Translations under genes and position numbers: made by a program
Part shown: positions 1 to 56,032 of the stretch, piece by piece
Layout: each line of letters opens with the position of its first letter
How positions within the stretch are numbered: position 1 is the stretch's first letter
The notes under the pieces: generated by a model
The model's database searches: none
What the model was told of the DNA's origin: nothing
What the model saw: only the letters and a program-made list of their open reading frames with translations
Source: an uncultured Candidatus Saccharibacteria bacterium
Lineage (GTDB): Bacteria > Patescibacteriota > Minisyncoccia > Minisyncoccales > UBA1441
Length of the DNA stretch: 56,032 nucleotides
NCBI GenBank assembly: GCA_964615735.1
Contig: CAZTQU010000001.1
Span: forward strand, 1-56,032
Reading direction: 5' to 3'

Positions 1-2359
1 GCTTGTCTTTAACAAAGATAACTTTTTGAATTTTCTTTTTACCAAGAAAAGATTTTACCTTGGGAGAGTTTAAAGCTTGAGCCTGGGCGGCTTTTTCCTC
101 AATCCCCGCCGGGGCCTCTAGCTGATCTCTCACTTTGCCGTTGATCTGGACCACTAAAGTAAAACCATCTTCCCTTATCATTTCTTGACGATAATTCGGC
201 CAGGAAGTTTGGAAAATAGATTGGAATTTTTCCCCGGCCCGAAAAGACTGGTAAAGCTCTTCCGCTAAATGAGGGGTAAAAGGAGCTAAAAGCTGTAAAA
301 ACTGAAGATAGTCTTTTTTGGGAATTTGCTTTTCTTCCTCCCAAGCCCGGAGCAAAATCATCAAGGCACTTAAAGCGGTATTAAAGTGAAAACGCTCAAT
401 GTCTTCCCCCATTTTTTTAATCGCTTGCTGGAGCTGTTTCTGATTCCCTAAAGAAAGTTCTCCGGCTGGCTGGACTTTTTCCTTCAACCGCCAGACTCTT
501 CTCAGAAAACGTACCATCCCCTGAAGTCCGGATAATTTCCAGGTTCCTCCTTCGCTAAAGGGACCAGTAAAACAGAGATAGCTCCGGATGGCATCCGCCC
601 CGTATTTTTCCACCAAGTCATCCGGATCTACTACGTTTCCCCGAGACTTGGACATCTTGGAACCATCCGGCCCAAGAATGACTCCTTGGTGGCGTAGTTT
701 CAAAAAAGGCTCTAGAAAATCAACCAACCCTAAATCTCTCATCGCTTTAGTAAAGAAGCGGGCGTAAAGAAGATGAAGAATCGAATGCTCCACTCCGCCA
801 ATATAGATATCCACCGGCAGCCAAGCTTTTATCTTTTCCGCCTCGGCTATTTTTTCTTCATTTTGCGAATCAACATAGCGGAGATAATACCAAGAAGAAT
901 CGACAAAAGTATCCAAAGTGTCTGTTTCCCGCTTCGCTGGGCCGCCGCAGCGGGGACAAGTCGTTGACTGAAATTCTGGGGAGCGGGCCAAGGAGGGGAG
1001 AAGAACGGGGAGATCCTTCTCCGGAACCGGCTGCCAACCGCAGTCGGGGCAATGAATCATCGGAATGGGCGCTCCCCAGTAACGTTGGCGGGAAACACTC
1101 CAATCTTTCAGTTTGTAATGGACAGCCGCTTTGGCCTTTCCTTCCTTAACCAGCCAGTCTTGAATTTCTAAACGCGCTTTTTCTGACGGCTGACCGTCAA
1201 ATGGCCCGGAGTTTTTCATCACTCCTTCTCCTTCATAGGTTCCCAGACCCGACTCGCCGGCCGGCCGCTTAACCACTTCTTTTAACGGCAGATGAAAGAG
1301 TTGGGCAAACTCAAAGTCCCTTTGGTCATGAGCCGGAACAGCCATAATTATTCCCGTTCCGTAATTCATCAAAACATAATCGGCCACAAAAACAGGAATT
1401 TCCTCTTGATTAGCGGGATTGACGGCCGAAATTCCTTCCAGTCTTAAGCCCGTCTTTTTCTCCTTCTGGCCTGCTCTTTCGAAAACATTGGCCTGGGCGG
1501 CCTTTTCTAAATACCGTTCTACCCCCGGCCAATTTTTAATCGCCGACTTGAGAGTTTCCAGTTGGGGGTGTTCCGGAGAAATAACGAGATAAGTCACCCC
1601 GAAAATGGTATCCGCTCGGGTAGTAAAAACCGCTAAAGACGATGGCTGGCCCACCAAAGGAAAGGCAATCTCTGCTCCCTCGGATTTCCCAATCCAATTC
1701 CGCTGCATTGTCTTAGTTCTCTCCGGCCAGTCAAGAGAGTCTAAACCCTTTAAAAGCTCTTCCGCATAATCAGTAATTTTAAAAAGCCAGTGATCCACCT
1801 GCTTTGGGGCAACCGAAGAACCGCATCTTTCACATTTTCCCTCAACCACTTGTTCATTGGCCAGAATTGTCTGGCAGGAAGGGCACCAGTTAACCCGTCT
1901 TTTTGCCCGGTAAACCAAACCCTGCCGGTAAAACTGGAGAAACAACCACTGCGTCCAGCGATAATAATCAGGATGAGAAGTAATAACTTCCCGGGACCAA
2001 TCATAAATTGTCCCGATGCTCTTAATCTGCCCTTCCATCCTCTCAATGTTCTTTTCCGTCCAATCCCGAGGATTAATCTGATTTTTGATGGCTGCATTTT
2101 CGGCCGGCAAACCAAAACTATCAAAGCCGATGGGAGAAAGGACATTAAAACCCTTCAGCAACCGGTAGCGGGCATAAACATCGGCCCCAGAATAATTATA
2201 CCAATGGCCTAAGTGAAGATTCCCCGAGGTATAGGGAAACATGACGAGGTGATAAAAATTCTTTTTTCCCTTCACCTTCTCGACCGGCTGGTAGAGTTTT
2301 TTCTCCTCCCAAACCTTCTGCCATTTTTTCTCTATTTCCTTTGGTTGATAGTCCTTCAT
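1..2359 (-). CDS. leuS: Leucyl-tRNA synthetase, N-terminal ~786 codons; the 3' end runs off the left edge, so it is absent from the ORF track
   Basis: My translation from ATG 2359-2357 reads MKDYQPKEIEKKWQKVWEEKKLYQP...FPYTSGNLHLGHWYNY (HIGH motif). It also has a CPSCQT...CERCG zinc knuckle and an in-frame KMSKSR near 640-658. No complete minus-strand ORF in this frame is listed, so the frame stays open to position 1. Confidence 0.9.
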   Translation of the reverse strand, partial: MKDYQPKEIEKKWQKVWEEKKLYQPVEKVKGKKNFYHLVMFPYTSGNLHLGHWYNYSGADVYARYRLLKGFNVLSPIGFDSFGLPAENAAIKNQINPRDWTEKNIERMEGQIKSIGTIYDWSREVITSHPDYYRWTQWLFLQFYRQGLVYRAKRRVNWCPSCQTILANEQVVEGKCERCGSSVAPKQVDHWLFKITDYAEELLKGLDSLDWPERTKTMQRNWIGKSEGAEIAFPLVGQPSSLAVFTTRADTIFGVTYLVISPEHPQLETLKSAIKNWPGVERYLEKAAQANVFERAGQKEKKTGLRLEGISAVNPANQEEIPVFVADYVLMNYGTGIIMAVPAHDQRDFEFAQLFHLPLKEVVKRPAGESGLGTYEGEGVMKNSGPFDGQPSEKARLEIQDWLVKEGKAKAAVHYKLKDWSVSRQRYWGAPIPMIHCPDCGWQPVPEKDLPVLLPSLARSPEFQSTTCPRCGGPAKRETDTLDTFVDSSWYYLRYVDSQNEEKIAEAEKIKAWLPVDIYIGGVEHSILHLLYARFFTKAMRDLGLVDFLEPFLKLRHQGVILGPDGSKMSKSRGNVVDPDDLVEKYGADAIRSYLCFTGPFSEGGTWKLSGLQGMVRFLRRVWRLKEKVQPAGELSLGNQKQLQQAIKKMGEDIERFHFNTALSALMILLRAWEEEKQIPKKDYLQFLQLLAPFTPHLAEELYQSFRAGEKFQSIFQTSWPNYRQEMIREDGFTLVVQINGKVRDQLEAPAGIEEKAAQAQALNSPKVKSFLGKKKIQKVIFVKDK

Positions 2360-2368
2360 TGTAAATTA

Positions 2369-2397
2369 ATAATAGACGAAAACAAAGAAAGTTTCAA
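2369..2397 (-). promoter_or_regulatory. Putative sigma70-type promoter for leuS (TTGAAA-N17-TATTAT); the -10 box ends only 9 nt before the ATG
   Basis: The reverse strand reads TTGAAA (2397-2392), a 17-nt spacer, then TATTAT (2374-2369). No Shine-Dalgarno sequence precedes the ATG. Confidence 0.3.
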
Positions 2398-2401
2398 AGA
2401 A

Positions 2402-2430
2402 TTGACAAAGAGAAAAAAAGGGTCTATCCT
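2402..2430 (+). promoter_or_regulatory. Putative promoter TTGACA-N17-TATCCT for the small plus-strand ORF
   Basis: Consensus -35 TTGACA lies at 2402-2407, followed by a 17-nt spacer and TATCCT at 2425-2430. It sits back to back with the leuS -35 box. Confidence 0.4.
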
Positions 2431-2450
2431 CCAATCAGGAGGTGATCCTG

Positions 2451-2675
2451 ATGCCAAAGAAACATCCCCAGTTAGAAGATCTCCCCGGAGTTTTTCTAGT
2501 CGCTGTCTGGTTTTCTTCCCTTCCGGAAGTAGTTGTTCCTCCACTCACTTATTTTCTGGTCGAGGGGGAAAATATAGAGGGGGCTCGAAAACTCATCGAG
2601 CAGTACTTAACGAAAAACTGGAGCCACTGGGAAATAGAGTCTCTTTCTCCCGTCAGAATTTTGAGGGAATCCTAG
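2451..2675 (+). CDS. Hypothetical 74-aa protein (MPKKHPQLEDLPGVFLVAVWF...), antisense to its neighbours
   Basis: ATG 2451 follows AGGAGGTGA (2437-2445) after 5 nt. It has its own promoter-like boxes, and the TAG stop lies in the loop of a terminator hairpin. I recognise no family. Confidence 0.45.
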   Translation: MPKKHPQLEDLPGVFLVAVWFSSLPEVVVPPLTYFLVEGENIEGARKLIEQYLTKNWSHWEIESLSPVRILRES

Positions 2676-2696
2676 GATTCCCTCTCTCTTTTTTAT
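2663..2696 (+). terminator. Rho-independent terminator (near-perfect palindrome followed by a T-run)
   Basis: GAGGGAATCC (2663-2672), TA, GGATTCCCTC (2675-2684), then TCTCTTTTTTATT. Confidence 0.6.
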
Positions 2697-3538
2697 TCCT
2701 CAAGGGAAAACAAGCGCTGAGCGTTTTCCGTGGTTGCCTGGGCCACTTTTTCCCAGCTTATTTCTCTCAAATCAGCAATTTTTTGAACAATAAATTTCAA
2801 ATTGAGAGGGTTGTTTCTCTCTCCCTTTTTCTGAGGCGGAGGGAGATAGGGACAATCTGTCTCCGCTAAAATCCTCTCCAAGGGAATCTTAGAGATAACT
2901 TCATCTAAATCCACTTTAAAGATAATGCCGTTCAGGCCAAGATAAAACCCTTGCTCCAAAAAGAATCGGGCTTCTTCCCACTGGCCGGTAAAACAATGAA
3001 TTACTCCTGAAAAGTTTTTTTCTTTTCTTTCTTGGAAGAAAGCAATAAGTTCAGGAAAAGCGTCTCGGCAATGGATAATCACCGGCCGCTGAACCTTTTC
3101 GGCGAAAGCGAATTGAGTTTCCAGGACCTTTTTCTGCCTTTCCCGGACAGCGGCCGCTTTTTCTTCTTCCGAAGGAAGATACCCATAGTCTAAACCAATC
3201 TCGCCGATGGCCACTATTCGGGAAGAAGATTGGATGAGCGAGAGATACTTTTCTGGATCAAAAATCTCCGCCGGAACAGAGACTCCCTCCGGCTCCTCCG
3301 TTTCCCAGCGGTCTCCCTCCGTTTCTTCCAAGTGGAGAGGGTGCAAGCCAACCGTAGCCCAAAGCCCCTCCGAAAATTGCTGGGCTAAATCAACAGCTTT
3401 AACCGAAGTTTGGTAATTAGTCCCGACATTGATGACCCCTATCTTTTCTCCCAAACACCGCTCAATAATCTCTTCCCGGTCCTTTTTAAAAGCGGCCAGA
3501 TTCAAATGAGCGTGAGTGTCAATTAAGGAAAACTTCAT
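2693..3538 (-). CDS. tatD: TatD-family metal-dependent hydrolase/DNase
   Basis: The N-terminus MKFSLIDTHAHLNL has the HxH motif, and the 281-aa TIM-barrel hydrolase pattern includes IGEIGLDY and IHCR. Confidence 0.85.
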   Translation of the reverse strand: MKFSLIDTHAHLNLAAFKKDREEIIERCLGEKIGVINVGTNYQTSVKAVDLAQQFSEGLWATVGLHPLHLEETEGDRWETEEPEGVSVPAEIFDPEKYLSLIQSSSRIVAIGEIGLDYGYLPSEEEKAAAVRERQKKVLETQFAFAEKVQRPVIIHCRDAFPELIAFFQERKEKNFSGVIHCFTGQWEEARFFLEQGFYLGLNGIIFKVDLDEVISKIPLERILAETDCPYLPPPQKKGERNNPLNLKFIVQKIADLREISWEKVAQATTENAQRLFSLEE

Positions 3539-4971
3539 CAGAGTTTAGGGAACAAAATCGTTTTCTTCTTTTTTCCTGCCAGCTGATCTTTAATTTTCTC
3601 CGCCGTTTCCGGCAAAAGAGGACTTAAAAGTTCTCCTATTTTCCCGAGCACCAAACGGAGATCGTTAATTACTTCCCCGCTGTTTTCTTTCTCTTTCCAG
3701 GGCTCTTCCCGATCAAGATATTGGTCGCAAAAAGCAGTGAGTTCCCAAATAGCTATCAGGGCTTGGCGAAAGTTAAATTTAGCCATCGCCTGATGGTATT
3801 TTTTCTCCTCTTCTTCCACCGCCTCTTCTGCCTCCAAGCTGACAAAGCTAGTTTCTCCTTTTTCCGGCCGGGCCAGGCTGAGAAGGCGGGAAGTTAAATT
3901 ACCCAGCCCATTGGCTAGATCATCCTGATAACGTTCTTGGAAGCGCAACGGAGAAAAATTCCCGTCTTTGTTAAGAGAAACTTCCCGAAGCAGAAAATAG
4001 CGCAGAGCATCCGTTGAATATTTTTTCACCAAATCCTTCGGATTGACAGACAATCCACCGCTTTTCGACATCTTCTGGCTGTTAATCGTCAGGTAACTAT
4101 GAACATAGATGATGTTTGGAAGAGGTAAGCCAGCCGCCATGAGTATTGCCGGCCAATAAACCACGTGAAACTTGAGAATATCCTTCCCAATAAAGTGAAT
4201 TTTCTCACTCTCCTGGTTCCACCAATAGCGGAAACGTTGGTCATCTTGACCGTAGCCAATAGCCGTCAAATAACTGATTAAGGCATCAAACCAACACCAG
4301 ATTTTCTGAGAACTATCTCCGGGAACGTCCAATCCCCAACCATGAGATCTCTCCGCCGATCGAGAAATACACATGTCTTCTACTCCCTCGTCTAAAAGAC
4401 TTAGAGCCTGATTTTTATAAGGAGAGGGAATAATTTTTAATTCATCCTCTTCAATTAGTTTCTTGAGTTGTTGTTTATATTTCGTCAAACGGAAAAAATA
4501 GTTCTTCTCTTCTACTAATTGGGGTTTTGTCTGATGAACCGGGCAACAACCATCAACTAATTCTTCTTTCTTAAGAAAAGTTTCGCAGCCTAGACAGTAA
4601 AAGCCCCGATATTTCTTCTGATAGATATCCGCCTTGATCTTCTTCCAAAACTTCTTAACCGCCACTTCATTCTCCGGCTGTGAAGTGCGGACAAAATAAT
4701 CAAAAGAAAGATGAAGCGTCTTCTTCAGCTCTTGGAACTCTTGACTTTTCGCCTCCGAAAATTGAGAAAGAGGCTTCTTTTCCTTTTCCGCCGCTTGAAC
4801 AATTTTTAATCCGTTTTCGTCTGTCCCGGTTACAAAAAAAACTTCTTTTCCTTGAACTTTTTGATAACGAGCCCAAGTATCCGCTTGAATCTTTTCCAGC
4901 GCATGCCCTAAATGAGGAGCAGCATTAACATAATCAATAGCTGTTGAAAGATAATATCTATTTTTTCCCAT
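3538..4971 (-). CDS. metG: Methionyl-tRNA synthetase (short form, no C-terminal tRNA-binding domain)
   Basis: AAPHLGHALEKI (HIGH), a CLGCE...CCPVH zinc knuckle, and QKMSKSGG (KMSKS). Confidence 0.95.
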   Translation of the reverse strand: MGKNRYYLSTAIDYVNAAPHLGHALEKIQADTWARYQKVQGKEVFFVTGTDENGLKIVQAAEKEKKPLSQFSEAKSQEFQELKKTLHLSFDYFVRTSQPENEVAVKKFWKKIKADIYQKKYRGFYCLGCETFLKKEELVDGCCPVHQTKPQLVEEKNYFFRLTKYKQQLKKLIEEDELKIIPSPYKNQALSLLDEGVEDMCISRSAERSHGWGLDVPGDSSQKIWCWFDALISYLTAIGYGQDDQRFRYWWNQESEKIHFIGKDILKFHVVYWPAILMAAGLPLPNIIYVHSYLTINSQKMSKSGGLSVNPKDLVKKYSTDALRYFLLREVSLNKDGNFSPLRFQERYQDDLANGLGNLTSRLLSLARPEKGETSFVSLEAEEAVEEEEKKYHQAMAKFNFRQALIAIWELTAFCDQYLDREEPWKEKENSGEVINDLRLVLGKIGELLSPLLPETAEKIKDQLAGKKKKTILFPKL

Positions 4972-5641
4972 AGTGGTTAACGATAATCACTAATTCTCCT
5001 TTTATCTTACTGTTTTTCAACTGAGAAACAACTTTCGTTATCTGCCCTCGATAAAGAGTTTCAAATTTTTTAGTTAACTCCCGGCCAATAAAAATTTCCA
5101 AATCCGGCTGAAGAGCCATAAGCTGATCAAGGGTTTTTAAAAGACGATAAGGGGATTCATAAAATATCACAGGAAAGGAAGAAGAGATAATTTTTCCCAG
5201 CCAAAACAGATTTTTCTTCTAGGGCAAAAAACCAAGAAAAATAAATTTATACATCCGGAAGCCGCAAATGCTGGCGGCCGTTGTCAGGGCGCTAGCTCCG
5301 GGCAAAGGAATGATTTTTAAATCTTCTACTTTCCCCCAGAGCTCGTTGATCAATTCATTTCCCGGGTCAGCCAAGCCCGGCGTTCCGGCGTCTGTCATCA
5401 GGGCCAGCTTCTTCCCCGCCTTCAGCAAATCAGCAATTTTCTCCCTTTGAGAAGAAGAACTGTGTTGATGATAAGAAAGAAGAGGGGCCCTAATCTGGTA
5501 AAAAGAAAGAAGCCTTTGAAGATGGCGGGGATGCTCCGCCAAGATAAAATCAACTTCCCCCAAAATCCTTTTGGCTCGAAAAGTAAAATCCTCAAGATTG
5601 CCAATCGGACCGGCTACAATATAAAGAATCGCCTCGGCCAT
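4958..5641 (-). pseudogene. rsmI: 16S rRNA (cytidine1402-2'-O)-methyltransferase RsmI, interrupted by one in-frame TAG (5221-5219)
   Basis: ORFs 5219-5641 and 4958-5170 are in the same frame. Joined, they read ...FIFLGFLP*KKNLFWLGKIISSSFPVIFYESPYRLL, which is colinear with the RsmI GFLPxK...FYESPHRL region. Confidence 0.8.
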
Positions 5642-5674
5642 AATTTTCTTAAATTATCAAGCTTTGGCCATAAA

Positions 5675-6715
5675 TTATTCTAAGGGCGCTCTTTCCTCTT
5701 CAAAACTCCTCTCTTGATATTCTCCCGTTTTAAAGTCAACGACGAAGCGGTAGATAATAGCCACCACCGGAATGGCCAAGAAAGCTCCGAGGAGGCCAAA
5801 GAGCTGCCCGCCGAGGGCAATGGCTAAAAGAATGAGATAGGGAGGAAGCCCGATTAATTTCTTTCCCACCAGCGGAGTTAAAAGATGGCTTTCAATATTC
5901 TGCAAAGCAAAAAGAATAATCATTACCACTATCGCCAAAATCCAAGAAACCTGAATGCCGACAAAGATTCCTCCTAAGAGGGTAGCCGCCAAAGGCCCGA
6001 AGTAAGGAATAAAATCCAGGAGTCCGGCCAGCAACCCAAGAACTAAAGCTCCCTGAATGTCAAAAAGCTGATAAGTTAAAAAGTAAGTGACGGCGATAAA
6101 CAAGACCCCGATAATTCTCATCCAAAACCAAGCACTGACCTCTCTCCGGCTCCGTTTCCAGGCCTTGAGAATTCTTTTCTGGTAGCGCTTGGCAGAAAGA
6201 AAAGCAATCACTTCTCCAAATTCCTGTTTTTGGAAAGAGAGGAAGACAGCCATGGTTAAAACAAAGAAAGTAGAAGCTAAACCTCCAAAAAGCGTGCCCA
6301 CCGCCTGGAAGATATCTCCGGGCGCCTGCTGAAGAAGGCGGGAAGATAACCCCTGCAGAGAAACGAAAGGAATCTCTATCCCCACCCGGTTTAATAAAGC
6401 TTTGAATTCCGGAAGATAAGCAGGGAGAGAAACAATCACTTGGTGAACTTCCTGAATAATTACCGGCAGACTGAGATAAATAATGCCTCCCAGAATACCG
6501 AAGATCAGCAGGTAGGTAAGAAGCACCGATAACCAATAAGGAAAGTGTCGATAACGAAAGAAATCAATCACCGACCGCAAAAGGACGGCGATAATCAAAG
6601 CAAAAAGAAACCAAATGATAATCTGGTGGACCAAAAAAAGAAGGTAGCACAAGGCGGTGGTAAAAGCTACCTTCAAAATAGTTTTCCAAGAAATGTCAAG
6701 ATAATGTCCTTCCAT
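5675..6715 (-). CDS. AI-2E family (PerM/UPF0118) membrane transporter
   Basis: 346 aa with a multi-TM profile, and a C-terminal LDFIPYFGP...GLLGAFLAIP pattern typical of the family. Confidence 0.8.
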   Translation of the reverse strand: MEGHYLDISWKTILKVAFTTALCYLLFLVHQIIIWFLFALIIAVLLRSVIDFFRYRHFPYWLSVLLTYLLIFGILGGIIYLSLPVIIQEVHQVIVSLPAYLPEFKALLNRVGIEIPFVSLQGLSSRLLQQAPGDIFQAVGTLFGGLASTFFVLTMAVFLSFQKQEFGEVIAFLSAKRYQKRILKAWKRSRREVSAWFWMRIIGVLFIAVTYFLTYQLFDIQGALVLGLLAGLLDFIPYFGPLAATLLGGIFVGIQVSWILAIVVMIILFALQNIESHLLTPLVGKKLIGLPPYLILLAIALGGQLFGLLGAFLAIPVVAIIYRFVVDFKTGEYQERSFEEERAPLE

Positions 6716-6717
6716 GG

Positions 6718-7983
<1,266 letters not shown>

Positions 7984-8000
7984 TTTGCTGAAATCCTTAA

Positions 8001-9314
8001 TTAATCAAGCCCAGCTAGCAGTTTCGGCAGCTGGGTCACGGGTACCCGAATCTGTTTCATCGTCTCTCGGTCTCGACAGGTAACGGTTTCGTCTTCCAAG
8101 GTTTGGAAATCAACTGTTATTGCTAAAGGAGTCCCGATTTCATCCTGGCGGCGGTAACGCCGGCCGATAGAACCCCCTTCATCGTAAACAACAGAGAAAA
8201 AAGGGAGCAGTGATTGAAAAATTTCCTGGGCTTTCTTCTTCAATTTTTCTTCCCGACCTAAATGGGGGAAAATAGCCGCCTGAAAAGGAGCTAAGCGGGG
8301 AGATAAATGGAGAATGACTTCTTTTTCCTGCCGGGAAGCCTTCCCTCGTCCGCCTTCAATTTCCTCATAGGCATCTATGAAAAAGGCCAAAAAGGTTCTT
8401 TCCAGCCCGGCGGAAATTTCTACCACCTGGGGAATAAATTCCTCTTGCGTCACCGGGTGGCGATAAGACAGTTTCTCCCGGCTGTGTTCCATGTGATTCC
8501 GAAGATCATAATCTCCTCGATAATGAATGCCCTCAATCTCTTGCCAGCCAAAGGGAAAATGATATTCAATATCCACTGCCTTCTTAGCGTAATGGGCTAA
8601 TTCCTTAGTCGGTGTCTCCCGACATCTAATATTCTCCGACTTTATCCCCAAGCGCTTATACCAAGCCAGTCTTTCTTCTTTCCAATAGTCAAACCATTTT
8701 TCCGCTTCTTTCTCCCGGCAGAACCACTCCATTTCCATCTGTTCAAATTCCCGAGTGCGAAAGATAAAATTCTTCGGATTAATCTCGTTCCGAAAAGCTT
8801 TCCCCAGCTGGGCAATGCCGAAGGGAAGAGTCATTCTTCTCGACTGAACAACATTACGAAAATTCAAGAAAATTCCCTGACAGGTTTCGGGTCGCAGATA
8901 GACGGCGGCCTGCTCATTTTCCACCGGACCAAGAAAACTTTTCATCATCAAATGGAAGGTACGGGGAGAAGTTAATTCTCCTCCGCAAAGAGGACAGCCG
9001 TCTTTTTTCACTTCTTCTTCCTTAAAGCGATGATGGCATTTTTTACATTCCACTAACTGATCGGAAAAATGGCTTAAATGCCCGGAGGCTTCCCAGACCC
9101 GGGGATGAATTACGACCGGCGTATTAATTTCTACTACGGCTGGCTGGGAAGAAATAACTGCCTTCCTCCACTCGGCCCTAATATTATTCTCCACCGGAGC
9201 ACCCAGCGGACCAAAGTCATAACCGGCATTAAATCCCCCATAAATTTCCGAATTGGGAAAAATAAATCCCCTTCTCTTGGCCAAAGAAATAATTTTTTCC
9301 ATTAAATCTTCCAT
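8001..9314 (-). CDS. glyQS: Glycyl-tRNA synthetase (dimeric class II type)
   Basis: N-terminal RRGFIFPNSEIYGG...YDFGPLG, class II motifs, and a Cys cluster CKKCHHRF...CPLCGG. Confidence 0.9.
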   Translation of the reverse strand: MEDLMEKIISLAKRRGFIFPNSEIYGGFNAGYDFGPLGAPVENNIRAEWRKAVISSQPAVVEINTPVVIHPRVWEASGHLSHFSDQLVECKKCHHRFKEEEVKKDGCPLCGGELTSPRTFHLMMKSFLGPVENEQAAVYLRPETCQGIFLNFRNVVQSRRMTLPFGIAQLGKAFRNEINPKNFIFRTREFEQMEMEWFCREKEAEKWFDYWKEERLAWYKRLGIKSENIRCRETPTKELAHYAKKAVDIEYHFPFGWQEIEGIHYRGDYDLRNHMEHSREKLSYRHPVTQEEFIPQVVEISAGLERTFLAFFIDAYEEIEGGRGKASRQEKEVILHLSPRLAPFQAAIFPHLGREEKLKKKAQEIFQSLLPFFSVVYDEGGSIGRRYRRQDEIGTPLAITVDFQTLEDETVTCRDRETMKQIRVPVTQLPKLLAGLD

Positions 9315-9329
9315 TCTTCTTCCGTTAAT

Positions 9330-10961
9330 TTATTCAGCCGATGATTCTTCCAAAAGGCTGATCTTTTCTACCGCCGGAGCCGAGTTGCTGATTCTCTCTT
9401 CCGTCCACTGGTCCTGCCCGGAAATAGAAGCGGCATCGATTAAAGACAGCTCCAAATCGGCTTCTCCTTGAGGAGTAAAAGAAAGCTGGAAAGCAACGGT
9501 TGCTTTTTGTTCTGGATCAAGTTGATTTATCTCCCAAACCAAGTCGCCGCTAGCCGTATTGTAATGCAGATTCTCTAATTCTTCCTCGGGAAAAACCTGA
9601 TAGTTAAACCAAATTCCTTTAGGAAGAGTGGTTTCTACTTTCGCTTCTTTAACCGGGTTGTAGAAATTATCCGCCTGCCAGAAAATAGTGTAGGTAGTCG
9701 TTTCTCCCACCCGGAAAGGGAAGGGCCCCTTGTCGTTGAAAAATTCGTCCTGGTGATAAGCTTTTTGAACCAGTTTCAGTTGAGTATTAATCTTCACCGG
9801 GAAAACCCGTTGGGTTTGCCCAATCTCTACCACATTGTAGATTTCCAGCGGTTGACTGGTGACCGCCCAGTCTTTCCTTAAATTTACCCAAAACTCCACT
9901 GATCCCTCTTCTTGTTTATCCAGAAAGCGAAGGCTGGAATTAGTTTTCCAATCCCAAAGGAGGGAATTATCCCCTGGCTGGTAAATCCCGTCTTTAGATC
10001 TAAGGGTTTCTAAATCAAACTGGGCTCCATTCAGCTTAGCCAATAAAAACTGCTTTTCCAAAGGATAATCGCTGACATTCCGAAAGAAAATTTGATAATG
10101 GAGAAGATCCCCCGGAGAAGCGGTATAGTCCAAACGATTGTTAATCTGCTGAGAAAGATAGACCGAAGCCTGAGCCGCTTTCACCGTCCGGATAATTTCT
10201 TTCAGCTGGACAAACTGGTCCTGAGTCCAAACTCCCAAGGAAGCTCGGAAAACTTCTGCCTCTCCGGTTTCCTGCATTATCTTCCCCTGAATTTTAATCT
10301 GCCCTCCTTGCCGATTGAGCAAAGTTGGTAAATTCCACCTCTCTTCTTCAATACTTTCCGGCTGGCTGGAAAGGAATTGGAAGCCAGTTGGCGCCTCCAA
10401 TCTAATAACCAGATTGGAGATTGGTTGATCAAAGTAGGAAGCGTAATTAATCAAAAACTCAAATTCTTCCTGGGGAGGGACAGAATCTGAGAGGTCAAAC
10501 TCAAAAGTAAGGGGAACATTGTTGATAGAAGTCGCTAACTGGGTCTCTGAATTATAGTAAGCTTCCAGCCCCTTCAGCCGATAGTTCACCTTGACTTGAG
10601 CTTGTTCTACTTCTTCCACCTGACCGAAAAGACGAGCCCGGAAAGTGAATACTTTTTCCTGCCCGGGATAAATAGTCTCGATTTCCTGCCGGAAGGTGGC
10701 TTCTGCCGGCTCCACTGGCTGAGAGTGGGGCGGAAAACTAAAGAGAAGTTCCGCCTGAACAATCGTTGCTTGTCCTTGGTTGCGGCAGCGCAAAGTATAT
10801 TCCATTTCTTGCCCCGCGGAAATAGAATCCGGGCCAAGAAGATTTAAAATCAAGTCTCCTTTTGAACTCTGGTTTCTTTGGTAATACCATAGGCCGGCTG
10901 ATCCCCCTGCCAGGAGAAGAAGAACAATAAAAGTAATAAGTAATTTATCAAATTGGCGCAT
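9330..10961 (-). CDS. Membrane-anchored extracellular protein with repeated DUF11/CARDB-like beta-sandwich segments
   Basis: An N-terminal TM helix (LITFIVLLLLAGG), then repeated segments such as ISAGQEMEYTLRCRNQG... and ASPGDLLHYQIFFRNVS.... Confidence 0.45.
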   Translation of the reverse strand: MRQFDKLLITFIVLLLLAGGSAGLWYYQRNQSSKGDLILNLLGPDSISAGQEMEYTLRCRNQGQATIVQAELLFSFPPHSQPVEPAEATFRQEIETIYPGQEKVFTFRARLFGQVEEVEQAQVKVNYRLKGLEAYYNSETQLATSINNVPLTFEFDLSDSVPPQEEFEFLINYASYFDQPISNLVIRLEAPTGFQFLSSQPESIEEERWNLPTLLNRQGGQIKIQGKIMQETGEAEVFRASLGVWTQDQFVQLKEIIRTVKAAQASVYLSQQINNRLDYTASPGDLLHYQIFFRNVSDYPLEKQFLLAKLNGAQFDLETLRSKDGIYQPGDNSLLWDWKTNSSLRFLDKQEEGSVEFWVNLRKDWAVTSQPLEIYNVVEIGQTQRVFPVKINTQLKLVQKAYHQDEFFNDKGPFPFRVGETTTYTIFWQADNFYNPVKEAKVETTLPKGIWFNYQVFPEEELENLHYNTASGDLVWEINQLDPEQKATVAFQLSFTPQGEADLELSLIDAASISGQDQWTEERISNSAPAVEKISLLEESSAE

Positions 10962-10998
10962 AAACTTTTTTTAAGGCTGAGGTTAAATTAGTCCTCTA

Positions 10999-11718
10999 TT
11001 ATAACGCAAAATTGGGAGCTTCACCATCTCTCCCCAAAGGGAGAAAATGGAGATAAAGCTGAGAAATTTCTTTTAAATTCTTTTCCTCGGCTGGAGAAAT
11101 CAGCTGCTGGTAAAAAGCTTCTTTTTCCTCCTGGAGAATAATCCGCAACAAAGACCGGGTCGAGGAGTCAACGAGGCGGGCGTCTTTCGGCGGCTCTTCT
11201 TGATCTGAAAACATCCCTTCGACGGGGGAAACAAAGATCCTGGGAGCAGAAGAAGAGAAAAGAATCTCCGGTTGATAGCCTAGGGTTTTAAAAAGCTGCC
11301 AAAGAAAATAGTAATAAGGGCGCTGAAAGCATTTCTCTGCTCGTCCCAAATCTTCCCAGCTTTCCTTGAGAAGGAAGAAGACCTCCTCTTCTTGAGCCGC
11401 TAGAGGAAGAGCAAAATCCACTAAGCGGCTTAGCCAGCTGGCAACCCGAAATTTCCGCCAGTCTTGGCGCAAAGCCGAAAAATCGTTGACTAAATCAACA
11501 TCGGTTAAGGTATTTCTTACCGCGGTGACAATAAAAGTCACCCGGGTGAAATAAAAGAGACCAATTCCTCTCCGCAGTTTGGAAAGGGTTTTTCTTTCCC
11601 CCTTGGCTAAGAGATTAAGCTTTCCCTGTTGCCGAGTCAAAACAGTGAAAATCCGGTCGGCTTCTCCCTTTTCTGTCTGAGATAAAACCAGGGCTTCATC
11701 TGCTTCCTTGACCCACAT
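10999..11718 (-). CDS. recO: DNA repair protein RecO
   Basis: The N-terminal OB-fold pattern ALVLSQTEKGEADRIFTVLTRQQGKLNLLAKGERK fits RecO. The start overlaps the ileS stop (TAATG). Confidence 0.75.
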   Translation of the reverse strand: MWVKEADEALVLSQTEKGEADRIFTVLTRQQGKLNLLAKGERKTLSKLRRGIGLFYFTRVTFIVTAVRNTLTDVDLVNDFSALRQDWRKFRVASWLSRLVDFALPLAAQEEEVFFLLKESWEDLGRAEKCFQRPYYYFLWQLFKTLGYQPEILFSSSAPRIFVSPVEGMFSDQEEPPKDARLVDSSTRSLLRIILQEEKEAFYQQLISPAEEKNLKEISQLYLHFLPLGRDGEAPNFAL

Positions 11719-14700
11719 TATTTTTCCTGATCAATGGCCAGCCAGAGAGTGCGACCGCCAATCTTTAATTCTTTCTGGGCAGCGTAAGTTTTCTTTCGGT
11801 CTCCTTTTTCTATTCTCGCCGCTCGGTTCTTTTCCAAGAAAACTGACTGCTGTTGAGAGATGGTATCTTCTAAAACCGACTCGGCCTGATAATAAATAGT
11901 TATTGTTTGGCTGGGCTTCAAATGAAGATCCTTCCGCATTACCTGGAGAGCGTGGCTGATTTCTCTTACCCAGCCTTCCTTTTGCAGAGAAGGAGTAATT
12001 TCTGTTTTTAAGCCCAGGGCAATTTGATTCTCTTGGCAGACAGTCCACCCTTCTTCCGTTTTCACTTCCTCCACCAAATTTACTTCTTTTACATTCAGCT
12101 CCTCTTGAATGAGAGCCAAAAGCTGGCGATCCAGTTGGGACTGGCCAGCGATTCTTAATTCCGCCAAGGGCTGTCTAACTTTTATCCCTTCAACCGCCCG
12201 GAGGCGCAGGCCAAGACTGACAATCATCCTTGTTTTTTTCATCTCCTCCTCCAACTGAGGAGAGATGAATTTCTCTTCCGCCTGGGGATAATCATTCAGG
12301 TGAACAGAAAGAGGATGTTCTCCTTTTTCTTCTTTCACCAAGCCCTGATAGATTCTTTCACTGATAAAGGGAGCAAAAGGAGCCAGCAGCAGGCTGAATC
12401 TTTGAAGAACATAGGCCAAAATTAAGGAGGCTTGTTCTTTCTCTGAAGAAAAGTCACTTTGGAGGCGAATCCGGGAACGGCGAATGTACCAATTAGAAAG
12501 ATCATCCACTAATTCTGCTAAAGCTTGGGCCGCTTCATCTAATTGATAGCTGGCCATTTTCTTTTCCACCCGCTGATTCACTTGGTGGAGACGGGAGACA
12601 ATCCAGCGATCAAGGATATTCTTCAACTCCGGCAAGGCCAGCTTTTGTTCCAGCTTATAGGTTTCGTAAAACTGATAAGAATGCCAAAGAGTAAGAATAA
12701 TCTTTCTCCAGGTCTGCTGGACATTTTCTTCCGAAACCAAATAATTATTGCCCAAAGAAGTGCTAGTGAGAAAGAAAAGCCGAAGAGCATCCGCCCCGTA
12801 CTTTTCAATCAAGGAAGAGGGGTCAGGAAAATTCTTTAGATGTTTGGAAAGTTTCTGCCCGGAAGAACTTAAGACCAAGCCGGGAACAACAACATTTCGA
12901 AAAGCTGGCTGGTCTTTTCCAAGGCCAATCTCTTTTTGGGTTAAGGCGGCGGCTAAAACATTCAAGGTGTAAAACCAGCCCCGGGTTTGGTCAACCGCCT
13001 CACAAATAAAATCAGCCGGGAAATTTTTCTCCGTCCATTCCTTGTTTTCAAAAGGATAATGATTCTGGGCATAGGGCATAGCCCCCGATTCAAACCAACA
13101 ATCAAAAACCGGCTCTATTCTCTTCATTTTTTCCCCTTTCTCGGAAAGGAAGTGCACCTCATCAATAAAAGGGCGGTGAAAGTCCAGTTCTCCTTGATCA
13201 TTATAGGGAAAGATCTTCATCTCCATTGACCGAAGCTCTCCGAGATGAAAAGACAAAGAGGGCCAGGCAGAAATTGCTTCCAGGGAAGTTAATCCCTGAT
13301 TAGCGGCCAAGAGAGCACGTAACGGCCCTTGATGGCTGACGAGGAGAATATTCTTTCCCTGATACTGTTTATCAATTTCTTGGAGAAAATAATAAATCCT
13401 CTTTTTTACTTCGTTCCCGGTTTCCCCTCCCGGAGGAGTTTTTGTCATTCTCTCTAATTTGCTCTGGAAGAAAGAACTGTAAGCAGAAACTGATTTTTCT
13501 TCAAAGACCCCGAATTTTCTTTCTTTTAATTCTTCCCGATAGACGGGTTTCAATCCCAGGGTCCGACCAACCACTTCGGCTGTTTCTTTAGTGCGCTGGA
13601 CCGGAGAGGCAAAAATTAAATCAATCTCATGTTTTTTTAATTCGGGGATAACTTTCTCCAAATCCTTCTTTCCCTGAGAGGTAAGAGAATATTTCCCTTC
13701 GGCCGCACTTAAGATACCAGCTTGATTGGTTTCCGCTTCCGGATGACGAAACAGCCAGTAATGATTAGAACTGAACTTCTGCTCCTTTAATTCTTGACGG
13801 GAGCCGATAACTTTCGTTTCCGAAGGAGAAACCCAAATTGGCAGAGGCGCTCCCCAATAACGGTTGCGGGAAATAGACCAATCCCGCACTTCTTCCAGCC
13901 AGCGGCCGAACCTCCCGTGCTTCAAATAAGCCGGGACCCAACGAATCTTCTCGTTATTGGCAAGAAGATTTTTCCGCAGTTTGGTAACCGCCACATACCA
14001 GCTGTTAAGAGGATAATAGATTAAGCGCTGCCCGCAGCGCCAGCAGAAAGGATAATTATGAGTAACTGTTTCTTTCCGCCAGAGAAAATTTCTCTTTTCC
14101 AAATCTTGAATGACGGCTTGATTCGCCTCCCAGACTTCCTGCCCTTCGCCCGGCAGATTTATTCCTTGCTTAACTCGTCCCTGCTCATCAACTGTTATCT
14201 TCACCGAAAGCTTATTTTTTTCTCCTAAAACCATATCCTCTTCCCCAAAAGCGGGAGCGAGGTGGACGATTCCTGTTCCTTCCGCGACCGAAACCCAGTC
14301 GGCGCCGAGAATTTGATAATCAGCCGCCCGACTTGGCTTCCCCTGATAAAGCGGCTGATATTTCTCCCCAAGTAAATCCCGGCCTTTTAATTCCGCCACT
14401 ACTTTATAATCTTCGTCTTTTAAAATTTCTAATCTTTCTTTGGCCAAAAGGAGAAAGCGGGAGCCAATTTTTACTTTTAAATATTTTCTCTCCGGCTGGA
14501 TAGCTAGGGCAGAATTAGCCGGAATCGTCCAGGGGGTAGTCGTCCAAACCAAGAAAAAAGTAGTTAGATCTTTTTTCAGCGGAAGGAGAAAATAGACAGC
14601 CGTATCTTGGATTTCCCGATAAGCCCCCGGTTGATTTAATTCAAAGTTGGAAAGAGGCGTTCCGCACCGGGGACAATAGGGAGCCACCCGATAATCTTGG

Positions 14701-15197
14701 TAGATTAATCCCTGCTGAAAGAGCTGTTTAAAAACCCACCAGACCGTTTCCATGTAAGAGTTTTCCAGAGTAGCATAATAGTTTTTATAATCTGCCCACC
14801 GGCCCAGTCGCTGGAGAACAGCTTCAAAAACATCCCGGTCTTGAAAAACAATTTCCCGGCAAGCTTGGTTGAATTTAGCCACCCCCATTTTCTCAATTTC
14901 GGGTTTCACTTTGATTCCCAGCTCATCTTCAGCCAGATTTTCTATTGGTAAACCGTGGCAATCCCAGCCAACCCGGCGGGGAAGATAATAACCCTTCATC
15001 GCCCAGTAACGGAGAACGGTGTCCTTGAGAGCAGAGGGCAGTAAATGTCCATAATGGGGACGGCCGGTGGCAAAGGGCGGACCATCGTAAAAGACGAAAG
15101 GTTTTCGGCCCTCTCTTTGTTCAACGCTTTTCTCAAAAATCTCATTCTTCCGCCAAAAATCTAAAATTTCTTTTTCTGCTTTAGAGATATCTTCCAT
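11718..15197 (-). CDS. ileS: Isoleucyl-tRNA synthetase (type 2) with an internal histidine-phosphatase domain insertion
   Basis: GRPHYGHLL (HIGH), WTTTPWT (editing domain), SRNRYWGAPLPIW, CWFESGAMPYAQ, DQTRGWFYTL and a KMSKS-equivalent QKLSKHL. The insert spans aa ~478-668 and carries RH...R...E...H phosphatase motifs. Confidence 0.95.
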   Translation of the reverse strand: MEDISKAEKEILDFWRKNEIFEKSVEQREGRKPFVFYDGPPFATGRPHYGHLLPSALKDTVLRYWAMKGYYLPRRVGWDCHGLPIENLAEDELGIKVKPEIEKMGVAKFNQACREIVFQDRDVFEAVLQRLGRWADYKNYYATLENSYMETVWWVFKQLFQQGLIYQDYRVAPYCPRCGTPLSNFELNQPGAYREIQDTAVYFLLPLKKDLTTFFLVWTTTPWTIPANSALAIQPERKYLKVKIGSRFLLLAKERLEILKDEDYKVVAELKGRDLLGEKYQPLYQGKPSRAADYQILGADWVSVAEGTGIVHLAPAFGEEDMVLGEKNKLSVKITVDEQGRVKQGINLPGEGQEVWEANQAVIQDLEKRNFLWRKETVTHNYPFCWRCGQRLIYYPLNSWYVAVTKLRKNLLANNEKIRWVPAYLKHGRFGRWLEEVRDWSISRNRYWGAPLPIWVSPSETKVIGSRQELKEQKFSSNHYWLFRHPEAETNQAGILSAAEGKYSLTSQGKKDLEKVIPELKKHEIDLIFASPVQRTKETAEVVGRTLGLKPVYREELKERKFGVFEEKSVSAYSSFFQSKLERMTKTPPGGETGNEVKKRIYYFLQEIDKQYQGKNILLVSHQGPLRALLAANQGLTSLEAISAWPSLSFHLGELRSMEMKIFPYNDQGELDFHRPFIDEVHFLSEKGEKMKRIEPVFDCWFESGAMPYAQNHYPFENKEWTEKNFPADFICEAVDQTRGWFYTLNVLAAALTQKEIGLGKDQPAFRNVVVPGLVLSSSGQKLSKHLKNFPDPSSLIEKYGADALRLFFLTSTSLGNNYLVSEENVQQTWRKIILTLWHSYQFYETYKLEQKLALPELKNILDRWIVSRLHQVNQRVEKKMASYQLDEAAQALAELVDDLSNWYIRRSRIRLQSDFSSEKEQASLILAYVLQRFSLLLAPFAPFISERIYQGLVKEEKGEHPLSVHLNDYPQAEEKFISPQLEEEMKKTRMIVSLGLRLRAVEGIKVRQPLAELRIAGQSQLDRQLLALIQEELNVKEVNLVEEVKTEEGWTVCQENQIALGLKTEITPSLQKEGWVREISHALQVMRKDLHLKPSQTITIYYQAESVLEDTISQQQSVFLEKNRAARIEKGDRKKTYAAQKELKIGGRTLWLAIDQEK

Positions 15198-15203
15198 AAT
15201 TCT

Positions 15204-16925
15204 TTACATCTTTTTGGGAAGAGAGACGCCAAGTAGGGAAAGGCAGTTCTTTAAAACTTGAACCGTCCCGGCTGTTAAAGCCAAACGAAAATCTCTTTTT
15301 TCCCGGGGAGCCCTTAAGATAGGCTGATGTTGATAAAATAAATTAAAAGCTTGTCCTAGCTCAGAAGCAAAATTAGCTACCAGGTTAGGGGAAAAACGAA
15401 GAGCGGCTTCCTGGACAATAACCGAAAACCGGGTTACCAACCGGAGAAGAATTTCCTCTTCCGGAGTCAGCTCTCTAAGAGAAAACTGCCTTTTCCGGCG
15501 ACCGGCTTTTCTTAGAACGCTCTCTCCCCGAACAACCGTATACTGAAGATAGGGGCCGGAGTTCCCTTCTAAGTTGAGAACCTCTTTCCAATTAAAGATT
15601 ATATCCTTTCCTGGATAATGAGACAAATCATAAAACTTCAGGGCTCCCGTTCCTACTTTTTCCGCCACCCTTTCTTTTTCCTTAGCCGTTAGTTGGTGGT
15701 TAACAACCGATTTTTCCATCAGCTCTTTAGCTCTCTCAATCGCTTTCCCTAGAACCTCTTCTAAATAAATCGTTTTTCCTTTCCGAGTAGAAAGTTTTCC
15801 TCCCGACCAGCGAACCAAACCATGGGCAACATGAACCATTTGCTCGCGGCGTCCATAACCTAACAATTCAGCCGCTAAAAAGAGCTGGCGAAAATATAAT
15901 TCCTGTTCTCGGCCAACCTCCCAAATTAATAGCTGGGGATGCCATCTTTCTTGGCGATATTTCGTCGCCGCCAAATCCCGACTAGCATAAGTGGTTGTTC
16001 CGTCAGACTTTTCCAATAGAAGAGGAGTCTTCATCCCGGGCAGATTAATAATCAGAGCTCCTTCACTTCTTTGCGCTAAACCTTTGTCTCTCGCCGTCTG
16101 AATAACAGCAGGAACTTGGGTTCGATAAAAACTTTCCCCTAATTGATTATCAATCTTTACCCCTAGAAGCCGGTAAATTCTTTGGAATTCTTTCTGGCTT
16201 AAACGGGAGCACCTCTTCCAGATAGCCAGGGCTTCTTTATCTCCCTGTTCTAGTTTCCGAAACCATTCTCTTGCCTCTTCAATCAAGGCCGGGTCTTTCT
16301 CCGCTTCCTGATGAAATTTCACGTAAAGTCTCTCCAGTTGATTAAGGTCTAATTGAGAAAAACCTGGTTCCCAACGACGGAGAGCAACAATAATTTTTCC
16401 GAACTGCGTCCCCCAGTCTCCTAAGTGATTAAGGCCGACGCATTTCCAGCCCAGAAACTGATAAAGGTTGTAAATCGCCTGGCCGATAATAGTCGAGCGA
16501 AGATGGCCGATGCCAAAGGGCTTGGCCATATTGGGAGAAGAATATTCAATAACCAGTCTTTTTTTCTCTTTTCTTCGGCCATACTTCCCTTTTTCTCGCA
16601 GAATCCGCCTCAAATTAGCTTCCAAGAAAGCGGGGGAGAGCCAAAAATTAATAAAACCTGGTCCAGCAACTTCAATCTTTGCCAGCCAGGAAGGCTGATC
16701 ACTCTTTAGGTCTTTGACTAAAGTGGAGGCAATCTCTTTTGGGGAACGCCGAAGAGAACGAGCCAAAATCAGAGCAACATTAGAAGCATAATCTCCATGT
16801 CGAAAATTATCGGCAAAAGAAATTTCTCCCGGAAAAGATTTCTCTCTTTCCCCGTTGAAAGTCTTCGTCCTCTCCAGAGAATCAGCCAGGAGTTTTTGAA
16901 TTTCTTCTTTAATCGTCTTCATCAT
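15204..16925 (-). CDS. argS: Arginyl-tRNA synthetase
   Basis: 573 aa with SSPNMAKPFGIGHLRSTIIG and a C-terminal anticodon-binding region ending ...LGVSLPKKM. Confidence 0.95.
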   Translation of the reverse strand: MMKTIKEEIQKLLADSLERTKTFNGEREKSFPGEISFADNFRHGDYASNVALILARSLRRSPKEIASTLVKDLKSDQPSWLAKIEVAGPGFINFWLSPAFLEANLRRILREKGKYGRRKEKKRLVIEYSSPNMAKPFGIGHLRSTIIGQAIYNLYQFLGWKCVGLNHLGDWGTQFGKIIVALRRWEPGFSQLDLNQLERLYVKFHQEAEKDPALIEEAREWFRKLEQGDKEALAIWKRCSRLSQKEFQRIYRLLGVKIDNQLGESFYRTQVPAVIQTARDKGLAQRSEGALIINLPGMKTPLLLEKSDGTTTYASRDLAATKYRQERWHPQLLIWEVGREQELYFRQLFLAAELLGYGRREQMVHVAHGLVRWSGGKLSTRKGKTIYLEEVLGKAIERAKELMEKSVVNHQLTAKEKERVAEKVGTGALKFYDLSHYPGKDIIFNWKEVLNLEGNSGPYLQYTVVRGESVLRKAGRRKRQFSLRELTPEEEILLRLVTRFSVIVQEAALRFSPNLVANFASELGQAFNLFYQHQPILRAPREKRDFRLALTAGTVQVLKNCLSLLGVSLPKKM

Positions 16926-16967
16926 TCTATTTTAAGAAAGCCCTAAGACTATGATACAATAAGAGGG

Positions 16968-17423
16968 ATGAAAATTCTAGCCAGCAATAAAAAAGCGGCT
17001 TTTGATTACGACATTCAAGAAACTCTAGAAGCGGGGATTGTCCTCACCGGACAAGAAGTAAAATCCGTCAAGAATGGCTGGGCCAGTCTTAAAGGAGCCT
17101 ATGTTGTTCCCCGTCTAAACGGAGAAGTACATCTCATCAATGCCTCCATTCCCCCTTATCAGCCGGCGAACGCCCCGCCCAATTATCAACCGGATCGCCC
17201 TCGGCAGCTTCTTCTCACCCGGAAAGAAATTAATTCTCTAAGCAGCCAAACAGAACAGGGGGGCTTGACCTTAGTACCTTTGAAGTTGTATACTAAAAAG
17301 GGTAGAATCAAAGTTGAGATTGCCCTCGCCCGGGGCAAGAAGAAATTTGATAAACGAGAAAAGATAAAAAGAAGAGAAATCGACCAGAGAATTAGACGGG
17401 CGCTTAAGATCTGGGGACGCTAG
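16968..17423 (+). CDS. smpB: SsrA-binding protein SmpB
   Basis: NKKAAFDY...LEAGIVLTG.EVKS...LKGAYV... and a basic C-terminal tail. Confidence 0.95.
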   Translation: MKILASNKKAAFDYDIQETLEAGIVLTGQEVKSVKNGWASLKGAYVVPRLNGEVHLINASIPPYQPANAPPNYQPDRPRQLLLTRKEINSLSSQTEQGGLTLVPLKLYTKKGRIKVEIALARGKKKFDKREKIKRREIDQRIRRALKIWGR

Positions 17424-17735
17424 GCTTCGATGGAAAGGGAAGGAAAGATCCTCCGGTCAAGGTTTAGATCCTTGTAAAACCTCTAAAATCAGAAAAGTGC
17501 CAACTTTTCAGCGGACCGTGAGCCCGCTCTCGCTTACGCTTAATAAAAGCCAGTAAGCATTCCCGCCGCTCATTCTCGATAGGCGGACCGGGGATTCAGA
17601 AATCGAGAAGTTCTTTCTTTTTTCGGTAATATCTATTTTCGTCTGATTCAAGGATATTACGTCACTAATCAGACTAGATCGGTAAACCGTCTTCCCCACC
17701 CTTTTCAGACGTGGGTTCAACTCCCGCCGTCTCCA
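17413..17735 (+). ncRNA. ssrA: tmRNA (SsrA); tag reading frame 17499-17540 encodes ANFSADREPALAYA, followed by TAA TAA
   Basis: The 5' GGGGACG pairs with the 3' CGTCTCC, including a G3:U70 wobble. There is a T-arm (GTGGG TTCAACT CCCGC) and a discriminator A, but CCA is not fully encoded. The resume codon is GCC and the tag ends -LAYA. The gene lies immediately after smpB. Confidence 0.9.
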
Positions 17736-17795
17736 CTAACTACAATCCTTGTCATTTTTGATGACTACACAATAATTCAAGCCAATGCAAAAACG

Positions 17796-17821
17796 AGCTT
17801 TAAAAAGGTGCGCTTAAAGCT
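17796..17821 (+). terminator. AT-rich hairpin downstream of ssrA (possible terminator)
   Basis: AGCTTTAA (17796-17803), a 10-nt loop, TTAAAGCT (17814-17821), then TGTTATGTGT. Confidence 0.3.
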
Positions 17822-17878
17822 TGTTATGTGTAATTGGCAAAAGGCAATTTTTATGTGCTTCATTTAAAATTTAACCAC

Positions 17879-18124
17879 ATGACAAAACAAAAATTAATTC
17901 ATGAAACCATTGGTTGGTATGGAACATGTGCCATAGTGATTGCTTATGCCTTAGTAAGCTTTAATCTTTTATCGACATCATCTTTCATTTACCAGATTAT
18001 GAATGGGACGGGCGCTCTGGGTATTGTCTATATCTCGTTCAAAAAGAAAGCCTACCAACCAGGAGTTTTAAATGTTATTTGGGCAATCATCGCTTTCATT
18101 GCAATCATCCGAATCTTAATGTAG
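17879..18124 (+). CDS. Small 3-TM membrane protein (CBU_0592-like/SemiSWEET-sized)
   Basis: 81 aa from ATG 17879: IGWYGTCAIVIAYALVSF...YQIMNGTGALGIVYISF...VLNVIWAIIAFIAIIRI. The region is low in GC. Confidence 0.5.
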   Translation: MTKQKLIHETIGWYGTCAIVIAYALVSFNLLSTSSFIYQIMNGTGALGIVYISFKKKAYQPGVLNVIWAIIAFIAIIRILM

Positions 18125-18221
18125 TCGCTTTTTACTTAATCTGTATGACCCGTTTACCTTTACCGCTTTCTTTCTTGCAAGCGGCAAGTGGTTTTGATAG
18201 CGCATCTAATCTACCTATTTT

Positions 18222-18716
18222 ATGGAGGAACAAAAACCATTAGAAATTATCAGGCAATTTGCTGAAAAACTACCTAAGTTTTCAGACGGGAGAATTAATT
18301 ATTCAAATTCCAATATCGCCCCTGTTATAACTATTTTTGTAAAATTCAAAAAGAAAATCCTTCTTTTGAAAAGAAGCACTAAAGTTAGAGCGTATCAAAA
18401 TAAATGGAATACGGTTGCCGGTTACCTAGACGAATTAAAGCCCATTTCTAAAAAAGCTCTCGAGGAAGTTAGAGAAGAATTGGGTATTGATAAAGATAAC
18501 ATTTCTATAATCTATTTTGGAAAATCCTATAAATTCACAGACAGCAAAATAAACAAGACCTGGATTATCTACCCGATCCTGATAGAGTTGAAAACGAAAC
18601 CCGAAATCAAATTAGATTGGGAACACACCGAATATAAATGGATTATGCCGGAAGAATTAAAACATTTTGATACTTTTCCCAAACTTGAAGAAAGCCTGAA
18701 AAGGGTGTTTGAATAA
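18222..18716 (+). CDS. NUDIX hydrolase
   Basis: Nudix box AGYLDELKPISKKALEEVREELGI (GX5EX7REUXEEXGU). Confidence 0.8.
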   Translation: MEEQKPLEIIRQFAEKLPKFSDGRINYSNSNIAPVITIFVKFKKKILLLKRSTKVRAYQNKWNTVAGYLDELKPISKKALEEVREELGIDKDNISIIYFGKSYKFTDSKINKTWIIYPILIELKTKPEIKLDWEHTEYKWIMPEELKHFDTFPKLEESLKRVFE

Positions 18717-18828
18717 CTTTTGAATAGCTATTTTCGCTCAAAATTTATATAACTTATAATTTGACGAAATATTATGACAGATGAATTAATTGATATTTAT
18801 GACGAAAATAATAATATTAACAATCAAT

Positions 18829-19128
18829 ATGAATAAAGCTAAATTAAATTATCTTGTTGATGCTTCGATAGCGGTTTTGTTTACCGTTGTGTCAATAACA
18901 GGATTAATCCTTTTTTTCTTTTTGCCTAGTGGCTTAAAACAGGGAGGATCTCGAGAAGTCTTAGGCATCGCCAAGCAAGTTTGGACTCAGATTCATGATT
19001 GGTCAGGAATCATTTTAGTAGCTTTTATATCAGCACATTTTATTCTTCATTGGCAATGGATAGTCTATGCGACTAAAAATACATTCCAGAAAAAACAAAT
19101 TTACTCAGAGATTAAAAACAATAAATAG
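18829..19128 (+). CDS. DUF4405-like small membrane protein
   Basis: MNKAKLNYLVDASIAVLF...IHDWSGIILVAFISAHFILHWQWI shows the conserved His pattern of the family. I chose the internal ATG as start; the track's TTG at 18790 is an alternative. Confidence 0.6.
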   Translation: MNKAKLNYLVDASIAVLFTVVSITGLILFFFLPSGLKQGGSREVLGIAKQVWTQIHDWSGIILVAFISAHFILHWQWIVYATKNTFQKKQIYSEIKNNK

Positions 19129-19209
19129 GAAGCACCATTCATAATTGTAATAATTCAATCACCGTGGTAATATACGATATCTCATAGGCACCATTTTAAA
19201 TTCTTACTT

Positions 19210-19710
19210 ATCCAAAAAACACCCGTTAATAATCAAATAAAAGCGCTAAAATTAAACGTCGTCGGCCCGGACGGAAAGTCTTTGGGAATAATGAACCGGG
19301 AAGAAGCTTTGGAAAAAGCTCGGGAATTAAGCCTGGATTTAATTTTAGTTTCCGCCAAAGCCAATCCCCCGGTGGCTAAGATTACCGAAGCCGGAAAATA
19401 TCTTTACCAGCAGCAAAAGAAACATCGGGTAAAAAAGAGCGGAGGAGCAGTGAAAGTGATAACCATTAAATTTAACACTTCTCCCCACGACCTGGAGACC
19501 AAACTAAAGCAAACTAAAACCTTTTTGGAAAAGGGTCACCAAGTCCAAGTAACTATGCGTCTGCGGGGAAGAGAAAACGCCCTTCGCTTCCAGGCCAAAG
19601 AAAAACTGACCAATTTCATCGAAGCTATCAAGAAAGAGGCTCCAGTTAAAGTTCAGGATCAGACGTCATCCAGGTCCCGTCAATTTAAAGTTAATATCAC
19701 CAAACAATGA
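19210..19710 (+). CDS. infC: Translation initiation factor IF-3; the 5' boundary is uncertain and the start is non-canonical (ATC 19210, or ATA at 19177 or 19237)
   Basis: Conserved IF3 N-domain residues PVNNQIKALKLNVVGPDGKSLGIMNREEAL are encoded from 19222. That is upstream of the first canonical start (TTG 19282). The frame is open from 19171 and contains no ATG, GTG or TTG before 19282. Confidence 0.85.
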   Translation: MQKTPVNNQIKALKLNVVGPDGKSLGIMNREEALEKARELSLDLILVSAKANPPVAKITEAGKYLYQQQKKHRVKKSGGAVKVITIKFNTSPHDLETKLKQTKTFLEKGHQVQVTMRLRGRENALRFQAKEKLTNFIEAIKKEAPVKVQDQTSSRSRQFKVNITKQ

Positions 19711-19904
19711 AGGGAAAAGCAAAAACCAGAAAATCTTTAAGTAAGAGATTTAAAATTACCCCTACCGGGAAAGTCCTCCGCCGCTTAAGCGGCATGGATC
19801 ATCTTCGAAAGGGCAAATCGGAACGAACTAAACAGAGGCAGAAGAAATGGGTGGTTGTTTCTAAGCCTCTGGCTAAAAAAATTAAATCAGAATTAAAATA
19901 TTAA
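19707..19904 (+). CDS. rpmI: 50S ribosomal protein L35
   Basis: 65 aa, basic: KTRKSLSKRFKITPTGKVLRR...H. ATGA overlap with infC. Confidence 0.95.
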   Translation: MKGKAKTRKSLSKRFKITPTGKVLRRLSGMDHLRKGKSERTKQRQKKWVVVSKPLAKKIKSELKY

Positions 19905-20251
19905 TGACGAGAGTAAAGCGAGGGACAGTTGCTCATAAGAGACGAAAGAACACTCTTCAGGAAACAAAGGGCTTCAAATGGGATAGAAAGTCAAAGTACC
20001 GCTCTGCTAAGGACGCCCTGCGGCATGCTTGGGTTCATGCTTACCGCGACCGGCGAAAGAAAAAGCGGGATTTTAGAGGCCTGTGGCAAATTAAAATCAA
20101 CGCCGCGGCCAGAGAAAATGGATTATCCTATTCCCGTTTCATTCACCAACTGAAAGAAAAAGACATTCAGATCGACCGGAAGATTCTTGCTCAATTAGCG
20201 GAAAATCACCCCTCTGTTTTCAAGCAAATTGTAGAAGAAGTAAAAGAATAA
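19904..20251 (+). CDS. rplT: 50S ribosomal protein L20
   Basis: MTRVKRGTVAHKRRKN...AYRDRRKKKRDFR.LWI.RINAAAR pattern. Confidence 0.95.
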   Translation: MTRVKRGTVAHKRRKNTLQETKGFKWDRKSKYRSAKDALRHAWVHAYRDRRKKKRDFRGLWQIKINAAARENGLSYSRFIHQLKEKDIQIDRKILAQLAENHPSVFKQIVEEVKE

Positions 20252-20275
20252 TCTCTCCGCCGCCGTTAATTTTGG

Positions 20276-20692
20276 CTAGCTTGAGCTCAGATATTCCTGA
20301 GCTTCTTTTAATAATAACTGCGTATTTTTAAAGCTCGACTTTTCCCGAGCTTGATGATAAGGAAGCCATTGATAGTCCTGATGTTCAGAAGAAAGCACCA
20401 CTTTTTGAGCTTTTGCTTTTCCTAAAAAGAAGCAGACCCTTTTGGAAATTTTTTCTCCCCGATTTTGGAAAAAGTAGCGAATCCACCTCTGAAATCCGGA
20501 TTGCAGTTCAATCTCTCCTAATCCGCTCTCCTCTTTTGCTTCCCGGAGGGCAGCTTCTGTTAAAGTTTCTCCCACTTGAAGGTGGCCTTTGGAAAAACCC
20601 CAATACCCTGATCCGTCCTGCAGCAAAAGGTAAACGGGCTCTTCCCCCAATCTCCGAAAGATAATAATACCAGCAGATTTTTCAGTTTTCAT
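20276..20692 (-). CDS. NUDIX hydrolase (Ap4A-hydrolase-like size)
   Basis: Nudix box SKGHLQVGETLTEAALREAKEESGL. The gene ends with a TAG stop. Confidence 0.8.
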   Translation of the reverse strand: MKTEKSAGIIIFRRLGEEPVYLLLQDGSGYWGFSKGHLQVGETLTEAALREAKEESGLGEIELQSGFQRWIRYFFQNRGEKISKRVCFFLGKAKAQKVVLSSEHQDYQWLPYHQAREKSSFKNTQLLLKEAQEYLSSS

Positions 20693-22403
20693 TACCCGCC
20701 AGATAAAGAGAAATTTGGAACCAAGTTTTAGTATTGAGAATGTCTTCCTTCTCCGCCCAACCTCTTCTTGCCTGAGCCAAACCGAACTCCGCCCAGCCTA
20801 GATCTTGGGGCTGATGAGCTCCGGAGCAAACAGCCATTTTTACTCCCTTTTCTTTGGCTTGACGGATTATCTCATCCGGCAAATCCAAACGAGCGGGCTG
20901 AGAATTAATTTCTAAGAGAACATGGTTTTTCCGAGCCGCCGTAAAAATTTTTTCCCAGTCTAAATCGCTGGGTTCTCTTTCCTGCAGAATTCGGTTGGCA
21001 GGATGAGCTAAGAGGTGGACAAAAGGAAAATGAAGAGCCCGAAGAATTCTTTTTGTCATCTCTAGCCGGGGAAGCTGGAAAAAAGATTGAACACTAATGA
21101 TGACTACTTCCAGCTGCTCTAAAATTTCATCTTCCAAGTTTAGTTTCCCATTCCGGCCAATAATTAATTCTATCCCCTTAAGCAGTTTGACTTCCTTTTC
21201 CTTCCGGTTAAGGCGGTCGATTTCTTCCATCTGCCGCCTAATCTTTTTCTTCAGTGAAGATTGGTCTTTCGCTGACAGGCGATCGGTAATTGCCAAATAG
21301 CGATAGCCGAGCTTTTTAGCGGTCCGAGCCATTTCTCCGAGACCGGCCTTTCCTTCTCCCCAGTCGCTGGCGGTATGGAGATCTCCTTTCAAATCCCGAT
21401 AATTGATAAGTCGGGGCAGCCGCTGCTCTAAAGCAGCTTCAATTTCTCCCTCATTAGTCCTTATCTCCGGCGCTATCCAGTCAAGTCCTAACTGCCGATA
21501 AAATTCTTTTTCCGTCTTCCCAGCTAGACGCTTCTTCCCTCGAAAGACTCCATATTCATTAAGCTTTAATCCTTTCTTTATCGCTAATTGGCGAAGAATA
21601 ATGTTGTGCTGTTTAGAGCCGGTAAAATATTGGAGGGCCGCTCCCCAGGATTCGTTTTTCACAATCCGGAGATCAATATCAAAGCCCGCTTCCAGGCGAA
21701 TCGAAGATTTCGTTAGCCCCTCTCCCCAAACTTTAGCAACTGAAGGAAGAGAAGTAAAAGCTTTCATAACCTTTTTCGGTTGGCGGCTGGCTACTAAAAA
21801 ATCGATGTCTCCAATAGTTTCTTTTTTCCGCCGAATAGAGCCCGCCAGACTAATCTTTTGAACTTCTTTCAAGCTTTTCAGCTTTTTCTCTATCTGATCA
21901 GCCAGAGGTAAAATTTCTCCCAAAAGAAAGCGGCGGTGCTGCCGCCGAAAAATGGCAATTTCCCGAAGAATATTCTCCTCACTTTGAAGGCCGAACCCAG
22001 GTAGGTTTCTAATCTTCTTTTCCTGGGCGGCTTTTTCCAAGTCAGCTAAATTCTTAATTTTTAAAGACTGGTAAAGTCTTTCTACTGTCTTCGGACCAAT
22101 TCCTTCAATCTGCGTTAATTGGTAAATATCAACCGGAAGTTTTTTTCTTAATTCTTCGTAGTATTTAATCCGCCCCGTCTTCAAATATTCCTCAATCTTC
22201 TCGGCTAAGCTTTCCCCCACGCCGGGGATGTTTTCCAATCCCCGCCGTCCTTCCCGCTGATAAATCTTCCGAATACCAATCGAAAAGACTTCTAGGGCGC
22301 CGGCGGCTCGTTGATAAGCCTGCGGTTTAAAAGGCACTTCCTGGATAGTTAAGTAACTGCTGATCTCAGAAAAAATTCTAGCTATCTTCTGACCTTCCCT
22401 CAT
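20682..22403 (-). CDS. polX: Family X DNA polymerase with a C-terminal PHP phosphoesterase domain
   Basis: 573 aa with N-terminal HhH repeats (IPGVGESLAEKI, IEGIGPKT), a nucleotidyltransferase GSIRRKKETIGDIDFLV, and a PHP-like C-terminal half (GDLHTASDWGEG...AITD). Confidence 0.85.
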   Translation of the reverse strand: MREGQKIARIFSEISSYLTIQEVPFKPQAYQRAAGALEVFSIGIRKIYQREGRRGLENIPGVGESLAEKIEEYLKTGRIKYYEELRKKLPVDIYQLTQIEGIGPKTVERLYQSLKIKNLADLEKAAQEKKIRNLPGFGLQSEENILREIAIFRRQHRRFLLGEILPLADQIEKKLKSLKEVQKISLAGSIRRKKETIGDIDFLVASRQPKKVMKAFTSLPSVAKVWGEGLTKSSIRLEAGFDIDLRIVKNESWGAALQYFTGSKQHNIILRQLAIKKGLKLNEYGVFRGKKRLAGKTEKEFYRQLGLDWIAPEIRTNEGEIEAALEQRLPRLINYRDLKGDLHTASDWGEGKAGLGEMARTAKKLGYRYLAITDRLSAKDQSSLKKKIRRQMEEIDRLNRKEKEVKLLKGIELIIGRNGKLNLEDEILEQLEVVIISVQSFFQLPRLEMTKRILRALHFPFVHLLAHPANRILQEREPSDLDWEKIFTAARKNHVLLEINSQPARLDLPDEIIRQAKEKGVKMAVCSGAHQPQDLGWAEFGLAQARRGWAEKEDILNTKTWFQISLYLAGNEN

Positions 22404-23421
22404 GATGAAGATAATGCTTTTTGACTTCTTTCCGCCCCTCCCGGCCCAATTCTCTCATCAGCTGAAGAGCCATCACCCCGCCAGAAAGACAAATTAAAAG
22501 ACGCAACCCTCTCCAAATCAAACTAAAAGTCAGCGCTAAGCTTAATGCCAAACCGAGGCTATGAAAGGCAAACCCTTCCATGACCTCCAAGCTGCCCAAG
22601 GCCGCTGGGAGAATAAAGAAAGAACTCAATCCGTTAAAAGCGTAGGTAATGAGGGCCCCGATTCCTGTCCACTGCCCGGTAAGAAAAGCAATGAGAAAAA
22701 AAGCCTGTCCCAAGTAACAGAAGTGTCCCAAGGCAGAAAAGCCTGCTGTCTTCCAAAAGGCCCGGCGTCGAGCCCAAAAAAAATGCAGTACTTCCCTCTC
22801 ATAGCTTAAGACAGTCTTTATTTGATCCGTCTCCAGAATTTGCTCTAGTCTTAGAGTGCGGATAATATTCTCAATTAAACTGCGGTGGCGGTTGGATTTT
22901 TTCAAAAGCAAAAAGAAAAATAAAAGGATCCCAAAAAAAATGAGGAAAATTAAAAATCCCAGTCGGCGGGATAATTTTCCCCCCAAGAAAAAGAAAATCC
23001 CGAGACCAGTTAAGGCGATGACTGTCAAAACAGCGAAACCAACGAGCTTATAAAGAATAATGGAAACGATGCTTTTTTTCCAAGAAAGGTTCAATTTTTG
23101 GTGAAGAAAATAGGCCTGCAGGGCTTCTCCTCCTATCAGAGACATGGGAGTAAGATAGCTTAAGGAAAAACCAACGGTAAAGATTTTTAATAAAGGAGAA
23201 AAAGGAAGAGGAGTTTTCTCTTCCAAAACACTTTTCCAAGCTAAGGCAGAGGCAATAATTCCCCCTTCCATTAAAACGAGAAGGGTAAGAAGCTGCCACC
23301 AGCGCATATTCGTAAAACTTTCTCCGACCTTCGACCATTCTATGTCTCCGCTTATTAAGCCGAAGACCGCTAATCCAACCGCCAGTCCAATGAGAAAAAG
23401 GAGTGCTTTTCTCAACTTCAT
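22378..23421 (-). CDS. UPF0104/lysyl-phosphatidylglycerol-synthase-TM-region-like flippase-type membrane protein
   Basis: 347 aa with about 8 TM helices. The call rests on general family resemblance only. Confidence 0.5.
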   Translation of the reverse strand: MKLRKALLFLIGLAVGLAVFGLISGDIEWSKVGESFTNMRWWQLLTLLVLMEGGIIASALAWKSVLEEKTPLPFSPLLKIFTVGFSLSYLTPMSLIGGEALQAYFLHQKLNLSWKKSIVSIILYKLVGFAVLTVIALTGLGIFFFLGGKLSRRLGFLIFLIFFGILLFFFLLLKKSNRHRSLIENIIRTLRLEQILETDQIKTVLSYEREVLHFFWARRRAFWKTAGFSALGHFCYLGQAFFLIAFLTGQWTGIGALITYAFNGLSSFFILPAALGSLEVMEGFAFHSLGLALSLALTFSLIWRGLRLLICLSGGVMALQLMRELGREGRKEVKKHYLHHEGRSEDS

Positions 23422-23433
23422 TTCACTTCCTAT

Positions 23434-23907
23434 TTAATATTTTATCTTTTTAATTTTTACCTTCTGAGGCGGCTCTGTTTCCACCCAGATTTCATCACCA
23501 ACTTTTCTTCCAAAGAGAGCTTTAGCCAACGGCGAGGAACGACTGATTCTCCCCTGATCCGGATCAGCTTCAGGAAAATCGACAATTTGAAACTTTTGGA
23601 GCCGTGTTTCTATCTCCACCACCACTGTTACTCCCAGATTAATCTTTTTTCTTTCTTCTCCTTGAGGAAGAACAATCAATTGGTGATGACGAAGAATGAA
23701 CTCCGCTCTTTGAATTTGATTTTGCAAAAGATTCTCCTCAGTCGGGGATTTTGATTCCTGATCCTCGGCAGAATTCTTGAATAAAAAAGAAAGCCGAGAT
23801 CTCTTTTTCTCGTTTTGCTCTTCTTGCTGACGGCGGCAAAGAACTCGATAGTGCTTCCGAATCCTCTTTAAACCGGCCGGAGTAAGATAAATACGTTCCT
23901 CTTCCAT
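23434..23907 (-). CDS. greA: GreA/GreB-family transcript cleavage factor homologue
   Basis: The C-terminal FKBP-like domain GVTVVVEI...ISRSSPLAKALFGRKVGDEIWVE fits the family. The N-terminal coiled coil is divergent. Confidence 0.7.
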   Translation of the reverse strand: MEEERIYLTPAGLKRIRKHYRVLCRRQQEEQNEKKRSRLSFLFKNSAEDQESKSPTEENLLQNQIQRAEFILRHHQLIVLPQGEERKKINLGVTVVVEIETRLQKFQIVDFPEADPDQGRISRSSPLAKALFGRKVGDEIWVETEPPQKVKIKKIKY

Positions 23908-23951
23908 ACGCTAATAATGCTAATCTCTTTCCCGGGAACTGTCAACAGAAA

Positions 23952-25094
23952 TTATTTCCCGAAAGAAGAGAGGAGCTGACAGACGATAACCGCCGTGAGG
24001 GTAAAAGTCATAAAAGCTAGGGCTAAACGAGGCCGGCGAATAATATATTCCGGAGAGCGGTTTCCTGTTTTCCTCGCTTTTAAGAAGATAGCAACGATAA
24101 CCCAACCCTGGATCGCTCCCATTAAAGCCCCGACTAAGCCCATCAAGCCTAACAGGTGTTGGAAACCCAAAAAATAGAGGAAAAAAGGAGAAAGAACTGT
24201 TCCCGCCGCCGCCAGCCAATAAGGAAAATGATAATCGACGACTAAGCTGTTTTTTAAATAGTTTCCTAAACTTAGGAAGGAAGTGATGCCAGCTAATAGT
24301 CCGATGAGGGCTAAAACCTTAGCTAAATAGAAGACCGAGGGAGAAAGTTGAGTCACTCCCGTCCAGTCAGTAATATTGATGCCTAGACCGGCCAAGGTTA
24401 AGCTGAATAAGAAGTAAAGGAAAGCGATGCTTCCTAAAACAATAATAATAATTTTTCCCAGCTTTTTCTTGTTTTCCGGAGATGTCAAAGCCCGAGTCAT
24501 CATCGGTAAGGCGTTCCAACCCAACAAGCTGAAGAAAATTACTCCTGGCAAGCTCAAGAGAAGAGGGAAACGGAACCAGTCCAGCTGCCCCCAGCTCAAC
24601 TGAGGCAGAGCGTAGCCAATGGTAGCCAATAAGACCACGAACAGAAAAAAGGCAAAGCGAGTTTGAATAGTAACAACGGCTTTTCCTCCTCGAAAAATAA
24701 AAAAAGATAAAAAGAAAAGGAAACCCATGCTTCCCAAGGTGGGAGTTATAGTCAGCCAAGGCTGGACAATAAGAGTTAAGAATTGTCCCGCCATGAGAAC
24801 GTAAATAAGAAGGGTTCCTATCAAGCCCGGGAAAATGTAGAGAAAAGAAATTTGCCGGGCTTTTTCTCCTAGATATTGGCCCACATAGCCGGTAAAATAC
24901 CTCTTTTCTTGAGTGCGAAGAATAACTTCCGCCAAGAAAAGATGAAGAAGAATCATTCCTCCACCAAAAATAAGGAGACTGGCTAAAAAAGGAAGCCAGC
25001 CGCTTTTTTCTAATAAACTGGGTAAAACAAAAAGACCCGCTCCGACTACTGTTCCTGCTAAGCCTAATCCAGCAGAGATAATTTCCTTCTTCAT
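23952..25094 (-). CDS. Amino acid permease (aromatic amino acid/Trp-Tyr permease-like family)
   Basis: 380 aa, about 11 TM helices, with N-terminal GTVVGAGLFVLP. Confidence 0.55.
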   Translation of the reverse strand: MKKEIISAGLGLAGTVVGAGLFVLPSLLEKSGWLPFLASLLIFGGGMILLHLFLAEVILRTQEKRYFTGYVGQYLGEKARQISFLYIFPGLIGTLLIYVLMAGQFLTLIVQPWLTITPTLGSMGFLFFLSFFIFRGGKAVVTIQTRFAFFLFVVLLATIGYALPQLSWGQLDWFRFPLLLSLPGVIFFSLLGWNALPMMTRALTSPENKKKLGKIIIIVLGSIAFLYFLFSLTLAGLGINITDWTGVTQLSPSVFYLAKVLALIGLLAGITSFLSLGNYLKNSLVVDYHFPYWLAAAGTVLSPFFLYFLGFQHLLGLMGLVGALMGAIQGWVIVAIFLKARKTGNRSPEYIIRRPRLALAFMTFTLTAVIVCQLLSSFGK

Positions 25095-25544
25095 CTAGTC
25101 CCAAATTCTTTTTTCAATTTCCCGGAAACCCGACAAAATTATAATAACCAGCAGAGTGACCAGTCCCGCTAAAAAATAAAATTTTAAGCCCACAGCAATA
25201 CCGATCGCCGCTGTAATCCACAAAGCGACTGCGGTCGTGAACCCTTCTAAGCGAAAGCGTCGGTAGATAATAATCCCGCCCCCCAGAAACCCAAACCCGA
25301 TAGCGATAGACTGAATAATCCTAATCGGGTCAAAACTAACTGGCTGGGGATAGGAAATATCCATCAAACCTAAAGAAAGTATGGTAAAAAGGGTACAAGC
25401 CAGCGCAACTAGAGCAAAAGTTCTTAGACCAGCCATTCTTTCTTGTTGCTTTCTTTCAATCCCGATTAAACTCCCAAGAAAGACAGCTAAGAACAACTGC
25501 AAAACCACTTGAAGGTTCGCTTCATTAAAGAAGGCGTCCATCAT
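25095..25544 (-). CDS. mgtC: MgtC/SapB family membrane protein
   Basis: GSLIGIERKQQERMAGLRTFALVA motif; 149 aa. Confidence 0.8.
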   Translation of the reverse strand: MMDAFFNEANLQVVLQLFLAVFLGSLIGIERKQQERMAGLRTFALVALACTLFTILSLGLMDISYPQPVSFDPIRIIQSIAIGFGFLGGGIIIYRRFRLEGFTTAVALWITAAIGIAVGLKFYFLAGLVTLLVIIILSGFREIEKRIWD

Positions 25545-25559
25545 GGCAAAGAAAAATAA

Positions 25560-25820
25560 TTAAATTTTAAAAACTTTATAGCCGGGGCGGACTCTTTCCT
25601 TAACAGCTAAACCGACGGACTGTCCAGGTTTTGCCTCTTCCAGTTTCTGATGATCGATCTCCAGAGACTGCACCTCTTGGGTAAAGTCTGTTTCTCCCCC
25701 GCAAATTCTAATTTCTTCCCCCACTTTCAAGGGTTGAGAAAGTTTCATTACCGCTACTTGAATCTTCCCAAAGTAATGGGTGATTTCCCCGACTAATACT
25801 TCATCCTTTTGATTAGCCAT
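25560..25820 (-). CDS. Small EF-Tu-domain-2-like beta-barrel protein (translation elongation factor-like protein)
   Basis: 86 aa: VGEITHYFGKIQVAVMKLSQPLKVGEEIRI...GQSVGLAV pattern. Confidence 0.5.
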   Translation of the reverse strand: MANQKDEVLVGEITHYFGKIQVAVMKLSQPLKVGEEIRICGGETDFTQEVQSLEIDHQKLEEAKPGQSVGLAVKERVRPGYKVFKI

Positions 25821-25846
25821 AAGATAATTTTTTAATCAACGACCTT

Positions 25847-25921
25847 TGGTGCCCCTAGAAGGATTCGAACCTTCATCTCAACCTCCGGAGGGTCGCGCTC
25901 TATCCGTTGAACTATAAGGGC
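25847..25921 (-). tRNA. tRNA-Arg (anticodon CCG), with CCA encoded
   Basis: I folded the reverse complement GCCCTTA-TA-GTTC-AACGGATA-GAGC-G-CGACC-CTCCGGA-GGTTG-AGAT-GAAGG-TTCGAAT-CCTTC-TAGGGGC-A-CCA by hand into a cloverleaf. Confidence 0.9.
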
Positions 25922-25926
25922 GGAAG

Positions 25927-26508
25927 CTAAATCTTCTGGGTGATAAAGTAAAAGGCTTTTTCTGTTTCTGTCAGCTTCAATTCTCCTTGCTGAACAACCT
26001 CTAATCCCGCTTTCCGGGTTAAACACTTTAAATCTTTTGGTTTAGAAAAGAGATTAAAATCTCGTGGAGACCATGTTCTGAAGAAAAGTAGACCGGCTGG
26101 TTTCAAAATTCTCCTCACTTCGTTCAAGATATCCAATTGCTGCTCCTCGGGAGACAAACGTCGCAGAAAAGTCAAAGCGAAAGCTTTGTCAAAGGTATCA
26201 CTGGGGAAAGTCACCTTCAGCAAGTCACCCACCAAGAACTGCTGCCCGGGATACTTTTTCTGGGCTACTTCTATTAACCGGGGAGAGCCATCCAAGCCGA
26301 CATAATGAATGTCTCGATCCACTAAAAGATCTAAAAGGTCTCCCGCCCCACACTCTAAATCCAAGATTTGATCACCCAGATCCACCCAGGAACAAAGTTG
26401 TTCTTGTCTAAATCCAAAACTAGACCAAAGAGAAGAAAAATTATTGACTTCTGTCTCCAGATTTTCCTTTCCCTTTTTGACCGAAAATAAATCTGATTTT
26501 TCCTTCAT
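25927..26508 (-). CDS. Class I SAM-dependent methyltransferase
   Basis: Motif I ILDLECGAGDL, plus YVGLDGSPRLIE and a later acidic loop. Confidence 0.75.
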   Translation of the reverse strand: MKEKSDLFSVKKGKENLETEVNNFSSLWSSFGFRQEQLCSWVDLGDQILDLECGAGDLLDLLVDRDIHYVGLDGSPRLIEVAQKKYPGQQFLVGDLLKVTFPSDTFDKAFALTFLRRLSPEEQQLDILNEVRRILKPAGLLFFRTWSPRDFNLFSKPKDLKCLTRKAGLEVVQQGELKLTETEKAFYFITQKI

Positions 26509-26563
26509 GCTTCCCTTAATTTTAGTTTACCATAAACTCAACTGGAGAAAAAGTGAAAAATTA

Positions 26564-27871
26564 CTAAGGATGATGGACAACTTTTTTTAATTTTTCCCAT
26601 TCTTCCTTTACCACCTTCCGATCGTCCCAGGGAATTTTCCGGCCGCCGGCTAAGCACATTAATTCTTCCGATCCCTTGCCGGTGATAATAACTGTTGCTC
26701 CTGGTGAGGCTGATTTTAGAGCGGTCTGAATCGCTTTTCTTCGATTAAAAATCTTTTCCGCCTTTCCCTCCGCCCCTTTCGCCACCTGGGCAATAATTTC
26801 CTGCGGATCTTCGTCATAAGGATCTTCATTGGTAAGAATAATATGCTGACAGTAACGGGCGGCTATCTTTCCCAAGACCGGCCTTTTCCATCGGTCCCGT
26901 CCTCCACCGCAGGCTCCCAAAACGCAAATCATTTGCCCAGCAGAAGATTGAAGTGTTTGGTAAACTTTCTCCAAAGCAACCGGCGTATGAGCATAATCAA
27001 CCACCACCCGAAAAGGATGATCAATAACTAACTCCAGCCGGCCAGGCATATTTTTTACTTTAGCTAAGGCCTTAGCCATGGTGGAGAAATTAATCCCCCG
27101 GGCATAGCCGGCAGCTATTGCCGCCAAGGCATTACTAATATTAAATCGACCGGGGAGAGCTAAAGAAAATCTCGTTCCTTCCACTTCAAAGACCGATCCC
27201 CACTTTTGAAGAGCAATCTTCTCCGCCCTCAGGCTCTCTATTTTGTTGTTTCCATTTTCCAAACCATATCCTATTTTCCTATCCGCGGGGAAGGAAGCAA
27301 AGTAGGGAGCCTGGGAATCATCTAAATTAACAATAATTGTCTTTTCCAGCCGCGGCTGGTTTTTTCTCCCCGGCCGCTTTGACAAAGCAGTAAATAGCTT
27401 TCCCTTAGTCCGCTTGTAATTTTCAAATCCCCCATGTCTCTCTATGTGCTCCGGCGACAAATTAGTAAAAACCAAGAGATCAAAATCTATAAAGCGGTGG
27501 CGATACTGGAGAATGCCCTCTGAGGTAACTTCAACCACCGCTAATTGACATTTCTCTTTTTTGGCCTGAGCAAGAAAGTGCTGAAGATTGAAGCGGCCGG
27601 GCATGGTCATCTTTAACCGATTGGGCCAAAAATCCCGGCCAAGATGAAAACCAATAGAAGACAAGACAGCGGTTTTCTGACCAGCTTCCTCAAAAAGCTG
27701 ACCAATCAATTCAACCACAGTTGACTTGCCGCTGGTGCCAGTCACTCCTATCACTATCATTTTTCTAGAAGGGAAGCGGTAGATAAATGCTCCCAGCCAA
27801 GCAAACAAAAAATGATAGGCTTGAAGAAAAAAGGGAGGAGTAATTCTTTTAATCTGCTTTTTGACTTCCAT
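26564..27871 (-). CDS. murE: Mur ligase, MurE-like (UDP-MurNAc-L-Ala-D-Glu:diamino acid ligase) with a short hydrophobic N-terminus
   Basis: VIGVTGTSGKSTV P-loop, DYAHTP, GACGGGRDRWKRP, TNEDPYDEDP and ITGKGSE. Confidence 0.8.
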   Translation of the reverse strand: MEVKKQIKRITPPFFLQAYHFLFAWLGAFIYRFPSRKMIVIGVTGTSGKSTVVELIGQLFEEAGQKTAVLSSIGFHLGRDFWPNRLKMTMPGRFNLQHFLAQAKKEKCQLAVVEVTSEGILQYRHRFIDFDLLVFTNLSPEHIERHGGFENYKRTKGKLFTALSKRPGRKNQPRLEKTIIVNLDDSQAPYFASFPADRKIGYGLENGNNKIESLRAEKIALQKWGSVFEVEGTRFSLALPGRFNISNALAAIAAGYARGINFSTMAKALAKVKNMPGRLELVIDHPFRVVVDYAHTPVALEKVYQTLQSSAGQMICVLGACGGGRDRWKRPVLGKIAARYCQHIILTNEDPYDEDPQEIIAQVAKGAEGKAEKIFNRRKAIQTALKSASPGATVIITGKGSEELMCLAGGRKIPWDDRKVVKEEWEKLKKVVHHP

Positions 27872-27910
27872 TAACTTCTAGTTTAGAATAAGTTACTAAA
27901 TATTTAAAGA

Positions 27911-28195
27911 ATGCCTATCACTAAATCAGCGAAAAAAGCTCTTCGCCAAAGCCTTAGGCGGCGGAAAGAAAATCTTCGGCGTCAAAAAAAGATGCGGGAA
28001 CTAAAGAAAAGAATTATCTCTCTCTCCAAGGGCCAAAAATCAAAAGAAGCTCTAGCTTTACTGCCTCAATACCATCGGGCCGTTGACAAAGCCGCCAAAA
28101 CAAAAGTTATTAAAGAGAACACGGCCGGCCGGAGAAAATCCCGGCTGGCGGCTCGACTTAATCAGTCCGGGAAAACTTCAACAGAAAATCATTAA
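27911..28195 (+). CDS. rpsT: 30S ribosomal protein S20
   Basis: MPITKSAKKALRQSLRRRKENL...; 94 aa, basic. Confidence 0.9.
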   Translation: MPITKSAKKALRQSLRRRKENLRRQKKMRELKKRIISLSKGQKSKEALALLPQYHRAVDKAAKTKVIKENTAGRRKSRLAARLNQSGKTSTENH

Positions 28196-29114
28196 GAGCC
28201 GGCCGGGGCAATTGCCGGCCAGTTTTTATCCCGAGATCTGCCTGAAACAGGTCCCGGATTTTCTTTTTCAAATTCCCCGCCGAAAAACGCTGGGCGGGAT
28301 TGATCAAATAATAGACCGCTTTCGAATTAAAAGGCACCTCGGCTCTAATCTGCCAAGCATTTTTCCCCTCATCAAGCAGAGAACGCACATAGAGCAGGTG
28401 AACCAGCAAAGCGTTAAATTGGCCGATTAAAAATTCTGGCGGCCCGCCTTGATCAAGATAATGGTTAACCATCGTCAGCGCTTCCGAAAGTTTATTCTCT
28501 TGTAAAGCATTAACCACTTGAAAAACATTAATGGAGGAAGAAAAATCCATTAATTTCTCCACTTCTTCCGCCGACACTTCCTTTCCTCCCTCTCCCAGAT
28601 AAGCAGCGATTTTTTTCAGAGCTAGCTGGCCGAGCCAAAGATCTCCCTTGATCAGGCTGGCCAAGCGAGTCCGGGCCCCCGACTGAAGAACTAAGCCGTA
28701 ACTCTCCGCCTCCTTATCCAGCCAAGCAGTTGTTTCACTTAAACCAAGAGAAGAAAATTCTTCACTCTTCACCTGTTTCTTCAGTTTCTGGAAAAGGGGG
28801 TCTTTTTTCTTAATCTTCCCCAGATGATAAAAAACAAAAAGGGTAGCTGATTGATCTAGCTTCTCTACAACCGACTGAAGTTGGCAACAGAATTTTTCCG
28901 GCGCCTGGAAAAGATTTTTTATAACCACCAGCCGGCGCTCAACAAACATAGAAGGCTGATGGCAAATATCTTGGAAATGAGGAAAGGAAATTTCTGACCC
29001 TTCTAGTTCCACCAAGTTCATCGGGCCGCCGTGGGCCTTTTGGTAACGGCGCTTAATTTCCTTTAACTTCTGGGAAAGTCGATAACTGTCCGGACCATAA
29101 AAAAAGTAAATCAT
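28158..29114 (-). CDS. holA: DNA polymerase III delta subunit
   Basis: I chose the start MIYFFYGPDSYRL, whose ATG overlaps the mutM TGA as ATGA. The HolA-like clamp-loader pattern continues through the protein. The track's start at 29189 would overlap mutM by 79 nt. Confidence 0.7.
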   Translation of the reverse strand: MIYFFYGPDSYRLSQKLKEIKRRYQKAHGGPMNLVELEGSEISFPHFQDICHQPSMFVERRLVVIKNLFQAPEKFCCQLQSVVEKLDQSATLFVFYHLGKIKKKDPLFQKLKKQVKSEEFSSLGLSETTAWLDKEAESYGLVLQSGARTRLASLIKGDLWLGQLALKKIAAYLGEGGKEVSAEEVEKLMDFSSSINVFQVVNALQENKLSEALTMVNHYLDQGGPPEFLIGQFNALLVHLLYVRSLLDEGKNAWQIRAEVPFNSKAVYYLINPAQRFSAGNLKKKIRDLFQADLGIKTGRQLPRPALNDFLLKFSRTD

Positions 29115-29968
29115 GGTTTTGGCTGGCAGTGAGGACAATAATAAGTGGAGCGGCCTCCCAATTTTATCCTTTCTATTAAGGAATGGCAACGGAGGCAGGG
29201 CTTGCCTTCCCGACGATAAACTTTTAATTGGGAAGTATAATGTCCTTTTTCGTTTTCTATGTCTCGAAAGTCGGCGATGCTTGTTCCTTGTTGTTCCACC
29301 GCTTCCTGAAGAATTTCCCTCATCGCTTGGTAAATTCTTTCCCTTTCTTCGGGAAAAAGAGTAAAAGCTTTTCTCTCCGGGTGAATTCTAGCCGCCCCTA
29401 GAATTTCACTGGCATAAATATTGCCTATCCCACTGACCAAAGACTGGTCTAAGAGAGTAAGCTTAATCGGTCTTCGGCTCTTGGAAAGCAGTAATTGAAA
29501 TTTCTCAAGAGAAAAATCGGCGGTTAAAGGGTCAGGGCCAATCTTTTGAAGGAGAGGAATAGTGCTTGATTTTTCAACCGGCCAAAGTTCTAGCCGAGAA
29601 AACTTTCTCAAATCGGACCAAGCAAGCAAACTTCCGTTATCCAGCCAGAAAAGGAAATGAATGTATTCTTCGGCCAAAGCTGATTTCCGCTTTTCTACCT
29701 GCTCTTTCCCGCAACTATAAAGAAAATGGCCGGTCATTTTCGGATGAACGAGGAGAATGGCTGGCGGAGAAAGATAAAAAAGGAGTACTTTTCCCCGGCG
29801 GCAAATCTCATCTATTTTCCGACCTTTGATTGCCAGCCGAAATTCCGCAAAAGAAGCCGGATAATGAATTAATTTAGGCGTATCTGTCCAAACATCAAGA
29901 AAGGTCCGGCCCCGGACCTTTTTCTCCAACCCCCTCTTCATGGTTTCCACCTCCGGCAGCTCAGGCAC
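29111..29968 (-). CDS. mutM: Formamidopyrimidine-DNA glycosylase (Fpg/MutM)
   Basis: MPELPEVET N-terminus, H2TH region, and C-terminal zinc finger CLRC...CPHCQ. Confidence 0.9.
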   Translation of the reverse strand: MPELPEVETMKRGLEKKVRGRTFLDVWTDTPKLIHYPASFAEFRLAIKGRKIDEICRRGKVLLFYLSPPAILLVHPKMTGHFLYSCGKEQVEKRKSALAEEYIHFLFWLDNGSLLAWSDLRKFSRLELWPVEKSSTIPLLQKIGPDPLTADFSLEKFQLLLSKSRRPIKLTLLDQSLVSGIGNIYASEILGAARIHPERKAFTLFPEERERIYQAMREILQEAVEQQGTSIADFRDIENEKGHYTSQLKVYRREGKPCLRCHSLIERIKLGGRSTYYCPHCQPKP

Positions 29969-30356
29969 GGCTCTCCAAAGGTTTCTTCACTCGGTCAATA
30001 ATTTCGTCAGGGGTAAATTGAGCTTTCACTAAATAATCTTGAGCCCCCAAATCAAATCCTCTTTCAATATCTTCTCTTTGTCCGAGATTAGAAAGGACGA
30101 TTACTGGAATAGAACTGCTTTGAGGATCATCCTTGATTTTCTTCAAGACTTCAAAACCGTCAATCCCAGGAAGAATTAAATCTAAGAGAATAAGATCCGG
30201 CTTGGCAGAAACAACTTTTTCCAAGCCTTCTTGGCCGTCAATGGCCTTGATTACTTTAAAGCCCGATTCTTCAAGCTTTTTGGACATGAGCTCGCTCAGG
30301 AAAACATCGTCTTCAATGATGAGAATAGTATTTTGAGAAGAAGTTGAGGAAGACAT
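29961..30356 (-). CDS. Single-domain (REC-only, CheY-like) response regulator
   Basis: ILIIEDD...LILLDLILPGIDG...SNLG...YLVK; there is no output domain. Confidence 0.85.
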   Translation of the reverse strand: MSSSTSSQNTILIIEDDVFLSELMSKKLEESGFKVIKAIDGQEGLEKVVSAKPDLILLDLILPGIDGFEVLKKIKDDPQSSSIPVIVLSNLGQREDIERGFDLGAQDYLVKAQFTPDEIIDRVKKPLESRA

Positions 30357-30366
30357 ATCTTAAAAT

Positions 30367-30747
30367 TTAAATAGTTATTTTAGCTTGGAAAATACTTTTC
30401 ACTTTTTGGACCACTTCCTCGGGATTAAATTCTGTTTTTAATACCCAATCAACCACTCCTTGTTCTTTGGCCCGGCTAAGCTCTCCCACTTCTCCCGCAT
30501 TAGAGATAACTAAAGTCGGAAGTTTCTTCCATCGGGGATCATTATTCTTTCTGGCTAAAAAACTGAAAGCGTTCAGGCCAGAAATATCTAAATCCAAAAT
30601 GATTAAATGAACTTCTCCTTGAGCAAGGGTCTCTAATCCCTCCTCCACTTGGTTATTGATAATCAGCCGGTAGCCTTCTTCTGTCAGTCTCCTTTCTAAA
30701 GAATCAGAGATTAACTTTTCGCTTTCCAGAAGAAGAATGGTTTTCAT
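30367..30747 (-). CDS. Single-domain REC response regulator with a divergent acidic pocket (ESE in place of DD)
   Basis: ILLLESE...LIILDLDISG...ISNAG...WVLK; 126 aa. Confidence 0.8.
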   Translation of the reverse strand: MKTILLLESEKLISDSLERRLTEEGYRLIINNQVEEGLETLAQGEVHLIILDLDISGLNAFSFLARKNNDPRWKKLPTLVISNAGEVGELSRAKEQGVVDWVLKTEFNPEEVVQKVKSIFQAKITI

Positions 30748-30784
30748 GTTCCTTGACTGGATTATAACACCTATCCAAAACCGT

Positions 30785-32743
30785 TCAACTGGCTAGCCGG
30801 GGAATAGTGAGGTAGAAAGTTGTCCCTTTCCCTAACTGAGATTCAAACCAAATTCTTCCCTGATGAGCCTCAATGACGTTTCTGGCGATGAAGAGTCCCA
30901 GCCCGGTGCCATTGGTTCTCATTTGAACGGCATTGCGCCCCCGGAAAAATCTCTGAAAAACTTTTTTCTGGTCGGCTTTAGTGATGCCGATGCCGTTGTC
31001 TTTGACCATCAACAAAAGGTTATCGTCTTCCTTCCGGAGAGAAAGAGTAATTTCCCCTTCCGGCGGCGTATAATGAATAGCATTATTCACCAGATTTTGA
31101 ATGGCCAACTGAACTTTTTCTTTATCTATCTTGGCCAGAGAAGATTCCTTTCCCTTCTGAAAAGAAACTTTTAGTTTTTTCTGGATAATGACTTCTTTAG
31201 TATTTTCCAGCACTTCTTCCACCATTTTTCCCAAATCAGCCTTCTGAAGATCATAGAGAAATTTTCCCTCCTCAATATGACTAACGTTCAAAAGATCATT
31301 AACCAAAGCAATGAGCCGTTCATTGCTCTGATAGGTTTTGTCCAACCAGGCCTTCTGATTAGCCGCCACCTTACCCGCTTCTCCGTCAAGAATCATTCTG
31401 ATGCTCCACTTAATAGCCGAAAGAGGAGTCCTCAATTGATGAGCGACAATAGAAACAAAATCTGTTTTCATCTTCTGAATATGTTTTTCCCGAGAGATAT
31501 CGTGGAAAACCATTAAGTATCCCAAACAGCGACTCTTGCTCTTAAGGGAAACCGTGCTCACTTCAATGGTCACTCCTTCTTCAGTCGAGAATTCTTGCTT
31601 GTGAACTATTCGTATCTGATCACTTTCCCCAATTAAAGGGACAGCTAGAGCAATAAGGGGATATTTCTTTAAAATCTCCACCGGCTGCCCCTGGACCTCT
31701 CTTTCTTTAACCTGGAAATCTTCTTCTATCCGCTGATTGACTTCCTGAATAATCCCTTGCCGGTTGAGGATAATAAGCCCATCGACGAAGTTATCAATGA
31801 TGGTAGTAGTCAACTCCTCTTCTTTCACCAATTGCCGCCGGGCTCTCTCGCTGTCCTCCAAGATGTTAAGCAGAGCCTGAGCTGTTTCTTGAGCTTCCCG
31901 AGTCTTTTCCGGCTGTTGATTACTATGCTGCTGCACCTCTTCTTTTTCGCCAACCATTCGCTGGAACTCTTCCGTTAATCTCCTCATCTCTTTGATGTGA
32001 GCCAAGGTCCGGATTTGAAGAATTTCCCTTGTTTCTTTCAGCTCTCTTCTTAGTTTAAAAATAGCTTCCTCCCGGCCAGCCAATTTGTCTTCCAGCCGCC
32101 AGTTAACTTTCTTCAGTCCCTGATTCCACCAGCTGGACTGGTCCTGGGTAAAGTCCGCCACAATCTTTACTCCATAAAGAGCCACCCCAGCGAGGATAAT
32201 GGAAACCAAACTAGGGACATCAATCAAATCCAAGCCCGGCTGAGGATTTCCTAAAGACAGGGTAGATTGAGAATGGCCAAGAAGAACGAGGAAAGCCAAG
32301 CCTAGCCAGCTTATCAAGAAGAAGAAAGTCCGGTATAGCTCCGCCAGAAGCGGAGTAACTAAGGTTAAATAGAAAACAAAGAAAAGGGAAGCGGGAAAAG
32401 CAATAGGAATTAGCCAACTATTAATGACCGCACCGAAAAGATAGAAGCCCGCCCAAGCCGCTAAGAGCTCTAAAAAGATAATTTTTATTAAGACTTGTTG
32501 AATCCCCTCCGCCGTTAGGGCCGAATTTTTTTGAAAGTAAAAGTTGCCAAAAAAGAAGAGGCTGAAAGAAATCAGGACAAGAATACTCCCCAAGACAAGC
32601 GAGAAATTAGGCAAGGAAAAGACATAGAGGAAAAGAAAAACGAGCGCCAGCAACGGAAGGATAAGTTTTCTAATCTCCTTCTGGCGCTTAAGATTTTTAA
32701 GCAGCACTTGTTTTCTCAATTCACTTTCGCTTTCTCTTTCCAT
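30785..32743 (-). CDS. Sensor histidine kinase (polytopic membrane N-terminus, coiled coil, PAS-like region, HisKA, HATPase_c)
   Basis: H-box FVSIVAHQLRTPLSAI, N-box LVNNAIHYT, G1 VKDNGIGI, G2 GTGLGLFIARN. Confidence 0.85.
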   Translation of the reverse strand: MERESESELRKQVLLKNLKRQKEIRKLILPLLALVFLFLYVFSLPNFSLVLGSILVLISFSLFFFGNFYFQKNSALTAEGIQQVLIKIIFLELLAAWAGFYLFGAVINSWLIPIAFPASLFFVFYLTLVTPLLAELYRTFFFLISWLGLAFLVLLGHSQSTLSLGNPQPGLDLIDVPSLVSIILAGVALYGVKIVADFTQDQSSWWNQGLKKVNWRLEDKLAGREEAIFKLRRELKETREILQIRTLAHIKEMRRLTEEFQRMVGEKEEVQQHSNQQPEKTREAQETAQALLNILEDSERARRQLVKEEELTTTIIDNFVDGLIILNRQGIIQEVNQRIEEDFQVKEREVQGQPVEILKKYPLIALAVPLIGESDQIRIVHKQEFSTEEGVTIEVSTVSLKSKSRCLGYLMVFHDISREKHIQKMKTDFVSIVAHQLRTPLSAIKWSIRMILDGEAGKVAANQKAWLDKTYQSNERLIALVNDLLNVSHIEEGKFLYDLQKADLGKMVEEVLENTKEVIIQKKLKVSFQKGKESSLAKIDKEKVQLAIQNLVNNAIHYTPPEGEITLSLRKEDDNLLLMVKDNGIGITKADQKKVFQRFFRGRNAVQMRTNGTGLGLFIARNVIEAHQGRIWFESQLGKGTTFYLTIPRLAS

Positions 32744-33572
32744 GTTTTAATTTCTTGAGCTCTTCTTCCAGCTGGCTAATTTCTTTTTTCAATTCGATCA
32801 TCTTTAACTCCCGGCCGACAGCCACTTGGCGGAATCTCTCCAATTCCTGAATCCTGGTTCGAAGAGCTTGGGTCCGAATGGTGCTTTCCTTTTTTAAATT
32901 CTCTGTCTGCTGGCGCAGTTCTTTTGTTTTGGCTTGAATTCTTATTCTCAAGACTTTAGCCGTTTCCTCCAAATTTTGTTTTTCCCGATAGATGCTTCCC
33001 AATAATTGCCTTGAGCGAAAAGTATTCCAGATAGCCGTAACTGTCACCACCACCATAAAAATAAGGAAAAGAAGGAAATAGAGTAAGGCCGAATCCGTTT
33101 TCAAAAACAAAGGGGAATGGGCGGCAAAAAAAGAGAAGAGGCCAACGGTTGCTAAAAAGGCAGGCAGTAACAAGTCCCAAACAGAGAAGAAACAAGCGCT
33201 CGCCCAAGCTAGGGAAAGAAGCAGCAGGAGTCCATATTCAAATAAAATCAAAAACCAATTTTCCGGAGACTGGAAAACAAGGAAGAAGGTGAGAAAGGTA
33301 AAGATGAGATGATTGCTGTACCAGACAATTTTCTGATAGCCAACCTTCGCTCCCAGCCAAAAACTAATCGCCAGCCAAGCCAGCCAGATAAGAAGATAGC
33401 GCCCCATCCCCGGCCAGGAAACAAACTCTAGTTTCCCAAAATAGACAGCCGTTTCCAGACAAATAAGCCAGCTTCCCAGCAGGATAAAAAGAAAAGTGGT
33501 AAAGGACAGCTTCCGCCGCTGAAGAAATTTTTGAAACTCTTTGCTTTTTTGATAAAGGGAGGCAGAAAACAT
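32721..33572 (-). CDS. Polytopic membrane protein with a C-terminal coiled coil; resembles the sensor half of the adjacent kinase
   Basis: 283 aa with about 6 TM helices, then EKQNLEETAKVLRIRIQAKTKELRQQTENLKK...; there is no kinase domain. Confidence 0.5.
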   Translation of the reverse strand: MFSASLYQKSKEFQKFLQRRKLSFTTFLFILLGSWLICLETAVYFGKLEFVSWPGMGRYLLIWLAWLAISFWLGAKVGYQKIVWYSNHLIFTFLTFFLVFQSPENWFLILFEYGLLLLLSLAWASACFFSVWDLLLPAFLATVGLFSFFAAHSPLFLKTDSALLYFLLFLIFMVVVTVTAIWNTFRSRQLLGSIYREKQNLEETAKVLRIRIQAKTKELRQQTENLKKESTIRTQALRTRIQELERFRQVAVGRELKMIELKKEISQLEEELKKLKHGKRKRK

Positions 33573-33573
33573 A

Positions 33574-34485
33574 TTAGGGAAGGCGGGGAAGAAGACTTTT
33601 GAAGCCCAGCTCCATTAAGACCGCTTGCACCTTCTCTTTATTATATCCTTTTTGGGCGCATTTGGCCAAGGGAAGATCAAGAGAGAGATCGGTTTTAAGT
33701 GTAGCTAGCTGCTTGCTTAAAAAGGCTTGCTTTTTAAATTCTTGAAGCTTTTGCCGCCAAGCGGGTTTGATTGCCTCCCCGTCTTCTTCCAGCTGCTGAT
33801 AAATATTCTCCAGACTACCGAATTTTCGCAGTAGACGAAAAGCAGTTTTTGGCCCAATCCCCGGTACTCCGGGCAGATTATCCGAATTGTCCCCAGCCAG
33901 ACCCTTAAAGTCAGTAATCTTCTCCGGAGAAAGCCCTTCTAGTTTTTCCCGGGTTTTTTCTTCACCATAAAAAATGGTTTGGCTTACTCCTCTCTTTAAC
34001 AAGAGAACATTTACCCGGGCATTAACTAATTGCAAAAGATCAAAGTCTCCGGTCAGAATGAGAGTTTTGATCTGGGGATCAGTTACCTTTTTCGCCATCA
34101 CTCCGATCAGATCATCGGCTTCATAGCCGGTTTTTTCCAACACGGGAATGCCCAAGAGGCGGAGAATTTCTTTCGTCGGCGAAAGCTGAGCATAAAATTC
34201 ATCCGGGGCTTTAACCCGAGTCGCCTTGTACTGGGGATAGACCTGATGACGAAAGGTTTTCCCTGGAGAATCAAAGACGGCTACCACGTATTGAGGGGTC
34301 TGTTCCCGCAGAACTTTAAAAAGACAGGCTAAAAAGCCGTAGATGGCGTTGGTTGCTCTTCCCTTTTTATCCGTCAACCGCGGCAGGGCGTAGTAGGCCC
34401 GGTGCATCAGGGCATTGGAGTCTAAAAGAAGAAATTTTTGCTGACCATCAAGGTTTAAAGGGACGTTGACCATTTTGGTGACCAA
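33574..34485 (-). CDS. 5'-3' exonuclease (FEN/Pol I N-terminal domain homologue)
   Basis: LLLDSNALMHRAYYAL, GYEADD, TGDFDLLQL and GDNSDNLPGVPGIGPKTA. Confidence 0.85.
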   Translation of the reverse strand: MVTKMVNVPLNLDGQQKFLLLDSNALMHRAYYALPRLTDKKGRATNAIYGFLACLFKVLREQTPQYVVAVFDSPGKTFRHQVYPQYKATRVKAPDEFYAQLSPTKEILRLLGIPVLEKTGYEADDLIGVMAKKVTDPQIKTLILTGDFDLLQLVNARVNVLLLKRGVSQTIFYGEEKTREKLEGLSPEKITDFKGLAGDNSDNLPGVPGIGPKTAFRLLRKFGSLENIYQQLEEDGEAIKPAWRQKLQEFKKQAFLSKQLATLKTDLSLDLPLAKCAQKGYNKEKVQAVLMELGFKSLLPRLP

Positions 34486-34940
34486 GAAGGAGGAAAATGA
34501 AGAAGGACTTCCCTCTCTTTTAATTGCCGAAATTTAAACTCTACTTGAATTTTCATCAAGGGAAGCAGAGAAGAGAATTTATCTCCCCACTCCACCGCCA
34601 GCACATTCCGGGGATTAGCTAGCTTCTCCGCCCAGCCAAGCTTTTTAATTTGTGAGGCTTTCTGTAAACGGTAAAAATCAAAGTGGTAGAATTCTTGAAA
34701 ATGGCAAGCGGTTAAAGAATAGCTCCGGTAAATAATAAAAGTGGGGCTAAGAATTTTTTTAATCTGGAAAGCCCGGGCTAAACCTTGAAGGAAAGTCGTC
34801 TTTCCCCCGCCCAAATCTCCTTCCAGGCTGATGACCAAAGCTTGAGATAGAGAAGGGAGGCCCCGGCAACAAAACCGGCCTAGTTTTTCCCCCAGTTTTT
34901 TAGTTTCCGCCGGAGAACAAGTGATAAATTTGACTAACAC
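34455..34940 (-). CDS. tsaE: tRNA t6A37 biosynthesis ATPase TsaE
   Basis: LEGDLGGGKTTFLQGLARAF P-loop, PTFII and HFDFYRL. Confidence 0.85.
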   Translation of the reverse strand: MLVKFITCSPAETKKLGEKLGRFCCRGLPSLSQALVISLEGDLGGGKTTFLQGLARAFQIKKILSPTFIIYRSYSLTACHFQEFYHFDFYRLQKASQIKKLGWAEKLANPRNVLAVEWGDKFSSLLPLMKIQVEFKFRQLKEREVLLHFPPSWSPKWSTSL

Positions 34941-34962
34941 TCTAAAATCAGCTTAAATAACT

Positions 34963-36057
34963 TTGAATCATATGGAAGAAATGCCAATTAAAACCTTATC
35001 CTCTCTGATTAAAGAAAAGGAAAATATTTTTCTTTTCCCCGCCTTGAGTAATCGAGGAGATAGTCTCTTAGCCGGTTTGGCCCTCTTCTATAGTTTAAAA
35101 AATTCTGGGCAAAAAGCAAATCTTATTCTCGGTTCTCTCCCTTGGGAGGCTCAGCCTTTTATCAGCGAGGACTTTTCTTTCCAGCCCAAGATTATTATCC
35201 GGCCGCCGGCTTCTCTTCAAATTAAACAACTGCGCTACGAAAAGGAAAAAGAGCAGCTTATCCTTTATCTTGATGCTCAGGATAAAGCCCTTGACCGCCG
35301 GGACTTTGATCTCCTGCTTTCTCCTCAACCCCAGCCCGATCTTCTTATCACCTTGGGAGTGCAAAAATGGGAAGAGATTGTTCATCCTCTCTTTCGAAAT
35401 TTTCAGGATTCTCTGCCCATTATCAATATTGACTGTCATGCCTCTAATCAATATTTTGGCCGTCTCAACTTAGTTAATCCGCAGACTACCTCCTTAAGTC
35501 AATGGCTAACTGTTATTCTGCGTCAGCTTCAAGAAGAGGAAATTGATGCCCGGGCGGCTGGCTATCTGCTGCAGGGTCTTAAACTTCTCCCCCCGGAAAA
35601 ACAGACCAAAGAATCATTGGCCCAGATGCATTATCTTATGGGGAAGGGAGCTTTAGAATTTAATCCCCCCTCTTCTTTTCTCACCTCTCAAGCCAAGATT
35701 GATTTCCTGCAGCAAGCAATAAAGAAAATACAAGTTTTTTCAAAACCAAAAATTGCTTTTCTTCCCTTGGAAACAGGCGTTTGGCGTTCTCTTTCTCCCC
35801 CCTATCTGTCTTCTCTCCTTCAGGAATTGAAATCCGGGCTCTTCCAGTTTAAAAATATTCTCCTTCTTTGGAAAGTAGATCACCAAACTATTCAGGGAAT
35901 AGTTTCTCTCCAGAATCAAGAAAAGCAAAATCAGGTGCTGAAAGTTTTCTCCGGGAAAGAAAAAGGGAAAATTGGAATTTTCCGAGCGGGAAAGACAAAT
36001 CTTTCCTCGGTCAAGGATAGAATTTGGCCGCTCTTAACAGAAAAAAACAGCGATTAA
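34963..36057 (+). CDS. NrnA/DHH-family-like protein with degenerate catalytic motifs
   Basis: It is colinear with the DHH layout, but the motifs read ...ALSNRGDSLLAG..., ...LLITLGV... and IINIDCHASN (DHH becomes DCH). There is no GGGH in the C-terminal part. Confidence 0.4.
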   Translation: MNHMEEMPIKTLSSLIKEKENIFLFPALSNRGDSLLAGLALFYSLKNSGQKANLILGSLPWEAQPFISEDFSFQPKIIIRPPASLQIKQLRYEKEKEQLILYLDAQDKALDRRDFDLLLSPQPQPDLLITLGVQKWEEIVHPLFRNFQDSLPIINIDCHASNQYFGRLNLVNPQTTSLSQWLTVILRQLQEEEIDARAAGYLLQGLKLLPPEKQTKESLAQMHYLMGKGALEFNPPSSFLTSQAKIDFLQQAIKKIQVFSKPKIAFLPLETGVWRSLSPPYLSSLLQELKSGLFQFKNILLLWKVDHQTIQGIVSLQNQEKQNQVLKVFSGKEKGKIGIFRAGKTNLSSVKDRIWPLLTEKNSD

Positions 36058-37367
36058 CATCAAAAATAATGACCACTCTTGCTCACCAAGTACAAATTGA
36101 TCCGGCTGTCATTAAGGAGGTTCTTCCCCGGGTTCACCATATCCGGGATTATCAGAAAGCGCTGGAAGCCCATTTCTTGGGAGAAACTACCCGCTTAGTG
36201 GACATCATCTTAGCGGGAGCTATTCTCCTCCGCGCCTCCGACATTCATCTTGAGCCTCAACAAGAAAAAAGCGCCCGGCTGCGTATTAGAATCGACGGCG
36301 TTCTAAAAACAGTTTCTCTCCTCCCCATCCGTGTTTATGAACTTGCTCTTTCCCGAATTAAGCTGCTCTCCGGTCTTAAATTAAATATTACCCGCCGGGC
36401 CCAAGACGGACGCTTTACTATCTATTATCACCAAAGAGAAATTGAAGTCCGGACTTCTGTTCTCCCTTCAGAATTCGGAGAAACGATTGTTATGAGAATC
36501 TTGGACCCAGAATCGCTCCGGGATGTTGCCGCTCTTGGAATGCGGCCAGGGCTATTAAAGCTGATGAACCAAGAATTGGAGCGCCCCAATGGAATGATTC
36601 TCTTAACCGGGCCAACTGGCTCCGGAAAAACAACTACTCTTTATGCCTTCCTTAAAAAAATTGAAAATCCGGGGATAAAAATTATCACTATTGAAGATCC
36701 GATTGAATACCAGCTAGAAGGAATCTCTCAAACTCAGGTTGATCCCCAGCATGGTTATGATTTTGCCTCCGGCCTCTCCGCCATTGTTCGCCAAGACCCG
36801 GATGTCATTCTGGTGGGAGAAATCCGGGATGGGGATACCGCCCGCATTGCCATCCAGGCGGCAATGACCGGCCATTTAGTTTTTTCCACTCTCCATACCA
36901 ATGATGCCGCCGGGACAATTTCCCGCCTGGAAGCCCTGGGAGTGAGCAGCACGGATATTGCTCCCGCTCTTAATGTTGCCATCGCCCAGCGGCTTGTTCG
37001 TCGAGTCTGCCCTCACTGCTCTCATCTTTCTTCCCCAACTCCAGAGGAAAGGGAAGAGATAAAAAAGGCTTATGCTCAAATGCCAGCTTTAGTTTCCCTT
37101 CCGCCTTTCAAAGAGAAGATAAAGATTCTTCAAGCCAATCCGGCGGGTTGCTCCACCTGCAACTTTACTGGCTACCAAAATCGAATTGGCATTTTTGAGG
37201 CCTTCCGCGTCGATGACGAGATGGAAAATCTGATTCTGCGCTCCCCGTCTATTCCTAAGTTAAGGAACAAAGCTACGGAAAAAGGAATGCTTAGTCTCTA
37301 CCTAGACGGCATCCTGAAAGTGCTTAACCATCAGACTACCTTGGAAGAAGTCCATCGGATGACTTAA
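36024..37367 (+). CDS. pilB: GspE/PilB-family secretion/type IV pilus assembly ATPase (short N-terminus)
   Basis: Walker A LTGPTGSGKTTTL, Asp box, Walker B ILVGEIRD, His box, and tetracysteine CPHC...CSTC. The TTG start at 36024 has an AAGGA Shine-Dalgarno site; ATG 36069 is an alternative start. Confidence 0.85.
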   Translation: MAALNRKKQRLTSKIMTTLAHQVQIDPAVIKEVLPRVHHIRDYQKALEAHFLGETTRLVDIILAGAILLRASDIHLEPQQEKSARLRIRIDGVLKTVSLLPIRVYELALSRIKLLSGLKLNITRRAQDGRFTIYYHQREIEVRTSVLPSEFGETIVMRILDPESLRDVAALGMRPGLLKLMNQELERPNGMILLTGPTGSGKTTTLYAFLKKIENPGIKIITIEDPIEYQLEGISQTQVDPQHGYDFASGLSAIVRQDPDVILVGEIRDGDTARIAIQAAMTGHLVFSTLHTNDAAGTISRLEALGVSSTDIAPALNVAIAQRLVRRVCPHCSHLSSPTPEEREEIKKAYAQMPALVSLPPFKEKIKILQANPAGCSTCNFTGYQNRIGIFEAFRVDDEMENLILRSPSIPKLRNKATEKGMLSLYLDGILKVLNHQTTLEEVHRMT

Positions 37368-37370
37368 TCC

Positions 37371-38063
37371 ATGATGACTAAACTTTTCTGGTTCATTCTT
37401 GCTCTTTTCTCCGTTCCCAGTTTAGGCGGCTGTCAATCCCCATCCGCTAGCAACCAATTATTGATTGTGGAAATTCAGATCGCTGGTTCTCAATCTTCTC
37501 AGGATTATCTTCGGCTTTACAATCCCAGTAATCAGACAGTTGACCTCCGCCGCTTCCAGTTAAAAAAGAAAACTCAATCTGGGCAGGAATATTCTCTCTT
37601 CTCTTTTCCGGAAGGAAGCCAGATTGATCCCGGAGAAAGCCTTGTTTGGGCCAATGCTCAAGAAGGGTTTGCTGATTTTCTTTCTACTCCCTATCAAAGC
37701 CAAGCCACCCTGGCGGCCGATAACAGCGTTGCTCTTCTCGACCCCCAAAAAACAATCATCGATGCTCTCGCCTGGGGCAAAGGGGATGATCCCTTCCAGG
37801 AAGGAAGCCCCTTTCCGCAAAATCCTTCTGCTTACCAGCGCCTAAAAAGGAAACAGTTTCAGGAGGAGTATCTTGACAGCCATAATAACCAGGCTGACTT
37901 TTTTCTTGACGATTATCAGTTGACAGCTAACCAGCAACCAGATAATCTAGCTTTAGGCAGTCAAACCCCCAAACCACTTTCTTCACCGACCGTCCTTGCT
38001 TTCGGTTCAGGACTAGGGATCTTCAGTATTATCACTATCTTGCTTTTAAAAAGGAAATTATAA
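37371..38063 (+). CDS. Lamin-tail-domain (LTD) protein with a lipoprotein signal peptide and a C-terminal hydrophobic anchor
   Basis: Lipobox SLGGC, LTD signature LLIVEIQIAGSQSSQDYLRLYNPSNQTVDL, and C-terminal VLAFGSGLGIFSIITILLLKRKL. Confidence 0.7.
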   Translation: MMTKLFWFILALFSVPSLGGCQSPSASNQLLIVEIQIAGSQSSQDYLRLYNPSNQTVDLRRFQLKKKTQSGQEYSLFSFPEGSQIDPGESLVWANAQEGFADFLSTPYQSQATLAADNSVALLDPQKTIIDALAWGKGDDPFQEGSPFPQNPSAYQRLKRKQFQEEYLDSHNNQADFFLDDYQLTANQQPDNLALGSQTPKPLSSPTVLAFGSGLGIFSIITILLLKRKL

Positions 38064-38091
38064 GTCTTAGGAAATCCTTTTAATAATAATT

Positions 38092-38799
38092 ATGAGTGGA
38101 CATTCTCATTGGGCTTCTATCAAGCACCAAAAACAAGCGGAGGATTTAAAGAAGAGCAAAGCTTTTTCCAAGATTGCTCGGCTGATTGCTGTTGCTGTGC
38201 GCCAGCAGGGGCCGGATCCCGTTGGGAATCCTGCTCTTCAGACGGCTTTAGAAAAAGCAAAAGCGGCTAATATGCCGGCAAAAAGCGTTGAAAAAGCCGT
38301 TCAGCAAGCTGATCAACAAGGAGAAAATTTAGAGGCGGTTACTTATGAAGCCCTCGGTCCGGGGCAAATTGCTCTCATTATTCAAGCGATTACGGATAAC
38401 AAAAATCGCACCCGGGATTTTCTTCGCAAGACCCTTAGCCAGCATAACGGGAAATTAGCTGAAGTCGGAGCAGTAAAATGGCTCTTCCAGAAAAGAGGAA
38501 TTATTCATCTGCCGGATTCCTACCATTTAAGCGAGGCACTAGAGTTGGAATTCATCGAAGCCGGGGCAGAAGACATCCGTCAGAAAGACGACCACATCGT
38601 CATCTATGCTAAACCTCAAGACCTGCAGCCTGTAGTAAACTCTTTAAAGAAACAGGGCTATCAAATTGACTACTCTTCCCTTGGTTGGGTGCCGAAGGAA
38701 GCTATAACCTTGAATCCAACGGAAAAAAAGAAACTGGAGAGCTTACTTCAGTCTTTAGAAGAAGAAAATATTCAGGAAATTTACACCAACGCCGATTAA
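38092..38799 (+). CDS. yebC: YebC/PmpR family DNA-binding regulator
   Basis: MSGHSHWASIKHQK...GPDPVGNPAL...AKAANMP. Confidence 0.9.
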   Translation: MSGHSHWASIKHQKQAEDLKKSKAFSKIARLIAVAVRQQGPDPVGNPALQTALEKAKAANMPAKSVEKAVQQADQQGENLEAVTYEALGPGQIALIIQAITDNKNRTRDFLRKTLSQHNGKLAEVGAVKWLFQKRGIIHLPDSYHLSEALELEFIEAGAEDIRQKDDHIVIYAKPQDLQPVVNSLKKQGYQIDYSSLGWVPKEAITLNPTEKKKLESLLQSLEEENIQEIYTNAD

Positions 38800-39305
38800 T
38801 GGTTACCATCCTTGGTATTGATCCGGGAACCGCCGCTGTCGGTTACGGGCTAGTCAAAACTAAAATCCCTCTCGGGAAAGTGGCTCTCGTTGATTACGGA
38901 GCCATTACCACTCCCGCTGAGAGGGAAGCTCCTTTCCGCTTAAGATTGATCGAAAAAAGCCTTTCTAAGATCGTCCGCAGTTATCATCCAGATCTTTTAG
39001 CCGTTGAGAGCCTTTACTTTTTCCAAAACCAGAAATCCGTCATGAGTGTCAGCCAGACAAAAGGAGTCATTCTGCTGATAGCCGAGAAAGCGCAGCTCCC
39101 AATCTATGAGTTTTCTCCTCTGGAGATCAAACAAGTGCTGACGGGTTACGGACGGGCAGAAAAAGAAGAGATTCAAGAAGCTGTCCAAAAGATTCTCCGC
39201 CTAAGCCAAAAACCGCAGCCCGACCATGCCGCTGATGCTTTGGGAGTTTCCCTTTGCTTTCTCTGCAAAAACCAATGGCTGAGGATTGAAAACTCCTCTC
39301 ATTGA
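38799..39305 (+). CDS. ruvC: Crossover junction endodeoxyribonuclease RuvC
   Basis: The start MVTILGIDPGTAAVGYGLV overlaps the yebC stop (TAATG). A C-terminal HAADALGV motif is present. Confidence 0.9.
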   Translation: MVTILGIDPGTAAVGYGLVKTKIPLGKVALVDYGAITTPAEREAPFRLRLIEKSLSKIVRSYHPDLLAVESLYFFQNQKSVMSVSQTKGVILLIAEKAQLPIYEFSPLEIKQVLTGYGRAEKEEIQEAVQKILRLSQKPQPDHAADALGVSLCFLCKNQWLRIENSSH

Positions 39306-40507
39306 ATCTGAACCAGTTTTCTTTTTCCCCGCTGAACAAGCATCCCCTTCACTAGTTTAATCATCTGCTCTCCATCCGTCTGCACTTCTTGGTCAACCTT
39401 AATCCCTCCCTGGGTAATTAACCTTCTTGCCTCGGCCCGAGAAGAGGCAAGCTGCGTCTGGAGGAGTAAATCGATGAGAGAGATAGTTTCTTTCGGCAGC
39501 CGCACCAGCGGTATTTTTAAAGGGAGGCGCTTTTCTTGAAAAACACGAGAGAATTCTTGAGCCGAACATTCGGCTTTTTCCCTTCCCCAATTGAGAGCCA
39601 CCATTTCCCAGGCTAAACGGGCTTTAGCATCGCGGCGATTAACCTGTTTTTCTTTCATTTTTTGCCGAATTTCTTCCACCTCGGCCCGGGGCACTCTCGT
39701 TCCCGAATAAAAAGCCGGCTCCACTAGCTGGTCAGGAAAAGACATAATTTTCCCATACATTTCCTGGGAAGAATCACTCAGAAAAACAGCGTTGGCTGCT
39801 GTCTTGCTCATTTTATCTCCCTTGGCGTCCGTTAATAATTTTAAGGTCAGGACTATTTTTTCACGATGCTGAAGATCTTTAACTAGAGACCGTCCGCAGA
39901 GCATGTTAAAGGTTTGGTCATTGCCTCCGACCTCTAAATCTGCCTCCAGGGCGACGCTATCATAAGCCTGAAAGAGAGGGTAGAGAAATTCATGGATAAA
40001 GATCGGCCTCTTCTTCTCTATCCTTCTTTGGAACATATCCCGGGCCAGCATCTGCTGAACAGTAAAATGAGAAGCCAGTTCAACTATGTCTTCTGCCTTT
40101 AATTTCCCCAGCCATTGGCTGTTAAAGACCAGCCGGGCTGAATTATTTCCCTGGAAAGATAAGATTTTCGCTGCTTGCTGATAAAAGCAGCGGCCGTTAG
40201 CGGTTATTTCTTTTTTCGTCAATTGGGGACGGGTCGCAGAGCGTCCGCTCGGATCACCAATCAAAGCGGTAAAGTCTCCGATGAGAAAGAAAACTTGATG
40301 GCCTAATTCCTGCAATTGAGCTAACTTATTCAAAAGGGCTAAGTGTCCGAGATGAAGAGAGGAAGCAGTGGGATCAAAACCGGCATAAATTTTCAATGGT
40401 CTGCCAGCCAGTAATTTTTTCTTCAGGAAAGACGAAGAGGGATAAATTTTCTCTATTCCCCTTCCCAAAACCTCAGCCACCTTTTCTGCCCGGGTGTCCT
40501 TTTTCAT
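39299..40507 (-). CDS. tyrS: Tyrosyl-tRNA synthetase
   Basis: SSLHLGHL (HIGH), DKMSKT (KMSKS), and a C-terminal S4 domain. Confidence 0.95.
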   Translation of the reverse strand: MKKDTRAEKVAEVLGRGIEKIYPSSSFLKKKLLAGRPLKIYAGFDPTASSLHLGHLALLNKLAQLQELGHQVFFLIGDFTALIGDPSGRSATRPQLTKKEITANGRCFYQQAAKILSFQGNNSARLVFNSQWLGKLKAEDIVELASHFTVQQMLARDMFQRRIEKKRPIFIHEFLYPLFQAYDSVALEADLEVGGNDQTFNMLCGRSLVKDLQHREKIVLTLKLLTDAKGDKMSKTAANAVFLSDSSQEMYGKIMSFPDQLVEPAFYSGTRVPRAEVEEIRQKMKEKQVNRRDAKARLAWEMVALNWGREKAECSAQEFSRVFQEKRLPLKIPLVRLPKETISLIDLLLQTQLASSRAEARRLITQGGIKVDQEVQTDGEQMIKLVKGMLVQRGKRKLVQIQ

Positions 40508-40544
40508 CAGTTTCTATTATAATGTCTAAATAATCAGGAGTCCA

Positions 40545-42443
40545 ATGAAGAAAACTAAAATTAAAAATTCTCTTTTGTCGGGCCTTCTCTGGACGGGGAG
40601 AATTATTCTCATTTTTATTCTTTTCGGTTTATTGATCGGGGCAAGCATCGTCCTCTATTACCTACGCGATCTCCCCCGTCCGGAAGACTTCACCGAAAGT
40701 CAGTTTAACCAGCCAACTAGGATCTATGACCAGAGCGGAACAGTTTTGCTCTATACCATTGTCGGGGAAGAAAACCGGACCGTTGTTCCTCTAGATGAAA
40801 TTTCCCCCTATTTAAGACAGGCGGTTATTACTGCTGAAGATCGGCAGTTTTACCAGCACTCGGGATTAAATTTTCGCGGTCTGGTCCGAGCCATTCTCGT
40901 TGATCTCAAATTACAGGAAATAGCCCAGGGAGGATCGACTATCACCCAGCAGCTAATCCGCTCTCATTTCTTGAATAGCCAGAAAACCATTAAGAGAAAA
41001 ACCGAAGAAATTATTTTATCTTTGGAGCTAGAAAGAAGATATGAAAAAGACCAAATCTTGGAGTGGTATCTTAACCAAGTTCCTCTCGGTTCTAATTTTT
41101 ACGGAGCAGAAACTGCCAGCCAGGGTTATTTCCAAAAATCAGCTAAGGACCTTTCCCTTAACGAAGCCGTCATCCTGGCCGCTCTCGTCAAAGCTCCTAG
41201 CTATTTTTCTCCTTATGGTTCTCATCTGGATGAGCTTCTCGCCCGAAAAAATTATATCCTGGAACAAATGGCCGCTCTCGGCTATATCGGCCCGGAACAA
41301 AAGGAGGAAGCCCAGGACCAAGAACCGGAATTTTCCAGTTGGAAGCATATTCTGAAAGCGCCTCATTTCACCCTCAATATCGTCAAAGAATTAGAAAGCA
41401 CTTATGGCTTAAACTCTCTTCAGCGCAACGGTTTTAAGGTTTACACCACTCTCGATTGGACCCTCCAGGAAAAAGCGGAAACGGTTATCCAAGAAGGAAT
41501 GGAAAGGAACCAGATCTATGATGCCCATAATGGCTCCCTCATCGCCCTCGATCCCCGAACCGGAGCTGTCGTCGCTCTGGTCGGATCGAAGGACTATTTC
41601 GCCCCCGAGTCTTTTCCTCCCGGCTGTTCCGTCGATCAAAATGGATGCCTCTTTACTCCCCAGTTTGACGTTGCTCATCTCGGGTTAAGACACCCGGGAT
41701 CGTCGCTAAAGCCTTTTATTTATGCAACCGCTTTTGAAAAAGGATTTTCTCCTTTTTACACTGTCGTTGACGAGAGAACTAATTTTGGAAATTGGGGAGG
41801 CAAGGACTACCTTCCCAGTAATTATGATAACCGCTTCCGAGGACCAGTCACCCTAGAGCAAGCCCTGGCCCAATCCCTGAACGTTCCCTCAGTGAAAGTC
41901 TTTCTCCATCTAGCCGGGATAGAAGATAGCCTAAAAACCCTAAAGGCGGCTGGCTTAACCACTGACTTGCCAGCCGTTCCTTCCCTGGTTCTTGGCGGAG
42001 GAGCAGTGAAGCTGCTGGAATTAACCAGCGCCTACGGTATTTTTGCTACCGGGGGCGATAAGGTAACTCCTTTTGATATTTTGAAAATAGAAGACAGCCG
42101 GGGACAAATTATTTTCCAAGCCCAACTTCAAGAAGAAAGAAGACAGGTTATTAGCCGCCAGACAGCGCAGACCATTACTGACATTCTCTCCAGTGAAAAA
42201 GACCGCGCTCCCATGTTCGGCTATCAGTCCAACCTCTACGTTCCCGGCTATCAGGTTGCCGTTAAAACAGGAACCAATGAAAACTTCCAAGATTTCTGGA
42301 CTGTCGGCTATACTCCAAAAATCATTGTCGGCGTCTGGCTGGGAAACAATAACCAGGCTCCAATGGCAAAAGTGCCGGCGGTGACTGCCGCCGGCTGGAT
42401 TTGGAACAAATTCATAAGAGAGGCTCTGGCCATTATCCAATGA
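40545..42443 (+). CDS. Class A penicillin-binding protein (glycosyltransferase plus transpeptidase)
   Basis: N-terminal TM helix, GT51 motifs AEDRQFYQHSG and GGSTITQQL, and transpeptidase motifs SSLKP, SNY and KTGT. Confidence 0.9.
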   Translation: MKKTKIKNSLLSGLLWTGRIILIFILFGLLIGASIVLYYLRDLPRPEDFTESQFNQPTRIYDQSGTVLLYTIVGEENRTVVPLDEISPYLRQAVITAEDRQFYQHSGLNFRGLVRAILVDLKLQEIAQGGSTITQQLIRSHFLNSQKTIKRKTEEIILSLELERRYEKDQILEWYLNQVPLGSNFYGAETASQGYFQKSAKDLSLNEAVILAALVKAPSYFSPYGSHLDELLARKNYILEQMAALGYIGPEQKEEAQDQEPEFSSWKHILKAPHFTLNIVKELESTYGLNSLQRNGFKVYTTLDWTLQEKAETVIQEGMERNQIYDAHNGSLIALDPRTGAVVALVGSKDYFAPESFPPGCSVDQNGCLFTPQFDVAHLGLRHPGSSLKPFIYATAFEKGFSPFYTVVDERTNFGNWGGKDYLPSNYDNRFRGPVTLEQALAQSLNVPSVKVFLHLAGIEDSLKTLKAAGLTTDLPAVPSLVLGGGAVKLLELTSAYGIFATGGDKVTPFDILKIEDSRGQIIFQAQLQEERRQVISRQTAQTITDILSSEKDRAPMFGYQSNLYVPGYQVAVKTGTNENFQDFWTVGYTPKIIVGVWLGNNNQAPMAKVPAVTAAGWIWNKFIREALAIIQ

Positions 42444-42445
42444 TT

Positions 42446-43579
42446 CTAGGCCGATTTAATCGGCATCAGAACATACTGGTAAGAAGAATCACCCGCCGGC
42501 TTGAGGAGACCGGCTTTCCCCTCGTCATTAAATTGCAGGATGACTTCCTGACTGCTGAGGTTGCTTAAGACGTCTATAAGATACCTGCTATTGAAAGAAA
42601 TGGTGAGATCTTCTCCCTGGATAGTAGCGGGAAGAAAGGATTCGCTCTTCCCAATTTTGGTACTCCGGGATTCAACGGATAATTGACCCTCTTTCGATCG
42701 CACTCCTAATTGTACTTCATTCACCTGATCACTGAATAAATTAGCGGCTTTAATTTTATTCAGCAGCCGAGAACGAGATAATTGGGCGGAAACCTGAAAA
42801 CTCTTGGGAATTACTCCTCGATAATCGGGGTAAACTCCTTCAATCAACCTGGAAACAATGCGCCCCTGAGGATGAGAAGCGCTGTCAACACTCACCTCGA
42901 AGACCATCTGGTCCTCAGAAAGATAAATCTTTATTGTCTTGCCCGTCGTTTCAAAAACAGAAACTACCTGCTGGACTGTTTTCGCCGGCAGAATAAAAGC
43001 AAGCTCTTTTTTCAGCCCTTGGGATTTTTCTACCGGCTCTGCAATTTTCTCAGCTAAACGAAAACTATCTGTCGCCGCTAGAGTCAGGCGCTTCGCTTCA
43101 AAAAGAAGGTAAACTCCGGAAATTTCCGGACGGCTTTCCGAAGAAGCAGCACAGTAGAGAACCTGCTTCAATCCCTGACAAAACTTAAAGCTGTCAATTT
43201 CAACCCAAGTTTTTTCTTCCGTCTGAGGCAAGAGAGGAAAGTCGTCTATCTCCAACCCCTGAATTTGGTCCTTCCCGTTTTGATACTTTACCACCAAGCT
43301 GTTTTGCTCAGATTCAAGCTGAATTTTTTGGTCATCAATGAGCTTTACCAAATCAGAAAAAATCCTGGCAGGGACAACTACCTTGCCCGGTTTTTCTACT
43401 TTTGCCAGGCTCCACCATTGAGTGCCCACTTCCAGATCGGTGGTAGTCAAAGAAAGGGAACTCTTTCCCGCTTCCAAGAGTACTCCTTCCAGGATGGGTA
43501 AGTTAGGGTTGCGAATAGCAATACGACTAACGATACTAAGAGCAGAAGTTAACTCTTCCTTTAAAATTTCTAATTTCAT
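42446..43579 (-). CDS. dnaN: DNA polymerase III beta sliding clamp
   Basis: 377 aa with a three-domain clamp pattern. It lies directly downstream of dnaA. Confidence 0.9.
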   Translation of the reverse strand: MKLEILKEELTSALSIVSRIAIRNPNLPILEGVLLEAGKSSLSLTTTDLEVGTQWWSLAKVEKPGKVVVPARIFSDLVKLIDDQKIQLESEQNSLVVKYQNGKDQIQGLEIDDFPLLPQTEEKTWVEIDSFKFCQGLKQVLYCAASSESRPEISGVYLLFEAKRLTLAATDSFRLAEKIAEPVEKSQGLKKELAFILPAKTVQQVVSVFETTGKTIKIYLSEDQMVFEVSVDSASHPQGRIVSRLIEGVYPDYRGVIPKSFQVSAQLSRSRLLNKIKAANLFSDQVNEVQLGVRSKEGQLSVESRSTKIGKSESFLPATIQGEDLTISFNSRYLIDVLSNLSSQEVILQFNDEGKAGLLKPAGDSSYQYVLMPIKSA

Positions 43580-43776
43580 AACAACATTAACTATGTTTAA
43601 TTAATTACTTAAAAAGTTGAGTTAGTTGTTAAGGAGTGAATTATATTGAGTTTTCGTTTTTGATCAAGAGGAATATCATTTTCAACAAAATTTTAGAGGG
43701 GATGACGATGGGATAAAGACTGACTAACTTGAGGAATTCTGAAACGGGTTTTTAAAACTTTTTCTTTTTCCCCTTT

Positions 43777-45135
43777 TTATTCAGCATAAATCCTCTGCTT
43801 TATTAAGTTAATTTCCTCTGCTATTTGTTCGTCATTAGCCACTTGATTTTCAACCTTATTGCAAGCGTAGAGGGCGGTGGTATGATCCTTTCCGCCGAAG
43901 ATATCTCCAATGTTAGGAAATGATTTTCTTAATTCTTTCCTTAAAAAATACATCGCCACTTGTCTGGCCCAAGCTATCTCTCGGCGGCGGGTGGGAGCAA
44001 AGAGCTGATCGGGGGGGAGACTGTAAAAACTAGCTACGCAACTAAAGATTTTTTTCGGAGTAGTAATCTTTCGTGGTCCTCCGGTAAGATCTTTGAGAAG
44101 AATTTTTGCCCGGCTTACCGTCAAAGGGTCGGGATGTAATTTTTGGTAAGCCCGGATACGATTAATTGCTCCTTCGAGTTCCCGAATGTTGTGCTGAATA
44201 TTATTGGCGACGTAAGAAAGAACTTCCTCGCCTACTTCTAATCCTGGGATTTTTGACTCTAAAATAGCTAAACGGCTTTCGTAATCAGGCTGGCTGATAT
44301 CCGCTACCATTCCTCCCTCGAAGCGGGATTTTAATCTTTTTTCCAAGGTAGCAATAGCGCTTGGCGGACGATCCGAAGAAAGAACAATCTGTTTATTATT
44401 ATCGTAGAGAGCATTAAAAATGTGAAAGAATTCTTCTTGGGTTTTCTCTTTGCCGGCTAGAAACTGAACATCATCGACGATCAGAAGATCTAAATGATAA
44501 AACTGATACTTCAGTTCTTCAATGCTGTTGTTCCGAATCGAGGCGACGATAGAAGAAACCAGTTTTCCCGCTGGCAAGTATTGGACCTTGGCCCGGCCGG
44601 TACTATCTACCTCGTTGCCAATGGCCTGAAGGAGATGAGTCTTTCCCAATCCGACCCCTCCGTAAATAAGCAGGGGATTGTAAGCTTTCCCTGGGGATTT
44701 AGCCACTGCCCAGGCACTCGCCTGGGCTAATTCATTAAAAGAAGCAACGACGAATTGCTGAAAGATATAACGGGGATTAAGATTGGTCTGAGGGTTAATA
44801 CTCAACTCTTCAAAAGCTGGTTGTTCTTCATCTTGAGAAGCCGACGCCGATCCAGTGGAGGCCTTAGTTTCTCTGGGAGCGGGGGCGGACTTCTTTTCAA
44901 TAATGTATTCTATTCTCTTAACGTCGGGAGCAACTTCCCTTAAGACTTCTAAAATCAAACGGTGATATTTTTTACTGAGCCACTCACGGGAGAAAGTATT
45001 AGGAACGGCAATAAAAACTTTCTCTTCTGTTTGTTCGGCCAAGCGTGTATTCTTCAACCAGGTAGCAAAATTAGCTTTAGAAACCTTAAATTGAAGCTGG
45101 GCTAAAACTGACTCCCAAAGTTCTTCTTTGGTCAT
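43777..45135 (-). CDS. dnaA: Chromosomal replication initiator DnaA
   Basis: GGVGLGKTHLL Walker A, DDVQFL Walker B, and a domain IV helix-turn-helix (...AWARQVAMYF...GGKDHTT). Confidence 0.95.
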   Translation of the reverse strand: MTKEELWESVLAQLQFKVSKANFATWLKNTRLAEQTEEKVFIAVPNTFSREWLSKKYHRLILEVLREVAPDVKRIEYIIEKKSAPAPRETKASTGSASASQDEEQPAFEELSINPQTNLNPRYIFQQFVVASFNELAQASAWAVAKSPGKAYNPLLIYGGVGLGKTHLLQAIGNEVDSTGRAKVQYLPAGKLVSSIVASIRNNSIEELKYQFYHLDLLIVDDVQFLAGKEKTQEEFFHIFNALYDNNKQIVLSSDRPPSAIATLEKRLKSRFEGGMVADISQPDYESRLAILESKIPGLEVGEEVLSYVANNIQHNIRELEGAINRIRAYQKLHPDPLTVSRAKILLKDLTGGPRKITTPKKIFSCVASFYSLPPDQLFAPTRRREIAWARQVAMYFLRKELRKSFPNIGDIFGGKDHTTALYACNKVENQVANDEQIAEEINLIKQRIYAE

Positions 45136-45335
45136 GATTTTTTCTTCAGCTTTCGTTTTTTTATCTTAGCATAATTTATTTTCTAAGGGAAAGGGATGGA
45201 GAATGCTTTGTAAACTCGCCTCCTTTTTCCACCTGTCAATTCTTAGTGGATAAAAAGTGAGTAAAGACGATGGCCAGCTAAAGATTGACCTTTTGCCTTT
45301 GCCCTGTTATCCTGTTAGTCAATCTCTTGAGAATA
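45136..45335. promoter_or_regulatory. dnaA/rnpA divergent intergenic region; candidate oriC/dnaA-promoter segment with DnaA-box-like 9-mers
   Basis: AGTGGATAA at 45245-45253 is the reverse complement of TTATCCACT, an 8/9 match to TTATCCACA. TTTTCCACC lies at 45225-45233. The position between dnaA and rnpA is the classic origin context. Confidence 0.4.
45285..45313 (+). promoter_or_regulatory. Putative rnpA-yidC-jag promoter TTGACC-N17-TATCCT
   Basis: TTGACC lies at 45285-45290, followed by a 17-nt spacer and TATCCT at 45308-45313. The architecture matches the promoter at 2402-2430. Confidence 0.4.
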
Positions 45336-45689
45336 ATGTTGTCGAAAATTAATCGCTTAAGGAAGAAGAAGGATTTTACTAAAGTTTACCAGCAAGGTCG
45401 TTCTTACTCTTCCCCTGTTCTCTGGGTTAAGGTTCTTCCTAATCATTTAGACCACAGTCGGATTGGAATAGTCGCCAGCCGCAAGACCTCTCGTCGGGCA
45501 GTGGCTAGAAACAAAATTAAACGCCGCCTTCGGTTTTTAATAAAGGCACGCTTCTCCTCATTGAAACCCGGTTATGATCTTATCCTGACAGCCCGTCCCG
45601 AGATTCTTCACCAATCTTATTCAGAGCTGGCAGGAACCCTAGATGGTCTTCTCCAGAGAGCGCAATTATTTTTATCTCCCCTAACTTAA
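45336..45689 (+). CDS. rnpA: Ribonuclease P protein component
   Basis: I chose the start MLSKINRLRKKKDF. A basic RNR-like region ASRKTSRRAVARNKIKRRLR is present. Confidence 0.85.
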   Translation: MLSKINRLRKKKDFTKVYQQGRSYSSPVLWVKVLPNHLDHSRIGIVASRKTSRRAVARNKIKRRLRFLIKARFSSLKPGYDLILTARPEILHQSYSELAGTLDGLLQRAQLFLSPLT

Positions 45690-45691
45690 TT

Positions 45692-46411
45692 ATGCTTGGT
45701 TCACTTTTCCAAACTTTTCTCCATCAACCACTGCTAAATTTTTTGATGCTCATTTGTGCTTATCTCCCCGGGCATGACCTCGGTTTAGCGATTATTCTTC
45801 TTACTGTTTTTATCCGCATCCTTTTATATCCCATTTTTCGCAAATCACTACGTGCCCAAAAGGAAATGAATGAATTGCAGCCGAAGGTTGAAGAATTACG
45901 CCAGCGCTACAAAAAAGATTCGGTGAAACAGTCCCAGGAGTTGATGGCTCTTTATCGGGAGCACCACGTCAATCCGCTGAGTAATATAGGGCTCCTGCTG
46001 ATTCAAATTCCTATCCTTATCGCTCTTTTCCGGGTATTCGGCGGCGGCTTTGAGGCGGTCTCCATCACCCCACTTTTGTATTCTTTTGTTTCTTTGCCTG
46101 TTATCGAACCCACTTTTTTAGGCATGTTCTCTTTGGTTCATCCTAATTTGATCTTAGCCTTACTGGCTGCTCTGGCTCAATTTTACCAAGGGAAGCTATC
46201 CTTGGTGAAAACTACTTCTCGGCAAGCAAAAACCGGCCTGATGAGTTTAACCCAGAAATCAATGATTTATTTCTTCCCTTTCTTAACTTTTCTTCTTCTG
46301 ACTAACCTGAATGCGGCTATTGGCTTGTATTGGCTGACGACGACTGTCTTTTCCGTCGGCCAACAATATTTCCTCGCTCATCCCTTATCCTTCACCCGCC
46401 TAAAAAAATGA
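45692..46411 (+). CDS. yidC: Membrane protein insertase YidC (short form)
   Basis: 239 aa with the pattern LAIILLTVFIRILLYPI...Q..M..LQP....L...YK; it sits in rnpA-yidC-jag synteny. Confidence 0.9.
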   Translation: MLGSLFQTFLHQPLLNFLMLICAYLPGHDLGLAIILLTVFIRILLYPIFRKSLRAQKEMNELQPKVEELRQRYKKDSVKQSQELMALYREHHVNPLSNIGLLLIQIPILIALFRVFGGGFEAVSITPLLYSFVSLPVIEPTFLGMFSLVHPNLILALLAALAQFYQGKLSLVKTTSRQAKTGLMSLTQKSMIYFFPFLTFLLLTNLNAAIGLYWLTTTVFSVGQQYFLAHPLSFTRLKK

Positions 46412-46869
46412 TTTCCCCCCGCGAACTTAGAACGATAAAAACCTATCTTCAAGAATTCTTCAATTTGGCCGAGATTGAAGGGTCTTTGAGAATTGATTTT
46501 CAGGCACCGGAGACAATTAAAATAGACCTCCAAACGATAGAGGCTCCTCTCCTTATCGGAGAAAAAGGGGAAACTCTCTTTGGCCTTCAATCTCTTCTAA
46601 AAAAGATATTGACTAAGCGATTGAACCAAAGACTATTTGTCGAGCTGGACGTTAATAACTATCGGCAAAAGAAAGTGAAATACTTGCAGGAATTAGCAGA
46701 GACCATAGCGGATGAAGTAACTCTCACTCAGCGGGCGAAAGCGGTCGAACCAATGAGTGCCTGGGAGAGGCGTATTATTCACTTAACGTTAACTGACCGG
46801 CCGGATGTAGAAACAGAAAGTCAGGGCCAGGACGAGCAAAGATATGTTCTCATCCGTCCCCAAGGGTAA
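46408..46869 (+). CDS. jag: Jag/KhpB-like KH + R3H RNA-binding protein
   Basis: The start MISPRELRT overlaps the yidC stop as ATGA. The C-terminal R3H motif reads ERRIIHLTLTDRPDVETESQGQ. Confidence 0.8.
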   Translation: MISPRELRTIKTYLQEFFNLAEIEGSLRIDFQAPETIKIDLQTIEAPLLIGEKGETLFGLQSLLKKILTKRLNQRLFVELDVNNYRQKKVKYLQELAETIADEVTLTQRAKAVEPMSAWERRIIHLTLTDRPDVETESQGQDEQRYVLIRPQG

Positions 46870-48465
46870 TTATATTTCTCCGGCTGGGACGATAGGAATA
46901 ATAGCAATAGAGTGAATGGCAGTGGAGAGGAGGGACTCGGTGCTGCTGAGCACATATTCGCTTTTTAGATCCGCGGGAGAATCGGTGAAAACCTGGCATC
47001 GGCCGTCAAAATCTTCAGCATCAGTCATCACCGCCCAGAAGCTTCCCTCGATTCTAACGGAATAAATTTTCTCCTCAATTTCGTGCCAAGGATAATCAAA
47101 GGTTTCATGCCAGATGGTATTGCCAATTTCCGAAGCAGAAATAGTGTGGCAATGGCCTTCAAAATTGGGCTTTTCGCAAAAAGTTACCGAGCCCTGTAAG
47201 TCATCCTCGTAATTTAGATAGAGGTTAAAGATATCAACGCTCCTCACTCGGTCAATGGGTTCGACAATGGGTTGGAGATCAATATCACTCAAAGTGGGAA
47301 CTAGGCGGTTGCGAATATTATTGGTGCCTAACCCGCTTGGATAGACGATACCGCATCTTCCTTCGCCGTTGGTTGAAGTGTGGAGTATTGTTCCCCAGCA
47401 GTGGTCGGGGAGATGTGGAAGGCCAAACAAAGATACGACATCATCAAGGTTGGCGAAAGAAAGGTCGCCGAACCCAGGGGTTGGGCCGCCGACGCCGGTG
47501 GTAAAAGAAAGGTCGCCGAGATCGAAGTCCCCGAAATCAAAGTCCCCGAAATAAAATAGGCCGGGATCAACATCCCCGAAGGAAAAGTCATCGGCTAAGC
47601 CAATAGCGACTTGTTGACTCCAATCCTCGTAGGTGTAGTGAAGATACAGGGACCGCGTCCGGTCGTTAAAGTTTTCTAGATCAGTAATAGGACTATTTAA
47701 GACAACGGGCAGATTTTTTGGGAAATCTTGGAAGGTCTCCTCGGTATACATTCCTCCTTCATGCGGGAAAAGGTAAATACCATATTCATGATTATCAAAG
47801 TAGAGAGAGCGAGGAGAAAAACTTAAGCCGAGGATGGGACGACTTTCGCCAGCAGCCGGACGGAAGAGAAGGGGGTTTTCCAGCTTTACAAAGCTTTCTT
47901 GGTAATCTTTCTCGGGAAAAAGAAAAACCGTCTGCCATTCACTCCGCGGAGCTTCAATTTCAATTTCCTCGGCCTGAAAATCCTCTGGAAGCACGTTGGG
48001 AGTGTTCTCCTGAAAGCAATGCATTTCTTCTTCATCCGTTCCCCGTTGAGCATAAAGGCAAATTCCGTGAAGGGGAATAGGCTTGATTGGCTCCAGCCCT
48101 ACTAATTGAGGATTAATAGTTCTCAAAGTCATAAAGGCTCCGAGGACAATAAGAAGACCTGCTCCTCCCCCGATTATCCGGTGACGAGCAGCCTTGGCTT
48201 TATCTACGGAGCCAGCCGAGGTTAAATGTTGGATTCCTCCGACGATCAGAATAACGAAGGCGATCACCCCAACAATATCAACCACTAGATAATAAAGATA
48301 GGCGAGATATTGAGCCAGGGGGCTTTCACTCGTCGGGACGCTTTCTATGCCTGGGATTTTAGGGTAATTGAGTTCCAGCCGAGCGTGGCTTACCAAGGGG
48401 ACGGCTAGAAGACCCAGGAGGAGAAGAAAACTGAAAAATCGAAGAGCGTTTTTAGAAACTAACAT
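46870..48465 (-). CDS. T4SS-pilin (TrbC/VirB2-like) N-domain fused to a ~400-aa extracellular region with beta-gamma-crystallin-like motifs and FGD repeats
   Basis: The N-terminus has a signal peptide, a hydrophobic helix, SAGSVDKAKAARHRIIGG, a second helix, then LRTINPQLVG. This is paralogous to the 822-aa neighbour. The C-terminus has FCEKPNFEGHC...IYSVRIEGSFWAVMTDAEDFDGRC Greek-key-like motifs. Confidence 0.6.
   Translation of the reverse strand: MLVSKNALRFFSFLLLLGLLAVPLVSHARLELNYPKIPGIESVPTSESPLAQYLAYLYYLVVDIVGVIAFVILIVGGIQHLTSAGSVDKAKAARHRIIGGGAGLLIVLGAFMTLRTINPQLVGLEPIKPIPLHGICLYAQRGTDEEEMHCFQENTPNVLPEDFQAEEIEIEAPRSEWQTVFLFPEKDYQESFVKLENPLLFRPAAGESRPILGLSFSPRSLYFDNHEYGIYLFPHEGGMYTEETFQDFPKNLPVVLNSPITDLENFNDRTRSLYLHYTYEDWSQQVAIGLADDFSFGDVDPGLFYFGDFDFGDFDLGDLSFTTGVGGPTPGFGDLSFANLDDVVSLFGLPHLPDHCWGTILHTSTNGEGRCGIVYPSGLGTNNIRNRLVPTLSDIDLQPIVEPIDRVRSVDIFNLYLNYEDDLQGSVTFCEKPNFEGHCHTISASEIGNTIWHETFDYPWHEIEEKIYSVRIEGSFWAVMTDAEDFDGRCQVFTDSPADLKSEYVLSSTESLLSTAIHSIAIIPIVPAGEI
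47456..47553 (-). repeat. In-frame short tandem/dispersed repeats encoding (D/S)FGD(F/L) units
   Basis: Three consecutive 15-nt units lie at 47509-47553: aaggtcgccgagatc, gaagtccccgaaatc and aaagtccccgaaata. In addition, aaagaaaggtcgccga occurs at 47456 and again at 47504. Confidence 0.8.
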
Positions 48466-48514
48466 TTTTTTATTAATTGTTATTAATTATTATTTATTAT
48501 TTATTAATTACCAT

Positions 48515-50983
48515 TTATCCAGATTCTCTTCCTTCTTCAATAAAGAAAAAGTTTTGCATTAAATCTTTGATAGCATCGCGGCACTGAACGCTGGCCCGGT
48601 CCCGGCGGCAGGCTTCTTGTTCTTCAGCCGTTAAGTCGGGACTATTATAGGGGTAACAATCGTCAAATTCCGGGAGAATAATCAATTCTCGTAACTCCAT
48701 TCTCTCGAGAAGAGTGAGGCAATTGTTCAGATCAACAGCTGTCATTTCTCCTTCAGGAATATGACCAAAACCAGGAATTGCTTTATCAAATTTTGTTCTA
48801 GAATCAACTAATTGGCAAATCAATTCCCGGCGATCTTCGTCATCGGGCAGAAGGTTTTCTGCCTCGATAAGATCAATAACGCGGTCTGTTTTCGGCTTAA
48901 TCGCCTCCTCGTCTTCCTCAAACCATTTTTGAGTTTCCTTGCGCCGCTGAAAGATGGTCCTGATGGGGCAAGGGCTAATACTGCCTGGGCAGAGACAAGT
49001 GGAACAAGGGCACTGCGGGCAATTGCCACAATTATTACAACGACATCCGTGTTGCTCAAAGCAACCGGGACCACAACCAGCGGAGTCTTGGGTGACTTGG
49101 CAGCCATCACACCGACATCTTGGAGGAAGATGAAATAGTTTACACTGATTATCAGGATCATTTTTATCGTAGGAGGGACAGACAATTTCTGGAGTAGAGG
49201 TTTTAATGATAATAGCCAGCTCTTTAGTTAATTGAGGAATGTAATTTTCGGCATTGTCTATCATTTCTCCTAGAAAAATAGTCCCAATAGGAAATCCCTT
49301 TTCCGTCAGGGGGTCAATTACTCCTTCCTCGAGAAAGGATCGTGAGCGGAGTTGCTCGGCTTTTTTCGTGCCGACATCCGGGCAATAGAGAGTCAAAGCG
49401 TCTTGATCATAAAAGTCGTAGCACTGGCGCTCTTGGTCGGTGGCCTCGGCAATTTCTTCGCTTGGCGGCATGATTCTGCACATAACGCCCATTTGATCGG
49501 TAGGATCAATCTCATCTTTTCCTTCTTCATTATTAATAAGGAATTTTGAGCATTGGTAGGTGGAGAAAATCTGATCTTCCCAGGACCATTCTACTAATTT
49601 CCCCTTCTCAAGATCATCGAGATTACATTTTTCACAGAACAACTTTTTCCCATTCTCTTGGCAGTCTTGACAATTAAAGTCCCGACAATATTTAGAGATG
49701 CCTAATTGCTGTTCTTCGATACATTCTTCTCCCCACTGAGCGTCATTACTGTTGACACAAAACTTAATCTGGGTAGAAGGCTCTCCCCGGTTTTTTAGGT
49801 CGTACAAGGAAGAATGGCTGATAGTCGCCCGGTAGGGGCAGTAGTTTTTGTAAGTGTTTTCTGCCTTAACTAGGTAGGAAAGGTCGGTTGTTAAACTAGC
49901 GGAATAAGGAGGGAGAAAGTGATCAGTTAACCAGCGGATTTGGTTGACGACGGTTAAATCTTGATAGTGATCAACATCCACTTTTACTAATTCACTATCT
50001 TTTAAGCAGTCGTGTCCCTGAATAACTTGATTCATAAACAAGCCACAGCCTCCCTCTCGGAAAAGTTGTTTTCTAATTTGTATCATTCGGCCCCGGCCGG
50101 GGCAGGGGTCTCCACCGCAAGGAGCGCCGCAGGGACAGGTTCCAAATGGAATACAGGGGCAAGTTCCACAACCACAAACGCCACAGGCGCACTGGGCACT
50201 AAGCTGAGCTAATTCCTTGACCCGATCGCGAAGAAATTCTGATTTGGCCTGAATGGCTTGGTTAATTTTCTCTAGGCAATCTAAACGGTCCCGGTGAAGC
50301 GTTGGCTGAATGCCTGGCTGGTTGGGGTCGGCATCGATAAATTCTCCATCTTCGTCAAAGGCGTAACATTGATAGGCGATTTCTGCATCTTCCGGCTGAG
50401 CGTCTGGCCACTGTTCCGGAAATTCCTCGGTCATCTTTTGAGCGATGGTTTCCTTTTCCTCCTGACTGATAGCTGTTTGACTGTGGCAATCAACCAATTG
50501 GTTGCTTTCATTAAAACAGCTGATGTTTTTGGCTAAAATTCTCGTTTCCAACAAAGTCCCAAAAGGAATTTCTTGATAGACGAAAGGGACGACTTCTTGT
50601 TCTGAAGGAGGAGCAGAGGGAGAAGACGTTCCGGGAGCAACCTCTGCCTCCGGAATTCCCCCCAAAATTTGAGGGTTAATAGTCTGAAGAACGATATAAG
50701 AAGTGATGATTATAAGCAAGCTTCCGAAGCCAGCTATCATTTGCTGCCGGGCTCTCTTCATAGCGTCGACAGATCCAGTTGCCAGGAGATAACGCAGGCC
50801 GCCGTAAACTAAGGATAGAAAAGCTACCAGGCCGGCGATACGGATGGTCCACTTTACTAATCCGGAAACCCAAGAAGTAAGCGCCTCCCCTTTCCCGCTG
50901 GAACCAGCGGCAAAAGCAAAAGCGACCATGCTCAATAAAACGAGAAGGCTGATAAGAAAAAGAAATAATTTTTTCTTATCCAT
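48515..50983 (-). CDS. T4SS-pilin N-domain fused to a ~700-aa cysteine-rich extracellular region
   Basis: The N-terminus has a signal peptide, a helix, ATGSVDAMKRARQQMIAGFG, a second helix, then LQTINPQILGG. By hand count there are 49 Cys, and none in the first ~155 residues. Two dense blocks read CACGVCGCGTCPCIPFGTCPCGAPCGGDPC and CRCDGCQ...CRCNNCGNCPQCPCSTCLCPGSISPC. Confidence 0.6.
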   Translation of the reverse strand: MDKKKLFLFLISLLVLLSMVAFAFAAGSSGKGEALTSWVSGLVKWTIRIAGLVAFLSLVYGGLRYLLATGSVDAMKRARQQMIAGFGSLLIIITSYIVLQTINPQILGGIPEAEVAPGTSSPSAPPSEQEVVPFVYQEIPFGTLLETRILAKNISCFNESNQLVDCHSQTAISQEEKETIAQKMTEEFPEQWPDAQPEDAEIAYQCYAFDEDGEFIDADPNQPGIQPTLHRDRLDCLEKINQAIQAKSEFLRDRVKELAQLSAQCACGVCGCGTCPCIPFGTCPCGAPCGGDPCPGRGRMIQIRKQLFREGGCGLFMNQVIQGHDCLKDSELVKVDVDHYQDLTVVNQIRWLTDHFLPPYSASLTTDLSYLVKAENTYKNYCPYRATISHSSLYDLKNRGEPSTQIKFCVNSNDAQWGEECIEEQQLGISKYCRDFNCQDCQENGKKLFCEKCNLDDLEKGKLVEWSWEDQIFSTYQCSKFLINNEEGKDEIDPTDQMGVMCRIMPPSEEIAEATDQERQCYDFYDQDALTLYCPDVGTKKAEQLRSRSFLEEGVIDPLTEKGFPIGTIFLGEMIDNAENYIPQLTKELAIIIKTSTPEIVCPSYDKNDPDNQCKLFHLPPRCRCDGCQVTQDSAGCGPGCFEQHGCRCNNCGNCPQCPCSTCLCPGSISPCPIRTIFQRRKETQKWFEEDEEAIKPKTDRVIDLIEAENLLPDDEDRRELICQLVDSRTKFDKAIPGFGHIPEGEMTAVDLNNCLTLLERMELRELIILPEFDDCYPYNSPDLTAEEQEACRRDRASVQCRDAIKDLMQNFFFIEEGRESG

Positions 50984-51341
50984 TTTTCACTTCTAAATAA
51001 ACAGTCAAGATCCAGCTAAAAGCGACATCTCCGAAAATAGGGATCGATTCCACTAAAAATGGCAGGCCAGCCCTCTTTAATAGTTTCCAAATTACCTTGA
51101 CACTCTTGCCGCTGATAGTTCCCGAGCGGAGAAAAAGAGTCCAGGCCGAAAAAATGACCAAGCCCACGATATCAAGAATAGTAGAAATAAGGAGGCCGAC
51201 GGGGGCAGTAATAACACCGAGAATGAGCAAAAGACAAATTGAACCCCCTCCGAGGTCAAGCATTCCTCCAATAGTCATCATCAATAAAGCATCCGGAGCA
51301 AGAAAATTAGAACTTGCCTTAGAAGGAGCGCCCTCTTTCAT
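50976..51341 (-). CDS. Small polytopic membrane protein (operon member, unknown function)
   Basis: 121 aa with 3-4 hydrophobic helices. It overlaps both neighbouring genes, by 8 nt and 23 nt. Confidence 0.4.
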   Translation of the reverse strand: MKEGAPSKASSNFLAPDALLMMTIGGMLDLGGGSICLLLILGVITAPVGLLISTILDIVGLVIFSAWTLFLRSGTISGKSVKVIWKLLKRAGLPFLVESIPIFGDVAFSWILTVYLEVKNG

Positions 51342-53136
51342 CTTCTTTCTCTTTTAAGGCTTTTTTTGCTTTTTCAATCTTCAAAACTTCTTCCGGGGAG
51401 GTGGTAATAATCTGGTCTTCGGCGTAAGAAGCGACTACTTGGATAGCTACTCTTTTTACCCCGGCAAAAAAGATTCCCTCTCCTACCTGGGTCGAAAGCA
51501 GAAGGTCTCTTTCTCCCTGGGTAAGATTAAAAGTATCCTGGATAAATTCAATGGAAGCCGGAGACTGCTTCATTAATAATTGGAGGGAAGAGTTATTAAT
51601 AATCGGGCGTCCGTAGGCGGAATTCATAAAATCACTGACGTCTTGAGTAATGGTGGTCAATCCCAGCCAATACTTACGAGCGCGTTTGGCGATGGAGAAA
51701 AGAAAGGAAGCTCCTTCTTCCGTTTTCATAATCCACCAGGCCTCATCAATGGTAGCGATTCTTTTCTTCAGCTGGGAGCGAATAGTGTTCCAGATATAGT
51801 GGAGGATAACATACATTGCCATCGGTCTTAATTCGTCTTCCATGTCACGAATGCCGAAAACGACTAATTTACTATCCATTTTGATATTAGAATACTGGTT
51901 GAAGAAATTGGCGTAGCTGCCCTGAGTATATTTTCTCAGGCGGCGGACTAATGACTCTCCTCCCTCCATACTTTCCAAAACGGCCTCGAAATCACTCATC
52001 CGCGGCGGCTGGATTTGAGAAAAATCAGATTCTGGGGTGATGTCTTTGGCGGCATAGGTCTCGGTTAAGGCTTGATCAACGATGGAATCTTCTTCCGGAG
52101 TTAATCCGCCGAGCATGAGACGGAAAAGGCCAACAAGTTCAAGAATATTATTCCGGAGAACGGAAGCCGGCTCTTCGTCAGCTCGAGGAATTGGTAAGTC
52201 GAAAGGATTGAGATGATGAGGGGAAGAGAGACTGATTTTGAAGAAAGACCCTCCGACAGCTTCAGACAGAAATTTATACTCATTTTCCGGGTCAATGATA
52301 ATTACATCTACTCCCTCCATGAGATAACGGATGATTTCTAATTTGGCGAAGTAGCTTTTTCCTCCTCCGCTTTTTCCGAAGATAACTTCATTGGCGTTTT
52401 CCAAAGAGAAACGGTCAAAGAGAATGAGGGAATTATTATGCCGGTTAATGCCGTAGAGAATACCTTTGCTCGAGCTCAGATCAAAGGAGATGAAGGGGAA
52501 AACGCTGGAAAGAGGGGCCGTATTCATCAGAGTGTGGACCCAGAGCTGATCTAGGCCGTAAGGGGAATTACTGACAAATCCCTCTTTTTGTTGGAAAGCG
52601 GCTGGCTTCAGATATATAAGTCTTGACTCCAAGATGGCCCGGATATCGGTTTCTACCTCTTTTAACCCCTCTTTTTCCCGGGCATACAAAGTGAAGTAAA
52701 TACTTACCCGGAACATTCTTTCTTGAGCTGTCTTTAACTGATTTCGAAGTTGTTCGATGTCCTGGAAAGCGGTTTCCAGTTCTGGACTCCTGACCAGCCC
52801 TTTTTCTTCTCGGTCAAGAATCTCGGCTTGGATTTCGGTCGTTTTTTTCCGGAGCTGCTTGAGAATAGGGGCGGTATCTATGGGATGGAAAAAGAAAGAG
52901 ATGTCCAGGGTCTGGGGAAGGTTGACAATCGGCGCCAGCCAGCCGACACTGAGATAGCGGGGATAGGAGAAGACGAAGAAACTTTCTAAATACCGCTCTT
53001 CCATCATAATATAGTTGGCGGTGATCTCTACCGAGGAGGGAGCAACCAGATCCTGCTGGCTAACCAGCTGTTGCCGGCCGCCAGAGGCAGAAGAGGCAGT
53101 GGAAGAAGAAAAAAGTTGTCTCAATTTCCCCAGCAT
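51319..53136 (-). CDS. virB4: VirB4/TrbE/TraC-family type IV secretion ATPase
   Basis: Walker A VIFGKSGGGKSYF, Walker B/DEAW IATIDEAWWIMK, and an N-terminal domain LESFFVFSYPRYLSVGWLAPIV typical of Gram-positive-type VirB4. Confidence 0.85.
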   Translation of the reverse strand: MLGKLRQLFSSSTASSASGGRQQLVSQQDLVAPSSVEITANYIMMEERYLESFFVFSYPRYLSVGWLAPIVNLPQTLDISFFFHPIDTAPILKQLRKKTTEIQAEILDREEKGLVRSPELETAFQDIEQLRNQLKTAQERMFRVSIYFTLYAREKEGLKEVETDIRAILESRLIYLKPAAFQQKEGFVSNSPYGLDQLWVHTLMNTAPLSSVFPFISFDLSSSKGILYGINRHNNSLILFDRFSLENANEVIFGKSGGGKSYFAKLEIIRYLMEGVDVIIIDPENEYKFLSEAVGGSFFKISLSSPHHLNPFDLPIPRADEEPASVLRNNILELVGLFRLMLGGLTPEEDSIVDQALTETYAAKDITPESDFSQIQPPRMSDFEAVLESMEGGESLVRRLRKYTQGSYANFFNQYSNIKMDSKLVVFGIRDMEDELRPMAMYVILHYIWNTIRSQLKKRIATIDEAWWIMKTEEGASFLFSIAKRARKYWLGLTTITQDVSDFMNSAYGRPIINNSSLQLLMKQSPASIEFIQDTFNLTQGERDLLLSTQVGEGIFFAGVKRVAIQVVASYAEDQIITTSPEEVLKIEKAKKALKEKEDERGRSF

Positions 53137-53137
53137 A

Positions 53138-53782
53138 TTATTTGATTAATTCTGGCATAATAGAAGGATAGTAGCCAACCTCGGATGACTGGGGATGGTA
53201 AGTTGACCACAGAAGTTCAATTAATTCGGAAGAGGTCAGAGGAGCAGCCAGCAAACCGCATCGCCGCAAGCCGATAGCAGTAAATTCCATCCTTTGGTAA
53301 AGCTGGCTTCGGGCCCGGCGAAAAACAACTTCGCTCATGACCACTTCTTCTTTTTTATGGCGGAAAAGTTCTTTAATAGGAGCAGAAATTTCTAGCTCAG
53401 CCAGGGTATAGGGAAGAACAACAAAAAACCTTTTATTCATAATAGTCCCTTGCTGGATGAGGCGGGCGATAAACCGACGGTAATCAGCGGTTTGAATTTT
53501 TAGCAGTTTATCGGTCTGGTTTTTTTCAAGGTCTTTTAATTTATCCAAGTAACCGGTTAAATTTACTCGTCTCGACTGGATAATGATCTGGGTGGGAAAA
53601 TCTAAAGAGTTCAAAAAATTCTGGAACTGAAAGACGATCGCTTCCTGTTCGTCGGCTGATTTCAAAGCAAAGTTAAGGGAAGAAACCATCAGTACTCCCC
53701 GTAAAGCGTTGCTCTTTAAGATAATAACTCCTTCTCTTATCTCCTTGAAAGGAAGAAGATCTTGGGCGGAAGCAGCTGACAT
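53138..53782 (-). CDS. Hypothetical protein resembling the N-terminal (non-ATPase) domain of VirB4-like proteins
   Basis: DLLPFKEIREGVIILKSNALRGVLMVSSLNFALKSADEQEAIVFQFQNFLNSLDFPTQIIIQSRRVNL matches, by eye, the pattern at the start of Gram-positive VirB4 homologues. It ends 1 nt before the virB4 ATG. Confidence 0.4.
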   Translation of the reverse strand: MSAASAQDLLPFKEIREGVIILKSNALRGVLMVSSLNFALKSADEQEAIVFQFQNFLNSLDFPTQIIIQSRRVNLTGYLDKLKDLEKNQTDKLLKIQTADYRRFIARLIQQGTIMNKRFFVVLPYTLAELEISAPIKELFRHKKEEVVMSEVVFRRARSQLYQRMEFTAIGLRRCGLLAAPLTSSELIELLWSTYHPQSSEVGYYPSIMPELIK

Positions 53783-53785
53783 AAA

Positions 53786-54202
53786 TTAAATTCTTTTCGT
53801 CTCGATTTTTGTTTCGAGACGGCTTAACTGGCTACCAGAAGAAATTCCCAAAAGTTCTTTCTTTTTTTTCTCGATGAGCGGCGCTTGTTTCTTTTGGATA
53901 ACAACTTCTAAATTAGGGGTAATCGTTTTTTTCTGCCAGATATAACGTTTTGGGGCGACGAGAAATTTTCCTAAATGCTTGACAAGATCAAACAAAGAGC
54001 GCCCTCCCGGTTTGATAAAAACAAAAATAGCGCTGATTATTAGAGCTAAGACGACGACGACCCAGAAGACTGTTCGAGGGAGGAAAAAATAGAAAACAAA
54101 GACGAAAATTCCCTCTCCCACTAGCCAGAGGAGTTGCTTAAAAGTCAATGGTCCCACGAGGGTCGTTTCTCGTTCAATAAACTTAGGAACTAGGAACTGC
54201 AT
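53786..54202 (-). CDS. PrgI/VirB3-like small membrane protein
   Basis: MQFLVPKFIERETTLVGPLTFKQLLWLV, then two TM helices. It lies upstream of virB4. Confidence 0.55.
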   Translation of the reverse strand: MQFLVPKFIERETTLVGPLTFKQLLWLVGEGIFVFVFYFFLPRTVFWVVVVLALIISAIFVFIKPGGRSLFDLVKHLGKFLVAPKRYIWQKKTITPNLEVVIQKKQAPLIEKKKKELLGISSGSQLSRLETKIETKRI

Positions 54203-54237
54203 AACTATTGTTAAAAGGATTTACCAAGACTTATATT

Positions 54238-54612
54238 TTATTCAACGGGTTCTCCGTAGATATCTTTTAACTTTCCGGGAGAGGAGGGCTGCAAGTAGTT
54301 TAACTTCTTCAGGTTGCCCTGTAAAGGTTGAAAAATTAAGTTCTGCAGATCACCGTTTAATTTTTGGGCTAGTTCTTCAGAGAGAGCGTACTCTTGTTGG
54401 AGGCGGGCGGGAACTTGGCCAAGATTGAATAAGCCCAGGAGTACGTCTCCGACTATATTGCCCAGCTTGGCTACCGGCTGGTCTTCTAATCCGTACTGCT
54501 CGACTAATCCTTGAACTATCTTGGCCGTTTCTTCCGAAAAGATGGCTTCCTGGATATCCGGCGGAAGATTGGGATAAATTTTCCAAAACTGGTCAATGTC
54601 GCTTTGTTCCAT
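54238..54612 (-). CDS. Hypothetical soluble 124-aa protein, first gene of the T4SS-like operon
   Basis: It is a clean ORF directly downstream of the promoter-like boxes. I recognise no family. Confidence 0.45.
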   Translation of the reverse strand: MEQSDIDQFWKIYPNLPPDIQEAIFSEETAKIVQGLVEQYGLEDQPVAKLGNIVGDVLLGLFNLGQVPARLQQEYALSEELAQKLNGDLQNLIFQPLQGNLKKLNYLQPSSPGKLKDIYGEPVE

Positions 54613-54629
54613 AAATTATTCTTTTTATC

Positions 54630-54658
54630 ATTCTACTATCTTTGTTCCCTATTGCCAA
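54630..54658 (-). promoter_or_regulatory. Putative promoter of the T4SS-like operon (TTGGCA-N17-TAGAAT)
   Basis: The reverse strand reads TTGGCA (54658-54653), a 17-nt spacer, then TAGAAT (54635-54630), about 18 nt upstream of the ATG at 54612. Confidence 0.4.
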
Positions 54659-54664
54659 GGGCCG

Positions 54665-54702
54665 GTTGCTATTGACGAAATAGAGTTGCTATTGACGAAA
54701 TA
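54665..54702. repeat. Perfect 18-nt direct repeat GTTGCTATTGACGAAATA x2 with a 20-nt period, plus a degenerate third copy one period upstream
   Basis: The two perfect copies at 54665-54682 and 54685-54702 are identical. CTATTG recurs at 54649, 54669 and 54689. Confidence 0.9.
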
Positions 54703-54720
54703 ATTAATATGTGTTATTTT
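54692..54720 (+). promoter_or_regulatory. Putative promoter of the SPFH gene (TTGACG-N17-TATTTT with a TGn extension)
   Basis: TTGACG (54692-54697) lies inside repeat copy 2. TGT-TATTTT follows at 54712-54720, and an AGGAGG Shine-Dalgarno site lies at 54761-54766. Confidence 0.35.
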
Positions 54721-54771
54721 ATTAACAACTTAGGCGTTCGTTATATATTTCCCAATAATTAGGAGGTCGAA

Positions 54772-56032
54772 ATGAAAGAAGAAGACAAGAAAGGCCAAGA
54801 AAAAACAGGAGGTTGGGGATTAACAATATTAGCTCTAGTTTTTCTGGGGGCGGCGATTTTCTTCTTTGTTAGTCGCTTTTCTTTCTGGGCTGGATTGCCA
54901 GCCCTCATCGGAGCCGTCGTGGCGCTCATTTTCGCCATTTGGCTGGAATGGGCTCCCAAGGATTTCATTCTTGGTATCAACCAAGAGGGCGACATAATGA
55001 TGGTCGTCCGCGCCGGGAAAGTTTGGAAGTTTTTCCTGCAGTGGCAAGGATGGCACTTTGCTACTCAAGGGGAAGTTCAACAAGGAGAGGCTCTCCGCCG
55101 CTGGGACGTTATCCTAGACAAGGAAGAAGTCAAAAGAAACTGGTTGAGAGAAATCTTGGGGGGATTAGTATTTGTCGGCATTCCCCCCTTCCAGCAGGTG
55201 TTAACTTACCGTTTTAAGTGGGCTCATCTGCACGAGGATGGGAGCGTCCACCACCACGAAAAAGTTCTGAACTATGCCTTCGCCAAGTGGGATATGTACG
55301 TAATCGAGATAAAGGGAATAGAGGACAAAAATGGGCTTCCTCTAGACATCACAATCCTACTTCCGATGCGCATCGTCAATCCCTACGAGGCCTTCTTTGT
55401 CGTCGGCCGCTGGCTAGTGATGGTAACTGGGCTTCTGCAGGTGCCGCTCCGCAGATTTATTGGTTCCTGCACCTATCAAGAGCTTTTAGCAATGCAGGGC
55501 GCTGATACTACCGACCCGGCTGTCAACCAGCTTGAAAGGCAGTTATGGGCCGAGGTGGAAGACGCTTTGGGTGAAGAACAAGAAAAGAGCGATTCCCAGC
55601 AGGCGGTGACTTGGGACGACGCAAAGATCCGGATTTTCGGAATTGAGATAGATAAACTCCGCGCCGGATTTAACAGCATCGACCCTCCTGAATCGTACCG
55701 CAAGTTAACGACGAAGCAATATGAAGCTTCGCAGGAAGCGGAAGCGGTAAAGATTAAAGGAGAGGCGGCTGGTTTGGCTACGGCTAAAAGGGTGACTATT
55801 GCTGTTATGGCCATCGCCCGGCAGTTAGCCGGCTATCAGCCCGAGCAAGAGCTTTCTCCTGACGAATGGCTGAAGGTCGGTAAGATGACTGACCAAGCTT
55901 ATCAGTACTGGCTGACAAGCCAGGGCCTGGAAAGTATCAAGTCCTCTGACAAGATTATTATTACCGGAGGAGGGCAGCAGGTCGGCGCCGATGTTGCCGG
56001 TCTTACCATTCAAGAAGCGGTAAGGCAGGAGA
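54772..56032 (+). CDS. SPFH/band-7 (prohibitin/flotillin-like) membrane protein, N-terminal 420 codons; it runs off the right edge and is absent from the ORF track
   Basis: My translation from ATG 54772 has no stop: MKEEDKKGQEKTGGWGLTILALVFLGAAIFFFV... (two TM helices), then ...LDITILLPMRIVNPYEAFFVV...IFGIEIDKLRAGFNSIDPPESYRKLTTKQYEASQEAEAVKIKGEAAG, an SPFH core followed by a coiled coil. Confidence 0.65.
   Translation, partial: MKEEDKKGQEKTGGWGLTILALVFLGAAIFFFVSRFSFWAGLPALIGAVVALIFAIWLEWAPKDFILGINQEGDIMMVVRAGKVWKFFLQWQGWHFATQGEVQQGEALRRWDVILDKEEVKRNWLREILGGLVFVGIPPFQQVLTYRFKWAHLHEDGSVHHHEKVLNYAFAKWDMYVIEIKGIEDKNGLPLDITILLPMRIVNPYEAFFVVGRWLVMVTGLLQVPLRRFIGSCTYQELLAMQGADTTDPAVNQLERQLWAEVEDALGEEQEKSDSQQAVTWDDAKIRIFGIEIDKLRAGFNSIDPPESYRKLTTKQYEASQEAEAVKIKGEAAGLATAKRVTIAVMAIARQLAGYQPEQELSPDEWLKVGKMTDQAYQYWLTSQGLESIKSSDKIIITGGGQQVGADVAGLTIQEAVRQE

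Follow-up and report, generated by a model that had tools for sequence, protein, structure and literature searches.

Here, we identified a complete histidine-phosphatase domain inserted in frame within an isoleucyl-tRNA synthetase (IleRS) encoded in a 56,032-nucleotide window (the whole stretch of DNA that was analysed). The gene, ileS (11718..15197, minus strand), encodes a type-2 enzyme of 1159 aa, and the phosphatase domain is located inside CP3. Comparison of related proteins indicates that the partnership between IleRS and this phosphatase has been conserved in hundreds of candidate-phyla relatives, either as an insert or as a gene just upstream of ileS. It is highly probable that the phosphatase is active and functionally coupled to IleRS.

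The ileS frame was found to be continuous with zero interruptions, in agreement with the single unbroken reading frame described in an earlier note on this DNA. Its product scored 837.7 bits against the TIGR00392 (ileS) model (cutoff 621.4), an equivalog-level match that is divided at aa 474 by the insert, and phmmer comparison with known type-2 IleRS proteins gave E-values of 1e-196 to 1e-204. The N-terminal part (aa 1-473; 13779..15197, minus strand; Pfam tRNA-synt_1 at aa 11-475) comprises the first half of the Rossmann fold with the HIGH motif, the CP core, the CP1 editing domain, CP2 and the start of CP3, and the tRNA-synt_1 match is cut in two by Pfam His_Phos_1 (PF00300). The C-terminal part (aa 672-1159; 11721..13184, minus strand) continues with the remaining CP3 (DFHRPFIDEV), FDCWFESG, the KMSKS motif, the anticodon-binding domain (Anticodon_1, aa 863-1011) and a C-terminal DUF5915 (aa 1033-1156). 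HIGH is represented by PHYGH (aa 47-51; 15045-15059, minus strand), CP1 editing by WTTTPWT (aa 218-224) and KMSKS by KLSKH (aa 782-786; 12840-12854, minus strand), in which K782, S784 and K785 are invariant; the columns of all three motifs were invariant in an alignment of 75 relatives. With synthetic and editing motifs retained, the host IleRS is predicted to be intact.

The AF2 model of the full-length protein (pLDDT 92.2, pTM 0.85) superposes on both IleRS2 and tRNA-bound yeast IleRS. Priestia megaterium IleRS2 (8c8v, TMt 0.84) was its top Foldseek match, and high scores were also obtained for Thermus thermophilus IleRS (1ile, TMt 0.91) and the yeast IleRS-tRNA complex (8wnd, TMt 0.82-0.89). 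The domain order is the same in 8c8v, 1ile and the window IleRS, in which CP3 is interrupted midway by a full phosphatase domain of approximately 198 residues that the other two lack.

The limits of the insert were set by alignment with insert-less relatives and human IleRS. Together with its linkers, the phosphatase occupies aa 474-671 (13185..13778, minus strand). The interval given previously, 13194-13766, corresponds exactly to aa 478-668, and the alignment makes the insert slightly wider (aa ~474-671). Query residues 473 and 672 align with residues 491 and 498 of human IleRS, so that approximately 198 residues in the window protein replace about 6 in the human one. Insert-less relatives have 24-53 residues across a region that spans 218 in the window IleRS, which bears out the statement that the two flanking IleRS blocks normally lie close together. 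All motifs quoted for the insert (WLFRHPEAETN, ASPVQRTKETAE, FGVFEEKS, PPGGETGNEV and LLVSHQGPLRAL) were found.

The match to PF00300 (aa 481-636; 13290..13757, minus strand) reached 114 bits in the full protein (E=9.2e-33) and up to 119 bits for the segment alone (3.2e-34), at a gathering threshold of 21.7. When modelled alone by AF2, the segment gave a pLDDT of 96.5 and a pTM of 0.92; Foldseek matched this model to 4ij5/4ij6 with a TM of 0.80, followed by 9mmh, Rv2419c, CobC and PhoE, and the top 50 PDB matches all belonged to the histidine phosphatase superfamily. A profile built from the insert also had 4ij5 as its best PDB match (E=1.3e-31). The cap above the active site has the dimensions usual for PhoE. 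At each junction, the linker is conserved among insert-bearing IleRS proteins. Thus, profile, fold and orthologue conservation agree on the insertion of a complete histidine phosphatase in an otherwise colinear type-2 IleRS, as the earlier note had proposed.

One explanation for such an architecture would be an artefact, such as a chimeric assembly or an intein-like insert, or else a structural or regulatory pseudo-enzyme that stabilizes CP3 or senses a phospho-ligand. This reading is largely refuted, and we regard it as very improbable. Four contigs, of JGI and Logan origin, encode the identical protein (100%), and its 90% cluster also includes a member from NCBI. With these independent assemblies standing in for mapped reads, no misassembly was seen, and a chimera was rejected on the basis of the four contigs of different sources together with hundreds of divergent orthologues, the continuous frame and the conserved junction linkers. 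An intein or other selfish element was rejected as well: Pfam gave only PF00300 and no Hint domain within aa 474-671, and the whole segment folds as one phosphatase domain in the AF2 model. The pseudo-enzyme version could draw on the cysteines of CP3: in most relatives four of them flank the insert, and the window protein has lost them. In T. thermophilus IleRS, CP3 carries a Cys4 Zn knuckle (PMC7191050), which most relatives share and the window protein lacks, so that the insert might have replaced it. A proline in place of the glycine at position 486 of the RHG motif could be read in the same direction. What decides against a pseudo-enzyme is the conservation of the catalytic residues in inserts (including those of relatives that retain the Zn knuckle), in multi-copy enzymes and in free-standing proteins, which have nothing to stabilize.

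Residue conservation was counted in an alignment of 59 insert-bearing IleRS proteins and 40 free-standing orthologues of the phosphatase. R484 and H485 of the RHG-type motif (RHP here; 13743..13748, minus strand) were each present in 59/59 inserts and in 38/40 free forms, the other two being gaps. H485, the predicted phospho-acceptor, lies at 13743-13745, the coordinate assigned to it before. The G-to-P change that had been noticed next to it is real and peculiar to a small clade; of the 59 inserts, 48 have G at position 486, 5 have A, 4 have P and 2 have S. The second phosphate-binding arginine, R535 (13593..13595, minus strand), is part of a motif S531-x3-R535; S531 was kept in all 59 inserts and the arginine in 58/59, with an equivalent in 40/40 free forms. 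The second catalytic histidine, H622 ('VSHQGP'; 13332..13334, minus strand), was found in 59/59 inserts and 40/40 free forms. It is followed by Q-G or G-D in this subfamily, unlike the G-N that follows the second catalytic histidine of dPGM.

For the acid/base residue, our assignment departed from the earlier one, which had placed it at E592 ('GGE'). E592 is indeed invariant (59/59, as is R600), and it belongs to a GE-x7-R motif (E592...R600; 13398..13424, minus strand), both residues of which also occur in all four outgroup His_Phos proteins; a structural role within this family motif is more likely for it. The acid/base residue is most likely E559 (13521..13523, minus strand), in a motif L-x-[ED]-x3-G ('LKERKFG'). 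Position 559 is acidic in 59/59 inserts (E 42, D 17) and in all free forms (E 32, D 8), and it aligns with the iPSP1/PhoE column 'rLrEinvG' / 'IIEIDHG' / 'LREIHLG'. We take this column to hold the catalytic acid of histidine phosphatases and to correspond to E83 of PhoE and to the Glu of 'LNERHYG' in dPGM. The expectation that the catalytic residues would be conserved among insert-bearing orthologues was thus borne out. In synthetases with several inserts, the catalytic set was kept in nearly every copy; the exceptions were an Ala at 559 in one ValRS copy and later positions missing in truncated copies. Because the set is conserved in inserts, free forms and multi-copy enzymes, it appears to be under selection, and we infer that the module is catalytically active.

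To place the protein in a broader context, we examined its distribution. Of the best 120 IleRS relatives, about 80 have a PF00300 insert, down to 44% identity, and 1016 representative clusters matched the insert profile at E<=1e-30. Beside the single CP3 insert, there are IleRS variants with 2-3 copies, distributed over CP3, the loop that follows 'MPYA' and a loop of the anticodon domain, and ValRS variants with 2 or at least 4 copies, one of them at the homologous CP3 site. Overall, the number of intact copies per synthetase ranges from one to four, and at least four different loops serve as insertion sites. IleRS and ValRS were the only synthetases seen with the module. Many insert-bearing proteins are annotated by pipelines merely as 'class I tRNA ligase family protein'. 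A contig scan by a single junction peptide gave just 16 loci, so taxonomic coverage is thin; as a guide to taxonomy, the titles of several TPA records ('Saccharibacteria', 'Gammaproteobacteria') appear untrustworthy. Neighbour-joining trees suggest an ancient insertion followed by losses and fission; these are unbootstrapped distance trees with weak rooting, in which the direction of change is unreliable.

The earlier note knew of no described synthetase with an embedded phosphatase, and our literature searches for an IleRS-histidine phosphatase architecture found no paper describing it. The protein itself is by no means unique: its architecture is widespread in Patescibacteria, and public protein sets already include it with PF00300 precomputed. 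A 2026 survey of domain insertions names synthetases as preferred hosts, without the IleRS-phosphatase pair (PMC13114784). Among curated families, NF040702 (ileS_w_GNAT) is a bacterial IleRS with an extra catalytic domain, which is an N-acetyltransferase and not a phosphatase (the window IleRS scored 281 bits against it, cutoff 1999). The bifunctional RNase H / acid phosphatase model NF005567 (Rv2228c type) ranked third among the NCBIfam models for the insert, at 86 bits and thus below the cutoff of 326. Its proteins also join a CobC/PhoE-like phosphatase to a nucleic-acid enzyme, but as an end-to-end fusion with RNase HI rather than as an internal insertion in a synthetase. The CP1 editing domain is, like the insert, an autonomous catalytic domain within the class Ia Rossmann fold, and it acts on the synthetase's own substrate. 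However, CP1 is universal and hydrolyses mischarged aminoacyl-tRNA esters, whereas the insert is lineage-specific, has no chemical relation to CP1 (being of phosphomonoesterase type), varies in copy number and site, and may be encoded by a separate gene.

By profile, catalytic motifs and alpha/beta fold, the insert belongs to branch 1 of the histidine phosphatase superfamily (PF00300). It shares its fold (TM 0.71-0.80) with iPSP1 of H. thermophilus (4ij5) and PhoE of G. stearothermophilus (1h2e), and enzymes of the PhoE/iPSP1/CobC type match it in length (~190-200 aa) and in the catalytic residues R-H / R / E / H. N478, Y480, T506, P625, G653 and E654 mark the present subfamily off from them. 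The known enzymes of this type are free-standing and metabolic, whereas the subfamily described here occurs as an IleRS/ValRS insert or as a basic protein between argS and ileS. Scores against models of individual families were all below the respective cutoffs: dPGM_arch 104 bits (225), pgm_1 21.6 (81.7) and GpmB 52 (261) for dPGM, TIGR03162 88.9 (162.9) and PRK15004 63 (250) for CobC, and TIGR00249 32.7 (74.5) for SixA, of which the N-terminal third alone matches. The PspA model NF045917 gave 63.7 bits (350), yet iPSP1 4ij5 is the best PDB match, at 24-25% identity.

These relationships raise the possibility that the module is a small-molecule phosphatase or mutase (phosphoserine phosphatase, dPGM or PhoE-like) that a reduced genome needs and expresses through the argS-ileS operon or within abundant synthetases, with no mechanistic tie to aminoacylation. 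The closest solved relatives (iPSP1, PhoE, CobC, the riboflavin-pathway HFP 9mmh and Rv2419c) are metabolic, and the top NCBIfam model for the insert is the archaeal short dPGM. Moreover, since copies sit in several unrelated loops, including one in the anticodon domain, a precise geometry would not be required, and certain lineages have ileS without a nearby module. On the other hand, the scores above include no equivalog-level metabolic match, one to four intact copies per synthetase would be odd for housekeeping metabolism, and the fusion of neighbouring genes does not usually yield an internal insertion. Considering also the genomic contexts described below, we think this explanation improbable.

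In the window, argS (15204..16925, minus strand; Pfam tRNA-synt_1d, DALR_1 and Arg_tRNA_synt_N) lies 6 nt upstream of ileS, and recO (10999..11718, minus strand; Pfam RecO_N and RecO_C) overlaps the ileS stop codon by 1 nt. The smpB / argS-ileS-recO cluster is conserved, with the same order in L017-L021 and L025 of the loci used for synteny (L008 and L017-L025). In all nine genomes checked (9/9), a free phosphatase orthologue follows argS and precedes an insert-less ileS, with 0-3 genes in between, and the argS, phosphatase and ileS genes frequently abut or overlap. This order spans three IleRS sub-lineages, with the HIGH regions PHYGH, PGIHH and MGVHH. Within the IleRS subgroup of the window, the insert-less ileS of L025 has a free phosphatase adjoining it, and that of L017 has none adjoining. 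The subfamily was thus seen only inside IleRS/ValRS or between argS and ileS, which counts against the metabolic explanation.

The free forms carry a net charge of +11 to +17 per 100 aa, similar to SmpB and 2-10 times that of ArgRS, IleRS and RecO of the same contigs, which would be unexpected for a small-molecule enzyme. The median total net charge of the tethered inserts is about +7. Strongly basic proteins are common in AT-rich Patescibacteria, and here the charge may serve docking rather than RNA binding.

Several other features of the gene contexts were examined. NUDIX hydrolase genes recur near the locus, and in L021 such a gene separates the phosphatase from ileS; these genes are part of a conserved housekeeping block, PolX-NUDIX, which occurs also where the phosphatase module is absent. 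An AbiEii-His_Phos fusion was observed in L012. Because its phosphatase shares only ~29-31% identity with the insert, we gave the fusion little weight as a hint of tRNA-end chemistry. A PADLOC-DB scan of the insert and the free orthologue P0124 returned zero matches to defence models.

The position of the insert within the synthetase may be informative. The CP2-CP3 linker VRDWSISRNRYWG (aa 437-449, with R438, R444 and R446; 13851..13889, minus strand) was recognized by its match to yeast IleRS, where the same motif reads 453-ARDWNVSRNRYWG-465. Yeast R454, R460 and R462 are the equivalents of residues through which LeuRS contacts A73, C74 and A76, and D527 and W529 of the yeast enzyme also line the CCA pocket (PMC7955072). 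In the window protein, D439, W440, R444, R446, W448 and G449 are invariant in 75 sequences, and FDCWFESG carries D699 and W701, the counterparts of the latter two yeast residues. By analogy with yeast IleRS, the linker is predicted to line the tRNA 3'-CCA pocket, and CP3 would leave from and return to the pocket wall, with R444/R446 on one side and D699/W701 on the other.

Such a location also suits the idea that a tethered phosphatase hydrolyses PPi, AMP or nucleotides with terminal phosphates at the active site, pulling adenylate formation forward or recycling nucleotides locally. Both the CP3 and the post-'MPYA' insertion sites adjoin elements of the active-site cavity, more copies would give higher local capacity, CobC-like relatives act on a nucleotide-like 5'-phosphate, and the recurrent NUDIX genes could be counted in its favour, were they not part of a housekeeping block found also where the module is absent. 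However, PPi and AMP are made by every synthetase, and the module was seen only in IleRS and ValRS; small molecules diffuse, so that tethering gains little; and Ap4A and similar compounds are not phosphomonoesters, which makes a role in Ap4A hydrolysis chemically less apt for such an enzyme. We therefore give this idea only a slim chance.

The reading that we prefer, with some hesitation and at slightly less than even confidence for the proposal as a whole, is that of a synthetase-coupled phosphomonoesterase that clears a phosphate blocking aminoacylation, most likely at the terminal ribose of tRNA-Ile. The insert would be a PhoE/iPSP1/CobC-like phosphomonoesterase acting via a phospho-His485 intermediate, which became a dedicated accessory module of class Ia synthetases in Patescibacteria and strips a phosphate or pyrophosphate that prevents charging. 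Its likeliest target might be the terminal ribose at its 2'/3' position, for example once a toxSAS-type enzyme has pyrophosphorylated it or a nuclease has damaged it; after repair, the substrate could be charged by the synthetase without delay. Pyrophosphorylation of the tRNA CCA end by toxSAS enzymes has been reported (PMC11559606); more generally, the blocking groups could be due to toxins, to effectors of phage defence or to nucleases. Where it is fused, the module would work in cis, and in split genomes the very basic free protein would serve the same purpose in trans.

The coupling itself is argued for by the Rosetta-stone and neighbourhood relationships with ileS and valS, recurrent capture by these synthetases, the CP3 position, the charge, and the precedents for phosphate-blocked charging, from which we infer that the module acts on the synthetase's own substrates. 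That the substrate is specifically a tRNA 3'-end phosphate is rather doubtful, although this idea, one of the roles suggested in the earlier note, draws a measure of indirect support from the present analysis. The best sequence and fold matches of the insert are small-molecule phosphatases (phosphoserine, alpha-ribazole-P, glucosyl-3-PG, PhoE), and we know of no enzyme of the histidine-phosphatase family that acts on RNA 3' ends. Some copies are in the anticodon-domain loop, far from the CCA pocket; because of these copies, and of lineages such as that of L017 without the module beside ileS, the module seems to be dispensable or relocatable.

A phospho-Ser in the KLSKH loop would be an alternative target, and it leads to a further explanation, in which the module is a self-protecting protein phosphatase that dephosphorylates the synthetase, for instance at Ser784 of KLSKH, and thereby reverses kinase toxins resembling HipA or HipT. 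Members of the histidine-phosphatase superfamily such as PGAM5, Sts-1 and SixA act on phosphoproteins, the module is tethered to the catalytic domain, and S784 is invariant in 75 sequences. HipA phosphorylates GltX at S239 (KLSKR) and HipT phosphorylates TrpS at S197 (KMSKS), both being class I synthetases (PMC6581861). However, Hip-like kinases are not known to act on IleRS or ValRS, and no kinase gene was present in the contexts examined; a HicA toxin was seen near L022. In addition, the insert is nearer to PhoE/iPSP1/CobC than to SixA, and the strongly basic free forms would be left unexplained. Hence, we consider self-protection distinctly unlikely.

Aminoacyl-tRNA synthetases have been studied as thoroughly as almost any enzymes. 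To our knowledge, hydrolytic editing is the only catalysis beyond aminoacylation in those of bacteria. The lasting association of a conserved and apparently active phosphatase with IleRS and ValRS throughout a large bacterial radiation implies a charging, repair or regulation step that is not in the textbooks, and the pair of fused and split forms offers an unusually clean experimental handle on it. If the substrate were a metabolite, the finding would mean that metabolic enzymes are scaffolded on the translation apparatus in minimal genomes. If it were a tRNA end or a phosphorylated KMSKS loop, it would represent a new kind of counter-measure against toxins of the toxSAS or Hip type. It is possible, though on balance we doubt it, that class Ia synthetases of Patescibacteria carry their own enzyme for de-blocking tRNA ends or the active site. 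In that case, de-blocking would be a third catalytic activity of a synthetase besides synthesis and editing, and the enzyme would be a combined repair-and-charge machine, immune to phosphate-based poisoning of translation.

Within the IleRS encoded in the window lies a complete histidine-phosphatase domain whose catalytic residues are conserved; it is placed in the connective-peptide subdomain CP3, beside the CCA pocket of an intact host synthetase. Its gene, ileS (11718..15197, minus strand), is a single uninterrupted ORF of 1159 aa within the cluster smpB / argS-ileS-recO, with argS (15204..16925) 6 nt upstream and recO (10999..11718) overlapping ileS by one base. The product scored 837.7 bits against TIGR00392 (ileS; cutoff 621.4), with the match interrupted at residue ~474, and a His_Phos_1 domain (PF00300; Pfam, E=9.2e-33) was found at aa 481-636, flanked by two tRNA-synt_1 halves. 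When aligned with human IleRS, window residues 473 and 672 correspond to human residues 491 and 498, so that ~198 residues stand in the place of about six in ordinary IleRS; in an alignment of 75 relatives, the conserved blocks on either side were 209-240 residues apart with the insert and 24-53 without it. The in-frame insertion of a histidine phosphatase into IleRS, proposed in the earlier note, is thus borne out by the unbroken ORF, the split tRNA-synt_1 match and the extra residues; its location at 13194-13766 corresponds exactly to aa 478-668, and the codon of His485 to nt 13743-13745. The GC content of the insert (0.40-0.43 vs 0.45-0.49 nearby) is slightly low but inside the range of the window.

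Four synthetase genes, namely metS, a class II HGTP-type synthetase gene, ileS and argS, were observed within 14 kb on one strand (3538-4971, 8001-9314, 11718-15197 and 15204-16925, all minus), interleaved with genes for an M16 peptidase, an AI-2E transporter, a DUF11 surface protein and RecO; ileS is the only one of the four with an extra domain. The conserved neighbourhood also contains two NUDIX hydrolase genes (18222-18716, plus strand; 20276-20692, minus strand), one of which is NUDT2/Ap4A-hydrolase-like and adjoins a PolX-PHP gene (20682-22403).

Four contigs, deriving from JGI and Logan, are on record as encoding a protein 100% identical to the window IleRS (P0001), whose 90% cluster also includes an NCBI member, and the nearest species-level genome (L001) shows 82-84% identity. 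PF00300 was present at the same place in ~80 of the best 120 IleRS relatives, down to 44% identity, under source names including Parcubacteria, Nealsonbacteria, Jorgensenbacteria, Portnoybacteria and Paceibacterota, and in a search of 1.84 billion proteins 1016 representative clusters matched the insert profile with E<=1e-30. An assembly artefact is ruled out by the identical protein on four contigs and the widespread insert-bearing relatives. Several TPA MAG records (L007, L010 and L011) with a Patescibacteria-type insert-bearing IleRS or related phosphatases are titled 'uncultured Gammaproteobacteria' or 'Saccharibacteria', labels that appear taxonomically unreliable.

Modelled alone with 25 homologues, the insert reached a pLDDT of 96.5 and a pTM of 0.92. 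Its best fold matches in the PDB were all histidine phosphatases, led by 4ij5/4ij6 (TM 0.80), the metal-independent phosphoserine phosphatase of H. thermophilus, and followed by 9mmh (a riboflavin-pathway HFP), Rv2419c, CobC and PhoE; the insert profile likewise matched the PDB sequences of 4ij5 (E=1.3e-31) and PhoE (8e-30). Since the NCBIfam equivalog cutoffs were all missed (dPGM_arch 104 vs 225, cobC 89 vs 163, PspA 64 vs 350, SixA 33 vs 74.5), the insert is a superfamily member that probably lies outside every characterised specificity group. Seven residues (R484, H485, S531, G563, E592, R600 and H622) were invariant in 59/59 insert-bearing IleRS and R535 was kept in 58/59, while position 559 was occupied by Glu in 42 and Asp in 17. 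The proton donor of the superfamily is located in an L-x-E-x3-G motif ('RLREIHLG' in PhoE, 'LNERHYG' in dPGM), in agreement with the insert-PDB alignment. Because this motif falls on E559 in 'ELKERKFG', E559 is probably the proton donor of the insert, and the acid/base role that the earlier note had assigned to E592 ('GGE') is probably wrong, even though E592 is invariant. The Pro of 'RHP' is peculiar to the clade of the window: the third residue of the RHG motif (position 486) was Gly in 48 inserts, Ala in five, Pro in four and Ser in two. With this degree of catalytic conservation beside the recurrence among relatives, a non-catalytic role of the domain, or an artefact, is very improbable.

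The full-length model (pLDDT 92.2, pTM 0.85) was equally confident in the insert region, and its superposition gave TMt values of 0.84 on P. megaterium IleRS2, 0.91 on T. thermophilus IleRS and 0.82-0.89 on yeast IleRS with tRNA. The HIGH (PHYGH, 47-51) and KMSKS (KLSKH, 782-786) motifs, together with the editing-domain motifs, were intact and did not vary across relatives. According to the limits of CP3 in C. albicans (residues 473-534) and yeast (459-526) (PMC7191050, PMC7955072), the insertion site falls inside this subdomain, and the insert of most relatives separates the two Cys pairs of a CP3 zinc knuckle, W-x-C-x2-C ... C-x1-2-C-G-G, of the type present in T. thermophilus IleRS (PMC7191050). 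All four knuckle cysteines, which are kept in most insert-bearing and insert-less relatives, are gone from the window IleRS; in its knuckle remnants (13779-13850, aa 450-473; 13125-13160, aa ~680-691), 'IWVSPSETKV' replaces 'IW.C..C' and 'FLSEKGEKM' replaces 'C.(.)CGG' of the relatives. In this clade, the stabilisation of CP3 may have passed to the phosphatase. Directly before CP3, the CP2-3 linker of yeast (453-ARDWNVSRNRYWG-465) aligns with window 437-VRDWSISRNRYWG-449. Yeast R454, R460 and R462 help to form the pocket that receives the 3'-CCA end of the tRNA and are equivalent to LeuRS residues contacting A73, C74 and A76, and D527 and W529, after CP3, line the same pocket (PMC7955072); the window counterparts of the latter two are D699 and W701 in FDCWFESG. 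As CP3 is bracketed by pocket-lining residues, the phosphatase sits on a loop leaving and rejoining the CCA-pocket wall, from which it is some 30 residues distant on either side.

The module also occurs as a separate gene. On contig L008 the order is smpB, argS, a gene for a free phosphatase of 200 aa (37% identity to the window insert), 56 nt, and an insert-less ileS (TIGR00392 score 670, cutoff 621). This phosphatase belongs to a Patescibacteria family of ~190-200-aa proteins (303 matches at E<=1e-10 with it as query), and the order argS-phosphatase-ileS was found in 9/9 contexts (L008 and eight looked up), L019 being without argS upstream. Except in L019, the phosphatase gene overlaps argS or begins no more than 23 nt behind it, and it mostly abuts or overlaps ileS; a NUDIX gene (5587-6033) lies directly between phosphatase and ileS in L021, one unknown gene in L024, and a diversity-generating retroelement (DGR) plus one unknown gene in L022. 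The NUDIX genes of the window and of L021 might point to a nucleotide-related function. The partner IleRS, 33-55% identical to that of the window, form three divergent sub-lineages with PHYGH, PGIHH or MGVHH as HIGH motif. Around the insert-less ileS of L017, neither the 10 kb upstream nor the 4 kb downstream contained a phosphatase. In the free proteins the catalytic residues are kept, as are the subfamily markers N478, Y480, T506, P625, G653 and E654; of these markers, N478, Y480, G653 and E654 lie at the domain termini, through which the fused form is connected to CP3. They are strongly basic (net charge +11 to +17 per 100 aa, pI 10-10.4), similar to SmpB, with far lower values (+0.4 to +6) for the ArgRS, IleRS and RecO that their own contigs encode; for the inserts the median net charge is about +7 in total, and for unrelated outgroup phosphatases it is about +1.

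Some further features of these loci were observed. A divergent IleRS lineage with 'NPMGVHHAWG' in the HIGH and 'EMHKSKG' in the KMSKS region, above the ileS equivalog cutoff (670 vs 621), had a free phosphatase upstream in every case found (L008:3648-6488, L019:5603-8494, L023:4576-7482 and L024:5509-8388). DGR genes (bAvd accessory protein and reverse transcriptase) lie beside or inside the argS-phosphatase-ileS cluster on three unrelated contigs (L019:313-1819, L022:5618-7055 and L023:197-1171). Split-form genomes share a small basic ORF (101-142 aa, no Pfam match) between ileS and recO (L018:8537-8842, L019:8498-8926 and L020:8442-8768), which is absent from the window, where the two genes overlap. 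In L022, a gene for a HicA toxin and a small ORF that accompanies it (2040-2469) are inserted between smpB and argS, just 5' of the argS-phosphatase pair.

Among the best 150 insert-profile matches, several synthetases contained more than one copy. IleRS P0244 has two, in CP3 and before the anticodon-binding domain; P0243 has three, after the second CP3 Cys pair, after 'MPYASQHYPFAN' and in an anticodon-domain loop; P0311 and P0291 have copies at the latter two positions and an empty CP3; and P0259, P0265 and P0267 have two each, both in CP3. A ValRS (P0380; NF004349, 849 bits vs 704) contains two, of which one occupies the homologous CP3 site, and a truncated ValRS-like protein (P0241) has four. 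At least four different surface loops are occupied across these enzymes, and free tandem di-domain phosphatases of about 400 aa also exist (P0255 and P0304). R-H / R / E / H were kept in nearly every complete copy; one ValRS copy had Ala aligned at 559, possibly a misalignment. In unbootstrapped NJ trees, whose direction of events is not relied on, the insert appeared old in the IleRS clade of the window, with insert-less forms nested inside, and the free-standing clade was nested among inserts. By fusion, operon adjacency and multiplication, the module is lastingly coupled to ileS and valS.

We infer that the phosphatase domain is active and that its function concerns the reaction of the host synthetase itself. 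Aminoacylation is known to be shut down through a modified tRNA end, as toxSAS enzymes attach pyrophosphate to the 3'-CCA end (PMC11559606), and through phosphorylation of the KMSKS serine, as HipA phosphorylates KLS239KR of GltX and HipT KMS197KS of TrpS (PMC6581861). A de-blocking role, in which the module would strip the phosphate or pyrophosphate that stops charging, is the preferred reading, because the tether is at the CCA pocket, the untethered form has an RNA-binding-like charge and the synthetase supplies tRNA specificity. A protein phosphatase directed at its own synthetase would fit the KMSKS precedent and is distinctly unlikely; clearance of a product has only a slim chance. Against de-blocking, certain copies are distant from the active site, certain lineages have no module beside ileS, and the nearest characterised relatives are metabolite phosphatases. 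A metabolic enzyme that hitch-hikes with the synthetase, which would agree with the last point, is an unlikely alternative.

On Segatella copri contig CAVDPO010000208.1 (L012:1576-3527), an AbiEi-like antitoxin gene is followed by the gene of a 459-aa fusion protein, in which a C-terminal His_Phos_1 domain (E=7e-38) is joined to a nucleotidyltransferase-toxin domain of the AbiEii type (Pfam E=6e-32, PADLOC AbiEii E=2e-74). Because MenT toxins, related to AbiEii, modify tRNA acceptor ends (PMC10435456), this would be another case in which a histidine phosphatase is combined with chemistry at the tRNA end.

That synthetases accommodate inserted domains is known (PMC13114784), examples being the CP1 editing domain and the GNAT domain of an IleRS listed by NCBIfam. 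Literature searches found no published description of a phosphatase-bearing IleRS, and such proteins are already publicly deposited, often under no more specific name than 'class I tRNA ligase family protein'. The component parts, a type-2 IleRS and a PhoE-like phosphatase, are familiar; what is new is their pairing, its breadth, its fused, split and multiplied forms and its extension to ValRS. The IleRS of the window represents a type of synthetase with an accessory catalytic domain.

Follow-up and report, generated by a model that had tools for sequence, protein, structure and literature searches.

A chromosomal T4SS with large pilin fusions beside the inferred replication origin of a Paceibacteria/Nealsonbacteria-like genome

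The T4SS of Patescibacteria was published between 2023 and 2025 (Wang 2023; Quinonero-Coronel 2025) and is one of a small number of machines known to be required for epibiotic life in this very large, mostly uncultured radiation. A survey of 3,035 genomes placed it in a clade nested within MPF-FATA, characterized by TrsD, PrgI, VirB6 and VirB2-like pilins, devoid of relaxase and located close to the origin; in many Patescibacteria, homologues of the coupling protein (T4CP) were found at a distance from virB4 (Quinonero-Coronel et al. 2025, PMC12102498). In Southlakia, epibiotic growth requires both the T4SS and its pilin array (PMC10633639; PMC12857230). A function in host attachment or exchange has already been the subject of speculation in the Patescibacteria literature.

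Here, we analysed a T4SS locus in a stretch of 56,032 nucleotides (referred to below as the window). The locus is a normal copy of the published chromosomal, non-conjugative T4SS of the ultra-small Patescibacteria (CPR) and adds no new kind of system. A first-pass annotation had proposed that its composition was unlike that of characterised T4SS classes, but the gene set is exactly that of the Patescibacteria clade (PMC12102498).

The same annotation had described seven co-directional, tightly packed minus-strand ORFs behind a promoter-like site, and all of this was found as given. The ORFs span positions 46870-54612, all coordinates were verified (Table 1), and the junctions in transcription order are +35, +3, +1, -23 (overlap), -8 (overlap) and +49 nt. 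The promoter candidate is nearly identical in sequence in L007, the closest other species. The GC content of the operon ranges from 0.43 to 0.48, as compared with ~0.44-0.46 for the window, in agreement with the ~47% first reported for a stretch of virB4; the composition of the operon is native. The end of the 531-aa gene (46870) directly adjoins that of jag (46869), with zero spacer, and dnaA ends at 45135, 1.7 kb from the locus, both as initially noted. The T4SS module has dnaA, dnaN, rnpA and ksgA as neighbours, with no rpmH ORF between dnaA and rnpA, and Pfam scans of 41 other ORFs of the window returned housekeeping genes only. The GC skew changes sign at ~46-47 kb. Since a DnaA-box scan gave no cluster near dnaA, the origin was inferred from gene content and the skew switch only. 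No RNA was found by Rfam at the right end of the window, where GC is higher; this region corresponds to the SPFH gene.

Table 1. Features of the T4SS locus and its upstream flank (positions in the window)
Feature	Position	Strand	Basis or description
Sigma-70-like promoter candidate, TTGGCA-17-TAGAAT	54630..54658	-	Consensus scan, 10/12 positions; 5' of first operon gene (p124)
p124, conserved soluble 124-aa protein, first operon gene	54238..54612	-	ORF
PrgI/VirB3-like small membrane protein	53786..54202	-	Pfam PrgI 8.3e-8, 33.1 bits
TrsD-like protein, 214 aa, separately encoded VirB4 N-terminal domain	53138..53782	-	NCBIfam
VirB4 ATPase, 605 aa, linker and C-terminal motor domain	51319..53136	-	NCBIfam, Pfam, PDB
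p121, conserved small polytopic membrane protein, 121 aa	50976..51341	-	ORF; 23-nt overlap with VirB4 stop
822-aa pilin fusion	48515..50983	-	Signal peptide, VirB2-like helical hairpin (~1-110), ~700-aa ectodomain
531-aa pilin fusion	46870..48465	-	Signal peptide, VirB2-like hairpin 50-117, two beta domains
SPFH/Band-7 membrane protein, divergent	54772..56032, runs off window	+	Pfam Band_7 1.1e-7

Profile searches upheld the identities first assigned to PrgI, the VirB4 N-domain protein and VirB4. The PrgI/VirB3-like protein scored above the Pfam PrgI gathering score of 27 and matched TcpE as well (Pfam, 6e-4). VirB4, whose translation contains a Walker A (GKSGGGKS) and a Walker B (DEAW) motif, matched the NCBIfam equivalog conju_CD1110 with 370 bits (2.3e-110, cutoff 325) and Pfam P-loop_TraG (4e-28), and its closest solved relative was the C-domain of Thermoanaerobacter VirB4 (4AG5, 4e-43). 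Both conju_CD1110 and 4AG5 indicated a monoderm (MPF-FATA) affinity. The 214-aa protein matched VirB4 profiles in their N-terminal part only (NCBIfam VirB4_plasma, 6e-10, profile positions 102-231; CD1110, positions 2-106); it also gave a weak match to TrsD/TraD (1.6e-3) and carried a precomputed PF26593 (TraC-like) assignment. Neither the TrsD-like protein nor PrgI had a meaningful match among PDB sequences. Both are encoded beside virB4, as expected of the Patescibacteria-clade T4SS, and the order VirB3-like, TrsD-like, VirB4 mirrors the TrsC-TrsD-TrsE order of the trs operon.

The TAA stop of the TrsD-like gene is followed, after 1 nt, by the ATG of VirB4 in a different frame. A possibility was that this split reflected a frameshift or a recoding artefact. 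We rejected it because the TrsD-like gene is separate from virB4 in all related loci with upstream sequence, and because TrsD-like proteins are a known separate component (PMC12102498).

The two small proteins, a 124-aa protein of no assignable function and a 121-aa membrane protein, were both present as first described. p124 had no Pfam, NCBIfam or PDB match. Its family was found in 71 of 86 loci; among L007-L086, 63 loci had sufficient sequence on the upstream side, and in 54 of these it precedes PrgI. The p121 family was found in 69/86 loci, nearly always at -25 to +20 nt from the VirB4 stop. It had no convincing Pfam family, with weak DUF4112 matches in 4/30 members. We also tried p121 as a cryptic pilin and rejected it (hhalign probability 0.9% against the pilin domain).

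Within the 56-kb window, Pfam scans agreed with the first-pass annotation in finding no VirD4, relaxase, VirB6, integrase or partition genes. The apparatus had for this reason been called minimal and stripped-down, devoid of VirB6 and of a cell-wall hydrolase. This was an artefact of the window edge, since TrbL/VirB6-like and LysM-M23 genes are present on the source contig just past 56032. The first, located ~1.4 kb past the window end (L001 5836-8055), encodes a 739-aa protein with a precomputed PF19590 (TrbL_3) match; 5 of 32 members of its family matched PF04610 TrbL (best 3.5e-10), and the source contig's own orthologue gave no match in the Pfam copy searched. Its putative identity as a TrbL/VirB6 encoded near virB4 rests on the precomputed match and on these family members. 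Another 2.5 kb out lies the LysM-Peptidase_M23 hydrolase gene (M23 2.8e-29, LysM 2.2e-21), and both genes belong to the conserved synteny. The SPFH gene, which encodes 438 aa in full on L001, stands between the operon and the TrbL-like gene. It occupies that position in only 11 of 44 related loci and is probably not a core T4SS part. The other part of the initial claim stood: no relaxase, T4CP (VirD4) or integrase was found in the window and the 10 kb beyond.

The comparative genomics called for by the first reading showed the same site and gene order in about 80 species-level Paceibacteria/Nealsonbacteria-like genomes. The recurrent order is M23, ksgA, TrbL, (SPFH), p124, PrgI, TrsD-like, VirB4, p121, pilin fusions, jag, yidC, rnpA, dnaA. 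PrgI was upstream of VirB4 in all 71 loci with enough sequence; jag was downstream in 42/44 loci, dnaA downstream in 38/44 and TrbL upstream in 34/44. The 80 closest genomic relatives were 60-91% identical. Most bore Patescibacteria-type labels (Nealsonbacteria, Parcubacteria, Paceibacterota, 'Saccharibacteria'), two were labelled otherwise (Pseudomonadota and Humimicrobiaceae), and the rest were named 'bacterium' only. No protein of the region was more conserved than VirB4, which surpassed DnaA as well (71% vs 63% at L009, 63% vs 52% at L032).

These observations bear on whether the locus might be an integrated conjugative element (ICE), or a remnant of one, with its relaxase, coupling protein and integrase outside the window. 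Other members of the VirB4 family come from Gram-positive ICEs and plasmids (CD1110 and Mycoplasma ICE models), and on the source contig a RelE/ParE-like toxin pair adjoins the TrbL-like gene. However, the toxin pair is missing from most related loci, and none of the hallmarks of an ICE (relaxase, T4CP, integrase, att sites, variable insertion site) was found within 56 kb plus 10 kb. Over the same span, the cluster was chromosomal, close to the origin and without relaxase or coupling protein. Moreover, the chromosomal site and gene order are constant over about 80 species-level genomes, the composition is native, VirB4 exceeds DnaA in conservation, and polymorphism in the core genes (see below) is synonymous only. 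An ICE is thus extremely improbable, a reading effectively refuted already. The recurrent layout and the conservation of VirB4 above DnaA instead support the notion of a vertically inherited chromosomal T4SS beside the origin, in line with the non-conjugative nature first proposed.

The two pilin fusions named in the first-pass annotation, with their large C-terminal parts predicted to be extracellular, were borne out as well. Both proteins carry a signal peptide and a two-hydrophobic-helix hairpin of the VirB2/TrbC type matching the pilin profile PF18895, such that VirB2-like pilin genes (PF18895 or PF04956) lie near virB4. Scanned by itself, the N-domain of the 531-aa protein scored 28.5 bits with T4SS_pilin, as compared with the gathering score of 26.6. 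The 822-aa protein on its own remained under this score (19.1 bits, 1.4e-3); within its family, 42 of 43 N-domains matched PF18895, of which 4 also matched TrbC, and a local pilin-domain HMM matched the protein itself at 7e-29. At 531 and 822 aa, the two proteins are not small mature pilins (about 70-130 aa). The local HMM found no small "major" pilin in the window, and the pilin N-domain profile had no meaningful match among PDB sequences.

The AF2 model of the 531-aa protein (pLDDT 72.4) showed helices at 50-82 and 87-117, then beta domains at ~130-290 and ~350-530 separated by an acidic disordered linker (292-349). Foldseek matched this model to two-domain gamma/beta-crystallins (E 3e-6, probability 1.0, target TM ~0.7), and the sequence matched Pfam Crystall below the gathering score (1.6e-3). 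The ectodomain is thereby predicted to consist of two beta/gamma-crystallin-like domains with paired Greek-key folds. The ectodomain of the 822-aa protein is cysteine-rich and mostly helical. Only 20 homologues were found among 5.8 billion proteins; in this family, 26 cysteines are invariant and a further 20 are conserved in 90% or more of the sequences. Confidence in its AF2 model was low (pLDDT 54.7), and a Foldseek search of the PDB found no fold match, with nothing below E = 3.7. In these models, both ectodomains look structural or adhesive, not catalytic.

Large fusions were common in the related loci, where 122 complete pilin-domain ORFs had a median length of 486 aa. The pilin domain was N-terminal, 104 of these ORFs encoded at least 300 aa, and the largest fusion reached 1,477 aa. 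The slot between virB4 and jag contained 0-4 pilin-fusion genes. Population SNPs separated the two parts of the operon: p124, PrgI, TrsD-like and VirB4 had 0 nonsynonymous and 14 synonymous SNPs, whereas the two pilin fusions had 15 nonsynonymous and 14 synonymous ones (Fisher p = 6e-4 vs core). This showed that the core genes are under purifying selection and that the pilin fusions are variable; the pilin ectodomains turn over rapidly, with an excess of nonsynonymous polymorphism.

Such turnover would suit an apparatus exporting effectors into or onto the host, with the fused C-terminal domains themselves as delivered or displayed effectors, as does the presence of Peptidase_M23 in 5 and LTD in 3 of 81 related pilin fusions; effector delivery has already been proposed for Saccharibacteria. 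We nevertheless hold this to be unlikely, as most ectodomains of the related fusions have no recognisable enzymatic domain, those of the window resemble structural or adhesive domains more than catalytic ones, and the T4CP, the usual substrate receptor, is not in view. The fusions might also be ordinary surface proteins, inserted by Sec, anchored in the membrane and independent of VirB4, that are simply encoded beside the T4SS genes. Their signal peptide looks cleavable and their two hydrophobic helices could serve as no more than an anchor, some loci have no fusion between VirB4 and jag, and in L049, L052, L054 and L063 fusions lie at a distance from VirB4, either upstream of the TrbL-like gene or on the opposite strand. 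Yet the N-domain is no generic anchor but a specific conserved family (PF18895, in some cases also TrbC/VirB2), is almost always encoded within the T4SS module, and has counterparts in the Southlakia pilin arrays, which belong to the T4SS cluster and are essential (PMC10633639). This made plain anchoring very unlikely.

We consider it highly probable that the locus encodes a non-conjugative Patescibacteria T4SS with displayed pilin ectodomains, serving host-dependent life in a Paceibacteria/Nealsonbacteria-like genome. As we infer its assembly, surface display, substrate and transport direction, PrgI and the TrsD-like protein would dock a VirB4 hexamer on a VirB6/p121 membrane platform. The pilin-like proteins would insert via Sec as a two-helix hairpin with its basic loop in the cytoplasm, and VirB4 would extract them from the membrane and assemble them at the machine. 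Their C-terminal domains (beta/gamma-crystallin-like or cysteine-rich here, M23 or LTD in relatives) would then be displayed outside and touch the host envelope. The apparatus may thereby serve the host-dependent lifestyle by attachment and/or macromolecule exchange, not by conjugation.

Against this explanation, a domain of 400-700 aa per subunit is hard to fit in a tightly packed VirB2-type filament, and the window has no small "major" pilin. A VirD4-type coupling protein or a relaxase may also lie elsewhere in the genome; T4CP homologues distant from virB4 are known in many Patescibacteria (PMC12102498).

The same machine might work inwards, importing DNA, RNA or other macromolecules of the host in the manner of ComB or Ced, with the pilin fusions docking the host. 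Import is favoured in a published Patescibacteria hypothesis (PMC12102498; PMC11665869), the coupling protein and relaxase are not in view, and VirB4 matches the CedB and CedD models. These matches are weak and partial, however, with 41 bits for CedB against a cutoff of 700 and 22 bits for CedD against 600, which indicates no specific relationship. The operon has no recognisable DNA-binding or nuclease component, and the sequence does not indicate a direction of transport. Import of this kind seems doubtful.

Within the favoured reading, a T4SS with displayed ectodomains, the less-documented feature in this lineage is the presence of large, fast-changing surface domains on pilin-like subunits. 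The Nealsonbacteria-like lineage offers a module fixed by the origin, an ATPase under more constraint than DnaA, and a variable slot of fusions between virB4 and jag; the fusions are concrete candidates for host recognition. More tentatively, and possible rather than probable, the Paceibacteria VirB2-like hairpin could be a general T4SS-dependent carrier for interchangeable, fast-diversifying ectodomains on the surface or on a short filament. If true, this would be a polymorphic 'pilin-effector/adhesin' system setting host range, unlike the small-pilin arrays of Saccharibacteria and any characterised T4SS pilus.

How, then, does the locus compare with known systems? With the Patescibacteria T4SS of Southlakia epibionticum (SEML1_0006-0019) and Nanosynbacter TM7x, it shares VirB4, the TrsD-like protein, PrgI/VirB3, VirB6 and PF18895 pilins, as well as the lack of a nearby relaxase and the position beside dnaA, dnaN, rnpA and ksgA. 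An M23/LysM hydrolase goes with the module in Paceibacteria, as it does here. p121 and p124 are conserved at this locus and are not named in the Patescibacteria T4SS literature. With the MPF-FATA conjugation systems, including pGO1/pSK41 (trs) and pIP501 (tra), it shares TrsD homology (PMC12102498), and its closest solved VirB4 relative, 4AG5, comes from a Firmicute. In contrast to pGO1/pSK41 and pIP501, the locus is not mobile, has pilin-like genes, and is devoid of relaxase, T4CP and a recognised VirB8-like protein. H. pylori ComB and archaeal Ced, which have been put forward as functional analogues of the Patescibacteria T4SS, likewise have a T4SS core without relaxase or coupling protein, but ComB is a diderm VirB2-4 plus VirB6-10 set, unlike this locus.

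Matches to Mycoplasma ICE models were also observed, all far below the equivalog cutoffs: Mbov_0397 with VirB4 and the TrsD-like protein (1e-82 and 6e-10), and Mbov_0395, a pilin-like model, weakly with the 531-aa N-domain (2.8e-4). These sequence matches suggest that some MPF-FATA systems may natively possess a pilin-like subunit. Unlike the present locus, Mycoplasma ICEs are mobile, and their pilin-like proteins are small.

As for the pilins themselves, the signal peptide and the two-helix hairpin with its basic loop are shared with VirB2/TraA. Bartonella and Anaplasma likewise have arrays of multiple divergent VirB2 paralogues beside the T4SS, which are thought to diversify host-surface interaction (PMC12102498). 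Saccharibacteria are described as having arrays of 4-6 small secreted pilins, whereas this genome and related Paceibacteria have 1-4 large fusions with diverse ectodomains. The subunits also differ in size: classical pilins are ~70-130 aa long without an appended domain, whereas here the hairpin is followed by an ectodomain of 400-700 aa.

All seven minus-strand open reading frames of the first-pass annotation were present exactly as it had listed them; neighbouring genes overlap by at most 23 nt or stand at most 49 nt apart. The promoter-like site that it had placed before them was near-identical in the nearest other species, and the GC content of the operon was close to that of the remainder of the window. 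Profile searches bore out its assignments. The PrgI match exceeded the Pfam gathering score, and the 605-aa protein was VirB4 (NCBIfam conju_CD1110, 370 bits for a cutoff of 325; motifs GKSGGGKS and DEAW). Matches of the 214-aa TrsD-like protein were confined to the N-terminal part of VirB4 models, with TrsD weak. Its gene ends in TAA, and VirB4 starts 1 base further in a different frame. Incidentally, the 18-mer GTTGCTATTGACGAAATA was exactly duplicated in tandem, with a 20-nt period, between the operon and the divergent SPFH gene. The duplication was found in all five same-population contigs covering that region, while the closest other species had one diverged copy; an operator or a -35 element may have been duplicated here.

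Features of the T4SS locus, its flanks and other window regions (window coordinates unless a contig is named)
Feature	Position	Strand	Remark
T4SS operon	46870-54612	minus	seven genes
p124, 124 aa	54238-54612	minus	
PrgI, 138 aa	53786-54202	minus	
TrsD-like, 214 aa	53138-53782	minus	
VirB4, 605 aa	51319-53136	minus	
p121, 121 aa	50976-51341	minus	
Pilin fusion, 822 aa	48515-50983	minus	
Pilin fusion, 531 aa	46870-48465	minus	
Sigma-70-like site TTGGCA-17-TAGAAT	54658..54630	minus	5' of first operon gene
18-mer tandem duplication	54665-54702		
SPFH gene, remainder	past 56032, first		divergent; 438 aa
TrbL-like polytopic protein, 739 aa	past 56032, second	as operon	precomputed PF19590 TrbL_3 match
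Small RelE/ParE-like pair	past 56032, third		
74-aa + 82-aa genes of this pair	L001 (source contig) 5279-5748		~3.7 kb past window end
ksgA	past 56032, fourth		
LysM + Peptidase_M23 protein	past 56032, fifth		M23 2.8e-29
IleRS-like protein, 1,159 aa	11718-15197	minus	His_Phos_1 at residues 481-636
tmRNA gene	within 17413-20000		directly 3' of smpB
T2SSE ATPase	within 34963-38063	plus	2e-112
dnaA-rnpA interval	45136-45335		

The system had been described as minimal, lacking both VirB6 and a cell-wall hydrolase. The PrgI protein was encoded on 15 metagenome contigs, six of which were fetched. Past 56032, in window orientation, the source contig revealed a VirB6-like gene, with its end ~1.4 kb past the window edge, and a LysM-M23 gene, so the two absences are true only inside the window and the system is not minimal. 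The 739-aa TrbL-like protein itself had no match in the Pfam copy searched; 5 of 32 family members matched PF04610 TrbL/VirB6 (best 3.5e-10) and two matched TrbL_4. The 74-aa and 82-aa genes, missing in most related loci, lie immediately upstream of it, and the 82-aa product weakly resembles RelE/ParE/HigB toxins.

One alternative is that the locus is an integrated conjugative element. In Pfam scans, 41 other window ORFs showed only chromosomal housekeeping genes, including dnaA, dnaN, ruvC, smpB, rnpA, yidC, jag, a PilB-type ATPase, a number of aminoacyl-tRNA synthetases (one of the Tyr/Trp class) and a PBP1-type penicillin-binding protein (Transgly and Transpeptidase domains); Rfam added a tmRNA gene. 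GC skew switched sign at ~46-47 kb, which fits an origin beside dnaA/rnpA. Neither an rpmH (L34) ORF nor a consensus DnaA-box cluster was found in the dnaA-rnpA interval. Transcription of the operon runs toward this putative origin and would meet replication head-on were the origin at dnaA/rnpA; most related loci share its orientation relative to jag-yidC-rnpA-dnaA. Elsewhere in the window, the IleRS-like protein showed an unusual His_Phos_1 insertion (9e-33) that splits its class-I catalytic domain into two halves. A low-GC stretch (0.34-0.39) with NUDIX, DUF4405, infC and rplT genes lies beyond the tmRNA, in the same interval. The T2SSE ATPase, of type IV pilus/T2SS type, represents a second surface-filament system, next to a 364-aa protein without Pfam match and a Lamin-tail-domain protein.

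When a single genome from each GTDB species was scanned with VirB4, 80 loci were recovered (60-91% identity), informative labels being mostly Nealsonbacteria, Parcubacteria or Paceibacterota, with one complete 640-kb genome. All ORFs of the related loci were mapped by local phmmer/hmmsearch, and a single layout emerged: M23(-), ksgA, TrbL-like, [SPFH(-)], p124, PrgI, TrsD-like, VirB4, [p121], [0-4 pilin-domain genes], jag(-), yidC(-), rnpA(-), dnaA, dnaN. Counting loci with enough flanking sequence, PrgI was 5' of VirB4 in 71/71, jag and dnaA downstream in 42/44 and 38/44, and the TrbL-like and SPFH genes upstream in 34/44 and 11/44. The p124 and p121 families occurred in 71 and 69 of 86 loci, p121 mostly overlapping or abutting the VirB4 stop. 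TrsD-like and VirB4 were two genes in every locus with upstream sequence, which rules out a frameshift and indicates that the split is ancestral. No other protein across the region was as conserved as VirB4, DnaA included (VirB4 71% vs DnaA 63% identity in related locus L009, 63% vs 52% in L032). VirB4 and jag lie between 1 nt and 9.5 kb apart (median 4.4 kb), and this interval is the variable slot for pilin-domain genes.

Among same-population contigs, p124, PrgI, TrsD-like and VirB4 together carried 0 nonsynonymous and 14 synonymous SNPs, as against 15 and 14 in the two pilin fusions (Fisher p = 6e-4 vs core). Such strong purifying selection rules out a decaying remnant. Together with the housekeeping genes around the operon in the window, native GC and conserved layout, it also effectively excludes an ICE, as the first-pass annotation had held.

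Both large proteins matched PF18895 T4SS_pilin at the N-terminus, confirming their reading as pilin fusions; the 531-aa N-domain alone scored 28.5 bits (cutoff 26.6). Among family N-domains, 42/43 matched PF18895 and four also TrbC/VirB2. A locally iterated N-domain HMM retrieved 122 complete pilin-domain ORFs from the 80 loci, the domain being N-terminal (median 486 aa, longest 1,477 aa); 104 had at least 300 aa and 20 at least 800 aa. Pilins <150 aa occurred in only 4/62 loci, and the window itself holds two fusions only. Searched against 1.84 billion representative proteins, the 125-aa N-domain hit 10,904 clusters (E <= 1e-3). Only ~10 of the best 150 were <200 aa, so the fused architecture is common in nature; some had 2-6 tandem pilin-domain stretches. 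Several public metagenome proteins (P0040, P0044, P0048, P0049, P0051 and others) carry 3-6 tandem hairpin-domain copies per polypeptide.

The 531-aa protein had 17 homologues among 5.8 billion proteins. Its AF2 model (pLDDT 72.4, pTM 0.62) predicted a signal-peptide helix, a helical hairpin (50-82 and 87-117) and an ectodomain of two beta domains with a disordered acidic linker (292-349) between them. In Foldseek, these beta domains resembled two-domain gamma/beta-crystallins (E 3e-6, probability 1.0, target TM ~0.7). The 822-aa protein had 20 homologues in the same set. In this family 26 cysteines are invariant and a further 20 are shared by at least 90% of the sequences, all in CxC/CxxC clusters; its low-confidence model (pLDDT 54.7) matched no solved fold. 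Pfam recognised few ectodomains in 81 related fusions (Peptidase_M23 5, LTD 3, Crystall 1). In several related genomes (L030 12268-13881, L033 14140-, others), Peptidase_M23 or LTD replaces the window's ectodomains behind the pilin-like N-domain.

We propose that PrgI and the TrsD-like protein would hold VirB4 at a membrane platform made of the VirB6-like protein and p121. Sec would insert the pilin-like proteins as hairpins, basic loop on the cytoplasmic side, and their assembly by VirB4 would leave the C-terminal domains outside the cell. A conserved core with variable, polymorphic ectodomains would agree with a host-contact role, and the locus is probably host-directed. The machine may import host macromolecules, export effectors or do no more than build an adhesive structure.

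A composition unlike characterised T4SS classes had been claimed, and this did not hold. In the survey of Quinonero-Coronel et al. 2025 (PMC12102498), 2,425 Patescibacteria VirB4s group as one monophyletic clade within MPF-FATA. The same study places PrgI/VirB3, VirB6 and arrays of VirB2-like pilins close to virB4, with TrsD as the accessory component found most often and hardly any relaxases. It ties M23/LysM "VirB1" proteins to virB4 specifically in Paceibacteria and records origin proximity for Paceibacteria and Microgenomatia. In Southlakia, Tn-seq found an orthologous cluster including pilins essential for epibiotic growth (Wang et al. 2023, PMC10633639). A 2024 perspective called the role of these systems completely unknown (PMC11665869), and a 2025 review counts them as the newest T4SS superfamily members (PMC12857230). 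We found no explicit account of the fused pilin architecture in the literature: Saccharibacteria pilins are described as arrays of small proteins (PMC12857230, PMC10633639), PF18895 matches are counted without comment on size (PMC12102498), and one preprint reports freshwater-specific structure clusters dominated by PF18895. The lineage-wide pilin-ectodomain fusions are a modest, under-described twist. As judged from its genes, the locus belongs to an already known kind of system, correctly rediscovered, since it agrees point for point with the published Patescibacteria T4SS (PMC12102498): the same gene set, no relaxase in the window or the 10 kb past it, and a site beside dnaA, dnaN, rnpA and ksgA.

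Follow-up and report, generated by a model that had tools for sequence, protein, structure and literature searches.

What does a cysteine-rich protein with a pilin-like N-terminus do in a T4SS gene cluster of an ultra-small bacterium? The gene in question lies in a window of 56,032 nucleotides (56 kb), the whole stretch of DNA analysed here, and encodes 822 residues from an ATG start in the ORF list. A hand count in the initial annotation had given about 49 cysteines, with none in the first 155 residues or so, and both statements are borne out. The exact number is 49 (5.96% of residues). The first cysteine is residue 156, so all 49 lie beyond the pilin-like domain and its linker. In the rest of the window, the 38 ORFs that reach 150 aa contain 99 cysteines in 14,941 residues (0.66%), and by the binomial distribution the chance of 49 or more cysteines in 822 residues is 3e-30.

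Two blocks stand out, with binomial probabilities of 4e-15 and 2e-19. Block 1, CACGVCGCGTCPCIPFGTCPCGAPCGGDPC, includes one aromatic residue, F280; its 10 cysteines in 30 residues fall within the range of about nt 50100–50195 given earlier for it. The position previously assigned to the 14 cysteines of block 2, nt 48968–49117, is exact. We count 8 CxC, 9 CxxC and 3 CPC motifs. We rejected an origin by DNA low complexity, tandem repetition or a frame artefact, as no tandem repeat occurs within the Cys blocks. Besides one identical protein, we found 12 full-length orthologues (37–78% identity), which together with their conserved gene order back the reality of the gene. The Cys-rich pilin fusion is genuine and conserved, a predicted surface protein that belongs to a member of the ultra-small Patescibacteria/CPR.

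Gene order beside dnaA

The gene belongs to an operon-like run that encodes PrgI, a TrsD-like protein, VirB4, a transmembrane (TM) protein of 121 aa, the Cys-rich protein and a second pilin fusion, with stops and starts overlapping within the run (Table 1). The VirB4-like ATPase scores 370 bits against NF045971 (cutoff 325) and matches P-loop_TraG at 4e-28. The TrsD/TraC-like gene matches the N-terminal part of NCBIfam VirB4_plasma (6e-10) and TrsD (1.6e-3), and PF26593 (TraC-like) is found at this gene in orthologous loci. The gene for the 121-aa protein overlaps both the virB4 stop and the start of the Cys-rich gene, which suggests translational coupling. A gene of 115–183 aa takes its place in the orthologous loci L001–L004.

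Table 1. Positions of the T4SS genes and of the parts of the Cys-rich pilin fusion in the window
Feature	Position	Strand	Basis
PrgI/VirB3-like membrane protein	53786..54202	-	Pfam PrgI, 8e-8, over gathering score
TrsD/TraC-like protein, related to N-terminal VirB4	53138..53782	-	NCBIfam matches
VirB4-like T4SS ATPase (CD1110 family)	51319..53136	-	NCBIfam NF045971, Pfam P-loop_TraG
121-aa membrane protein	50976..51341	-	ORF list, hydropathy
Cys-rich pilin-fusion gene, whole	48515..50983	-	ORF list, Cys count, orthologues, synteny
Predicted Sec signal peptide, aa 1-25	50909..50983	-	Hydrophobic stretch aa 3-31
VirB2/T4SS_pilin-like helical hairpin, aa 32-107	50663..50890	-	PF18895, hydropathy, AF2 helices
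Pro/Ser-rich linker, aa 108-130	50594..50662	-	Sequence, low pLDDT, low conservation
Unit A, aa 131-345	49949..50593	-	Alignments, AF2
Cys block 1, aa 265-294	50102..50191	-	10 Cys in 30 residues
Central alpha/beta region, aa 346-560	49304..49948	-	AF2, Cys pattern
Unit B, aa 561-705	48869..49303	-	hhalign against unit A
Cys block 2, aa 623-672	48968..49117	-	14 Cys in 50 residues
C-terminal module, aa 706-822 (CYPYNS...C...C...DLMxNFF)	48518..48868	-	Profile matches
Second pilin-fusion gene, 531 aa	46870..48465	-	T4SS_pilin N-domain

Gene order is identical in L001–L004, always beside jag-yidC-rnpA-dnaA, and the second pilin fusion lies directly downstream of the Cys-rich gene in every orthologous locus. 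In the window, dnaA occupies positions 43777–45135 and the GC-skew minimum falls at about 44–52 kb. Pfam scans of the 56-kb window return neither a relaxase nor a T4CP. VirB6 (TrbL_3) in the orthologous loci sits just past the position that matches the window end. The pilin genes in this locus and in the orthologous loci are large fusions only, with no VirB2-sized pilin among them.

An MPF-FATA-like VirB4 with TrsD, PrgI/VirB3, VirB6 and VirB2-like genes, without a relaxase and near dnaA, are the marks of the Patescibacterial origin-proximal T4SS cluster (Quinonero-Coronel 2025). By its gene content, this cluster is the one already described beside dnaA in Patescibacteria, and the Cys-rich gene is its syntenic member. 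Gene order suggests that the Cys-rich protein is tied to the T4SS. A mobile element (ICE) was considered and rejected, since core genes flank the locus and integrases, relaxases and coupling proteins are all missing from the Pfam scans of the window.

The locus agrees with the arrangement published for CPR T4SSs, whose pilin arrays Southlakia needs for viability (PMC12102498, PMC10633639). In the sole experimental test so far, the Patescibacterial T4SS is essential. Most such clusters lack a relaxase, and a coupling protein is often absent. Reviewers in the field speculate that the system makes a conduit to the host that resembles a pilus. An adhesin or tip protein has yet to be named for this T4SS, and the 'pilins' have been regarded as small subunits.

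The pilin-like hairpin and the domains behind it

The initial annotation had proposed a TrbC/VirB2-like pilin domain at the N-terminus, and our profile searches agree. The predicted signal peptide, whose cleavage site (after A-F-A, before a further A) is inferred by eye, is followed by two hydrophobic helices with a short basic loop. In the hydropathy profile the hydrophobic segments are residues 3–31, 41–67 and 81–107, with the loop ...AMKRARQQ... between the last two. The layout thus reads TM1 (about 45–67), KRARQQ, TM2 (about 82–102) and a conserved TINPQ motif, and AF2 predicts helices at 32–66 and 71–101. In the 19-sequence alignment A2, I101, N102 and P103 of the TINP motif (alignment numbering) are invariant. 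PF18895 (T4SS_pilin) is matched by 16 of these 19 family members, with a best E of 1.6e-8; the 822-aa protein itself scores 19.1 bits (E 1.4e-3), under the gathering score of 26.6. One of the 19 also matches TrbC (PF04956). An HMM of the N-domain built here recovers the neighbouring gene at 4.6e-22. As judged from these profiles, the N-domain is probably a member of Pfam T4SS_pilin, with a VirB2-type pilin-like hairpin.

Signal peptide, hairpin and basic loop are shared with VirB2/TrbC pilins, the Patescibacteria-rich family PF18895 and the CPR 'VirB2-like pilin arrays' (Wang 2023; Quinonero-Coronel 2025). Like those arrays, the gene is paired in tandem with a further gene for a pilin domain, next to virB4, trsD and prgI and not far from dnaA. 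Unlike the described small pilins (about 70–130 aa when mature), the hairpin makes up only about 9% of the 822-aa chain, and the rest is a Cys-rich ectodomain of about 690 residues without a known homologue. The sub-gathering Pfam score is a further difference.

The order of signal peptide, TM1, KRARQQ loop and TM2 would place the C-terminus outside, as in VirB2, because of the hydropathy and the position of the basic loop. The domains of relatives agree with this: the same N-module ends there in Peptidase_M23, Peptidase_C39-like or LTD domains, which are cell-wall or extracellular domains. An extracytoplasmic ectodomain, as first suggested by topology, is therefore probable.

Such relatives also bring up a generic surface protein, in which the hairpin would be a common CPR membrane anchor and the adjacency to virB4 historical. 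The profile matches 38,355 representative proteins, and among the best 150 listed most match the pilin-plus-'EIPxG' N-module only. A homologue search with the diverse alignment was dominated by pilin-domain words and added only one new protein. The sequenced relatives bear many different C-terminal domains, and in a published survey 813 of 1,948 assemblies (about 40%) with both VirB4 and VirB2-like pilins lacked a pilin gene near virB4 (PMC12102498). Against this stand the strict position downstream of virB4, the overlapping genes and the orthologues at 37–78% identity. PF18895 is moreover a VirB2 relative, and the pilin genes of the Southlakia T4SS cluster are essential. On balance we consider a mere anchor quite improbable. 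The same numbers bear on the earlier remark that a Cys-dense ectodomain on a pilin scaffold is unusual, which fails within its own lineage, where the gene is fixed, syntenic and backed by the profile matches above.

The ectodomain is built from several parts. Unit A contains a YQEIPFGTLLE motif, the DRLDC helix (232–262), Cys block 1, PCPGR and a helix at 296–307; AF2 gives pLDDT 87–97 over most of residues 131–260, and the unit is also present in the distant pilin fusions P0015–P0020. The central region, with 10 invariant cysteines and the motifs FNCxDC and (DP)ATFYC, is predicted as a helix (344–380) and a beta-rich part, mostly at pLDDT 70–98. Unit B consists of an (I)PIGxxxD motif, a helix at 570–593, LPPRCRC, Cys block 2, PCPIR and helices at 672–706. 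Aligning the two units by hhalign yields a probability of 89% (E 2e-6, 99 columns) and a score of 44.8; when columns are shuffled the score is 12.4 +/- 2.5, and when the unit is reversed it is 28.5. Both have the order helix, CxC, Cys loop, PCPxR, helix. Units A and B are probably homologous by this alignment, unit B being a duplicate of A. At the C-terminus, profile positions about 683–808 match the ends of P0042, P0054, P0059, P0060, P0085 and others; the other CPR proteins that end in this module are larger (850–1300 aa).

The arrangement of parts can also be read as a processed precursor. The hairpin would then be an export or targeting leader, and the ectodomain would be cut off after TINPQ or in the linker, to be released or held non-covalently as a secreted or wall-associated protein while the hairpin alone joins the pilus. 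Consistent with this, right behind the invariant TINP that closes TM2 comes the poorly conserved, disordered Pro/Ser linker, in which residues 107–129 have pLDDT <50 and conservation (0.30) is the lowest among the segments. The pilins RP4 TrbC and Ti VirB2 undergo C-terminal trimming, a precedent for such processing. The superfamily includes short proteins of the pilin domain only, such as P0101 (130 aa). In proteins of about 300 aa (P0038, P0065) a TM segment is joined to unit B and the C-terminal module, which implies that the halves are able to work as separate chains. On the other hand, the cluster has no TraF-like or other dedicated peptidase, the sequence offers no proof of cleavage, and the fusion is kept across very distant lineages, which suggests that the tether matters. 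Processing is rather improbable in our view.

The AF2 model from the 19-sequence alignment has a confident framework and reaches pLDDT 73.4 and pTM 0.72; this more diverse alignment was used instead of one of 14 sequences, which gave pLDDT 49.7. Long predicted helices flank each Cys block, so that in the model the blocks sit between long helices, at pLDDT 31–36 for block 1 and 31–45 for block 2. Outside the pilin domain, the ectodomain has no match in Pfam, NCBIfam or PHROGs. A PDB profile search gives a best E of 0.21 and no relative. With the model as query, no Foldseek match in either structure set reaches E<=0.001 (the best E is 2.1 for PDB and 0.5 for BFVD), and the alignments obtained cover short helical hairpins only. 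The impression that the ectodomain resembles no known secretion-system component holds across these five collections. For the blocks and the C-terminal module, Pfam is empty up to E<=10 as well, and no described cysteine-rich repeat in Pfam, NCBIfam or PHROGs matches the blocks. On the basis of the model, a new fold without known relatives is the best explanation.

Disulfide bonds or metal

The cysteines are far better conserved than their surroundings. Among the 12 orthologues 42 of 49 are invariant, as compared with 16.5% of other positions; when 19 diverse members are compared, 14 of 49 remain invariant, against 1.9% of other positions. The conservation of Cys positions on which the first proposal depended is thereby confirmed. 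All 10 cysteines of block 1 and 12 of the 14 in block 2 are invariant in the orthologues, and 20 of the 42 lie outside both blocks, spread through ordinary secondary structure. By a tally of positions, the invariant cysteines per segment number 4, 10, 10, 2, 12 and 4, all even. The total in the ectodomain is odd in 7 of 13 orthologues, which means that not every cysteine can be paired within one chain.

Pairs of cysteines tend to change together, as seen in few sequences and few independent events. Cys450 and Cys521 are lost together, while 441 and 453 are retained. The cysteines aligned at 735 and 814 are lost together in two separate lineages, and the pair 755/776 in P0018 and P0030. The pair 628/665 is gained together, and 409/421 and 602/614 co-occur. 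In P0012 and P0013, an insertion contributes 6 cysteines. We also considered hypervariable Cys loops within the orthologue group and rejected them, because the non-Cys identity of the blocks (0.52–0.54) is close to that of the ectodomain (0.50). Variation in block length is confined to comparisons between distant subfamilies, and block 1 of distant relatives has 6 to about 30 cysteines with variable spacing.

Gain and loss in pairs and even segment counts favour disulfides over metallothionein-like clusters, and the 42 invariant cysteines are most likely disulfide braces rather than metal ligands. Of the two options offered earlier for the blocks, the disulfide module is the more likely and the metal-thiolate cluster of metallothionein type the less likely, in view of the paired cysteines, the even counts and the single invariant histidine among nine. 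Metallothioneins resemble the blocks in the local density of CxC and CxxC in a Cys/Gly/Pro context. They are small and cytoplasmic, whereas the blocks form two loops within an exported protein as large as 822 aa, without a Pfam match at E<=10, with cysteines that co-vary in pairs and with F280 in block 1. A ferredoxin-like 4Fe-4S site in block 2 (CNNCGNCPQCP) was rejected too: the spacing is CxxCxxCxxCP, not CxxCxxCxxxCP, it is not kept in distant relatives, and Pfam gives no match.

A metal-binding ectodomain is unlikely, yet it accounts for several observations. In a reducing habitat the Cys blocks, and perhaps the CxxC...CxxC at residues 438–453, would fold around Zn, Cu or Fe as metal-thiolate or zinc-knuckle-like modules, serving fold stabilisation or metal capture. 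The CxC, CxxC and CPC motifs in their Cys/Gly/Pro-rich composition and the odd totals in 7 of 13 orthologues agree with this, as does the failure of AF2 on the blocks (pLDDT 31–45), which is common for cofactor-dependent folds. Many CPR inhabit anoxic water. DsbB and VKOR use quinones supplied by the respiratory chain. Patescibacteria reportedly lack such a chain, and with it quinone-linked respiration (PMC10633639). Neither DsbA, DsbB, VKOR nor a thioredoxin-like exported protein was found in the window or in loci L001–L006, using Pfam on practically every ORF of 90 aa or more and a CxxC-motif scan, which returned only Fpg and PilB-type zinc motifs. The missing machinery and the missing quinones together keep metal binding under consideration. 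On the opposite side, cysteines change in twos and not in ligand sets of three or four (441 and 453 stay when 450 and 521 are lost), and their number and spacing in the blocks vary freely among distant relatives, which a fixed cluster geometry would forbid. The low histidine conservation, the lack of matches to metallothionein, zinc-ribbon and ferredoxin families at E<=10, and the 20 conserved cysteines in ordinary secondary structure outside the blocks point the same way. The locus therefore raises the question of whether about 21 disulfides are oxidised without a respiratory chain or metals are used instead.

A possible role at the host contact

The pilin-type T4SS cluster near dnaA is known; judged by homology searches, its Cys-rich ectodomain without relatives is new. 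We give roughly an even chance to the reading that the Cys-rich protein is a structural subunit, specific to this lineage, of the Patescibacterial T4SS encoded on the chromosome close to the origin: a disulfide-braced, pilin-anchored stalk, tip or adhesin. The protein would be exported by Sec, and its VirB2-like two-helix hairpin would anchor it in the cytoplasmic membrane or at the T4SS channel or pilus base, displaying the ectodomain outside the cell. The 42 invariant cysteines would most likely pair into about 21 local disulfide bonds, stiffening the long helices and knotting the two loops that link them. A stalk, tip or adhesin of this make would resist proteases and shear and contact the host cell during episymbiosis. 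We infer both the disulfide chemistry and this role, which would be that of a minor or tip subunit or of a basal ring rather than that of the bulk pilus polymer.

A bulk pilus subunit, with the hairpin polymerising and each copy carrying a 75-kDa Cys-rich domain as part of a thick sheath, we hold to be very improbable. It would explain why the locus has two large fusions and no small pilin gene, and CPR pilin arrays are essential. In another Patescibacterium a tube-like conduit about 8.6 nm wide connects cell and host (PMC11880426), which lends the idea some support, but the reported width fits a naked pilus. About 5 subunits per turn and a rise of about 1.3 nm, as in solved VirB2/TraA pili, would exclude a 690-residue domain on each subunit, and a small pilin may be encoded elsewhere, beyond the 56-kb window.

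For the stalk, tip or adhesin role, known systems offer partial parallels. VirB5/TraC tip adhesins of Gram-negative T4SSs share the proposed role alone, as minor, helix-rich, exposed subunits. There is no match in sequence or fold (Foldseek best E in PDB 2.1), and VirB5 is soluble, without a pilin fusion or Cys-rich loops. PrgB of pCF10 is sortase-anchored (LPXTG). It shares the setting, a monoderm T4SS of MPF-FATA lineage in which contact between cells depends on a surface factor, but has no homology to the Cys-rich protein, which uses an N-terminal pilin-like membrane anchor. Cystines give rigidity and protease resistance to Giardia variant surface proteins (CXXC) and to chlamydial OmcA/OmcB. 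By analogy with these extracellular proteins (6–12% Cys, many CXXC), odd cysteines could cross-link chains; homology is undetectable in Pfam and Foldseek, and the organisms, anchors and folds differ.

A PrgB-like adhesin is reported in the literature to be absent in CPR, leaving the surface-factor role vacant. In one widespread lineage or more, the pilin-like hairpin right after virB4 bears a strongly conserved 690-residue ectodomain with 42 fixed cysteines. Its conservation, apparently new fold and position downstream of virB4 make it a specific candidate for the host-contact component still missing from this T4SS. The ectodomain is also a defined target for structure determination, for antibodies and localisation, and for re-analysis of Tn-seq data.

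There is a rather small chance of a bolder reading, in which the 'pilins' of this lineage's essential T4SS are no small polymerising subunits but carriers, each of one large cystine-knotted ectodomain of unseen fold. The Cys-rich protein and its partner would form a host-contacting or piercing head, and the tips of the Cys loops would dock on or engage the membrane, possibly switched by redox or metal. If true, monoderm epibionts would have a T4SS surface organelle of a class not described before. The partner, the second pilin fusion, has acidic FGDFD repeats and a weak beta/gamma-crystallin-like C-terminus.

Cysteine content and genomic setting

The cysteine-rich gene encodes an 822-residue protein with exactly 49 Cys, the earliest of which is residue 156. 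The initial annotation had counted the cysteines by hand and pointed out two dense blocks behind a pilin domain; our recount agrees in number and block coordinates, and its account of the structure is correct. On average, the 38 remaining long ORFs of the window contain 0.66% Cys. The chance probability of 49 Cys in this protein is about 3e-30, and those of blocks 1 and 2 are 4e-15 and 2e-19, respectively. The Cys richness is real and lies far above chance. DNA tandem repeats were ruled out as the origin of the blocks, since none compose them.

By gene content (Pfam and NCBIfam, covering nearly every ORF), the window is a small-genome chromosome, with genes for aminoacyl-tRNA synthetases, dnaA, dnaN, yidC, jag, PBP1 and smpB with tmRNA. 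The cysteine-rich gene is located in a tightly packed minus-strand run of type IV secretion system (T4SS) genes, 3.4 kb from dnaA, and the cumulative GC skew of the window turns at ~44-52 kb. The order of this run is exactly kept in orthologous loci, where a TrbL_3 (VirB6-like) gene falls just past the point at which the window ends. The cluster is the system already described for Patescibacteria, which is MPF-FATA-like, without relaxase in most clusters, often beside dnaA, and equipped with VirB2-like pilin arrays (PMC12102498). The Patescibacterial T4SS is essential in Southlakia epibionticum (PMC10633639; review PMC12857230).

Features of the T4SS cluster and of other loci in the window
Feature	Position (nt)	Strand	Remarks
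Isoleucyl-tRNA synthetase-like gene	11718-15197	-	1159 aa
smpB/tmRNA region	16968-20251	+	
tmRNA	17413-17738		Rfam, 97.6 bits
T2SSE region	34963-38063		
T2SSE	36024-37367	+	type IV pilus or T2SS-type ATPase
Lamin-tail-domain protein	37371-38063	+	
Second pilin-domain protein	46870-48465	-	531 aa; directly downstream of cysteine-rich gene
15-bp x3 DNA repeat	47512-47556		within second pilin fusion
TTATTAA repeat	48470-48510		AT-rich, tandem, ~4 copies
Cysteine-rich gene	48515-50983	-	822 aa
Cys block 2	48968-49117	-	aa 623-672; 14 Cys in 50 residues
Cys block 1	50102-50191	-	aa 265-294; 10 Cys in 30 residues
Polytopic membrane protein	50976-51341	-	121 aa; overlaps virB4 stop and cysteine-rich gene start
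VirB4, CD1110 family	51319-53136	-	370 bits (cutoff 325)
Split VirB4 function	51319-53782	-	
TrsD/TraC-like	53138-53782	-	Pfam/NCBIfam scans
PrgI/VirB3-like	53786-54202	-	Pfam/NCBIfam scans
Soluble acidic protein	54238-54612	-	124 aa; upstream of prgI
SPFH/Band_7	54772-56031	+	divergent, at cluster edge

The VirB4 function is split between a 214-aa TrsD/TraC-like protein, similar to the VirB4 N-terminus, and a 605-aa VirB4 ATPase, an arrangement given in the literature as typical for Patescibacteria. The 121-aa membrane protein and the 124-aa acidic protein are conserved cluster genes without a family match, and genes of similar size occupy their positions in two related loci (L001 and L003). 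The SPFH/Band_7 gene sits between TrbL_3 and the remaining cluster in L001 and is missing from L003. The two pilin-fusion genes are separated by 49 nt that the TTATTAA repeat takes up; this repeat may be a spacer with a regulatory role or a tendency to slippage.

A modular family of pilin-anchored proteins

We found 12 full-length orthologues (37-78% identity), a further orthologue of 708 aa that is truncated at its N-terminus (P0010) and, in a Patescibacteria MAG, the partial sequence of a more distant protein. An identical protein is encoded on an NCBI contig of 58.7 kb. Relatives occur in MAGs whose records bear the labels Saccharibacteria, Patescibacteria group, Parcubacteria and Nealsonbacteria; one short contig with a partial match is labelled Atribacteria. 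A profile search over 1.84 billion representative proteins matched 38,355 representatives at E<=1e-3, 3,707 at <=1e-10 and 68 at <=1e-30. Among the best 150 of the 38,355, most have in common only the pilin domain and the subsequent 'Y-x-E-I-P-x-G-x-L-I-E' motif. A smaller subset shares unit A (aa 131-345, holding block 1), including the Cys loop terminating in GDPCPxR, and the entire architecture is present in few (P0026-P0030, P0036, P0018). The C-terminal module (CYPYNS...DLMxNYFCC) also terminates other proteins, some as long as 1300 aa, and ~300-aa proteins combine a TM segment, unit B (aa 561-705, holding block 2) and this module. From these counts and shared-module subsets, the cysteine-rich protein is one fixed architecture among the pilin-anchored surface proteins of a CPR-specific superfamily that is both modular and very large. 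The fusion, which the initial annotation had taken as unusual, is instead a conserved member of this superfamily within a known system.

Both pilin-domain genes, here and in the orthologous loci, are large fusions, and these loci contain no VirB2-sized pilin. The second fusion is paired with the cysteine-rich gene in every orthologous locus. It carries acidic FGDFDFGDFDLGD repeats encoded by the 15-bp DNA repeat, and its C-terminus has a weak beta/gamma-crystallin-like match (E 1.6e-3). Distant Patescibacteria (L018, L020, L021; P0015, P0019, P0020, P0172) have three to four tandem large pilin-domain fusions, some of which attach the N-module (pilin domain plus 'EIPxG' motif) to Peptidase_M23, Peptidase_C39-like or lamin-tail domains. 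The pilin-anchored M23 peptidases might supply the role of the VirB1-like cell-wall hydrolase, which according to surveys is mostly absent from the surroundings of CPR virB4.

Cysteine conservation and predicted fold

Among the 12 full-length orthologues, 42 of the 49 Cys (86%) are invariant versus 16.5% of other ectodomain positions; among 19 diverse members, the figures are 14 of 49 versus 1.9%. Only one of nine His is invariant. The variable cysteines come and go in pairs. Cys 450 and 521 are co-lost in P0003 and P0004, with 441 and 453 retained; those aligned at 735 and 814 are co-lost in the clade of the window protein and P0002, and independently in P0011; 755 and 776 are co-lost in P0018 and in P0030. 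Cys 628 and 665 are co-gained, 409/421 and 602/614 co-occur, and a block 1 insertion in P0012 and P0013 brings six extra Cys. Tallied from the position list, the invariant Cys in six successive segments number 4, 10, 10, 2, 12 and 4, all even. Both patterns match the prediction of local disulfide pairing and not of metal clusters with three to four ligands, and the metallothionein-like chemistry proposed in the initial annotation becomes the weaker reading; we consider metal-thiolate or zinc-stabilised modules unlikely. On the other hand, three points count against a simple disulfide picture: 7 of 13 orthologues have an odd total of ectodomain Cys, the window and the related loci scanned contain no exported protein of the Dsb, VKOR or thioredoxin-like kind, and a respiratory chain is reported to be absent in Patescibacteria (PMC10633639).

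AF2 with the 19-sequence diverse alignment reached a mean pLDDT of 73.4 and a pTM of 0.72 (mean pLDDT 49.7 in a first run with 14 sequences). The framework is predicted with confidence, comprising a small beta/alpha N-part, long helices (232-262, 344-380, 570-593), two shorter helices (672-689, 694-706), a beta-rich centre and a mixed C-terminal module. Neither Cys block is modelled (pLDDT 31-45); each sits between a preceding long helix and a subsequent helix. Their flanks are alike: unit A reads ...IPxGxLxE... before the helix, L..L...CxC before the loop and (D)PCPxR after it, and unit B reads ...IPIGExxD..., L..LP..CxC and PCPxR, each followed by a helix. Profile-profile comparison of the two units gave a probability of 89% (E 2e-6, score 44.8, 99 columns). 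Controls with shuffled columns scored 12.4 +/- 2.5 and never above 22, and reversing the unit gave 28.5, so that an internal duplication is probable, though composition accounts for part of the score. Among the orthologues, non-Cys conservation in the blocks is level with that elsewhere (0.52-0.54 versus 0.50), and the loops of distant subfamilies hold anywhere between 6 and ~30 Cys.

Pfam has no match even at E<=10, whether for either block alone, for the whole ectodomain or for the C-terminal module, and the ectodomain matches nothing in NCBIfam, PHROGs or PDB sequences. Foldseek alignments were confined to short helical hairpins, none of which reached E<=0.001 in PDB (best E 2.1) or BFVD (best E 0.5). 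The ectodomain matches no known secretion component in these databases, as first supposed, and literature searches turned up no account of T4SS proteins from CPR that are Cys-rich or large pilin fusions. New are the ectodomain family, which belongs to no known family or fold, its architecture of two Cys-loop units and its fixed site right behind virB4.

Topology, candidate role and other loci

Taken by itself, the protein matches T4SS_pilin PF18895 only weakly (E 1.4e-3, under the gathering score); 16 of 19 aligned relatives match this family (best E 1.6e-8), one of them also matching TrbC/VirB2. Hydropathy indicates a signal peptide and two hydrophobic helices with a KRARQQ loop, and AF2 places a helical hairpin at aa 32-66 and 71-101. 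The positive-inside rule predicts an extracellular location for the C-terminal 690 residues, which is independently supported by relatives in which the same N-module ends in Peptidase_M23, Peptidase_C39-like or lamin-tail domains. The second hairpin helix ends in a conserved TINPQ motif, and cleavage of a precursor after this motif seems quite improbable to us. That the hairpin is merely the anchor of a generic surface protein we regard as very unlikely.

The likeliest role, to which we give about even chances, is that of a structural subunit of the CPR T4SS. The protein would be exported by Sec and anchored by its pilin hairpin, ~21 disulfides would brace an ectodomain of new fold, and this ectodomain may face the host as part of a stalk, a tip or an adhesin. 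By the known geometry of VirB2/TraA pili, which would bar a 75-kDa domain on each subunit, the protein is unlikely to be the bulk pilus polymer, and this reading, with the protein as a major pilin forming a sheath, is the least probable of all. Cryo-ET has revealed a tube-like conduit linking a different Patescibacterium with its host (PMC11880426); such contact structures therefore exist, with the parts of the conduit not identified by that work. With the cysteine-rich protein, an essential and poorly understood secretion system gains a concrete candidate for its host-contact part.

The T2SSE gene, flanked by a 364-aa ORF without family match and the lamin-tail-domain protein, marks a second surface-appendage locus ~10 kb from the T4SS cluster. 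In the isoleucyl-tRNA synthetase-like protein, a histidine-phosphatase domain (His_Phos_1, PGM-like, aa 481-636) separates the first half of the class I catalytic domain from the second; such an insertion is unusual among aminoacyl-tRNA synthetases. The tmRNA immediately follows smpB, and behind it lies a low-GC (0.36) stretch with a NUDIX gene, infC, rplT and a 112-aa DUF4405/cytochrome-b561-like membrane protein. The b561-like protein is surprising in a lineage that reportedly does not respire.

Follow-up and report, generated by a model that had tools for sequence, protein, structure and literature searches.

Near the end of the stretch of DNA analysed here (56,032 nucleotides in full, hereafter the window), two perfect direct repeats lie in phase between the first gene of a T4SS-like operon and a divergently transcribed SPFH gene. 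The question which this arrangement raises is whether the repeats are an operator, through which one factor controls both transcription units, or whether they came about in some other way. Comparison with related genomes points to the latter, and on that evidence the feature is best described as an ordinary micro-duplication of recent origin within a pair of well-conserved promoters.

The repeat and the promoters of the 159-bp spacer

The 18-mer GTTGCTATTGACGAAATA is present twice, in identical form, at 54665-54682 and 54685-54702, i.e., with a period of 20. Both direct matching and Tandem Repeats Finder confirmed these two perfect 18-bp copies, which a sequence-only reading of the window had reported. 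In-phase identity covers exactly 18 of 20 positions, and the repeat (score 76, period 20) was the top of the 28 rows that Tandem Repeats Finder returned for the window. With up to three mismatches allowed, the window has no third site for the 18-mer, and two matches arose in none of 100 shuffles. The features of the region are as follows.

54238 to 54612, minus strand: p124, an ORF of 124 aa with no Pfam family; first gene of the T4SS-like operon, transcribed leftward
54630 to 54635, minus strand: leftward -10 box TAGAAT, from the consensus scan; block ATTCTACT invariant in five aligned genomes
54653 to 54658, minus strand: leftward -35 box TTGGCA, the core of a proposed 'third copy'; ATTGCCAA invariant in the alignment
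54665 to 54682, plus strand: repeat copy 1, the segment missing from the relatives in the alignment; a distal orphan -35 region, whose TTGACG (54672-54677) is not followed by a -10 box at 16-18 bp
54683 to 54684, plus strand: junction 'GA' between the copies, 2 nt, unlike either flank on direct reading of the sequence
54685 to 54702, plus strand: repeat copy 2, in which TTGACG (54692-54697) is the predicted working -35 box of the SPFH promoter (rightward), from the consensus scan and conservation
54712 to 54720, plus strand: rightward extended -10 element TG-T-TATTTT, with TG before the second hexamer; TGTGT.ATT.TAT invariant in the alignment
54736 to 54746, plus strand: boxA-like motif GTTCGTTATAT in the SPFH leader, just past the -10 element; G.TCGTTA.AT invariant in the alignment
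54761 to 54766, plus strand: Shine-Dalgarno sequence AGGAGG of the SPFH gene; GGAGG invariant in the alignment
54772 to 56032, plus strand: SPFH/Band-7 gene (Pfam Band_7, E = 1.1e-7), which runs past the end of the window

The 159-bp spacer is the divergent promoter region between p124, which is followed downstream by PrgI-like and VirB4/TraG-P-loop-like genes, and the SPFH gene. A consensus scan of 54200-55000 found six promoter-like sites, with 1.0 expected. The scan identified a leftward promoter, TTGGCA-17-TAGAAT, on the minus strand from 54658 to 54630 (10/12 hexamer matches), and a rightward promoter, TTGACG-17-TATTTT (plus strand, 54692-54720), in which TG precedes the -10 hexamer; it found no promoter using copy 1. 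A second promoter-like site, TTAACA-16-TATATT at 54722-54749 (10/12), is not conserved in G001, a relative of the same genus, and could be the true start in G000, the genome to which the window belongs. The hexamers are 17 bp apart on both strands, within the 16-18 bp of sigma-70-type promoters, and sigma-70 region 4 genes are encoded in G000. Consensus and conservation together point to the conserved boxes as active promoters.

The sequence-only reading had placed the -35 box (TTGACG) of the rightward promoter in copy 2, and had seen a third, degenerate copy overlapping the leftward -35 box TTGGCA. Both assignments of the -35 boxes agree with the consensus scan, and both boxes are invariant in the relatives described below. 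CTATTG does recur at 54649, 54669 and 54689, as had been noted, but the third copy itself did not stand: the sequence at 54645-54662 (TTCCCTATTGCCAAGGGC) matches the 18-mer at only 9 of 18 positions, a score reached by 2.6% of the 18-mers in the window, and was rejected as not distinctive. This 'third copy' is simply the leftward -35 box. A search of 54560-54800 for inverted repeats or palindromic operators found just weak arms of 9-12 nt, widely separated, and an Rfam scan of 54400-55000 for structured RNA, at E up to 10, gave sub-threshold noise only.

The ATG of p124 lies just 17 nt past the conserved -10 box (15-17 nt in relatives; minus strand, 54613-54635), and no Shine-Dalgarno sequence is recognisable before the gene. 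Translation of the first gene of the T4SS operon may therefore start from an mRNA with a very short leader or almost none.

A lineage-specific duplication between conserved promoter boxes, fixed in the population

G002 and G001, both of the same genus, have retained the divergent p124/SPFH pair, as have G005, of the same family, further family- and order-level genomes and several metagenome contigs. Homologues of p124 are found in 31 of 41 related genomes. The SPFH/Band-7 gene is a conserved divergent neighbour of p124 at 11 of 28 non-self loci (L005-L007, L009, L011-L013, L026, L028, L034 and L036), a count which rests on flanks of 1.5 kb. A survey of T4SSs (PMC12102498) makes no mention of SPFH or promoters. 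The genomes concerned are very small even for Patescibacteria, i.e., 362 kb for G000 at about 92% completeness and about 0.4-0.5 Mb for the relatives G001-G011.

The spacer of the window was aligned with those of G002, the metagenome contig L026, G001 and G005 (alignment A1). In this alignment the -35 and -10 boxes of the two promoters do not vary, nor do the leader motif and the Shine-Dalgarno sequence, and the sequence between them drifts, the pattern of conserved hexamers and drifting spacers that marks sigma-70-type promoters. To the invariant blocks listed above is added ATTGAC at the rightward -35 box, which stands at the same 17-bp distance from the -10 element in the relatives. The rightward form conserved in the relatives and in G000 is TTGAC(A/G)-17-TGnTATTTT. 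As judged from this alignment, the conserved element is a predicted back-to-back pair of sigma-70-type promoters, kept across the genus and the family.

The pair resembles divergent sigma-70-type promoters with an extended -10 element in its 17-bp spacing on both strands, in the TG before the rightward -10 hexamer, and in having invariant hexamers and variable spacers across genus and family. It departs from ordinary promoters of this kind in that one -35 region is tandemly doubled in the G000 species, and in that the predicted leftward transcript would have a very short leader lacking a Shine-Dalgarno sequence.

The doubling is confined to the lineage of the window. All four relatives in the alignment (G002, L026, G001 and G005) have one copy, with a clean 20-column gap opposite the G000 sequence, and no tandem repeat (run of at least 12, period 8-60) was found upstream of p124 in any of 28 other related regions. 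The idea of a conserved operator array is not supported, since the repeats are missing both from the four relatives, which keep the genes and the promoters, and from these 28 upstream regions, the very outcome that the sequence-only reading had named as refuting it. The gap between the two -35 hexamers is 11-14 bp in the relatives as against 33 bp in G000. Copy 1 stands 13 bp from the leftward -35 box, which is the ancestral distance. In the closest relatives AATA is followed by AT, as it is in copy 2; copy 2 thus keeps the ancestral downstream context, and the junction GA is derived, having arisen during the duplication event or later.

Within the population, nine contigs, each from a different sample (JGI and Logan assemblies), encode an identical p124, and all have the same 159-bp, two-copy spacer; a tenth contig ends short of the spacer. 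Two metagenome contigs, which share 99.4% and 99.9% identity with the window, have the duplication as well. No single-copy variant was seen among the nine contigs at the consensus level, and since these nine independent contigs agree, an assembly artefact or a polymorphism was rejected at that level. The duplication is fixed in the population. Fixation in the sampled contigs is compatible with neutrality and also with selection for the new spacing.

Origin of the repeat and its rival readings

In the account in which we place good confidence, the -35 region of the conserved SPFH promoter was duplicated in tandem, over 20 bp, in this one lineage; copy 2 is the working element, copy 1 is an orphan and the effect on expression is probably small. 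A single head-to-tail duplication of 20 bp, caused most likely by replication slippage or a template switch, would have copied the rightward -35 region in the lineage of the species. Copy 2, at the ancestral 17 bp from the -10 element, would have stayed the working -35 box. Copy 1, which is as far from the leftward promoter as the single ancestral copy was and lacks a -10 partner, would be left as an orphan -35-like box. The net change would be this orphan box and the widening of the gap between the -35 hexamers from 11-14 to 33 bp, with a neutral or small effect on expression.

The repeat is like known slippage or template-switch duplications in that its two copies lie head-to-tail in the same orientation, are perfect over 18 bp, are absent from the sister lineages (the 20-column gap in four of four relatives) and form one of many such repeats in the spacers of G000. 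It differs from them at its junction, which holds 2 nt (GA) unexplained by the flanks. With 18 identical bases plus GA the junction is imperfect, so that a simple 20-bp slippage requires an extra step, and no flanking microhomology is evident.

A scan of the G000 genome for in-phase runs of at least 14 bases gave 25 rows, some of which represent the same array; 21 were examined, the promoter repeat included. Fifteen of the examined rows lie outside long ORFs; beside the promoter repeat there are thus at least 14 more such repeats, whose units measure 14-35 bp. The count of perfect micro tandem duplications between genes (units 14-35 bp, 2-3 copies) is unusually high in this 362-kb genome, with sites at C5:2321, C57:20, C3:529, C3:2892, C20:1104-1179, C15:3487, C46:313, C4:1078 and C31:2952, amongst others. 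This abundance suggests frequent slippage or weak purging in G000 spacers, and it makes the promoter repeat one of many slippage-type events.

The sequence-only reading had suggested that a single factor could co-control the T4SS operon and the SPFH gene, and that a genome-wide scan for the 18-mer be used to define a regulon. In G000 (362 kb in 60 contigs, about 92% complete) there was no match to the Trans_reg_C (OmpR-type), LytTR or GerE domains, nor to a Rep initiator of family PF01051 (Rep3_N) at the same completeness. The three receiver domains of this genome lie in frames of 125-141 aa, i.e., they are REC-only. With up to three mismatches the 18-mer has one extra site genome-wide, C15:1368-1385 (15/18), upstream of a gene for a 170-aa membrane protein, and this site coincides with the -35 region of a canonical TTGACG-17-TAAACT promoter. 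Other sites of CTATTGAC (C15:1381 and C34:2393) are likewise ordinary -35 regions of canonical TTGAC-N16/17-TAnnnT promoters. The likeness of these sites to the repeat therefore probably reflects the promoter consensus and not a separate operator, and no regulon emerged from the scan, its sole extra site being part of an ordinary promoter. Genome-wide, the cores CTATTGAC, TATTGACG and TTGACGAAATA fall mostly in coding DNA or in ordinary -35 regions. The 11-mer TTGACGAAATA does occur at 18761-18771, as had been pointed out, but it ends there 3 nt before an ATG, and has no -10 partner; it also occurs on the minus strand at 4478-4488, within an ORF of 477 aa. Both look like chance matches and were rejected as related sites.

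One of the CTATTGAC promoters has a further feature of its own. Downstream of the strong canonical promoter GCTATTGACA-16-TGTTATTCT at this locus (C34:2393-2959, L040), 560 bp or more are rich in hairpins, and no ORF of at least 60 aa and no Rfam family at the gathering score was found there. Judging by its sequence, this stretch may be an unannotated non-coding RNA.

How do these results bear on the other readings of the repeat? Readings of the operator or iteron type and of the phase-variation type are both unlikely. That the copies are phased sites of a response regulator or an iteron-type protein, which co-regulates the T4SS operon and the SPFH gene, is suggested by two perfect direct repeats of 20-bp period in a shared control region, and by the additional C15 site, about 0.8 kb from which lies a small sigma-r4/HTH-like frame, below the family cut-off. 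We consider such a reading very unlikely: the repeats are missing in all relatives that keep the genes and promoters, the true copies number two, with the third at only 9/18, the C15 site is itself a canonical promoter, the receivers are REC-only, and searches of the 92%-complete genome for Trans_reg_C, LytTR, GerE and Rep_3 domains found none. With respect to known systems, plasmid iterons (direct repeats of 17-22 bp, bound by Rep) share the unit of about 20 bp, the direct orientation and the regular phasing. An iteron array, however, has three or more copies as against two in G000, where the repeats are not at an origin, are not accompanied by a Rep_3 gene, are unconserved and coincide with a -35 box. 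Operators of the OmpR/PhoB or LytTR type are similar in that their direct repeats overlap or abut a -35 box, and LytTR sites have a period of roughly 21 bp, close to the 20-bp period seen here, but the corresponding DNA-binding domains were not found in G000, its receivers are REC-only and its repeats are unconserved. A copy-number switch, in which gain or loss of the 20-bp unit would toggle surface and secretion genes in an epibiont, is in our estimation highly improbable. Phase variation is known to arise through promoter tandem repeats, and the neighbouring genes encode a surface apparatus; nine of nine independent contigs nevertheless have exactly two copies and the same 159-bp spacer (as consensus sequences), and two-copy repeats of 18 bp seldom slip.

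A role for selection is a more substantial alternative, and still a rather unlikely one. The duplication may have been selected as an adaptive remodelling of the promoters, either by relieving competition between RNA polymerases, in that about two helical turns were added between tightly packed divergent promoters, or by giving the SPFH -35 box an A-rich upstream sequence, in that a more A-rich, UP-like stretch replaced GC-rich DNA. The balance of T4SS and SPFH expression would have been altered as a result. In a related form, which we rate as rather improbable as well, the competing promoters would have been adaptively uncoupled by the same distance, and copy 1 would serve as a second docking site for sigma region 4, so that the T4SS:SPFH ratio was re-tuned in a single lineage of an ultra-small epibiont. 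The duplication is indeed fixed and identical in nine samples and in strains whose other sequence diverges by up to 0.6%, but a stretch of 38 bp is expected to be unchanged anyway at 0.5% divergence. The gap between the -35 boxes is short in all relatives and long in G000, and a length of 20 bp roughly preserves the helical phase; this is nonetheless one event in one lineage, which leaves selection without statistical support, and many comparable micro-duplications lie in other G000 spacers. A slippage-type duplication of the -35 region, with little effect on expression, is the explanation that we prefer.

The leader motif and the meaning of the locus

The alignment that exposed the duplication also brought out a conserved motif in the SPFH leader. 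The boxA consensus is GYTCTTTAANA, and putative boxA elements have been placed upstream of many non-rRNA genes (PMC5725501). Against this consensus, GTTCGTTATAT of the SPFH leader matches at 8 of 11 positions and its G002 version, GCTCGTTAAAT, at 9 of 11; the SPFH leader motif differs from boxA in having G, not T, at position 5. In G000 the 8-mer of the motif recurs at two further promoters (C15:1341, minus strand, and C28:347, minus strand), each time past the -10 box and ahead of the Shine-Dalgarno sequence, and the variant GTTCTTTATAA, which matches boxA at 10 of 11 positions, follows two more canonical promoters (C8:12481, plus strand, and C47:852, minus strand). G000 thus has the boxA-like form GTTC[G/T]TTATA in the leader of the SPFH gene and in four more, and it also lies at about 418-432 of L041.

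The 16S leaders of five genomes (G000, G005, G009, G001 and G039) contain G[AT]TCT[TC]T..AAT 6-10 nt past the -10 box, and the SPFH leader motif resembles this 16S motif and takes the same place, just past its own -10 element. Searches for a promoter plus GYTCKTTA gave four matches in G000, two in G001, one in G002 and three in G005, with none in the reversed control of each genome. G000 has a gene for NusB (C3:1318-1698, matched by PF01029 with E = 1.6e-36). On these grounds it is plausible, the balance of probability being roughly even, that the SPFH leader contains a boxA-like Nus-factor site, and non-rRNA genes in this patescibacterium may be under Nus-factor control.

As a species-specific duplication of a -35 box in an ordinary conserved promoter, the repeat is itself an ordinary finding. 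It carries a caution all the same: when a direct repeat in a control region is perfect and phased, it resembles an operator array, and it took four relatives to expose this one as a young micro-duplication of a -35 region. The comparison has as its by-product a phylogenetic footprint of promoter architecture, i.e., the -35 box, the extended -10 element, the boxA-like leader and the Shine-Dalgarno sequence, for a patescibacterial lineage that is uncultivated and whose genomes are about 0.4 Mb in size. Promoters and operons around the chromosomal T4SS can be annotated with the help of this footprint. If the duplication alters expression, it would provide a small natural experiment on promoter crowding.
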